Shown here: positions 1 through 64,000 of the stretch, piece by piece | How the letters are laid out: each line of letters starts with the position of its first letter | How positions within the stretch are numbered: position 1 is the stretch's first letter | Source of the DNA: Haliotis cracherodii | Lineage: Eukaryota | Assembly: GCF_022045235.1 (NCBI RefSeq) | Contig: NW_027266319.1 | Coordinates: 434,001-498,000 of the forward strand | Reading direction: 5' to 3' | Length of the DNA: 64,000 nt | The notes under the pieces: generated by a model | Seen by the model: only the letters and a program-made list of their open reading frames with translations | Told to the model about the DNA's origin: nothing | The model's database searches: none | Position numbers and translations under genes: made by a program

Positions 1-506
1 TAAGTAGCTCAATACATCAATACGCCGTATCAAGTCTGTGGATGGCGTTTAGAAGTGATACACATAAAGAAGAGAATTCATGGATGTCAACTTCTTTATT
101 ACCAGGAACACGTTTCGGGGTATGTACTGACTCCTTCATCACCTGAGAGACGCGAACTGACCCTTGTTTCCTGGGGTAACGTCCAGGGCTCCACCCACAC
201 AGTCGACACGTTCACATTGCTGGCAGAGAATTAATGGATGTCAGAGTAAGTATATACAGTCAAGTCTCGTTAATCTGACAATCAGCTTTATCCGACACTA
301 ATGATCGGAACCGAATTCAATCAGTGCTATTTATACCCGTTAATCCAACAGTCTCGCACTCCGACTCCGACACACTCGATAATCCGACACAGTGGTCAGC
401 ATACTCCGTGGTCATCTGCCCGCGAGTACACAGCCCGTGTTTTGATGCGAGATGAGTCGGCTGGAAGCTGCATATTACAACGGCTGCGGTGATAAACTTG
501 CTGTAG

Positions 507-950
507 TCCGAAACTCTGTGTTCCTTGTATTTAAGAAGTTGACATTCACCTGATGAAGGAGTGAGTATATACTCCGAAACACTGTGTTCTTCGTGATGAA
601 TAAGTTGACATTCACCTGATGAAGGAGTGGGTATATACTCCGAAACACTGTGTTCCTCATAATAAAGAAGCTGACATTCACCTGATGAAGGAGTGAGTAT
701 ATACTCCGAAACGCCGTGTTCCTCGTAATAAAGAAGCTGACATTCACCTGATGAAGGAGTGAGTATATACTCCGAAACGCCGTGTTCCTCGTAATAAAGA
801 AGCTGACATTCACCTGATGAAGTAGTAAGTATATACTCCGAAACGCCGTGTTCCTCGTAATAAAGAAGCTGACATTCACCTGATGAAGTAGTAAGTATTT
901 ACTCCGAAACGCCGTGTTCCTCATATACATAATAAAGAAGTTGACATCCA
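507..950 (+). repeat. 66-bp tandem array; each unit carries a Penelope-type minimal hammerhead-like motif
   Basis: Units start at 541, 607, 673, 739, 805, 871: cac-CTGATGA-a-GGAGT...ACTCC-GAAAC-nnn-gtg followed by aataaag. An inverted partial copy lies at ~73-148. ORF 475..951 is just the 22-codon repeat. Confidence 0.75.
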
Positions 951-1320
951 CACATTCCCTTACTTAACACGCCGTATGTTACAGTTTCTGAAACAGACAC
1001 GGAAACGTGAAGACTGAATGTGACCCCTGGATGTTATCACAGGAAACAAAGGTCTGTTCGCGTCTTCTAACAAACTTGGCTGTGACAACCAACATGTGTG
1101 ACCCTACCTACCTACTTCCTGAAATGTCGTTCAGAATACACCGAGATTTAATATACACTCGCTATGAAGTCCATTGCTAGATGTCGCGATGAGGACTTCG
1201 TCGTCTGATGTAGATCCGATGCTTCGGGCTTATGGTGTTAAACCAGGCGTTTTAATTGCAATTTTATTTTATTTCAATAATGTACACATATACGCGACTC
1301 TGTTTGTTACAATTCTGTGG

Positions 1321-1486
1321 AGTGAGTGAGTGAGTGAGAGAGTGAGTGAGTATGGTTTTAAGCCGCTTTTAACAATATTCGAGAAATATCACGGCGGCGG
1401 ACAACAGAATCGACTTCACACATCGAACCATATGGGGAATCGAACCCGGGTCTTCGGAGTGACAAGCGAACGGTTTAACCGCTAGG
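1321..1486 (-). mobile_element. tRNA-derived SINE, family A ((ACTC)n tail)
   Basis: B box (ggttcgattccc), body cccatttctggtgtcccc-like, tail gatattgctggaatattgctaaaagcggcgtaaaac(actc)n. Further copies near 8795-8965(-), 17758-17920(+), 25141-25302(+), 30642-30805(-), 34558-34735(+), 36193-36365(+), 41647-41828(-), 49379-49551(-), 54376-54493(+). Confidence 0.8.
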
Positions 1487-1820
1487 TTTCCTCAATTTTC
1501 CAAATTTCAAACGCATTTTTTTCGATATGCTGACATTGTTCATCCAATGCACCAAGGCAACGATGCACATGTAGTAGATGTAACTTCCCATTGTATGTCT
1601 CGGACTCATGGGGGAAATGTGTGTGGGGGGACGGCTGTTTTGAGTATCTTTTCATTCGAATCGGACTCACAATAAAGCTCTGGTTGCGAAGCATTGGAAG
1701 CACTGGAGTATCGAGCATGGTTTGTGATAACCGAGAGTAGGAACCACCAGGCTAATCCACGTACAAACAGATTCCTGTTTATCGACCGTAATATTCAGCT
1801 TTGTTTTTATTGTTAAAGGA

Positions 1821-2098
1821 ACCGTTAAGATCCGGGGTAGAATAGGTCTTCAACAACCCATTCTTGTCGTTAAAGGCGACGATGCTTCTCGTAAGAGGCG
1901 ACTAACGGGATCAGGTGGTCAGGCTCGCTGACTTGGGTGATGCATGTCATCGTATTCCAATTGCGTGGATCGATGCTCATGATGTCAGTCACTGGATTGT
2001 CTGGTCCAAACTCCATTATTTACACACCGCCAGTATGTAGCTTGAATTTTGCTGAGTCCCGCGTTGAACAATAAATAGATAAAAAACAAAACAAACAA
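1821..2098 (+). mobile_element. SINE-like retroposon, family B (no tRNA head; (AAAC)n tail)
   Basis: Head ccgtgaagatccggggtagaataggtcttcagcaaccc-like, internal gtcgtaagaggcgactaacggg, tail gctggaatattgctgagtgcggcgttaaac(aaac)n. More than 12 copies, e.g. 8608-9012(-), 15193(+), 17497-17743(-), 24803-25015(-), 34030-34245(+), 34741(+), 39388-39655(-), 40451(+), 41031-41266(+). Confidence 0.8.
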
Positions 2099-2177
2099 TC
2101 TACTGCTAAAGTCATGACACAGTTGGGATCTCCCGTCGGATGAAGTCGTCACCTCAACGTCTCTGCGACATCAGAAG

Positions 2178-3316
2178 TCCCTGTTAGAAGACGCAGTAAC
2201 TGTTACAAGACACAGGCGCTGTTACAAGACACAGTCACTGTTACAACACGCAATCGCCGTTACAAGACGCAGTCACTGTTACAAGACGCAATCGCTGTTA
2301 CAAGACGCAATCGCTGTTACAAGAGGCAGTCCCTGTTACAAGACGCAGTCCCTGTTACAAGACGCAGTCACTGTTACAAGACGCAGTCCCTGTTAGAAGA
2401 CGCAGTCACTGTTACAAGACGCAGTCACTGTCACAAGACGCAGCCGTTGTTACAAGATTCAATCGTTGTTAGAAGACTCAATCGCTGTTAGAAGACTCAA
2501 TCGCTGTTAGAAGACTCAATCGCTGTTACAAGAGGCAGTCCCTGTTAGAAGACGCAATCTCTGTTACAAAAGGCAGTCCCTGTTAGAAGACGCAGTCACT
2601 GTTACAAGACGCAGTCACTGTCACAAGACGCAGCCGTTGTTACAAGACTCAATCGTTGTTAGAAGACTCAATCACTGTTACAAGACTCAATCGCTGTTAC
2701 AAGAGGCAGTCACTGTAACAAGACGCAGTCACTGTTACAAGAGGCAATCGCTGTTACAAGACACAGTCACTGTTAGAAGACTCAATCGCTGTTACAAGAC
2801 GCAGTCACTGTTACAAGAGTCAGTCCCTGTTAGAAGACGCAGTCACTGTTACAAGACGCAGCCGTTGTTACAAGACTCAATCGTTGTTAGAAGACGCAGT
2901 CACTGTTACAAGACGCAGTCACTGTAACAAGACGCATTCACTGTTACAAGAGGCAATCGCTGTTACAAGACACAGTCACTGTTAGAAGACTCAATCGCTG
3001 TTACAAGACGCAGTCACTGTTACAAGAGGCAGTCCCTGTTAGAAGACGCAGTCACTGTTACAAGACGCAGTCACTGTTACAAGACGCAATCGCTGTTACA
3101 AGACGCAATCGCTGTTACAAGAGGCAGTCCCTGTTAGAAGACGCAGTCACTGTTACAAGACGCAGTCACTGTTACAAGACGCAGTCACTGTAACAAGACG
3201 CAGCCGTTGTTACAAGACTCAATCGCTGTTTGAAGACGCAATCGCTGTTAGAAGACTCAATCGCTGTTAGAAGACACAATCGCTGTTAGAAGACGCAATC
3301 GCTGTTGGAAGACGCA
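2178..3316. repeat. minisatellite, ~19-20-bp unit (gtcactgttacaagacgca)
   Basis: Direct inspection; ORF 2637..2927 is a repeat artefact. Confidence 0.95.
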
Positions 3317-4654
3317 CGGCAATCAATCTTCCTCTGGAAATTGTCGCCATGTCAACATTGCCATATGTCGCACTACACTACTTCTTAACCTGTCATGATA
3401 AATCTGTTGCTAGGAGACGTCATGTCAGGATGTTTGTTCAACAGGTCATTTGAAGAAACAGGATGGTATTGTCCTGTCATTGGTCAATACACTGCCAGAA
3501 TCCAGCCAATCAGAAAGTCACACGTATGGTTAGCAAGATGTGAAAGACGTGTGGTTTATAGAAGATGTCACATGATGTTTAATTTGGGCCTCGAGAGACC
3601 GGATTTTGGTCCATAGTGTAGTAGGAATTGTCCAAAATATACCATCCGGGCACTCGAAACCCAAATAAAACATCATGTGACATCTCCCGGCAGTTTTCGG
3701 GTATATCCTCCATGAAATCTTCCATGAAACATTGATATAATTTCTATTTTGGTATATTGATATAGTTTCATTTTTCATATTCGGCTGTTCTCTTTATATA
3801 CGTTCGAATAGTTGTCCATCTCTCAGAAATAGAGTTAGTTTGGCCTTCGCTATCGCATCTCTTGGCTTCACGAGATCAAACATACTGATAGTTATACTGT
3901 TTCATTTATGAAGCCTTACGTCTCAATTAAATGGAGAAGGAAATCGATATCTTAATTCTAGTCATAGAGTTGGGGCACTGGCGCTGTCCTGAGTTGTCCT
4001 GAGTGAATAAGATTGCATATGATAGGTTTATCTTTAGTTTACAACTTAGACTGCCTTAGCTGCGTAGAGCGTCTCCTTAATTAGCCCTATATCCCCTATA
4101 GGGTCTCACGTGGCGTCTTCCACTGTATCGATACACTTCAGTGAACCCATGCTTCAGATCATCTGGGATCAGATTGACTCATGCGTTTATAGATCAGCTG
4201 GGAATAGTTTAGTTTAGGGCCTAAACCGTTGCAGCATGATTGAAATTGTTGCTGAAGATATCGGCAACATCAAAGAATGCCCGCTATGGTTGCCCGGATG
4301 TCCGGCTAGACGTTGTGCTGAAGGGTTCAGTCAGTGTTAGCAACGCACAACGTAACACCGCTTAATGTCAGCCGGCTCAACGTGAGCCATTTGTGTGAGA
4401 TAATGAAAGAGTAGCTCCCTATCTCTGTAATCATCCCCTTAGTCGTCGTCACCGAGAGACAGAACCAGTGTAGCAATCTGTACGCCGCTAGATGGCGGCT
4501 ATCATTGGTCACAGGTTAGGTTACGTCCGATCTTCAAAGCACAGGGACTGATTCTGGTTGTCTGGGTTCTGGTTTGTAGTCCTGTTTCCAACGTGTGTAG
4601 AACCTTTCATCACTGTATATCACCGTTATAAGGAAATGAGCACATGAATTTTAT

Positions 4655-4925
4655 GACCGCCTCCGTGGTCTAGTGGTAGAACTGAGAGCGGAGGGTCCGG
4701 GGTTCGATCACCGGCCGCGTCATACCAAAAGTCATTAAAAGATGGTACTTGTACTTACCCTGCCTGGCGCTCGGCATTAAGGGGCTAAAACAAGCACTGG
4801 TCGGCCCGGAGTCAGTATACTGTGTCTGAGTGGGGTATTAATGTTAAACTGCGGCATGGTATCTTAGTGGGGTATCGATATAAAATCGGCATTAGACGCG
4901 ACGTTAAACCCCATTTCACCTCACC
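4655..4925 (+). mobile_element. tRNA-derived SINE, family D (Meta-SINE-like body)
   Basis: Head gaccgcctccgtggtctagtggta...ggttcgatc, body gtcataccaaaag...ggcattaaggg...actggtcggc, tail gacgcgacgttaaac(cacct). Other copies 13733-14084, 16272-16590, 19215-19403(-), 33163-33395. Confidence 0.75.
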
Positions 4926-5271
4926 ACAAGAATTGTACAATCCTAACGATATCCCGAGCGATTAGTTGAAGGCTGATACCAGGTGTCATGAACAGGATGA
5001 CGTCGTTTTAAGCATTTCAGTCTTGCCGAGCCGGCGCCATCAGAATCCTTTCACTCGATGTACCCGAGTAACTCCATGCGTGACGACCAATCCAGGAAAC
5101 GACGAAAGCATTTCTTCAAAATAGTTTTTTTTTCTCAAAAGAACCTTTCTTCTTCTGCTGTTTTCAATGTTTTTTTAATCAAGGAAACTAGACTTGGTTT
5201 AGTTCGATCCCGACTTGCCTAAGATTTTATTAAAAAAAATGAATAAATATTCCACAGTCATGGCGCAGGAC

Positions 5272-8200
5272 TAACCTGACGACCAACACAGGAACACCAA
5301 CCCACCTGACGGCCAACCCAGGAACACATCCCACTTGACGAACAACCTAGGAACACCAACTCAATTGACAACTAGCCTAGAAACAAATCCCACTTGACGA
5401 CCAACCTAGGATCTCCACCCCACCTGACGGCCAACCCAGGGACACCAACCCACCTTACGGCCAACCCAGGAACACATCCCACTTGACGACCAACCCAGGA
5501 ACACATCCCACTTGACGACCAACCTAGGAACACCAACTCAATTGACGACTAACCTAGAAACACATCCCACTTGACGACCAACCGAGGAACTCCATCCCAC
5601 TTGACGACCAACCTAGGAACACATCCCACTTGACGACCAACCGAGGAACTCCATCCCACATGACAACCAACCTAGGAACACATCCGACTTGACGACCAAC
5701 ATTGGAACACATCCCACTTGACTACCAACCTAGGAACACATCCCACTTGACGACCAACCTAGGAACACATCCCACTTGACGACCAACCTAGGAACACCAT
5801 CCCACCTGACGACCAACCTAGGAACACATCCCACTTGACGACCAACCTTGGAACACATCCTACTTGACGACCAACCTAGGAACACATCCCACTTGACGAC
5901 CAACCTAGGAACAGCATCCTACTTGACGACCAACCTTGGAACACATCCCACTTAACGACCAAACTAGGAACACATCCCACTTGACGACCAACCTAGGAAC
6001 ACATCCCACTTGAAGACCAACCTAGGAACACATCACACTTGACGACCAACCTAGGAACAGCATCCCACTTGACGACCAACATAGGAACAGCATCCTTCTT
6101 GACGACCAACCTTGGAACACTTCCCACTTGAAGACCAACCTAGTAACTCCATCCCACATGACGACCAACCTAGGAACACATCTCCCTTGACGACCAACCT
6201 AGGAACACATCCCACTTGAAGACCAACCTAGGAACACATCCCACTTGACGACCAACCTAGGAACAGCATCACACTTGACGACCAACCTAGGAATACCAAC
6301 TCATTTGACAACTAACCTAGAAACACATCCCACATGACGACCAACCTAGGAACACATCTCACTTGACGACCAACCTAGGAACACATCCCACTTGAAGACC
6401 AACCTAGGAACACATCCCACTTGACGACCAACCTAGGAACAGCATCACACTTGACGACCAACCTAGGAATACCAACTCAATTGACAACTAACCTAGAAAC
6501 ACATCCCACTTGACGACCAACCTAGGAGCTCCATCCCACTTGACGACCAAACGAGGAACACATCCCACTTGACGGCCAACCCAGGAAGACCAACCCACTT
6601 GACGACCAACCAAGGAACACATCCCACCTGACGACCAACCGAGGAACACCAACTCACTTGACGACTAACCTAGAAACACATCCCACTTGACGACCAACCG
6701 AGGAACAGCATCCCACTTGACGACCAACCTAGGAACAGCATCCCACTTGACGACCAACCTAGGAACTCCATCCCACTTGGCGACCAGCCTAGGAACACAT
6801 CCCACTTGACGACCAACCTTGAAACAGCATCCCACTTGACGACCAACCTAGGAGCTCCATCCCACTTGGCGACCAACCTAGGAACACCATCCCACTTGAC
6901 GACCAACCGAGGAACACCATCCCACTTGACGACCAACCTTGGAACACATCCCACTTGACGACCAGCCTAGGAACACATCCCACTTGACTACCAACCTAGG
7001 AACTCCATGCCACTTGACGACCAACCTAGGAACACATCCCACTTGACGACCAACCTAGGAACTCCATCCCACTTGACGACCAACCTAGGAACACTATCCC
7101 ACTTGGCGACCAACCTAGGAACTCCATCCCACTTGGCGACCAACCCAGGAACACATCCCTCTTCGCGACCAACCTAGGAACACCATCCTACTTGACGACC
7201 AACCTAGGAACACCATCCCACTTGACGAACAACCCAGGAACAGCATCCCACTTGACGACCAACCCAGGAGCTCCACCCCACTTGGCGACCAACCTAGGAA
7301 CACATCCCACTTGACGACCAACCTAGGAACACATCCCACTTGACGACCAACCTAGAAACAGCATCCCACTTGATGACCAACCTAGGAGCTCCATCCCACT
7401 TGGCGACCAACCTAGGAACACCATCCCACTTGACGACCAACCTATGAACACCATCCCACTTGACGACCAACCTAGGAACACATCCCACTTGACGACCAGC
7501 CTAGGAACACATCCCACTTGCCGACCAACCTAGGAACTCCATCCCACTTGGCGACCAACCTAGGAACACCATCCCACTTGACGACCAACCTAGAAACAGC
7601 ATCCCACTTGATGACCAACCTAGGAGCTCCATCCCACTTGGCAACCAACCTAGGAACACCATCCCACTTGACGACCAACCTATGAACACCATCCCACTTG
7701 ACGACCAACCTAGGAACACATCCCACTTGACGACCAGCCTAGGAACACATCCCACTTGCCGACCAACCTAGGAACTCCATCCCACTTGGCGACCAACCTA
7801 GGAACACCATCCCACTTGACGACCAACCTAGGAACACATCCCACTTGACGACCAGCCTAGAAACATCCCACTTGACGACCAACCTAGGAACAGCATCCCA
7901 CTTGACGACCAACCTAGGAACTCCATCCCACTTGGCGACCAACCTAGGAACTCCATCCCACTTGGCGACCAACCCAGGAACACCATCCCACTTGACGACC
8001 AACCTAGGAACACATCCCACTTCACGACCAGCCTAGGAACACATCCCACTTCACGACCAACCTAGGAACAGCATCCCACTTGGCGACCAACCTAGGAACT
8101 CCATCCCACTTGGCGACCAACCCAGGAACACATCCCTGTTGGCGACCAGCCTAGGAACACATCCCACTTGACGACCAACCTAGGAACACATCCCACTTGA

Positions 8201-8480
8201 CGACCAACCTAGGAACAGCATCCCACTTGACGAACAACCGAGGAACAGCATCCCACTTGACGACCAACCTAGGAACACATCTCACTTGACGACAAACCTA
8301 GGAACACATCCCACTTGACGACAAACCTAGGAACACATCCCACTTGGCGACCAACCTAGGAACACATCCCACTTGGCGACCAACCTAGGAACACATCCCA
8401 CTGGGCGACCAACCTAGGAACATATCCCACTTGACGACCAACCTAGGAACACATCCCACTTGACGACTAACCTAGGAACC
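5272..8480. repeat. minisatellite, 29/30-bp unit (catcccacttgacgaccaacctaggaaca), ~3.2 kb
   Basis: Direct inspection; the MGCVPRLVVKWD ORFs are artefacts. Confidence 0.97.
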
Positions 8481-10296
8481 AAGTGAACACCCTCCGACTT
8501 TTACTTTGAGTACTCCCGTTCCAAGTGAAAAAGCCTTGATTAACGAATCATTGATTTTAGAAAGCATACTTTCCCGGTAGTATATATGCGTATATGTTCC
8601 GGGAACAAGTTTTGTTTGTTTAACTCCACACTCAGCAACATTCCAGCTATATGACGGCGGTCGGTAAATAATCGAGTCTGTACCAGACAATCCAGTGATT
8701 GTCATCATCAGGATGGATCCTCCCGATTGGGATACGATGACATGCACCAACCAAGTCAGCGAGCCCGACAAGCAGTCAGCCGCCTCTTACAAGTAGTGAG
8801 TGAGTGAGTGAGTATGATTTTACGCCGCTTTTAGCAATATTCCAGCAATATCACGGCGGGGGAAACCAGAAATGGGCTTTACACAATGTACCCATTTTGG
8901 GAATCGAACCCGGGTCGACGGCGTGACGAGGGATTGCTTTGACCACAAGGCTACCCGACCGCCCCTACAAGAATGGGCTGCTGAAAAACAAATGTAACCC
9001 GCATCTTCACGGAGTCAAATCTTTCTGAAGACGAGGTATCACCCGTTTCACAAGATCGCGAGAGATAGGGAGTGTCCCTATCGGTCAATGGCGCTGCGTA
9101 TCATAAGGATACTGTCGAGACCAAAACCTAAGTAAACACGCTGCATGTGGCGACAAGGACAAAATTAAACAATAAAAACTCTCAGTGTCCATGAATCATC
9201 CAGACCTCTTAGATGTTTATTTATTTGTACTTGCGAACGAATATGACCTTGGAACCTCTGCACTGACCTTGGTAGCAGCAACCCCATGAATCATAGTTAC
9301 GTCATGGGAACCTCCCACCAAATAGGGCGTATCATGTGACACGCGACAGATGCACGTGGACGTTTGTCTAATTAAAATCTCAAATTAGCATACGGTGACG
9401 ATGTGAGATTACCCGGCCCTGCCAGACGCCATCTGTCGGGGGAGTGGGGAGTAGTGGGTCTCGCGCCGACTCACTGTACATACTGAAGTCACAGCCCGCC
9501 ACGTGATGTCGCGAGATTTCAGTTAGAGGGCACGGTTTACGACATGTCGTTGTCGACAAAGCAACAATGTTTATGCGTCACATGTGACGTCATTCATCAA
9601 ATATCAGAGGTCCAGTCATCTTTTGTCGATTTCAAACTGTCAATATGTTTCCGACTGGATTCCGTTTCCTCGTGGTCCTTCTTTTGTTTCCGCGTGTTTC
9701 ATGAGTCACAAATGTGATATTAAAAGGCAACAACACTTCATCCTCAAAAGTTTGAAATATGGATGGCTTTTTCTTCGCGGATTCAAAGTTTGCTTATTAT
9801 GGACTAGCATTTTGACTGTGTGACTTGTGTCCAGCGCTAACGGACATTGGGTGACCTTTGGTGTACACGGGGATAAATAGGTCACTGCAGAGACCATATA
9901 ACGTCGGTGTGTGGTCTCTGGTCACTAGTATCCCATGGTTGTCGCAAAAGCCGACAAATGACAGTGTGTTGATTGTGTGTGACGTCACCGTGTCACGACG
10001 GCGTGGAACGTTGCTCATGACATCAACCTCTAGCTTGCCTGACCCATGAACTGCTGACTGCGGCGTGAAACAACATGGACTCAGCTTATTTCGAGGCACT
10101 GGTTATTTCGAATATACACATGTTGTCTCCCTTTAGATCTGAGACTGAAAGAATGAGTGCTGTGTAATGCCGCAGAACTTCAAGGCTATCACGGTGCGTC
10201 ACTCGACGTGGGAGGGGTGTCAGGGAGCACGGGAATGACGGACGTGACCAGGGCGAACCGAGTTTGGTTCGAATCCACGATCCCAGGTTTTTGTTA

Positions 10297-10752
10297 CGCG
10301 TGAAGATCCGGGGTAGAATAGGTCTTCAGCAACCCATGCTTGTCCCCCGTGAAGATCCGGGGTAGAAGAGGTCTTCAGCAACCCACGCTTGTCCCCCGTG
10401 AAGATCCGGGGTAGAATAGGTCTTCAGCAATCCATGCTTGTCTCCCCGTGAAGATGCGGGGTAGAACAGGTCTTCAGCAACCCATGCTTGTCTCCCCGTG
10501 AAGATGCGGGGTAGAATAGGTCTTCAGTAACCCATGCTTGCTGTAAAAGGCGACTATGCTTATTGTAAGAGGCGATTAACGGGATCGGGTGGTAAGACTC
10601 GCTGATTGGTTGATGCATGTCATCGTATCCCAATTGCGTGGATCGATGCTCATGATATCAATCACTGGATTCTCTGGACTATCGATTATTTAAAGACCGC
10701 TGACATATAGCTGGAATATTGTTGAGTGTGGTGTTAAACAACAAACAAACAA
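10297..10752 (+). mobile_element. family B element with its ~49-bp 5' module tandemly amplified five times
   Basis: cccgtgaagatccggggtagaataggtcttcagcaacccatgcttgt at ~10297, 10346, 10395, 10445, 10495; the last copy runs into the full element. Confidence 0.85.
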
Positions 10753-11304
10753 TAATGTTTTGTGGAGGCAGCGTGTCGTGTAAAATAGCAGAACAACCAT
10801 GGCATCATCTCGTGATTAGTTCGGCCAAATCGAAATTCATACACTATCATCGCCAACCCCCCTTAGTCTTGACTTCGTTAATCCGGAAATATCACCTTCT
10901 GGACGAATACTGCAGAGAACACTTCGTCCGGATAAACGACGTGTACTGTCCGTGACTTGTACATTACACGGTTTTGAACACGGCAATTCCTCAGCTGCAT
11001 AATATGTATAAGAATGTCAATTTTTCTAATATTTCAATATATGCTTCAAAAATGACCTTCGGCAAGTATTACCGTTACATTTTCAATATTCAATTATTAA
11101 AAATGTATTCTATGTTATTGGGATAAATAATGCAATGTATCTAATAGAGATTCGGCACAACGAACGTGCCACTCTGGTCGATCAATATAGTGGTGTAACA
11201 TACACATATGCGTGGGTGTATCACTGACGTGATGAGCGACATGACAACAACATCATCTGTTTCAGGTGTGTCACAGCCATTGCGGGTCTGATTGCAGTAT
11301 GGAA

Positions 11305-11540
11305 TACTGTAAGGGACATTCTCGACCTTGCGAGATTTTATATCATGTCCAATTCTCGCGTTGTCGACTTTTGACAAAAAGTACACGAGAATGCGAGATC
11401 ACGAGAACGAGAGATTTTGGCCCAAACTCGCGTTCTCGCTATCTCGCACTCTCACACTTTTGGCATTTATTTAGCTCGTTTCCAAAGGTCGAGATCGCGA
11501 GAATGCGAGAAAGCGAGATCGCGAGAATGTCCCTTACAGT
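11305..11540. mobile_element. MITE with TIR tactgtaagggacattctcg
   Basis: Perfect ~20-bp inverted termini ending in TA; second copy at ~17975-18231. Confidence 0.75.
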
Positions 11541-11816
11541 ATTGAATAATGCAGCCCGTCTCTCAGAATGTCCACAAGTAACAAGTGCTACCCTGGTTCT
11601 CATTTTGACCACTCTATGTATGACTGTGTTGAATATACGGTGCCGGGAAAACGGACACAATCTTAGACGTCCAGAAGATGCATGATGTATCTTGGATTTT
11701 GTGCCTTGATTTCTATTTACTTAAATGGTTATTTTGATATTTTTTGAGGATCATCTGTTGTTTCATTGAATGTGAATTTATCTCTCCAGCTGGCGGTCGT
11801 TTTATTGACCCTTTGA

Positions 11817-11953
11817 NNNNNNNNNNNNNNNNNNNNNNNNNNNNNNNNNNNNNNNNNNNNNNNNNNNNNNNNNNNNNNNNNNNNNNNNNNNNNNNNNNNN
11901 NNNNNNNNNNNNNNNNNNNNNNNNNNNNNNNNNNNNNNNNNNNNNNNNNNNNN
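11817..11953. other. assembly gap (137 N)
   Basis: Run of N. Confidence 1.
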
Positions 11954-12730
11954 CGACCGTGTTTACGTTTCTGTGCATCACTCGTACTGTGAAAATCTGT
12001 TGTGATGCACTGGTATCGTGATGTCCGCCATGTGCATTGAGGACTGCCGTGCAACGTCGATACATGGAATGGATGAGGCGGTTGATGAAGGCCATAGGCA
12101 CTTGAGCCCACACTCCGAGGAACGCCTGACGCAGTTCAGCTGCAGTTGTCGGCCTTGGTCGGACGTCATTTAGCCGCCTTTGAATCTCCTCCCACAGGTG
12201 CTCAGTTGGATTTAAATCGAGACTGAGGACAGGCCACTGCATGGTTCTGATGCCATTCTGCTGGAGGAAGTCTCTTGTTGCTCTCGCAGTGTGGGCACGG
12301 GGGTTATCATGCTGAAACTCGTGGTTGCGGGGACGTGCCAAATGAGGTATGGCGTGTGGTCTCAAGACTTGGTCAATGTACCGAGCTGCTGTGACACCAT
12401 TGCCTCTCCCTGGACCGATGTTCTGGAAGACCACAGGGCCGACTCTCTGTGCAACACCAATTCCACCCTCCACCATGATGCTTGGACCACCCCACGAGTC
12501 TCTCTCATCAACACAAGCATCCGAATAACGTTCCCCACGGCGTCGCCAGACTCTGTCTCTTCCATCTGCTGTTGAGATACAGTAACGGCTCTTGTCTGAG
12601 AAGAGGACTCATCTCCACTGCTGGTGGCGCCAATGCTGGTGCTGTGTTGCCCACTGAAGACGGCCCCGGCGATGACGTGGTGTCAGAATGGGTTCTCTGT
12701 GTGGCCTGTGACAGTGGAGGTGTCTGCTCG
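11954..12730 (-). mobile_element. Tc1-family DD34E transposase remnant (pseudogene)
   Basis: QWR*VLFSDKS...VWRRRGERY...IMV, FQHDNPRAHTAR, WPVLSLDLNPTEHLW motifs; internal stop; N-terminal HTH missing. Confidence 0.9.
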
Positions 12731-13732
12731 TCAAAGTGAAATGGTCGTGGCCGTGATACGTTTGGGCGATCAGTTTTATTGTCATTGTTTTTTTATCATC
12801 AAATTTATTTTTTCCGGACAAGGTAATGTTAAATTTGAGAGAGTTTGGCAAAAATTGCCCAGATATTTAAATGACAACTTTTCATGCAATGTTACTTGGG
12901 GTGACGTATCTATTGCGGTTCAGTATAGTTTCAAAGCTAACTTCTCATGCCGACAAACGAACACGGGAACCGTTTTAAAAGGCAACGTTTTGCCCATGTC
13001 GAAAACACTCCTAAATATTCACTCCATAACGCCGCACCTAAGTGTGTTTGACCCTATGTTACAAGATTCGTATCCTCATATGACGTAAATGCTGAACGAG
13101 TTTCTTATGTGTCAGAATGATTTACTGCAACACCATGGGACAAACAACATGCGCTTTACACAAAACAAACAAACAAAAATGCAAATGATGTAGCTTTTCG
13201 TGCATGTATTGCCATTAGATATTTGCAACGCATCTACAGTTCGGTCAATTCCTCCTAATATGTTGAAAACAATTGCAAGTTTATGGTGTAAATATAGTTT
13301 TAAATGTTTAGGTATTTTTTCACGAGCAGAAACACACCGTCAAAACGTTCCGACTCAGGGTATGTGTGGTGGTTGATAGTTAGAGGGACATGTGCGTTGA
13401 TTGTTTAAATCTTTTTCCGTTTCAAAAATTTAAATGACATAAAAAAACAGAAGGTTTGGGGAAAAAGTTATTTAACATTTCAAATAAAGTGCATATATAG
13501 TGCAGTAGTTTTAGTGGAAACAGTAATATCACTAATTAACAGAATCATACGAATCTGGATGAAGACTGTTTTCCACGTGTCAGTCATCTGGCGAGAGGCT
13601 GCAGATGGTAAAACAACAAATGTAAACTACGGGTTGTACCTGAGTATAAATTGTAATAATTTTTTAAATTTTTTTTTCTTAATCAAATCATTTTGTTGAC
13701 AACAAACAGCCTATGTATAGCTGTGGGAACAG

Positions 13733-14084
13733 GACCGCCTCCGTGGTCTAATGGTAGAGCGTCCGCCCGGAGAGCGGAAGGTCCGGGCTTCGATCCCCGA
13801 CCGCGTCACACCAAAAGACGTTAAAAGATGGTACTTGTTGTTACCCTGTCTGGCGCTCGGCATTAAGGGGCGAAAACAAGGACTGGTCGGCTCGGAGTCA
13901 GTATACTGTGTCTGAGTGGGGTATTCATATTAAACTGCGGCATGGTATCTCAGTGAGCTAGCACTATAAATCGGCATCAGTCCGGACTAGTACAAGGAGC
14001 CACACAAACACACACACGTACATGCACGTCGCTATATAAGTGCAATAATCTTGGACGCGACGTTAAACACCATTTCACCTCACC
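13733..14084 (+). mobile_element. family D SINE, full-length copy
   Basis: A/B boxes, Meta-like body, gctatataag...gacgcgacgttaaac tail. Confidence 0.8.
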
Positions 14085-15384
14085 TGTAAGAAAAGAGCCC
14101 CACTTTGTGTGCTGTGCAGCCATTTCTGTATGAAGGGCACCAGACATCATGACAATCCTCCCAATACCTATCATGGCAAACTAGGGATCTGTCCTGGATT
14201 GACATGATGTACACCTTGTCCAAAAACATCTGGGGAATATGTAATCATGACCACTGATTTTAAACCTTCCGGGAGAAAAGAGGTACAAAGTATCAAAGCA
14301 CAAATAGTACATGCTGATACAGTAACGTAATTTACAAATGTGCTTGGTAAATACATTCCAAATAAAGATTTTCTATAATATGTTCCTACGAACTATTTTT
14401 CTCCATGGCGGCAATACTGGATTTGGCGGCCATATTGTATTTTTAGGAAGCTCCAATATTTCAAAATATTTGAAATGCTATGACTTACACAACCTATTTT
14501 AATTTACATGTAATTTCAGTTAGTTACCTTGAAAGATATGCATATTCCGAGAAAGTAAGGCCTTAAATTAGTGGTTGCGGCCATCTTGTAAATGGCTTTT
14601 TTGATCGGAATTTTCTAATTGCATCCATATCTAAAATTGATGGTAATACCGATATCTATCATCAAGCCAAGTTTCATGCGTTTATCACAAAGTGCACCAT
14701 TTACCTTTAGCAGCCTTGAAGGGGCGAGTCCCGAGCCCGTGGGTTCTCAGGTGACGATGCTGTGCAGCAAAGTGACGGTCATCTATTGTAGAGCAATGCT
14801 GCCATATATGGACTAAATAACCACCATCAGCTTTCAAAATTATTGCGCGTGTCCATGGAAAGAACACCATGCTTGTGTCCCTTTCAAGGTGACGCCATTG
14901 GTTCACAGTGAATGCCCCGCCCCCAGAATAAGCCACACCCACTCAGTCAGTCTGCTGAACGAGAGCGCTGTTAAATGTTCCAGGAAGTATTGTGTGAGGC
15001 TCACAAATGAAATATTGTACCCTGATTGGCTCTGACTACTTTCATATCTGATGTTTTTTCCGTGATTTCCGTCATATTTCCCCCCATCATGGACATCTCA
15101 CAATAAAAAAATAACCACTGGTAGAAATACACTGTGAAGCCACATTTTATTATCTGCAGCTGGTTGCTGTTATATCTTTATATATATCTGAATCCGTGAA
15201 GATCCCGGTAAAAATAGGTCCTCAGCAACCCATGCCTGCTGTAAAAGGAAACTATGCTTGTCGTTAGAAGTTGATGCATGTCATTGTCTCCAATTTGTAT
15301 AGATCGATGCTTATGATGTCAATCACTGGATCACTTTTCATCATTCACAGGTACACGTAAGCTATCCATTTTTTGTGATCAGAT

Positions 15385-15850
15385 TGGGATTGCGTTGTCT
15401 ACAATGTGATGAACGCCTAAGGGACATTTCCGTTCTTCAAACTGGTAGAACTCGGCGAGAGGGATCCAATGTGTACAATGTGTCTCAGTCTCTGATTTGC
15501 AGACTTGGGGACAGGTTGCTGCAGACACAATATGTTAATGCTCGGCCCCGCACAGGGCACTAGAGGTCAACAACACAAGTACAGAACGGATTAATCAGAA
15601 GCCGGGCTTTAAGAAATCAAGCCCAAACAGCCAATCAAATCGCTGCTCACTTGCTGTTTCCAGCCAGACGCCAGTGGAGTTCAGAGCGTAGAAACTTGGG
15701 AGATCGCCGATGGTCTCGTGTAATGATTTCAGATGAGTCCATATTCACCCTGGACTTTCTGGAAAGACGTGGGCGTGTCTGGAGACAATGGCCAGCCATG
15801 ACCCTTCCCCCATAGATCACGTCTTGGACACGACGCATACACCGACGTCA
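15385..15850 (+). mobile_element. second, heavily decayed Tc1 transposase (HTH plus first catalytic Asp region)
   Basis: NVSQSLICRL...ARPRTGH*RSTT...IRSRALRN (Tc1 HTH linker), WSRVMISDESIF...GRVWR, QWPA; stops and deletions. Confidence 0.7.
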
Positions 15851-16271
15851 AAGGCCATGCTTTTGTTCACTGTGTTCCGAACCTGTGCTGTCGGCATATT
15901 TTATATAATTTTTTGCACGTGCATTTCCGGCGTTCTTAGAGTGCAAACGACGTTTTCACAACATTTACTTTTTCACGCTTTATTTGACCAATACCTTTCG
16001 TTGTATTTGTGCGACATATTTCACCTCGATTTCATTTCTCTGTGGTTTTGTAAATTTATAATGTAATTAAAGAGAATTCCGATTCCTATGTCAAACAATC
16101 TATGAATTGCACAAATGAAAATACATTTTTATTTGTTATATATTAGATCTGTGCTTTATAATTGTATAAATGTCCTTTGTCAATATGGTATATAATCCTT
16201 TCAAAAATATATCTGTCTGGGTAGTTCAAATCAGACGCGCTCAGAGACATGGACATCACGTTAATATACAT

Positions 16272-16590
16272 GACCGTCTCCGTGGTCTAGTGGTAGAGCG
16301 TCCGCCCGGAGAGCGGAAGGTCCGGGCTTCGATCCCCGTCCCGTCATACCAAAAGACGTTTAAAGATGGTACTTGTTGTTACCCTGTCTGGCGCTCGGCA
16401 TTAAGGGGTTAAAGCAAGGACTGGTCGGCTCGGTGTCAGTATACTGTGTCTGAGTGGGGTATTCATGTTAAACTGCGGCATGGTATCTCATAAATCGGCA
16501 TCAGTCCGGTCTAGTACAAGCAGCCACACACACAAACGCTATATAAGTGCAATAATCTTGGACGCGACGTTAAACCTAATTTCACATCAC
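16272..16590 (+). mobile_element. family D SINE inserted just upstream of lysozyme copy 1 ATG
   Basis: TSD cgttaat(a/c)tacat at 16259-16271 and 16591-16603. Confidence 0.88.
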
Positions 16591-16628
16591 CGTTAATCTA
16601 CATACTTGTGTTGTTGGTTACTGTGACC

Positions 16629-19600
16629 ATGGAACTGACAACAACTCTCCTCAGTCTGATGCTCGTGGCCTCTGTGACGGGTATGTCGCATGCTGTTCGT
16701 GAAGACCCCAGGTTCCCACCTCGCACATGTCCTCATCGTCGCACAAGTCCCCATCGTCGCACGTGTCCCAATCGTCGCAGCACATGTCCCCATCGTCGCA
16801 CATGTCCCCATCGTCACAGCACATGTCCCCATCGTCGCACATGTCCTCATCGTCACACATGCCCCCATCGTCACAGCACATGTCCCCATCGTCACAGCAC
16901 ATGTCCCCATCGTCGCACATGTCCCCATCGTCGCACGTGTCCCCATCGTCGCATATGCCCACATCGTCGCACATGTCCCCATCGTCGCACATGCCCCCAT
17001 CGTCGCACATGTCCCCATCGTCGCACATGTTCCCATCGTCACAGCACATGTCCCCATCGTCGCACGTGTCCCCATCGTCGCACATGTCCCCATCGTCACA
17101 GCACATGTCCCCATCGTCGCACATGTCCCCATCGTCGCACATGTCCCCATCGTCGCACGTCGTCGTGAGGCTCACCTGATCTCTTCCGCCTTGTTCCTTA
17201 TATAGAATAATTATACACAGGGGTGTGCATGGCGTCTGCCGAGTCAAGCTTCAACACGGCGGCAACCAACACCAACAGCGGAGGCTCCACCGACTACGGC
17301 ATCGTCCAGATCAACAGCTACTGGAACTGCGACCCCCAGGACGGAAGACAGACCTACAATGGCTGCGGACATCCTTGCTCCGGTAAAAATTCCAATCTGT
17401 TTTCTTAATAGTCAGATATAAATGTGTCTTCTCAAAAGATAGAGTAACATGCAGATCTAAGTTCAGAATTTAACGGGGCGGTGGGAAACACCAGGTGGTT
17501 GTTGGTTGGTTTGTTGTTTAACGCCTCACTCAGCAATATTCCAGCTATATGACGGCGGTCTGTAAGTAATCGAGTCCAGACAATCCAGTGATTGATCCAC
17601 GCAATTGGGATCGATGACATGCATCAACCAAGTCAGCGAGCCTGACAACCCGATCCCGTTAGTCGCCTCTTACGTCAAGCATTGTCGCCTTTTACAGCAA
17701 GTATGGGTTGCTAAAGATCTGTTCTACCCCGAATCTTCACGGGTCGTGGATATGCCACGGGTTAAAGCGTTTGCTCGTCACGCCGAAGAGCCGGGTTGGG
17801 TTCGATTTCCCACATGGGTAGAATGTGTGAAGCCTATTCCAGGTGTCCCCTTCCGTGATATTTCTGGTATATTGCTAAGAAGACGTAAAACCATCCTTAC
17901 TCACTCACTCACCCACTCACTTAAACCCTTAACAAGCGTATGTTTGCTTAGAAACATGTTTTTCTATGCAATATGTTAAGGGACATTCTCGCATTCTCCG
18001 TTCTCGCATCTCGACCTTGAGATACAAGGTATTGTGCCCAAAGAGCGAGAATACATTCTCGAGTTTTCGTCAAACGACGAGAACGCAAGAACACGACTTT
18101 TGGGCATCGTGTAAAATCTAGCAATTTCGACTTTTGAGAGTTTGTCAAAAAAAAACACGTGTTCACGAGATTTTTAGCATGTTTCCAAAGAGATTTTTAG
18201 CTTGTTTCGCACTCGAGAATGTTCTTTACAGTGTTCCATAGTTTCTACCGCTAATACACACCTATATTCACTTTAAATGTTATCTTTGGTTTGCCTACGA
18301 TCTGTGTCACGTTTTGTACCAGATTCACGAAAGTTTATCTATTTCTGTTACAATAGGTAGATATATCCTTTTATCAACACACCAAGTGGTGCCGCTCGCA
18401 GTCACGTGACTGCCGATCCTCAGTCGGATTGTAACCACGTGATCAAAACATATGCAGTTGTCTATATTTCGAAATTTGCGATATTTCGTGTTTCTATTTC
18501 AAGTGTCGAGGACTATAAGATATATGCACACATGCGTGATGAAAATAATTATGAAAGTTAATAATTTAACAAAATATTTTTATTGTGTAATTCAGACTAC
18601 CTGAACACAGCCCTCGGCGACGACATCCAGTGCATCCGACAGCTCCTTCACGAACACAGCGGCTGGGGCTTCTCGTGAGTAGAACAGACCACAGACTGCC
18701 ATGACAGCATGGCGTTATACTGAATATATACTGTCATGACAGCATGGCGTTATACTGAATATATACTGTCATGACAGAATGGCGTTATACTGAATATATA
18801 CTGTCATGACAGCATGGCGTTATACTGAATATATACTGCCACGACAGCATGGCGTTATACTGAATATAAAATGCCATGACAGAATGGCGTTATACTGAAT
18901 ATATACTGCCATGACAGCATGGCGTTATACGGAATATACACTGCCATGACAGCATGGCGTTATACTGAATATATACTGCCATAGCAGCATGGCGTTATAC
19001 TAAATCTATACTGCCATGACAGCATGGCGTTATACTGAATATACACTGCCATGGCAGCATGGCGTTATACTGAATATATACTGCCATGACAGCATGCCGT
19101 AATACTGAATATATACTCGTATAACGAGTCTGAATGTTCACAGTCGCAGTCATATGAGGAACAGCTCTACTACCTACATCTTGAGGTGGGGGAAATGGGG
19201 TTTGCATGCATGTTTGTGTGTGTGGCCTCTTGTACTAGTCCCGACTAATGCCGTTATTATAGTGCTAGCCCACTGAGATACCATGCCGCAGTTTAACAGG
19301 AATACCCTCTCCTTGTTTTAGTCCCTTAACAACAAGTACCATCGAGTATCGTCTTTTGGTAGGACGCGGCCGGAGGTCTAACCACCAGACCACGGAGGCA
19401 GTCAGCCAGCGACTTGAAGTCATGCGTGTGTCAGCTGACAGCACGGCCAGCGACTTGAAGTCATGCATGTTTCAGCTGACAGCACGGCCAGCGACTTGAA
19501 GTCATGCATGTTTCAGCTGACAGCACGGCCAGCGACTTGAAGTCATGCATGTTTCAGCTGACAGCACCGCCAGCGACTTGAAGTCATGCGTGTGTCAGCT

Positions 19601-20701
19601 GACAGCACGGCCAGCGACTTGAAGTCATGCATGTGTCAGCTGACAGCACGGCCAGCGACTTGAAGTCATGCATGTTTCAGCTGACAGCACGGCCAGCGAC
19701 TTGAAGTCATGCGTGTGTCAGCTGACAGCACGACCAGCGACTTGAAGTCATGCATGTTTCAGCTGACAGCACGGCCAGCAACTTGAAGTCATGCATGTTT
19801 CAGCTGACAGCACGACCAGCGACTTGAAGTCATGCATGTTTCAGCTGACAGCACGGCCAGCGACTTGAAGTCATGCGTGTGTCAGCTGACAGCACGGCCA
19901 GCGACTTGAAGTCATGCATATTTCAGCTGACAGCACGGCCAGCGACTTGAAGTCATGCATGTTTCAGCTTACAGCACGGCCAGCGGCTTGAAGTCATGCA
20001 TGTTTCAGCTGACAGCACGGCCAGCGACTTGAAGTCATGCGTGTGTAAGCTGACAGCACGGCCAGGGACTTGAAGTCATGCATGTTTCAGCTGACGGCAC
20101 TGCCGCCCCGTGTACATCCGGGTTTCAAAAGTCCTTCAGCAACCTGTGCTTGTCGTAAGATGTGACGAACGCAGGTCCTTGTATCCTAATTTCTTAGATC
20201 GATGCTCATTATGACAATCATCGGATTGTCTGGTCCAGACTCAATTATGTAGAGACCGCTGGCATGTAGCTGGCGGCTTTACACAAACAAACAAACAAAA
20301 CCACAAGACACAAATGAAAGCACGCTCCTATAACTCCAGGCGTGTGTCCAACTCAATACCCCATGTTCCCTGAAAACAGTAACAAATGTTTCATGAAGCC
20401 TTTGTTGTGAAAACATAATACTGGTTTTAGTTTCATACTATGTTTGTTTTCTACTTATATGTTGCAGAAATATTTAAACTGAAATGTGCCATATTCTCAT
20501 TCCTAATTCTGAAGGTGACACATGTACGCTTCATGACAGTATGTAGGTACTTGCATCAACAGATAGGTATGCTACAACAATTCTTTGCGCCGTGTTGATC
20601 CCCTGGATCAAAGCTATCTTGTCATGTTTTGTTTCAGGTACGGATACGCTGACAAGTGTGCCTCGGTGACCAGCAGCTATCTGTCCGAGTGTTCCTTGTA
20701 A
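16629..20701 (+). CDS. LYZ: c-type lysozyme paralog 1, lacking the 84-nt second coding exon (in-frame 118-aa product or pseudogene)
   Basis: join(16629..16680,17221..17382,18596..18674,20638..20701), all [122 protein letters not shown]. Exon lengths 52/162/79/64 match copy 2. ATTAAA at 20761. Confidence 0.85.
16720..17160. repeat. 18/21-bp minisatellite (cacatgtccccatcgtcg) in lysozyme 1 first coding intron
   Basis: Direct inspection. Confidence 0.95.
17221..17382 (+). CDS. LYZ: lysozyme 1 catalytic exon (Glu35 and Asp52 equivalents)
   Basis: cag|GG...G|gtaaaa; AES and [10 protein letters not shown] motifs. Confidence 0.93.
18697..19113. repeat. 35-bp minisatellite (ctgccatgacagcatggcgttatactgaatatata)
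   Basis: Starts ~22 nt after the donor at 18675; contains the hairpin gccatg-acag-catggc. Confidence 0.95.
19405..20100. repeat. 41-bp minisatellite (gccagcgacttgaagtcatgcatgtttcagctgacagcacg)
   Basis: About 17 copies. Confidence 0.95.
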
Positions 20702-20886
20702 TCTGTCATCCGGGCACCTCACGTCTAGGACAGACAGACCCCGTGTGTTTAATAATACCAATTAAATCGAGTGTCGTGTTCGTCTTATCAGTAGTTAACA
20801 CATTAGTTGTCTTTGTATTGGATGACGATCACGTGAGGGAGAACGCATGAACACGACACTGTCCCGGATATAACTGTTAGCGTGAG

Positions 20887-21925
20887 GTGATGTTCCTAGT
20901 GTTAACATATGGGTACAGTGATGTTCCTAGTGTTAACATATGGGTACAGTGATGTTCCTAGTGTTAACATATTGGCACAGTGATGTTCCTAGTGTTAACA
21001 TATTGGTACAGTGATGTTCCTAGTGTTAACATATGGGTACAGTGATGTTCCTAGTGTTAACATATGGGTACAGTGATGTTCCTAGTGTTAACATATTGGT
21101 ACAGTGATGTTCCTAGTGTTAACATATTGGTACAGTGATGTTCCTAGTGTTAACATATTGGTACAGTGATGTTCCTAGTGTTAACATATTGGTACAGTGA
21201 TGTTCCTAGTGTTAACATATTGGTACAGTGATGTTCCTAGTGTTAACATATGGGTACAGTGATGTTCCTAGTGTTAACATAGTGGTATAGTGATGTTCCT
21301 AGTGTTAACTTATGGGTACAGTGATGTTCCTAGTGTTAACATATTGGTATAGTGATGTTCCTAGTGTTAACATATTGGTACAGTGATGTTCCTAGTGTTA
21401 ACATATTGGTACAGTGATGTTCCTTGTGTTAACATATTGGTACAGTGATGTTCCTAGTGTTAACATATGGGTACAGTGATGTTCCTAGTGTTAACATATT
21501 GGTACAGTGATGTTCCTAGTGTTAACATATTGGTACAGTGATGTTCCTAGTGTTAACATATGGGTACAGTGATGTTCCTAGTGTTAACATATTGGTATAG
21601 TGATGTTCCTAGTGTTAACATATTGGTACAGTGATGTTTCTAGTGTTAACATATTGGTACAGTGATGTTCCTAGTGTTAACATATTGGTACAGTGATGTT
21701 CCTAGTGTTAATATATTGGTACAGTGATGTTCCTAGTGTTAACATATTGGTACAGTGATGTTCCTAGTGTTAATATATTGGTAGAGTGATGTTCCTAGTG
21801 TTAACATATTGGTACAGTGATGTTCCTAGTGTTAATATATTGGTACAGTGATGTTCCTAGTGTTAATATATTGGTACAGTGATGTTCCTAGTGTTAATAT
21901 ATTGGTACACTGATGATTCTAGTGA
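20887..21925. repeat. 31-bp minisatellite (gtgatgttcctagtgttaacatattggtaca)
   Basis: About 33 near-identical copies. Confidence 0.97.
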
Positions 21926-21933
21926 TGTCTGTA

Positions 21934-22702
21934 GTCACTGACTAGGTCATACTAGGGGGTGTAACACACTCGCCGTCACTGTCTTGGTCATACTAGGGGG
22001 TGTAACACACGTGCCGTCACTGACTAGGTCATACTAGGGGGTGTAACACACGTGCCGTCACTGACTAGGTCATACTAGGGGGTGTAACACACGTGCCGTC
22101 ACTGACTAGGTCACACTAGGGGATGTAACACACTTGCCGTCACCATCTAGGTCATACTAGGGGGTGTTACACACATGCAGTCACTGACTAGGTCATACTA
22201 GGGGGTGTAACACACTTGCCGTCACTGTTTAGGTCATACTAGGGGGCGTAACACACGTGCCGTCACTGACTAGGTCACACTAGGGGATGCAACACACTTG
22301 CCGTCACTGTCTAGGTCATACTAGGGGGTGTTACACACATGCAGTCACTGACTAGGTCATACTAGAGGGTGTAGCACACTCGCCGTCACTGACTAGGTCA
22401 TACTAGGGGATGTAACACAATCGCCGTCACTCTCTAGGTCATACTAGGGGGTGTAACACACTTGCCGTCACTGACTAGATCATACTAGGGGGTGTAACAC
22501 ACTCGCCGTCACTGACTAGGTCATACTAGGGGGCTGTAACACACGTACCGTCACTGACTAGGTCATGCTATGGGGTGTAACACACTCGCCGTCACTGACT
22601 AGGTCATGCTAGGGGGTGTAACACACTTGCCGTCACTGACTAGGTCATACTATGGGGTGTAACACACTGGCCGTCACTGACTAGGTCATACTAGGGGGTG
22701 TA
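21934..22702. repeat. 41-bp minisatellite (gtcactgactaggtcatactagggggtgtaacacacgtgcc)
   Basis: About 18 copies, abutting the 31-bp array. Confidence 0.95.
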
Positions 22703-24280
22703 CCATTATAGGAAAAATAACGCATGTTTTATCCACTTGTTACTGAGTGAGTTTGGTTTTAGCAGTATTCCAGCAATATCCCGGCGGGGGACACCAGAAA
22801 TGTATCGCTTTCTCGCGTTATCGCTCTATCGCTTTCTGGCTTTCTCGCGGTTAAGCAATATCCCCTCTTGACCACTATGGGGGCCGCATGTGATATCTGC
22901 TGCAATTGGGAGGTAATGTTGAACTTTTCTCACTATTTACTTAAAACATAATTTAACTGTACAGACGTAGGTGATTTTATGTATGACACATATTTTTTTC
23001 CCGAATTTAATTGCCCATAATTAAGTGTGCATATAACGCACGAGTGCGTATTATACGCGAATAAATAAGTCTTGCGTACATTAATCAATCGGAAGGGGTG
23101 TTAATTGTGATTGTTCACCAGCCAATATATTAGCAAATATCGCCGTGGGCGTTTATTAGAGCGGGGCGCTTATTACGTCGAATACGTTCATTATACTTTG
23201 CATTTATGTCTCAGAAATGACTGTTGATAAGACTGAACACTTTGAATAGCGAAAATACCAACTTGAATATAAAACCAATCAACTATTTTTTTCCACATTA
23301 CCGTTACTGAGAACAATATGTCATCCAAAAACTAGAAATTACATATTGGACATCCGGTAGTATTACCATTGCCTGGTAGAGGACTTCCACTTTGATGACA
23401 TCTACTCCGCAAACAGAATAAACATTGATATAAGCCTTGTTTTTAGGAAATACTATTGTTTTTTAGGAAGAACGTACTACTCAGCGCTATTGAGCGGTGT
23501 TATTTGCTATTTGTTTTGATAACTTGGCCCGGGGGCGGGGGATCTAATAGCTAAATGTGGCCATAAATCAATCAAATCTTTTTTACGCAGAAATGCGTGG
23601 ATTGTTATAAATAGAGGATATTTAATGTGTTTTCTCAAATACCACTTTGAAGTCGGGAGAGTCTAATATTTTCACGAGTGACGCAGTTCTTTATGGTCAA
23701 TTAACTCCCTTGCCTCGGGAAGATGCAGTAAGCAGGAGCAGCAACTAGTTAATACAGCAAATTAAATATGAAGTTATAACTCGCATGTTCAACAGTCGGA
23801 GTATCATTATTTTCCCCTTTTGGCTGCCGACTGCGAACGCCGACGTTGAGAACAAGGGCCCGGACTTATTCATACCAGCTTGTACCAGGTTTTGTAATAA
23901 GTTTTCTTATAAGTACCTGTTGAGCATTTATTCGCTTGTGCCACGTGTAATGCAAATTACGTTTGTGATGTTCTTGTTTATTTGTTTATGTGTTTATCAA
24001 TAAGCTATATTATCCCGGAATTTGGATTACACAATATTTTCTCAGTTAGGCTCACGGACAGTAATTTCTCGTATACCCTTGACTGTGTTTAGGTCATGTT
24101 AACACTGTCCCAGCACAGTGCTCCTGTCTCATACGAGGGAGTCAACAGTATTCAGTATTCCATACTTAATGGTGCTGAAACAGGATGTTTTTCGCCCCGG
24201 TAACACGTGAACTGTCTGTTAAAAAAACCAACTTCCTATTTTGTTTTAAGCTTTTCGTAGAATTGATATGTTTTTAAATG

Positions 24281-24393
24281 CACGTGGTTCCTGGTGAGAC
24301 GGAAGTGTGTGACCTACTGTGACCCGGGGGCGGGTATATAAACTCGCGCCAACACCCGGCGTCAATCTTCATTATACTCCACTACAGGTAAGT
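24281..24393 (+). promoter_or_regulatory. core promoter and non-coding first exon of lysozyme 2
   Basis: E-box cacgtg 24281, ETS-like cggaagt ~24300, GC box ggggcggg directly before TATATAAA 24335-24342, Inr-like tcatt ~24369, strong donor cag|gtaagt at 24388 matching acceptor ccag| at 25430. Confidence 0.7.
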
Positions 24394-24410
24394 TACACTT
24401 ATTACTGTGC

Positions 24411-24689
24411 GGGGCACGGGTGGCCCAGTCGTCTAAGGCGCCGCAATTCGCTGTGCAGAGCTTCGTCCCACGTCAGAAACCCTATGATTGTGGTTTCGAA
24501 TCCCGGTTCGCCCCGATTGTGTTTCTAGGTTTGTCAGCACCATACCCGTGCTCGTGGGTTTCACCAAAGTGGTAAACGTCTGACACCTGCATCACTTCGG
24601 GCTTTCCTCCCACATTAAGCTGACACACCGTGATATAACTGGAATACTGTTAAAAGTGGCGTTAAACCCAACTCACTCACTCACTCACT
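24411..24689 (+). mobile_element. tRNA(Leu/Ser-like)-headed SINE, family C, in lysozyme 2 intron 1
   Basis: tggcccagtcgtctaaggcgc...ggttcgaatccc-like head, (actc)n tail, TSD tac(t/a)gtg. Other copies 31467-32310 (chimeric) and 53968-54225 (TSD tatctctgtagt). Confidence 0.8.
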
Positions 24690-25432
24690 ACTACAGTGAC
24701 GTGTCTAGGATATGTAGGTTACGTTGCTTAACCTATTCATGTGTAAATATATTTTGAATTTGTAATTTTAAGGTCCAACACCCTGTCGGGATCTCGTGTC
24801 AGTTTTGTTTGTTTGTTTATTGTTTAACGCCGCACTCAGCAATATTCCAGCTTTTTGACGTCGGTTTGTAAATAATCGAGTCAGGACCAGACAATTCAGT
24901 GACTGACATCATGGGCATCGGTCTTCACAATTGGGATACGATGACATGCGTCAACAAAGTCAGCGAGCCTGACCACCTGATCCCGTCGTCGCCTCTAACG
25001 ATACGTAGAGTTGCTCACCGTTGCGCAAACACCTGGTATCATCACTATTTTACAGTGATTCATAAATACATGCTCATGATATAGTCGGAATCGTACAATT
25101 GACTCCATTTTTGGGCAGAGATTTGTGTATTAATATACTGCGGGGCGGTGGGGTAGCCTACTGGTTAAAGCGTTCGCCCCGGATCCGGATTCGATTCCCG
25201 ACATGGGCTCAATATTTGAAGCTCATTTCTGTTGTCCCCCGCCATGACATTGCTGGAATATTGCTAAAAGCGGCGTTAAACCATACTCACTCACTCACTC
25301 ACTAATTAAAAATGACATCTGAGATTCTGTTTTAATCCACATTAAACCTACCTCTCTATCATTTAACGACTCAAGACGTGACAATGCTCTGTTCCACACA
25401 ACACACAAGTATTGTTTTGTCTTCTACCAGGA

Positions 25433-37790: not shown

Positions 37791-40700
37791 CAACAAATGT
37801 TGAGAATAATAATAGACATTGTACCTACAGCACATCAAGAGCAGTTAGAATGTCTGTTATTTCATCCATCAATCATGACCACTGTTCACATGATAATTGA
37901 TTCACTCCAAGCTCTAAAGTAATTATCTAAACGTACAGTACACTTCACAATTTCATTACTTTACAGGACCCTTATTTTGCCTACAAGGACCCTTACTATT
38001 ATTTATTGGTGGTACCTTGGACCCGACGTGGGTCAGTCAAGGTAAAACCCTGCATCCATCTGTGGCAAGTTGAGCCAGTATGACCTCACCACAAGGACAG
38101 ACATTGGTTTGGGCTAATGCAACCATGTTTAGGATGGACTGGAGAAACATCCATTTTTTAATAATAAGTTTAATCAAATAATCTTAAACAAGCAAACAAA
38201 ATGCAAAATATTAATAAATTGAAACATAGTTCCAAAAACATTTCCAAAGGCTATTATATATTTGTAACAAATGTTATATTTAGGATAACACTTTCTTAGT
38301 AAAGTACAGATTCTAGTACTTTGGGGGTTGAGTCCCATCCGGGATTTGAACTCACACTGCCAGAGTGAGGCACCTAATCGCCAGCACACAAAGTCAGCAA
38401 TCTAACACATTCAGCCGCCAAGGCTTCCACAAAAATGAAAGTCTGACTGGTAGTCTAGATCACGTACTTTGTGCACCACTCTGACACCATTAAGAATAAG
38501 AGCTTGAGATTAGCTGTGTATTAGCATAGTGTACGCATAAAATCAACTGAAGTCCGCAGACAAATCAAATCCTTGCGTATCAAATAAGCAACAAAAACTA
38601 TGAATACACTATTGAAATAAAATTAAAGTGTATATTATTACTATTAGATAAAAACAATTGACTGGTATACAATATAATTGTGTATCAGCCGATCGCTAAT
38701 TCACTTACCGACTATTACATTTGGAAAAGCTTCTGTGACAAACATACTGATAGACGCCAATTGTAAAGCACAACGTGCCAAGTCAGTGCACATGTTGTAT
38801 CTTAATCAGTCACTGATTGGTAATTAAAACAATAGCGCCTTTTTTACAATGCTCTCACATTGTAGTAGTGTTCCAGGTATTGAGTCTACCCGATTTCAGT
38901 ATTCAAGCAATGTATTATCAGAGAATTCATGCGGTTTGTTCATCCATAGTATTTGCTGTAACCAAGTCTGCCCGGAGATCCTGCCGAGGTCAGCATATTT
39001 TATCAGGTGTTTCTGCCACAGAGTGTTATTCCGACATCTAAACACTGATGTTATCACGGACACTGTGATCAAACACATTCCAGCTCCCGGTAACTCACAC
39101 TCAGGGCGGGGCTGGCAATATGACCCAAAGGTCAAAGATCAGCTGATAAGTGACCAGGTATGGTGTGGAAGTTCTAATGGGGGTTTACCTGCGTTTGTCA
39201 CTGATACCTGCCCTGCCGGGGGGAGGGGGGAAGGGGGGGGGGGTTCACACGTGTAGTTTTAGGTCTGGAACTTTAACCCGGTACCACTGCTTTTATCTTG
39301 TATAGCAGCGTTAGAAATTGGCACTAGTCCTGTAGTCCTTGTCAAACTGCCCAATTGTCAAAATTTCTATCTTATATGAGATGCTCGTTTTGCTTGCTTA
39401 TTTGTTGTTTAACGCCGCACACAGCAATATTCCAGCTATATGACGGCGGTCTGTAAATAATTGAGTCTGGACCAGACAATCCAGTAATTGACTTCAAGAG
39501 CTTCGATCCACGCAATTGGGATACGATGACATGCATCAGCCAAGTCAGTGAGCCTGACCACCCAATCCTGTTAGTCCCATCTTACGACTAGCATAGCCAC
39601 CTTTTACGGCAAGCATGGGTTGCTGAAGACCTATTCTAACCCGGATCTTTACGGGTCTTGTTTGAGATGCAGGCTTGTCCATCTGTGTTATTGGTTTGAG
39701 ATGAATGGTTTGGTTTCCAGTAGGAAGTAGGGGGTGGGGGTGTCAGGGGACGATTTAACTGTTGCCCTGTTGGCCCATGGCCAGTTAAAATTACAAAGTG
39801 CTTGCTGAAATGTAAAGTAGATGGCCCTTCTGGCTTGTTAGATGTATGTATAATTGTTTTAATTGGATCATCTCGGTAGAATGACAACCACTTTGCAATG
39901 TTGTGTACAACAACTGTTTTATTTACTCATAAATCGCCATGATATGAGGCAAATGGAAGCCAAGATTTTATTTCAGAGTGCAGGAAATAATGTTTTAGGG
40001 GTGAGGAGTTTTAAATTTTCAGAGCCCCTCTACGTGGCTATGCAAGCTCAGGTTCAGCCACTTCGCGGCCTCCACCATCTTGTTGTAGGCCAGTTATTTT
40101 GGAGAGGGGCCAGTAACTTTTAAAAGGAGCAATCCCTGCTGGCTACAGAATTTGCTGTTAAATCTACACCTTGGGTAGAGGGTTATGGGGTTATGGGGTT
40201 GGGGTTATGGGGGGTGGGGGTAGGGGTTATGGGGGATGGGGGAAGGGGGAAGGGGGTTATGGGGGGAGAGAGGTCTTGGTTTATGTTCAGGATAAATTGT
40301 TGTTTGTACATTCCTCATTCAGTTTCCAAACAAAGTTTGAGTGAAAATGTTAGGAGTCCCATGCTGTCATCATAGAATTCATTTGTATCCATTCGAGGTT
40401 GGAGTCCGTTTCTTTGGATGAGGTGAAACGTCACAGTACTAGCTTCTGGACCCATGGAGATCCGGCTAGGAGTGATCTTTATCAACCCATGCTTTTCGTA
40501 AAAGGCAACAAACAGGATTCGGTGGTTGATGCATGTCTTTGTATCCCCATAGTGTAGATCAGTGCTCATGATGTCAATCACTGGATTGTGTTGTCCAGAC
40601 ATGATTATGTCCAGACAGCCACTGGTTGATACTGTTTTCACTGGAATACAATGATACACATAGACATAGCAGGGCTAAAAAACATTTTTATTTTTGCCAA

Positions 40701-42614
40701 TGACAACAATAGTCTTTTCAGGTATCATTGTTGTTTTGATGGTTAAAAGATCCCAGGCATAGTGTCACCAGGTGTTCAGGTCAAACACACTGGCATGACA
40801 AAATTGTTTTTGCTTTTGACAAAAAATATAAACATTCTTTCACATAATTTTTGTAAAAGTCTGAGAAATGTAAGGCAACTAACTGTTTATACTTTTTCTG
40901 TTTGGGCCATACTTTTATGACAGTGGATTCCCATTTTGATGAAATATAATCAGTTTGAGCAGGTCATGGTGTTCATTCATACAATTAGAGCCTTGTGTGC
41001 AGAGGACAGTGTTACTTCAGTTTCTCCGGACCCGTGAAGATCCGGGGTAAAATACATCTTCAGCAGCCTATGTTTGCCGTAACAGGCGTCTATGCTTGTC
41101 GGATGGTCAGGCTCGCTGACTTGGTTGATGTATGTCATCGTATCGCAATTGCATGATTGATGCTCATGATATCAATCACTGGATTGTGTGATCCAGACTT
41201 GATTATTTACAGACAGCTGTCATATAGGCGAAATATTGCTGAATGTGCGTTAAACAAACAAACAAATCAGTTCAGCTGAAACACTGTGTAGGGCTTAAGC
41301 ATGTTGTATCGTGTGGCCACTGTCAGCTGATGACCGATCTCCTCCGTGATCTCCTCGGTGATGAAAGTTCCTCCTGCCCTCTGTCTGCCTGCCACCGCTA
41401 GGCCTGACAGTGATGGAGGTGTGTTGACTCGTGAGCATAGGATTGAACATGACGGTCAAAAACCAAGCCAAATCAGTTCAAGATCATCAAGTCCGAATAG
41501 AGGAAGACATTTTTGTTACAGCAGGTATAAATGGTGCTTGTAACATGATCTGAGTTCTAGATGCCGAGACCTGATGACGGCAATCAGATGAAGTCAATTT
41601 TATAATTTGGATCGACTTACTACAGTGCTTGTACCACCTGGAGATGTGAGTGAGTGAGTGAGTGAGTGAGTGAGTGAGTATGGTTTTATGCAGCTTTCAG
41701 CAATATTCCAGCAATATCACGGCGGGGTACACCAGAAATGTACATCACACATTGTACCCATGTGGGAATCGAACCTGAGCCTTAGGCGTGACGAGCGGAT
41801 GCTTTAACCACTAGGCTACCCCACCGCTTCTTGATGTGCATCATAGAGTGGTAGTACAATATTCAATTTCAATGAATAATATGATGGCAATGGTCAGTAT
41901 CAAATACAAAAATACAGTGGTGATAGCAAAAGTCAGTGATAATTACATATGGTCAAGACTCCTAGATGGGCTAGGCAGGGGATTGGGGATGATGAGCAAT
42001 CCTCACATGAAAGCTGGTTTCCGCAATGAAAATGCTCAAGAGATACGAAAACAGCATATTGTTCCCTTTTATCGTCTAACTAACTACTGGAAAGTCCCAC
42101 ATAGTTTCCACACATAGAACATTACAGAAATTTCAATATTGTTATACTATTACTGTCCACGGTAGTCCGCGATATACCGAACCGGAGGACTGCACACCAC
42201 ACAAGCATCTAAATATAGTAACTTCTTGACGACTGGTCACTGTCCATACACAATGCAATGAATGTCTATCGAATCTCAACAGAAACAATGTAACAATGTA
42301 ACAATAATTGTTAAACAATAAAATACACCTCCATATAACATTCCCCATGGTTGTCAGGTATTCCTTGTTAACCAAATGGATTCTGGGGACCCAGGCTAGT
42401 GTTCAGCTTAACTGTCCAGACTGTGACTTCCGAGATATTGGTACAAAGATGTACGACTGTTTTGGAAGATTGGCAGCCACCTGTGACTGGGCTGGCTGAT
42501 GGAAACAGCAAACAAGGTCCCTACTGGCTTGTCGGTTTGTGTGGCCGGAATGGATAACTGTCTGAGGACAGATTTTCAGATGAAATCTAGACGATTGTAT
42601 TAGTTGGCATTTAA

Positions 42615-44150
42615 ATGGCCAGATGGTATAGATAGTTCAGAAATTGTCAAACGATGAAGTCATGGCTTTGGATGGTTTGCAGACATCTTCAAATTGCTGA
42701 CGTCATGGCCGAAGGTTTGCAGACACCTTCCATTGATGATGTCATGGCCAGATGGTATAGAAAATTCTGACATTGACAGATGATGATGTCATCGACTCAT
42801 GGCCGGATGGTTTGCAGACACCTTCCATTGAAGACGTCATGGGCGGATGGTTTGCAGACATCTTCAAAATGATGACGTCATGGCCGGATGGTTTGCAGGC
42901 ACCTTCAGTTGATGACTTCATGGCCGGATGGTTTGCAGGCACCTTCAATTGATGACTTCATGGCCAGATGGTTTGCAGGCAACTTCAATTGATGACGTCA
43001 TAGCCGGATGGTTTGCAGGCACCTTCAATTAATGATATCATTGCTGGATGGTTTGCAGACACCTTCCATTGAAGACGTCATGGCCGGATGGTTTGCAGAC
43101 ACCTTCAATTGATGACGTCATGACCAGAGGTTTGCAGACATGTTCAATTAATGATGTCATGGCCAGACGGTTTGCAGACACCTTCCATTGATGACGTCAT
43201 GGCCTGTTGGTTTGCAGGCACCTTCAGTTGATGACGTCATGGACAGATGGTTTGCAGACATATTCAAAATGATGACGTCATGGACGGATGGTTTGCAGGC
43301 ACCTTCAATTGACGACGTCATGGCCTGTTGGTTTGTAGGCACCTTCAGTTGATGACGTCATGGACGGATGGTTTGCAGACATCTTCAAAATGATGACGTC
43401 ATGGACGGATGGTTTGCAGGCACCTTCAATTGATGACGTCATGGCCGGATGGTTTGCAGGCACCTTCAATTGATGACTTCATGGCCAGATGGTTTGCAGG
43501 CACCTTCAATTGATGACGCCATGGCTGGATGGTTTGCAGGCACCTTCAATTGATGACGTCATTGCCGGATGGTTTGCAGGCACCTTCAATTGATGACGTC
43601 ATGGCCTGGTGGTTTGCAGGCACCTTCAATTGATGACGTCATTGCCGGATGGTTTGCAGACACCTTCAATTGATGACGTCATGGCCGGTTGGTTTGCAGG
43701 CACCTTCAATTGATGACGTCATGGCCTGTTGGTTTGCAGGCACCTTCAGTTGATGACGTCATGGACGGATGGTTTGCAGACATCTTCAAAATAATAACGT
43801 CATGGCCGGATGGTTTGCAGGCACCTTCAATTGATGACGTCATGGCCGGATGGTTTGCAGGCACCTATAGTTGATGATGTCATGGCTGGTTGGTTTGCAG
43901 GCACCTTCAATTGATGACGTCATGGCCGGTTGGTTTGCAGGCACCTTCAATTGATGACGTCATGGCCGGTTTGTTTGCAGACACCTTCAATTGATGACAT
44001 CATGGCCTGATGGTTTGAAGTCACCTTCAGTTGATGACATCATGGCCTGATGGTATAGAAAGTTCTGACATTGTCAGATGATGATGTCATTGACTCATGG
44101 CCAGATGGTTTGTAGGCACCTTCAATTGATGATGTCATGGCCGGATGATT
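42615..44150. repeat. 40-bp minisatellite containing TGACGTCA
   Basis: Unit atggccggatggtttgcaggcaccttcaattgatgacgtc. Confidence 0.95.
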
Positions 44151-44581
44151 TTTCAGATGGTCCTTAGTGTTTCAGCATAATGCTGATGTAGGTAAACAAT
44201 GAACCCTTCAACCACTTGGCTACCACTGCCCCTCCCCACTCCAGTTAGAATAGGTCTACATCAACCTATGCTGATTGAAACAGGCTACTTAATGTATCCG
44301 GTTGTCAAGGTCAGTGACTAAGTTGATTCCTTGTCACCGTAAGCCCTCAGCATTGACCATGGATTGTAGCTGGTCAAGACAATTATTTACTGGCCACCAT
44401 CATATAGATTGAATATTGTTGAGTGGGGTGTAAAACAACCCTCACCCCTATCCCTGTAACCCGACAGAAACAGACACATGCTTGCACACTTGTATTTATG
44501 ATTAGTGTTAGCAGGGAACTAATTTCTTCAAGACTATAGAGTGGACAGTGTTGATTCCACGCTGTCTTGTACTATCGACCA

Positions 44582-46827
44582 TAGGTTAGTCTGTCGTACG
44601 TTGGTTTGTTGTATGTTGGTCTGTCGTAGGTTAGTCTGTCGTACATTGGTCTGTCGTATGTTGGTCTGTCGTATGTTGGTCTGTTGTACTTTCAGTATTG
44701 AGAATCTTCCCCGGATTCGTGGATTTCCTGGAATTTTAGTGACCACAAATTTGTTAAACATAAGCATCCCCCAAAATTATGGACCACGCTCAATTGCAAA
44801 GAAGTTTCAGTTGGAAAGGAAAATGTCCATTCTCATCCCTGTACGTTGGTCTGTCCTAGGTTTGTATGTCAAATGTTGGCCTGCCACACGTTGGTCTGTC
44901 GTACGTTGGTATGTCACACGTTGGTCTGTCGTACGTTGGTCTGTCGTAGGTTTGTATGTCAAATGTTGGTCTGCCACTCGTTGGTCTGTCGTATGTTGGT
45001 CTGTCACGTGTCGGTCTGTCGTACGTTGGTCTGTCGTACGTTGGTCTGTCGTAAGTTGGTCTGTCGTAGGTTTGTATGTCAAATGTTGGTCTGCCACATG
45101 TTGGTCTGTCGTACGTTGGTCTGTCACACGTTGGTCTGTCGTACGTTGGTCTGTCACACGTTGGTCTGTTGACGTTGGTCTGTCACACGCTGGTCTGTCG
45201 TACGTTGGTCTGTCACACGTTGGTCTGTCGTAAGGTTGGTCTGTCACACGTTGGTCTGTCGTACGTTGGTCTGTCGTACGTTGGTCTGTTGTACGTTGGT
45301 CTGTCACAAGTTGGTCTGTTGTAGGTTTGTATGTCAAATGTTGGTCTGTCACACGTTGGTCTGTCACACGTTGGTCTGTCACACGTTGGTCTGTCGTACG
45401 TTGGTCTGTCGTACGTTGGTCTGTCATACGTTGGTCTGCTGTACGTTGGTCTGTCGCACATTGGTCTGCTGCACGTTGGTCTGTCACACGTTGATCTGTC
45501 GTAGGTTAATATTCAAATGTTTGTCTGTCACATGTTGGTCTGTCACACGTTGGTCTGTCACACGTTGGTCTGTCGTACGTTGGTCTGTCACACGTTGGTC
45601 TGTTGTACGTTGGTGGTCTGTTGTACGTTAGTGGCCTGTCGTACGTTGGTCTGTCGTACGTTGGTCTGTTGTACGTTGGTCTGTTGTACGTTGGTCTGTC
45701 ACACATTGGTCTGTCACACGTTGGTCTGTCGTATGTTTGTCTGTCGCATGTTGGTCTGTTGTGTGTTGGTCTGTTGTGTGTTGGTCTGTCGTATGTTTGT
45801 CTGTCGCATGTTGGTCTGTTGTGTGTTGGTCTGTCATGTGTTGGTCTGTCGTATGTTGGTCTGTCGCATGTTGGTCTGTCGTGTGTTGGTCTGTCGTGTG
45901 TTGGTCTGTCGTATGTTGGTCTGTCGCATGTTGGTCTGTCGCATGTTGGTCTGTCGCATGTTGGTCTGTCGTATGTTTGTCTGTCGCATGTTGGTCTGTC
46001 GTGTGTTGGTCTGTCGTATGTTGGCCTGTCGTATGTTGGCCTGTCGTATGTTTGTCTGTCGCATGTTGGTCTGTCGTGTGTTGGTCTGTCGTATGTTTGT
46101 CTGTCGCATGTTGGTCTGTCGTATGTTGGTCTGTTGTATGTTTGTCTGTCGTATGTCGGTCTGTCGCATGTTGGTCCGTCTTTTATTTGTCTGTCGCATA
46201 TTGGTCTGTCGTGTGTTGGTCTGTCGTATGTTTGTCTGTTGTACGTTGGTTTGTTGTATGTTGGTCCGTCATACCTTTGTTGTATGCTGGTCTGTGGTAC
46301 GTTGGTCTGTTGTTGTTTGGTCTGTCGTAGGTTGGTCTGTTGTTGTTTGGTCTGTCGTAGGTTGGTCTGTCATACGTTGGGCTGTCGTATGTTGATCTGT
46401 CGTAGGTTGGTCTGTCGTACGTTGGTCTGTTGTACGTTGGTCTGTCGTACGTTGGTCTGGCGTACGTTGGTCTGGCGTACGTTGGTCTGGCGTAGTTTGG
46501 TCTGTCGTATGTTGATCTTTTGGTATGTTGGTCTGTCGTAGGTTGGTCTGTTGTATGTTGGTCTGTCGTATGTTTGTATGTCGTATGTTGGTCTGTCATA
46601 GATTGGTCTGTCGTATGTCGGTCTGTCGTAGGTTGGTCTGTCGTATGTTGGTCTGTGGTACGCTGGTCTGTGGTATGTTTGTTTGTTGTATGTTGGTGGT
46701 CTGTCATAGGTTGGTCTGTCGTATTTTGGTCTGTGGTACGTTGGTTTGTGGTATGTTTGTCTGTTGTATGTTGGACTGTCGTAGGTTGGTCTGTCGTACG
46801 TTGGTCTGTCATAGGTTGGTCTGTCGT
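44582..46827. repeat. 15-bp minisatellite (gttggtctgtcgtac) with a unique interruption at 44690-44840
   Basis: Direct inspection; produces LVCR/TDQ ORF artefacts. Confidence 0.93.
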
Positions 46828-47176
46828 GAGGAGGAGGCCTTGTACAACTGGGGTATCAGTTAGCCTCATCTCTGTCTGAGTGTGATGAATCGTTCTATTA
46901 GATGTGATCAATTGTCGACTGGCTCTGCTGTCTCTGTATCAGATGGCCAAATTCTGCTGGCCTCCGTGATAGAGGAGGTACAGGCATCTGGAGTGGGACA
47001 CCGTGTCACAAGCATTGATTCAGTGTGTAGTGGTGCGGGGATGTTTGTTGACTGGAGTAATACCTGACAACATGGCCCTGATGACAGAACTAGATACTGG
47101 TTGTTGTTCAGTGGGCGAGGGTAGAATACTGTTATGACATAGGCACCATTGTGACAGTTATTTCATGGCAGATGTA

Positions 47177-49851
47177 CTGGGGTTGAAAAATACCATTGCC
47201 AAACGCCCATACCAAGTGAGGTTTAGAATTTGGGTGAGTAATATACGTTTTCTAGCATGCCCATGGATAAGTAGAGCTCACAAAATCAGTAGGGTCAAGT
47301 TTCACGAGAATGTAATCATGTGATTATGTAACGATATTTGATTTGGTGGCCAAGAATGGCAATCTAATTTGCATACAGCTACACCTGTCAAACAATGGGA
47401 TTAATACACTTTGATGTCAGGCAGGCCGTAGTGACGCTTCCATTTATGGCACATGCTTCTTTGAAATGGAATGACAGTTGACTACATTTCTTGGAATTAG
47501 TAATGCAAGGTAGATCTCGTGCCGAGTTTTGAAGCTTCATTGGGCCTAGCTTTGATTAAATGTTTTGTTTGAATACACCAGTCACTGTTGAGGCTCACGT
47601 GCTGTCGATTGCGAAAACTTTGACGCATAGCAGTCAAACTACAACAAATATGTCTTTTAATGAGTCAAAGTATGGCATTTATGATATATATACATGATAT
47701 TTATCCATTCCCTGTCAACTTAAGTTCATTTCAAGGCGTCAATAGTGATAATCTGACCGTGGTTGCAATAAGTAACAGTGAGTTGTGCAATCTACCAATC
47801 CCTTTACACACAATTTCACCGAAATATATCTAAACAATATTGAATGAAATTTTAAATAGAATGAATAAAATATGCTGCAAACGTTAGTTTTTTGTGATGG
47901 GGAAAAGAGTCAGTGTAAAACTTGAGTCTTAGAAAAATGTTCATAAATATTGGGAGCCATGCGTTACCGCACGCTAAAGCCAAGTTAGCGCTATATTGAC
48001 ACAACTTCTCTGCTGTAGGTCATTTGTCTCAAAGACAAGCAACAAGTTTTTGTGAGAATCCATCGGAGGCGAACCCGTGACCTTCGGATTGTTAGCCCGA
48101 CAGCTAACCAACTGAGCTACGTCCAAACTGTGAAACTAAGTGCAAATTTACCAAGCCATGCCTACGCCATTACGGAACTGAACGAAAAGGGTCAACTAGG
48201 TGACGGACACTTATGAAGGTAACAGTGTCTTGTGGCATGGTGTCTTGTGACTTTCGTCTACAGACACTTACCAGTAATCCCTTTGCCATTAGGTTCTCGC
48301 CCCATTCCTTCATCTACAAGATGCCGAGTGGTGAGGAAGGAGCCGATATGGCACGAACTGAAAACGGCTCCAGGTGTCAGGCATCAGACGTCAAACTCGC
48401 AGTTATGCATGAATAACATGGTATTTAATAATTCGTCGGGTGATTTGTGTGGCAGAAAAGTGTGGTAGGGATCACTGTAAGGATAATGTGGATAATAGTA
48501 AGGAACAAGGGAGGCACAAGCATGGCTAGTGACGACACTTGGGTGAGTTCGCTTTTGAATGAGTACTGAAGAAATGTAGTGGGTCAAGGTGGCTTGTGTG
48601 AATGTTCCCCCACAGTTTCCAGTAGCCTAAACCATTGCATCCTTTTTTCTTGACATTTTTGAGAGAAGGATATTAGGAGCCGCTTTAGAATCTATAATAG
48701 CCACTAAACTGGTACCTAACCCTAATGATCGTAAAGGGGTGATTGATCGTAAAGGGGTGATTGATCGTAAAGGGGATCCAAAGGCTAATGATAGTGTTCA
48801 GGGTAACCTACCCTGACACTGGCGACATTTGGGTGTGTTCAGCGCCAATATAATGTACCTAATAGACACGATTTCTAGGCATGATAATGAAAATGAATGA
48901 ATCTAAAAAATAACATATGTATATTAGTTCCCATTTAAAATCATTTTAGCCTCTTGAATTACAAAAAATATGAAATATAAAATATTTTGAAAATAAATGT
49001 GCTTTCATAAACTAGCACTTGTAACTTTACATTGCCGGTATTGCATGTGTCCAATCATGTAGCAGCGGTCTATTTCAAGTTTCTTCGGCAGTGGGGACAA
49101 GTTTAAAAGAAAGGCGAAGAGGAATTCTGAAAATTCAAATGAATCTTTATTGGCCAGAGATAAGAAGTATGACGAATGTAAACGAAAGCGACCATTCATC
49201 GCTGGGTGGAAAGACCAATTTCCTTGGGTTGTTTATGATGACATGGCTGAAGTTCCAAGTAACAAAACATACAAGCTTGTAATCAAAAGATAACTGTTAT
49301 TGATGGATGTTCAAATTTCAGAATTGAGTTTTTGAAAAGTCACGATACCTCAGATGTACATTTGGAGTGGGTGTCAAATGAGTGAGTGAGTGAGTGAGTT
49401 TGGTTTTAAGCCGCTTTGAGCTATATTCCAGCAATATCACGGCGGGGGACACCAGAAATGGGCTTCACCCATTGTACCCATGTCTGGAATCAAACCCGGG
49501 TCCTCGGCGTGACGAGCGAACACTTTAACCACAAGGCCACCTGACCGCCCCGCGTGTCATATGAGAGAGATGCTCTTCATGGGAGTACAGCAAGTACCAA
49601 CCATGTGTTGATTAGACTCGCTGTGTCTGTACTGAACATCATATGTGGAGTAAACAAATGGCAGTTTCACTCTTTTATTACAGAAATCCTTGGAGGACAG
49701 GTGCATCTCTGATTCTCAGTTCTGTAGCACTAACATTTTACTGAATTTATTTGTTTGATTATGGGCTAGTACATGTTAAAATAGGGCAAGTAAGAATGTT
49801 GGTCATATTTGCCCTTTGTCAAGTAACATTTTTATAAATGTTCACCCCCTG
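47177..49851 (+). mobile_element. decayed hAT-like DNA transposon
   Basis: Termini ctggggttgaa / ttcaccccctg. At 49057-49240, M*QRSISSFF...KRKRPFIAGWKDQFPWVVYD resembles the N-terminus/TTF zinc-finger start of hAT (ZNF862-like) transposases. No clean TSD. Confidence 0.55.
48059..48126 (-). pseudogene. tRNA-like sequence (Ile-like body, AAC anticodon), pseudogene or SINE head
   Basis: tagctcagttggttag, anticodon arm tcggg-ctAACaa-tccga, gggttcg; T and acceptor stems imperfect. Confidence 0.45.
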
Positions 49852-50116
49852 AATGTCTGGATTGGGCAGAGAACCCAAAGGTTGATAGTTTGAGCATAGA
49901 CCCTTAATAGGGGCACATTTCTACTAGTCCTTGTGATACCTTAACTATTGGGCTGTTTGGCAGATAGTACAGGACTAGCGCCAATTTCTACCGCTGCTAT
50001 GCATTTAAAGTGTTTTTGGATGTACACCTGAATTTGTTCAATTTGATGGCAGGAGCTTTTTGAAAAAACTATTTGTAGCCATTACCCAGTCATTTTCATA
50101 CAACATGAAATAAAAT

Positions 50117-50644
50117 CAGGGTTTGCACAGATTTGAAAAGTGCAAACATGTCTGATGAAAAGTGCAAACATGTCTGATGAAAAGTGCAAACATGTCTGAT
50201 GAAAAGTGCAAACATGTCCGATGAAAAGTGCAAACATGTCTGATGAAAAGTGCAAACATGTCTGATGAAAAGTACAAACATGTCCGATGAAAAGTGCAAA
50301 CATGTCTGATGAAAAGTGCAAACATGTCCGATGAAAAGTGCAAAAGTGCTTGATTCTGCCATTTTACCATGGAAGTTCTGGAATTTTATTGACAGTGCTT
50401 GAATGTAAATGTTTGTTTGTTTGTTTGTTGTTTAACATTGGTAGTGGTACACTGGGGAAAAGTGCGCTAAGATCTCACAGACCAAGCAGTCGTCACTAGA
50501 AAAATTGTCTGTCATTGTTGGGATTAAAGTTTCAGCATTTCCGTGTTGTTAAACGAGAAAAGAGTCCTTAAAAACAAATGATTTTCCTTGAAAAGTGCTT
50601 TAAGAGTGATTGAATTTAGAGTGCAAAGATCTGTATGAATCTTG
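50117..50644. repeat. 22-bp tandem (aaaagtgcaaacatgtctgatg, 50136-50345) inside a probable MITE
   Basis: cagggtttgcacagat ... atctgtatgaatcttg imperfect TIRs. Confidence 0.65.
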
Positions 50645-53600
50645 TGAAATTTGTTATCGTATATATCAAGCTAGTTGGTCAGTTTATTTGCTATATTTAA
50701 AATTTTGACTTTAATATGTTCTTACATTCTCTCAGAATGTCTTTCTCTACTGAAATTGCAAGACCTGAATTTTTTTCTGTGTGATAACATCATATTTTGT
50801 TATATTCATTTGGTTTAGTGTTTATATTTCATATTTCTACAGAAAATCTTTGAATATCAATGCTGATTGTAAAAATGTTCAGTAGCTGTCTTTGTTTTTT
50901 TAAACTGTTGACTTCCTATCCAGGTGAGCTACAGTGGAGTGGGCTTATTTTAGGACAAACAGTTTTGATAATGGACCTATTGGGTGAAAAATCCATGTTG
51001 GTCGATATAAAACAACAAAAGATAAAGATGATATTTGAAGCTAATGTTTTGTGTCACAAAAAGTTCTCTGAAAATGTTTCCACATGTGCTAGTTAAGCTT
51101 GTGTATAACTTAACACACCCTATTGTCTGACGAAAGTTTTTGTGGTGAACACGTACGTTTTGTATTAAATGACAGAATAAAAAATAGTGTCTTCAGATTA
51201 TTTCTATTCAGCTTTTCATTTTTTAGTGTGTGCGGAATCTGTAAACCAATTACAAACCAATTGCGTTACACATTTCCCCTACAGTGTATATAGGCCGATT
51301 ATTAGGTACTGGTGAAACTGGAGACTACTGCCATTAGCTTGTGTTTTGTAACTGTATTGGGCCTGGGAATCCATCATCTTGTGCTATCCTTTGATCCTCG
51401 CAATAGGTACAGACCATGAGTACATTGTTCTTGACAAATACTGTTAGCTCACAGCATGCTGCCCCCAACACCATCTCCAGCCAGATCTCACTGAGACATG
51501 GGCAACCGTAATGGAGGAGTTTTTCATCACAAATTTGGCAGCGATTGACATGTTGCAGTTGCAAGAAGATAAATAGCTGAATACCGTATTTAACCAAGAG
51601 AGTGGCATCACAGCTTGTTACAGCTTGCTGGGAAGGGATGCCACTAGTTGGGGGGTATATTGTACTCCACGGGGAGTCGTTAGCGGAAGATGTGTCCAGT
51701 TCCGCTGGCTTGACAGATGAGTGACGAGGATGTGCGACCTGGCTGATGCCGCATGTCATTCCGCAAATGCGGATTGTTGTTCATACTATCAGTCACTGGT
51801 TTGCCTGTGTATAAATGACTGAATGACATATCATAAAAACATCTTGTTCCCTCTCTGATTCAGTCACTGACTGACTGACACTCACTCACTCACTCACCCC
51901 GTGCTGTTATTCACGGAGAAAAGGTGCATGCACTACATACAATACGACTTCCACAGGAATACTGCAGTCTTTTTTGCAACATAATAACAATTCTAAGAAT
52001 TTATGCAATAACTGTGAAATATGGGGATATAAATTTTCCAATGCCTTTGCTTGAGAGCGTTGAATCAGCAGGTTTTCTCCCGGTCCTGAGAAGCAGCTGT
52101 AGCCAGGAGTCTGGCTGAGGACGGAGTTAGCTGGTTGCCGGGATGAAGTAACGTAGACTCGATCCGGCTGCTCTCTCAGCTGGGATGTTATTCATAGATC
52201 TGATGGCATGAATATGTTTGCGCAGTTGGGAATTAGATACAAATGTCAATGAAGATTTTTAATGAAATGATTTATTTTCATGTAAAACTGAGGCACATTG
52301 GGACAAGGTTTTTCCTTAAATATCTTCTCTTGCACGTACGTGTATCAGTTGTAGAAAAAACATTACCTCATTTATCTCAGAAATATATGATCGATACTTT
52401 GATCGCGTCATACGTGTGTAATTTCACTCAAATGAAATAACACTTTAGGCGGGAAGTATATTTTCAGCCTCAATAACGCGATGGTTTTCAGATTAGGATC
52501 AGTGAGAAACTACAAAATCAATAGGACATGTGGGTTTTCTTGTCCAGTAACGTGGGGATGTCATCTCGTCACAGTACCACTTGTGAATGTATCAATGTTG
52601 TCAGGCAGCTTGACGAGATACACGTGTTATTTGACGAGAAATGGCAAATATCCCCAATTGATTTCACAGTAGTGCCGTTCATTATGGGTATTAAAGTGAC
52701 GTTCCTGGTGATTTGTTGGATGACATACATGACATACACCAGCAACATCGGAAGTGAAATATTTCCTGGAATTTAAGGAGAACATGTTAACCCTGTTAAT
52801 TTCGTATTGTGTTGGTGTTAGCCATTTCCTAGCCTTGCTTCAAGGCTGTACTGAAAGAAAAATCCCTGGATGTGTAGTAATTCTATCCTAATAGGCAAGT
52901 CCTGATGTGCAGACAGTCTCCAGTCTCATTTAGGGACAACTTGTTCTTATTATTTACGTAATCCAGAAATTATTATTTAAACTAATAATTATGATGGCCT
53001 CCCAGACCAACACTCCACTAAAGCCTAGCCTTGCTCCAAGGCTGTACTGAAAGAAAAGTCCATGACTGTAGTAATTCTATCCTCCTAATAGGCAAGTCTA
53101 GATATGTGGACAGTATTCCAGTCTCTTACAAGGTAACTTGTTCTTATTATTTACATTATTTAAATTATGATTTAAACTAATAATTAGTGCCTTAGAGACT
53201 TGTGCAAGTGTTGTCATTTTTCTACAGCTGCCAAATGTGGAGTCAGTCTTGTGAACTAAAACTTGTAGTATCACTTTCACTGCTCTGCTGAGAATATCTA
53301 AAAACAAGATAGTTTCATATTCACAAAAAATGCATGGCACGAAAGTGGGGAGTTCTGTGTACGATCAGCCTTCGTTTAGTGTCATGTCTGCTCATGACAA
53401 GCGTACAGGCTAATTCCCCCATGATAGTCCAATGTCATGACATGTCATGTTTGATTTGTGTGTCATGCTGCAAGCTGGGTCACTCTGCCCTGGCCGTGTA
53501 AAGTGGGTTTGGATTGATTTTGTGGCTGAGTTCTCGTGGTGAGATGTTGGGAGATTGCTGGCCATATCTGGTGTATTAAAGGTCTAGGGTGTTAGTAACT

Positions 53601-53967
53601 TCTGAGAAATCTTGTGGTCCTGATTCCATGGATGGATGCAGGAGGATGGAGATGAAGAAGAAGAAGATTTGTTATACGTCACCCACAGGGGGCAGGGTAC
53701 AATGCATGAACAGGACTAGTTTTAGTGAAAAGTTATAAACATTGACTTACACAATGGCATACAAATATTACTAAGGTCTAGAGAGGAGATGCAGATGTTC
53801 TTTGCGTGAAAATTTTGTAAATGAAATATGAGAATTTGTGCAGAAGGCATTGGTGGATTTGGTAGTATCTTAAGTGATAGTGGCTACATAGCTGAGGCAG
53901 GTGATGTGAAGTCAGATCTGATCGTTTATTTGGCTGTACAATGATGATACAAGGTTATCTCTGTAGT

Positions 53968-54225
53968 GGGGGCACGGGTGGCCCAGTCATCCCAAGGCGC
54001 CGCGATTCGCTGTGCAGAGAAACCTATGATTGTGGGTTCGAATCCCGGTTCGCCCCGATTATGTTTCTAGGTTTGTCAGCACCATACCCGTGCTTGTGGG
54101 TTTCACCGAAGTGGTAAACGTCTGAAACCTGCATCACTTCTGGCTTTCCTCCCACATTAAGCTGACAAGCCGTGATATAACTGGAATACTGTTAAAAGCG
54201 GCGTTAACCCAACTCACTCACTCAC
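53968..54225 (+). mobile_element. family C SINE
   Basis: 12-bp TSD tatctctgtagt at 53956-53967 and 54226-54237. Confidence 0.9.
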
Positions 54226-56334
54226 TATCTCTGTAGTCTTCATCGCAAATGACAGGAACAAGACTCTGAAGGGGCTATGTGCCACACAACAAGTCGTAGC
54301 CAAGTAAATGTGTTTTAGGACTTCTACAGGATCAGACGACCCCGTGGGGGTCAAGTATAGAATAGGTCAGTTTATGGTGGTTGTTTGTCACGCCAAAGAT
54401 CCGGGTTCGATTCCCCACATGGGTACAATGTGTAAAGCCCATTTCTGGTGTCCCCCTCTGTGATATTGTTGGAATGTTGCTCACTCACTCACTTCTGGTT
54501 GTTGTAAAGGTGACATTGGATCAGGCGGTCAGGCTCAGGAACTTGGGGGAATGGTGTAATCGTATGATGATGTTGCTTTTTGTATCAAATAAAAGTGACA
54601 AATCACTGGTTTGTCTGCTCCAGACTTGATTATTTACATATTGTTAGGACAGCCTGGGGTTACAGCAGCTATTTGTGGAATTAGGGTTGTATCAGAAATA
54701 GTAATTGGGGAATCACATGAAATATATGTTGAAATGCTAGTGTCTGGTGTGCAATCACAGTGGTAATACCCTATTAAAGGATCGCAAAAATGTATTTGGA
54801 ACTTGGGGAAATTTTTCATTCACTCCCTTTTATTTAAGTATTTCTTTCGACACTTTTTCATTTTTTGTGTGTTGACCTTTCTTTTTCTGAATTGAGATTA
54901 TTGTCCATGGTCTGCCCTTTCCACAGATACCATACAGTTAGGAGTTTTCAACATTTGTCTTGAAGCATGAGGGGTTACTGATAGTTAAAAATCACCGAAA
55001 AATTGATTTTGTTAAAACTTCAAATGGCTATTAAGTCATTATCTTGGTGGTTTTGATTTATTTCATTGATACTGTCTGATGCACACTTCCAGGAGTTGTC
55101 CATAGATCAGGAACACATGGAATTGTTTCCAAAAGGGGTCACGAAACCAGCCCCTAATGCATTATGGTCGGAAATGACGTTTGATTGGACATGTACAGGA
55201 TGTGGCTGGACTATTGCTGTATGTGGCATTTAACAACAATAATCAGACGGGTGGCATGGTAATCTTATGCTCAAGTGGTTTTTTTTATGTCAGAGGTCTG
55301 ATACCACACGTGTGTGGTCCATTCCTAGATCCTGTTCGTGACCAGCTGTTATTCCGGGACAAGCCGAAAAGCGACTTCTACTCATCTCAAACCCAATTTT
55401 GCGACTGGATTTCGTCTATGTGTAAACGGGCATAGCTTAAATAATGGTCATCTCATTGCATAATGATTCACGTATATTTCCTCTATATATCATAAATATT
55501 CCACATGCTATTTAGAACATATCGGGACTTACGATATTATAGAGTTTGATTGAACACAAGTAACTGTATCTTGGGTATATTTTCAGATGAAAGTACTTGA
55601 AGTCTTGTGCACATTCTGATTTGTTTGTTGTATTTTCACACCTAACATTCATCGTTTGGGACGAGTCTTCTTGCATGTGAAGGGAAGGGGCGAGTGGTGA
55701 CGAATGTCCTCCACCCTAGTGTACCCTGCTCTGACATTGCTGAAAGCACCAAACATGCCACAAACACAACTTGATATACCTTGACTATTGTTTACTTATT
55801 TCTAGGCATCACTTCAGGTTCAGCAGGTGCTTGTTTTGAAGCAGGTATGCGTAGTAACTCTACTTCTGGCAAGATGAGGAAGAAGCTTGGGAAGGTCGAC
55901 ACCTTGTTGTGTACCACCCCCTAATTGTGACATTCCTGTTGCGAGCACAGATTACAATGAATGAGGAGAGCGATAACTGTTACTTGGTTAATTGATAGCT
56001 GAGTGTCTCAGTGTAGATTTACATACTTGATAATGGTGGAAGAATGTTCCCTATGAACTTACTGCATTCTTGTCTCTGTCACAGTCACGGCACCAGTGTA
56101 GATTCTCAAGCATTTATAGTTCCTGGCCAGTGTCCGAAATAAGGGCCTGCCGCCTGCCGCCTGCCGCCTGCCCGTGGCTGGTAGCTTTTCTGTCGGGCTG
56201 CATAAAGTTTTCCTCTACCTGCCCAACTGTCTGGCAGATAATTTTAAGCCAACTTACAGTTCCATTATAACTCCTTGTACATTCTGAAGTAATTGTTTGC
56301 ATTATTTCAACTGAATCAAGATGCAATTTGTCTC

Positions 56335-57303
56335 TTTTTATCCCCCGCCGCGCGAAAGCGCGAAGCGGGGGATATAGTATTCACGACCGTCCGTACGTCC
56401 GTCCGTACGTCCCACCTGTTTGTTGCCGCGATATCTCAAGAACTAAACACTGGATTGTCTTCATATTTGGAACTATGGTGTATATACAGACTCCGCAGAC
56501 ACCAGTCGGTTTTGGTGACCTTGACCCCATTTTCAAGGTCACAGCAGGCATATCTGCTTTTGGAGTTGGAAAACGGTGTTGCCGCAATATCTCAAGAACT
56601 AATCTCTGGAATGTCTTCATATTTGGAACTATGGTGTATATACAGACTCCCCAGACACCAGTCGGTTTTGGTGACCTTGACCCCATTTTCAAGGTCACAG
56701 CAGGCATATCTGCTTTTGGAGTTGGAAAACGGTGTTGCCGCAATATCTCAAGAACTAATCTCTGGAATGTCTTCATATTTGGAACTATGGTGTATATACA
56801 GACTCCGCAGACACCAGTCGGTTTTGGTGACCTTGATCCCATTTTCAAGGTCACAGCAGACAAATCTGCTTTTAGAGTTGGAAAACGGTGTTGCCGCGAT
56901 ATCTCAAGAACTAAACACTGGATTGTCTTCATATTTGGAACTATGGTGTATATACAGACTCCGCAGACACCAGTCGGTTTTGGTCACCTTGATCCCATTT
57001 TCAAGGTCACAGCAGGCAAATCTGCTTTTGGAGTTAGAAAACAGTGTTGCCGCGATATCTCAAGAACTAATCGCTGGATTGTCTTCATATTTGGAAGTAT
57101 AGTGTATATACAGACACCGCATACACCTGTCATATTTGGTGACCTTGACCCCATTTTCAAGGTCACAGCAGGCAAATCTGTTTTTGGAGTTGGAAAACGG
57201 TGTTGCCACAATATCTCAAGAACTAATCGCTGGATTGTCTTCATATTTGGTACTATGGTGTACAGGCGGGGGATATTTCGTCACTCTGTGACAAATACTT
57301 GTT
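56335..57303 (+). mobile_element. Helentron-associated non-autonomous element (HINE/DINE-1/pearl-like) with 156-bp core repeats
   Basis: 5' T-run, subTIR atcccccgcc with hairpin, (gtcc)n microsatellite, ~5.5 x 156-bp units, 3' subTIR ggcgggggat, hairpin gtcac-tct-gtgac, cttgtt end. ORFs 56293/56328 are 52-codon repeat artefacts. Confidence 0.85.
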
Positions 57304-57431
57304 GTACTTGTGATTTTTCAATATTTATAATGTCTGAATGCGGGCAGGTAACTTTGATGATGGGCTGGCAACATTAATGGATCTCCTGCCCAACTGTGTT
57401 GCTGGGTTTTAAAATTATTTCAAGCACTGTC

Positions 57432-58607
57432 CTCAATCTCCCCTCCTTGTCTCAATCCACCCTAAATGTCTATCAATCCACCCTGATATCTCTCAATCCA
57501 CCCTCCTTCTCCCTCAATCCACCCTGATATCTCTCAATCTCCCATCCTTGTCTCAATCCACCCTAAATGTCTCTCAATCCACCCTGATATCTCTCAATCC
57601 ACTCTCCTTCTCCCTCAATCCACCCTGATATCTCTCAATCTCCCCTCCTTGTCTCAATCCACCCTCCATCTCCCTCAACCCACCCTGATATCTCTCAATC
57701 CACCCTCAGTGTCTCTCAATCCACCCTGATATCTCTCAATCCACCTTCCTTCTCCCTCAACCTACCCTGATATCTCTCAATCCACCCTCCTTGTCTCTCA
57801 ATCCACCTTGATATCTCTCAATCCACCCTCCTTGTCCCTCAACCCACCTTGATATCTCTCAATCCACCCTTCTTGTCTCTCAATCCACCCTCCTTGTCTG
57901 TCAATCCGCCCTTTTTGTCTATCAGTCAACCTTCCTTTTCCCCCAAGCCACCCTCCTTGCCTCTCAATCCACCCTGGTGTCTCTCTATCCAATCTTATCT
58001 CTTGGTCTTTAAATTCACCCTGATGTCTGTCAATCTACCCTGATGTCTGTCAATCCACCTTCCCTGTCTGTCATTCCCTTTCCTTGTATCTCAATCCCCT
58101 TTCCTTGTCTCTCAATCCAGCCTCCTTGTCTCTCAATCCACCCCTCCTTGTCTCCCAATCCACCCTTCTTGTCTCTCAATCCACCCTTCTTGTCTCTCAA
58201 TCCACCCTCCTTGTCTCCCAATCCACCCTTCTTGTCTCTCAATCCACCCTTCTTGTCTCTCAATCCACCCTCCTTGTCTCTCAATCCACCCTTCTTGTCT
58301 CTCAATCCACCCTCCTTGTCTCTCAATCCACCCTCCTTGTCTCCCAATCCACCCTTCTTGTCTCTCAATCCACCCTCCTTGTCTCTCAATCCACCCTTCT
58401 TGTCTCTCAATCCACCCTCCTTGTCTCTCAATCCACCCTCCTTGTCTCCCAATCCACCCTTCTTGTCTCTCAATCCACCCTTCTTGTCTCTCAATCCACC
58501 CTCCTTGTCTCTCAATCCACCCTCCTTGTCTCTCAATCCCCTTTCCTTGTCTCTCAATCCACCCTCCTTGTCTCTCAATCCACCCTTCTTGTCTCTCAGC
58601 CCACCCT
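57432..58607. repeat. 21-bp pyrimidine-rich minisatellite (ctcaatccaccctccttgtct)
   Basis: Direct inspection. Confidence 0.95.
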
Positions 58608-59666
58608 GTATAGAGGAGCATGTTGCAGCTGTAAGGAGCTTGTATAGAGCAGCATGTTGCAGCTGTAAGGAGCTTGTATGTAGTAGCATGTTGCAGCTGT
58701 AAGGAGGCTGTATAGAAGAAGAGGTTGCAGCTGTAAGGTGCTTGTATAAAGGAACATGTTACTGCTTTAAGGAGCCTGTATGGAGGAAGAGGTTGCAGCT
58801 GTAAGGAGCTTGTATAGAGGAACATGCTACTGCTTTAAGGAGCTTGTATAGAGGAAGAGGTTGCAGCTGTAAGGAGCTTGTATAGAGAAAGAGGTTGCAG
58901 CTGTAAGGAACTTGTATAGAGGAACATGTTACTGCTTTAAGGAGCTTGTATAGAGGAAGAGGTTGCAGCTGTAAGGAGCTTGTATATAAAAAGAGGTTGC
59001 AGCTGTAAGGAGCTTGTATAGAGGAATATGTTACTGCTTTAAGGAGCTTGTATAGGGGAAGAGGTTGCAGCTGTAAGGAGCTTGTATAGAGGAACATGTT
59101 ACTGCTTTAAGGAGCCTGTATAGAGGAAGAGGTTGCAGCTGTAAGGAGCTTGTATAGAGAAAGAGGTTGCAGCTGTAAGGAGCTTGTATAGAGGAACATG
59201 TTACTGCTTTAAGGAGCTTGTATAGAGGAACATGTTGCAGCTGTAAGGAGCTTGTATAGAGAAATAGTTGCAGCTGTAAGGAGCTTGTATAGAGGAAGAG
59301 GTTTCAGCTGTAAGGAGCTTGTATAGAGGAACATGTTGCTGCTGTAAGGAGCTTGTATAGAGGAACATGTTGCTGCTGTAAGGAGCTTCTATAGAAGAAC
59401 ATGTTACTGCTTTAAGGAGCTTGTATAGAGGAAGAGGTTTCAGCTGTAAGGAGCTTGTATAGAGGAATAGTTGCAGCTGTAAGGATATTGTATGTAGGAG
59501 CATGTTGCAGCTGTAAGGAGCCTGTATGGAGGAAGAGGTTGCAGCTGTAAGGAGCTTGTATAGAGGAAGGGGTTGCAGCTGTAAGGAGCTTGTATAGAGG
59601 AATAGTTGCAGCTGTAAGGAGCCTGTGTAGAGGAACATGCTGCAGCTGTAAGAGTTTGTATAGAGG
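58608..59666. repeat. ~34-bp minisatellite (aaggagcttgtatagaggaagaggttgcagctgt)
   Basis: Direct inspection; abuts the 21-bp array. Confidence 0.95.
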
Positions 59667-60227
59667 TGTATGTCACTACATCATTGTGCAGTTTTAACAA
59701 ACTACATATTCAGCTGGAATGCAGTGAGATTGATGTACACAAGGTAATGACAGATAATAACATTATTTGAATTGGGAGAGTTAAGAAGACCATTGTATGC
59801 TTTGTCAGGTACATGCTGATGTGTGCACTTGTGTGAGTGGGGTTTTATAATTCCTAGATTACACAAATCGATACTGTTGTCCTCACGGGTGTGAGAGAAA
59901 GATCACAGGCAGATTATACACTATGTGTTTTAGAAAATCGGCTTTAGATCCATTGTGCCCGCAAATTAAAGGTAATCTCTGGATATTTCCGTTTCCATGG
60001 AAACTACATGCCAGGTAAACATGGAAAAAGAGCTTTTGAGGATGGTAGGTGGAGAAATGAGGATCAGGGAGGATGATCTGGCTGAAATGTTGACAGAGAA
60101 ATCAGATATGTAGTTAGTAAACTGCTCCTGAGATCAGCAAGGGTGGATGTTGGGCCATAGTGTAGACTTGCACAAGTCTCTAAGGCAATAATTATTAGTT
60201 TAAATCATAATTTCTACATTATGTAAA

Positions 60228-61245
60228 TGTAGCTGGGTGGTGGTGCTAACTCTGAATGAGTTATAGCCACATAAGTACCACCCACTTATTATACCCCCTT
60301 AGATTCATTCTATACATATATACATACATGTTCATCTATTATCACCATCACTTCATTCTGTGTTCATTATATGTTCATTATATGTTGTCCCTGTGTAGCC
60401 GGGCGTGGTGTTATGTGTCCAGCCACTGGGCTGCTAGTCAAAACATGAGGCAGTTCTTGAAGATGATGATGATATTTATTCTTTGGTAGTAGATGGTGGG
60501 AGGGAAGCTGTAAACAAGAGTCCTCCCTCCATAAAGAGTTCATGCAGAATATGTTATAATTTAATTTAAGCCAAAAGGAAACAGATTAATTTATAGGGAT
60601 ATGTTGAGGAGCACATGGTTGAAGACCATGTGCTCAATTAATGTAACACAAAATGTGTGAGCTGGCAAACATTTAGATATAACAAATTAAATAATATTGC
60701 GATTAAATATATTTTACTTTAATGATAAGCTGTGATACCCTTTCTATGCATATATTTGTTTTCAAAGCAGGATGGAAAGAGATAAGAATATTGAAATGTT
60801 TCTCACCTGTAATGATGAGTCCTCCCTCCATAAAGAGTTCATGCAGAATGCATGAGGAGGGCAGGTGAGAAAGGAAGTTAAAGAAGTGGACCAAAGGGCC
60901 AATCAAAAGAAAGGTAGCATCTGACAGGTATTTAAAGGAAGTCAAGATGCTTCAGTCACATGAAGTGGTGGACATATCTAAAAATAGATAAGGGGAAGTC
61001 CAGGTGAAGCTGGAGAAATTACAGAGGCTGCAAAAAGGGTATCAGGTTGGTGTTAGTTGGTTGACATTCAACTGCAGACAAGGACAACATATAATGAACA
61101 TATAATGAACACAGAATGAAGTGATGGTGATAATAGATGAACATGTATGTATATATGTATAGAATGAATCTAAGGGGGGTATAATAATTGGGTGGTACTT
61201 ATGTGGCTATAACTCATTCAGAGTTAGCACCACCACCCGGCTACA
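60228..61245. mobile_element. non-autonomous long-TIR element, TGT..ACA ends, 4-bp TSD (Ginger-like)
   Basis: ~167-bp near-perfect TIRs 60228-60394 / 61078-61245; TAAA at 60224-60227 and 61246-61249. Confidence 0.8.
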
Positions 61246-61345
61246 TAAACAACAACAAAAAGTTGTCCCTATAAGAGACCTTACTGGAGTCCTTACTGTC
61301 TACATATCTAAACTTGCCTATTAGGAGGATAGAATTACTACACAT

Positions 61346-61537
61346 TGTAAGGTCTTCAGGCCCACATAAAACAGAGGTACGAACACAAGACATTTACTTG
61401 ACAAGGACAATAGCGAGACTGGTTACAATTGAAATCGGATCACGCGTCATAGTCTATGATTCCACGTGCAGCCACACACTACTTTTGGGGACCGTTGTGT
61501 TCGGGCGAAGCTGTCCAACACCGGGAACAACCTCACA
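61346..61537 (-). mobile_element. 3' LTR of the Gypsy element (192 bp)
   Basis: Minus-strand PPT gagaggggaggga (61538-61550) abuts TGTGAGGT; the LTR ends ACCTTACA (inverted termini). Confidence 0.8.
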
Positions 61538-63570
61538 TCCCTCCCCTCTCAAGAAAGGTCTGGCAAGACTTGATCAACACTTACTACGACTGTTTCTCTC
61601 GATGAACGGCCTGATGACTTGACTTGCAGGAACTCCCCATAAAACTTGGATACCACAAATCCAGACTTGAAATGCTGTTTCTTGAACTTATATCCTCCTG
61701 ATACTTTCACAGCAACACGATCACCAACATTAAACATCCTTGAAACTCTTTCAGATGTCTGTTCTTGATGATGTAATTCAGAGATTTGACACACTTATCC
61801 CATAACTCTACACAGCCATCCATATCCTCCCCCACGGAAGAAAAATCATGTCACACTAACTTGTGAATCAAACTGTTACGACCAAACATAACAAAATATG
61901 GGGCAAAACCAGTGGTGCAATTTAACATGAATTATGTGCTGATACAATTTCTGGCAAAACTGTGTCCCATGTTTTCTCACATTTTGCTGTTTTCACTAAC
62001 AAAGTTTTAATGTTCTGTGAGCTCTTTTGACTGGATTAGCTTATGGCCTAGCCACTGGAGTATAACTACATCTAATTCCCCAATTGGAAGTAAACATACC
62101 AAACTCTTGATGTAAGGACTGTACCATCATCCATATGTAAAACACTGAGCGGACCAAATATGGAAAACACGTTCCAACACTGTTGCAGTACGAACTGGAA
62201 AGGCCAAAAAAAACCTACTCAGATCATCTAAACATGTAAACACATACTCATAACCACAAGACGAACGTGGAAGTGGGCCAACAAAATCGCAATGAAGAAC
62301 CTTCCAAGGACGCGAAGCAGTAACAGTAACACCTGAAGGAGATCTAGGTATAGCATGTGGACCCTCTATACACACAGTACATTTCTCCACTATTTCACCT
62401 ACCTCACGTTGAATGATTGAAGAATCAACTTTCTGTGCCAATTGCCATGTTCTTTTTCCACCAAAGTGACCCAGTTCATGAGCTTTCAGAATAATATCAC
62501 GTCGTTTATCTTGACCTCCCGTCACAGCAAGTTTTACACGGGCAATTCAGTTTCATCTTCAACAGGCATACGACTCAAAACATCACTTAGAATGTTTTCA
62601 TTCCCTGGAATATGATCAATGTGAAATGAGTATTCAGAAAGTTCTAAACTCCATCTGGTGAATTTCTCAGATTTTGATGTCAAAATGTATGTCAGTGGCT
62701 TATGATCAGTTCTCAAACGAAAAGTCTTCCCGAACACATAGGGTCGAAATTATCTAACAGACCAAATTATCGCCAGTTCTTCTCAGTGGATAGTGGAATA
62801 ATTTCATTCAGTATTGGAAAGTTTCTTTGAAGCATAACTGATGGGATGGCCATCTTGCAAAAACACTCCCGCGAAACCTGTCTTACTAGCATCAGTTTGT
62901 ATAACGAATTGAGACGCCTCTGCACTGAAATCAGGATGTTTCAAAACAGGGTTAGACGTCAAGATCAACTTGAGCCTTTCAAAAGATTCCTGATGTTGCG
63001 ACTGTCAACATTAGACATGCTTTTCAACAATACGACTGAAAGGCATAATATGATCCGAAAAATTTGGAATAAACCTCTGAAAGTACTTTGCCAGAACTAC
63101 CAACGAACGAACCTCTGCCCACAAAGTCGGAACCGGAAACTGCATGATTGCTTCTAAATCTTTCTTACCCGGACTAACACCTGAAGCAGAAATCTCATTA
63201 CCAAGATATTCGACACTTTCCCTTGAAGAAGAAACATTTGTCTGGCCTCAAAGTAACACCAGTAGATGCAAAGTTTTCAAATACCTGTCTCAAAGTATTC
63301 CAATGTTCATCAGCTGTAGGGGAAAGGACTAACACATCGTCCAAATACACCAAAACATGTCACGAGTTAAGCCATATAGTACTACATGCATACCACATGA
63401 TTTCTAACCAGAAGTCGGCTGACTTTTCCTTCGGCTTCAACACTATCTCCTCAAACCTACACATAAAGTCCCATCCTAGCAACAAATGGTCATCACAAAC
63501 ATCCAACATATGGAATCTACAATCTTATAAACCTACTGGCTGTTTGTGTAACTCGATATGGAGTTTTTGA
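61538..63570 (-). mobile_element. decayed Ty3/Gypsy pol (protease end, truncated RT, RNase H, integrase)
   Basis: LLLGWDF, VLVYLDDVLV, FRLRTDHKPL...RWSLELSEY...NILSDVLSR, H-GHFG...CTVC, WKVLHCDFVGPLP...DDLSRF; order PR-RT-RH-IN; frameshifts and stops. Confidence 0.92.
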
Positions 63571-64000
63571 AATTGTGGTAACACCTCGCAGGAGGGCTTA
63601 CAACGATTTTATAAACCTATTCATTGGGATCGCTATTAAGTAAGAGAGTTCTTTCTATAGGCATTAAAACCTATTGTGAGGTTTTACTTTCAACGTAAAA
63701 CCTATTAAGATTTGGATTTTTTAAAGTCGAAAATCTCGTAAAGCAAAAAACACCTGTGAATTCTCGTTTTGAAAAGTTTAAAAGAAGTGGAATATTGCAA
63801 CACAAACACTTAGAAACCGAAGATTTCACTTTCATTTAAAAGTAAGTATTTTAGTTGTGTTTTGTTGTGGACACATCCAAGTGCTCTTGACCGCCTGGCA
63901 AGTCAGCCAATTTCACGTGCAAGTTATGATATCACGTCTTCAAGGAAGTGGTATAATAAAGCGCCTCATTTATAGATGCTTGTTATGACATTTAATCAAT

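Follow-up and report, generated by a model that had tools for sequence, protein, structure and literature searches.

The window analysed here, a stretch of 64,000 nucleotides from the black abalone Haliotis cracherodii, carries two lysozyme genes, referred to below as copy 1 and copy 2 (Table 1). The protein of copy 2 is identical to RefSeq XP_071082233.1 (P0001), lysozyme c-1-like of Haliotis cracherodii, and a splice acceptor sits 2 nt before its ATG. Copy 1 had been read in a preliminary description as a four-exon gene (52/162/79/64 nt) with GT-AG sites and no stops, and exon joining and translation agree: GT donors and AG acceptors are intact at all six inner splice sites, and the joined exons amount to 357 nt and 118 aa with neither internal stops nor frameshifts. 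The frame has seven Cys, at 20, 54, 66, 70, 84, 105 and 116, so that the length and Cys count claimed earlier are borne out as a conceptual translation; both the product of 118 aa and the G|GG splice behind it are purely conceptual, and the joint appears in none of the reads or contigs examined. The public annotation of copy 1 begins at an internal Met and gives 98 aa, RefSeq XP_071082564.1 (P0003, 'lysozyme C-3-like', Haliotis cracherodii) coinciding exactly with the last 98 residues of the 118-aa frame; the name of this record hints at neither deletion, C2 orthology nor pseudogene status.

Table 1. Features of the two lysozyme genes and their surroundings (positions in the window).
Feature	Position	Strand	Remarks
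SINE-like repeat	16272-16591	+	flanked by 12-nt direct repeats, 16260-16271 and 16592-16603 (11/12 alike)
Likely lost splice acceptor of first coding exon	16611-16616	+	TTGTTG here, TTTCAG in relative X8 (organism B)
Copy 1 (LysC2), first coding exon	16629-16680	+	52 nt; signal peptide, phase-1 donor
Left breakpoint of deletion	16720-16722		at or shortly before 16722; 2-nt TC overlap
18-nt minisatellite	16721-17158	+	23 copies; locus-specific
Copy 1 exon 3	17221-17382	+	162 nt; Glu35 and Asp52 equivalents retained
TATAAG word (18514) and intron-3 stretch from 18543	18514-18595	+	start of X7 contig; likely internal transcription start
Copy 1 exon 4	18596-18674	+	79 nt
Copy 1 exon 5 with stop	20638-20701	+	64 nt; Cys127 equivalent, now partnerless
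ATTAAA	20761	+	after copy 1 exon 5
Copy 2 TATA box and likely non-coding first exon	24335-24387	+	sole TATA-plus-donor pair in 1-16600 and 20800-25432
Copy 2 (intact LysC1)	25433-29892	+	5 coding exons, 146 aa, 8 Cys
Copy 2 exons	25433-25484, 25635-25718, 28379-28540, 29062-29140, 29829-29892	+	52/84/162/79/64 nt

Copy 1 is identical at 110 of 118 positions to H. rufescens XP_046337939.1 (P0009) and at 107 of 117 to H. discus discus chicken-type lysozyme 2 (AGQ50331.1, P0002), as against 84 of 118 for copy 2, and is thus nearer to the known C2 proteins than to C1 (77-86 of 117-118). In the tree, seven C1 rows stand apart (98/97) and the three C2 rows group together (88/81). These comparisons identify copy 1 as the orthologue of abalone lysozyme C2, so that the lost exon is the orthologue's exon of 26 codons, or 78 nt (144 aa minus 118 aa). 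The 84-nt exon that had been named as missing belongs to the paralogue, copy 2. The two orthologues share with copy 1 the signal exon, exons 3-5 and the catalytic Glu and Asp. Copy 1 departs from them in lacking the 26 exon-2 codons, and with these the cleavage site, helix A, Cys6 and Trp28, in having seven rather than eight Cys and a likely lost acceptor, and in the changes Phe to Val, Arg to His and Pro to Gln. The H. rubra record P0017 (118 aa), considered as an instance of the same exon join, was rejected as a partial model with an unrelated N-terminus. The two abalone lysozyme genes were reportedly described by Umasuthan et al. in 2013.

The intron between the first coding exon and exon 3 (16681-17220, 540 nt) is mostly minisatellite, as stated earlier, and the array has now been mapped within it. 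No trace of exon 2 was found there: local alignment against the copy 2 exon scored 29.0 (shuffles: mean 28.1, maximum 42.0), and tblastn of the orthologue's exon-2 peptide against the window returned only the exon of copy 2 (E 4.8e-4; all others E >= 1.2), which upholds the absence first noted. Genome protein searches (five matches for P0009, none for a 30-aa exon-2 peptide) also missed exon 1 and exon 2 of copy 2 and are therefore too blunt to prove absence; we used instead a back-translated exon-2 pattern, which gave no match in the genome (G000), while the same kind of pattern does recover the copy 2 exon. PF00062 has only two matches in the genome, both inside the window, and exon 3 DNA likewise has two. 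By these searches, no whole C2 copy appears to exist anywhere else in the genome.

Coding capacity of the remaining exons

The Pfam Lys profile (PF00062) matches P0003 at 70 bits (cut-off 27) over positions 32-123 of 123, whereas the intact orthologue covers 1-123. Alignment to bird lysozyme places the lost segment at residues 1-28, and in the model of the intact orthologue the deleted residues make up helix 25-34 together with the opening turn of helix 41-52 (pLDDT about 90). The alpha domain of copy 1 is accordingly incomplete, with helix A, the start of helix B and Trp28 gone; the Cys6 equivalent was in the lost exon, which leaves the eight-Cys, four-disulfide set (including 6-127) incomplete, and the Glu35 and Asp52 equivalents are kept in exon 3. 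Alignment and model agree here with the preliminary description, which had listed the cleavage site, helix A, Trp28 and Cys6 as lost and the catalytic pair as kept. Since helix A and the Cys6-Cys127 bridge would both be missing from any 118-aa product, misfolding is the predicted outcome. Folding of the 98-aa protein alone gave a mean pLDDT of 38.6, a value that is uninformative without an alignment.

Within exon 3, an invariant Phe (bird Leu56) is replaced by Val at 17304; Phe occupies the position in all eight other mollusc rows compared and in both orthologues, and the exon-3 contigs of X13, X14 and X15 all have T at 17304. By the bird alignment and the human numbering, this would be the position of human F57I. 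That human change brings the melting midpoint down from 79.2 C to 60.4 C (PMC3250245). Copy 1 carries five lineage-specific amino-acid changes, one at the invariant Phe and one at a nearly invariant Arg, and two of the five are common to relatives, S67T (one X14 contig) and V11M (X8). Intact copy 2 also has five, so these counts show neither an accelerated protein rate in copy 1 nor relaxed selection on its remaining exons.

A second lesion probably lies just upstream of the first coding exon. The relative X8 has TTTCAG 12 nt before the ATG, and the AG is missing in the window and in X3 and X5, two DNA runs of the same species; the three adjacent differences (16613-16615) rest on one X8 contig of depth 23.7. 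No AG occurs between 16548 and the ATG of copy 1, and no difference from X8 is listed for the first coding exon. TTTCAG is likely a used acceptor that copy 1 has lost, its usage being inferred from sequence. A search for an upstream non-coding exon of copy 1 in 1-16600 found none (137 N at 11817-11953 are unreadable). With no acceptor, splicing would pass over the signal-peptide exon; the most that could then be made is a 98-aa protein lacking a signal peptide, or else an internally initiated non-coding RNA. The SINE-like repeat further upstream has four more copies within the window (75-87% identity), and a TATA-like word at 16540 falls inside it. Because X8 also carries the SINE tail, the insertion is older than the deletion and is ruled out as the cause of copy 1 silencing.

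It might be argued that copy 1 has acquired a new function, with exon 1 spliced to exon 3 to give a secreted, helix-A-less lysozyme whose free C-terminal Cys would serve a dimer or a non-enzymatic binder. The 118-aa frame is open, the donor and acceptor of this splice are intact, Glu35 and Asp52 are kept, the deletion is common to the samples examined, and by the (-3,-1) rule, which is crude, the junction would recreate a potential cleavage site for signal peptidase after Gly18. However, the first coding exon has likely lost its acceptor, the invariant Phe is Val, the RefSeq model starts from the internal Met, and an abundant contig of run X7 reaches exon 4 straight from intron 3, bypassing the frame. 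The frame has remained open because the lost exon was of phase 1-1, and its preservation therefore needs no selection. A parallel is offered by the clam Mya arenaria, in which the 'lysozyme C-like' RefSeq model XP_052762714.1 (P0004, 119 aa) joins the signal peptide directly to the VCMA exon and lacks the same exon, beside three whole paralogues; this predicted model, however, forms a separate lineage in the tree, and Ser has taken the place of its Asp52 equivalent, a change in keeping with decay or with a gene prediction that passes over a damaged exon. We regard a new function as improbable, and the truncated, disulfide-dimerising product suggested earlier finds no support in these data.

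A transcript-like contig from intron 3

Run X7, from the same species, is probably RNA, although this label is guessed. Its record 32 (161 nt, depth 293.5) matches 18543-18676 without differences, crosses from intron 3 into exon 4 unbroken, and exits at the exon-4 donor plus two letters shared with exon 5, beyond which it continues for 27 letters. A TATAAG word lies 29 nt upstream of its first base and there is no AG at 18542-18543; judged by the contig end, transcription likely starts near 18543. The contig holds no ATG in the lysozyme frame, the sole ATG upstream of exon 4 opening a 17-codon frame out of register, which suggests a frame-less RNA from the copy 1 locus. If X7 is RNA, the locus is not silent. 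X7 gives no cover on exon 1 or exon 3, but its records were filtered, so these gaps carry no weight; a word share of 0.13 against 0.152 expected from exon 3 indicates that exon-3 records may exist and have been filtered away.

On another reading, the locus now yields either a short cytosolic product or a regulated non-coding RNA, with the internal TATA driving exons 4 and 5 and the RNA kept for its function. The depth of the contig, as against 4-7 where contigs cover the array or the intron preceding exon 3, would favour such a role, as would the position of TATAAG and the exit at the exon-4 donor. Against it, the contig comes from a single run of guessed RNA status, contigs reveal no start, strand or level, the only upstream ATG is out of register, and a remnant being transcribed does not point to function. 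A retained function of this kind seems to us about as improbable as a secreted truncated enzyme.

The deletion junction in other samples

Across the deletion, intron 1 keeps its first 40 nt and then runs directly into the minisatellite. A 33-nt minisatellite probe has four genome matches, all at the copy 1 locus, and in X8 the 42-nt block that opens the minisatellite has a further unit before it; the array in copy 1 probably represents the right-hand portion of a longer, more ancient array that lay in the ancestral intron 2. The break would have come from slippage or from end-joining into the middle of that array. Besides the assembly, the junction was checked in two of the eight same-species DNA runs listed, X3 (study P1, depth 7.1) and X5 (study P2, depth 35.2), either of which may be the source of the assembly. 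Each bridges the junction without differences in one 246-nt contig that spans all of a 193-nt stretch, with at least 31 letters on each side and no loose end at 16722. The relative X8, in a 520-nt contig, matches the window up to 16722 and then continues with at least 255 unlike letters; this continuation was not found in the genome at up to three mismatches. The exon deletion is real and is common to the same-species samples examined.

A rare or private deletion allele, with the whole gene present in most animals of the species, is very unlikely. The evidence does consist of the assembly and two runs, one of them possibly its source, contigs lose rare variants, and X3 is shallow; but X3 and X5, which stem from separate samples, studies and years, have no branch at 16722, the single junction path of X5 at 35.2, with array variants at 12-16, is as expected for a homozygous junction, and further lesions are linked to the deletion. 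That the animal does possess the exon and an assembly collapse between two minisatellite copies dropped it is the least credible reading of all and is rejected, since, although the junction touches a tandem array that no contig crosses and that varies among samples, the left breakpoint falls within unique sequence bordering the array, is bridged by independent contigs from two studies, and is where the relative diverges into sequence absent from the genome. Of the three options first offered, a deletion allele or pseudogene therefore stands, a truncated lysozyme is unsupported and a collapse falls.

Probable decay of one lysozyme duplicate and its possible meaning

Taken together, copy 1 is best explained as lysozyme C2 with its 78-nt exon deleted, likely a pseudogene that is common or fixed and from which no working lysozyme is predicted, and we give this reading a probability of about 0.8. 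The exon deletion is seen directly in the DNA, and the acceptor loss, the other disabling lesion, is inferred. The neighbouring C1, which is intact, would compensate for the missing C2. The mechanism is ordinary and of a known kind, one of two duplicates decaying. Loss of a symmetric exon can leave the reading frame intact, and the open frame of copy 1 is therefore no sign of function. These results correct the public model, in which the remnant is entered as a protein.

No earlier account of this C2 exon loss was found in the literature. Lineage-specific losses of g-type lysozyme are described for aquatic mammals (PMC8449827), and the mammalian lysozyme family contains pseudogenes (PMC3141428). 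In these cases one duplicate was lost in one lineage, as in the abalone; unlike the mammalian cases, the abalone loss concerns a c-type gene in a gastropod and an in-frame exon deletion into a minisatellite, so recent that the remaining exons are still open.

The lesion is precise and easily typed. It affects an immune gene, and the host is an endangered species in which a bacterial disease has killed more than 90% of the animals (PMC11518883). A bolder proposition, which we hold to be unlikely, is that the black abalone has lost a C2 that its congeners keep and express, and that this loss partly explains the severity of the withering-syndrome die-off. Two points argue against a large role in disease: the agent multiplies inside epithelial cells of the gut, and the adjacent C1 gene is intact. 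The white abalone is highly susceptible too (PMC6022723), which points the same way. On the bolder proposition, the absence of this antibacterial enzyme would either be fixed in the species or have changed in frequency over the course of the die-off. Modern and ancient black abalone genomes exist (PMC13229213), and the junction at 16722 makes the disease link testable in modern and ancient-shell genomes.

Lysozyme C2 and the identity of the missing exon

Two c-type lysozyme genes lie in tandem on the forward strand, copy 1 at the lysozyme C2 locus and its intact neighbour copy 2 (lysozyme C1). The exons of copy 1, conceptually joined, give 118 codons with seven cysteines and no stop, while copy 2 encodes 146 residues with eight cysteines from four exons of the same lengths plus one further exon. 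No remnant of exon 2 was detected in the 540-nt intron of copy 1 (alignment score 29.0; shuffles mean 28.1, maximum 42.0), and the four-exon gene with an open frame proposed in the preliminary description is thus borne out.

Features in and around the two lysozyme genes
Feature	Position	Strand	Description
Copy 1 coding exons	16629-16680, 17221-17382, 18596-18674, 20638-20701	+	52/162/79/64 nt
Array in the 540-nt intron of copy 1	16721-17158		18-nt unit, 23 copies; fills most of the intron
Copy 2 exon 2	25635-25718	+	84 nt
41-nt minisatellite	21934-22702	minus	weak alignment with copy 2 exon 2 and flanks
DDE_3 transposase frame	11960-12608	minus	PF13358, E 1.1e-10
Integrase frame	62130-62546	minus	zinc-binding PF17921, E 2.5e-6; core PF00665, E 1.7e-4

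The copy 2 protein is identical to the RefSeq lysozyme c-1-like of Haliotis cracherodii (XP_071082233.1), and a 98-residue RefSeq protein of the same species (XP_071082564.1) is an exact suffix of the copy 1 frame. Copy 1 matches the 144-residue H. rufescens protein XP_046337939.1 at 110 of 118 positions and the H. discus discus chicken-type lysozyme 2 (AGQ50331.1) at 107 of 117, as opposed to 84 of 118 for copy 2; in a 14-row tree, the seven C1 rows separate at 98/97 and the three C2 rows group together at 88/81. Because of this closeness and grouping, copy 1 is, as judged from sequence, the orthologue of the old gene C2 and no fresh duplicate of copy 2, which makes the lost exon one of 26 codons (78 nt) rather than 28. 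The absence noted earlier stands, while the identification of the missing piece as an 84-nt exon does not, the exon of the C2 orthologue itself being 78 nt. In X15, a probable RNA run from a relative, one contig reaches the exon 3 boundary precisely at 17221 and carries 79 more letters upstream, as should be expected of a whole transcript. Among the proteins returned by protein searches, H. asinina and H. diversicolor are represented by the C1 type only, and C2 by H. discus discus, H. rufescens and the present locus only.

Minisatellites are dense throughout positions 1-64000 (58 rows). Unrelated arrays occupy two introns in each gene, the first and fourth in copy 1 and the second and fourth in copy 2, and the introns of the two genes are not alignable except for shared interspersed repeats. 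The likeness of the 41-nt minisatellite to copy 2 exon 2 with flanks (56.0, shuffles maximum 47.5; exon alone 41.5, maximum 41.0) is probably chance aided by periodicity. The DDE_3 frame is a Tc1/mariner-like remnant that lies 4 kb ahead of copy 1 and enters an N stretch (11817-11953), and the integrase frame is a retroelement remnant. A unique segment richer in G+C (9480-9720) holds the word TGACGTCA and, by eye, looks like the promoter of some other transcript.

Reality and extent of the deletion

Of 21 runs listed, eight are H. cracherodii DNA; two of these, X3 (study P1, depth 7.1) and X5 (study P2, depth 35.2), were compared across 16570-16762 together with X8, a DNA run from a relative. 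In both X3 and X5 a single 246-nt contig spans the interval with 0 differences, passing from exon 1 through the unique start of the intron and entering the array, and no loose end occurs at 16722. Either one may be the run behind the assembly; since they are different samples from different studies, at most one can be. With the left breakpoint in unique sequence and bridged by contigs, the assembly collapse at the repeat considered previously becomes very unlikely.

X8 tracks the window up to 16722 with 11 differences in 153 nt (4 among the differences listed) and continues for at least 255 letters unlike it, the first 30 of which have no match in the H. cracherodii assembly at up to 3 mismatches. 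Other X8 contigs carry the minisatellite of copy 1, which is confined to this locus, with one more unit preceding the 42-nt block that opens the window array. The deletion joint shows a 2-nt overlap. We read the deletion as beginning some 40 nt inside intron 1 and ending within an array of the old intron 2, possibly through slippage or end-joining. The array itself varies by sample: X5 has unit orders, at roughly half its depth (12-16 vs 35), that the window lacks, and X3 and X8 have yet other variants. It is likely a length-polymorphic marker.

Matches to PF00062 and to exon-3 DNA in the assembly number two each, all inside the window, and a degenerate pattern built from the exon-2 motif of C2 gave 0 matches at 1 mismatch, a pattern of the same kind for copy 2 recovering its exon 2. 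C2 exon 2 was thus not found elsewhere in the assembly by these profile, DNA and pattern queries.

A probable second lesion and transcript-like contigs

Three neighbouring differences separate X8 from the window at 16613-16615. In X8 the hexamer preceding 16617 is TTTCAG, a canonical acceptor that follows pyrimidine-rich sequence and lies 12 nt before the ATG, as against TTGTTG in the window, X3 and X5; no AG occurs between 16548 and the copy 1 ATG. In copy 2 an acceptor lies 2 nt ahead of the ATG, and a likely non-coding exon with a TATA box and a donor sits at 24335-24387, a layout that C2 would share; an upstream exon for copy 1 was not found in 1-16600. From this one contig of one relative, we infer that splicing no longer takes up the first coding exon in copy 1, which would account for the start of the public model at an internal Met. 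An upstream SINE is older than both lesions, since X8 has it too.

In X7, a run of H. cracherodii guessed to be RNA, a 161-nt contig (depth 293.5) matches 18543-18676 without difference and then leaves. Its first base lies 53 nt within intron 3, 29 nt past the word TATAAG, with no AG at that point. The match ends at the exon-4 donor plus two letters common to intron 4 and exon 5, followed by 27 further letters, consistent with an internal start and a splice to exon 5. By bin depth, the X15 contig instead begins near the exon edge. An RNA starting like the X7 contig has no lysozyme-frame ATG. Being unbroken, the X7 contig suggests a predominance of this form over ordinary joining of exons 3 and 4 in the same sample, although contigs show neither starts nor levels, and the X7 word share of 0.13, close to the 0.152 expected from exon 3 alone, makes filtered exon-3 records possible.

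Protein consequences and the status of copy 1

Alignment to bird lysozyme places the loss at residues 1-28, including Cys6 and Trp28, with equivalents of Glu35, Asp52 and Cys127 kept, in agreement with the preliminary description. In the modelled structure of the intact orthologue (mean pLDDT 73.4, about 90 across residues 21-50), the lost residues make up helix 25-34 and also the opening turn of helix 41-52. Copy 1 also has His for an Arg retained in 7 of 8 mollusc rows compared, and Val for a Phe present in both orthologues and all 8 other mollusc rows, its codon being read in exon-3 contigs of all three relatives. We take this position to correspond to F57 in human numbering. According to passages of PMC3250245, human F57I lysozyme melts at 60.4 vs 79.2 C and in flies is degraded and not secreted. 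Given the lost helix residues and the altered invariant Phe, any copy 1 product is predicted to misfold.

Against a pseudogene stand the lineage-specific changes, five in each copy and thus unaccelerated in number, two of the five in copy 1 being found also in relatives, and signal-peptidase cleavage after Gly18, permitted by the (-3,-1) rule, a crude guide. By descent copy 1 is a c-type lysozyme with both catalytic residues in place; lacking two defining features, the eight cysteines and the whole alpha domain, it is not counted among the working members. A 119-residue RefSeq model from Mya arenaria (XP_052762714.1) lacks the same exon but differs in having Ser for the catalytic Asp, and stands beside three whole paralogues; at the level of this protein model, it may be a parallel loss or a model artefact.

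Earlier papers describe loss of lysozyme duplicates in mammals (PMC8449827, PMC3141428) and an abalone c-type lysozyme that is bacteriolytic and expressed mainly in mantle (PMC3688608). The portions consulted of the literature on abalone lysozyme and on lysozyme pseudogenes or exon deletions yielded no description of the C2 exon loss; the word "lysozyme" is absent from the main text and two supplementary files of PMC13229213, outside which its gene list may lie. With the exon deletion bridged and the acceptor likely lost, the option of a deletion allele or pseudogene emerges as the most likely: at a probability of roughly 0.8, lysozyme C2 is a young pseudogene with a shared in-frame exon deletion and a likely second splice lesion. 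The interest of this lesion rests on its host species and on an easily typed junction.
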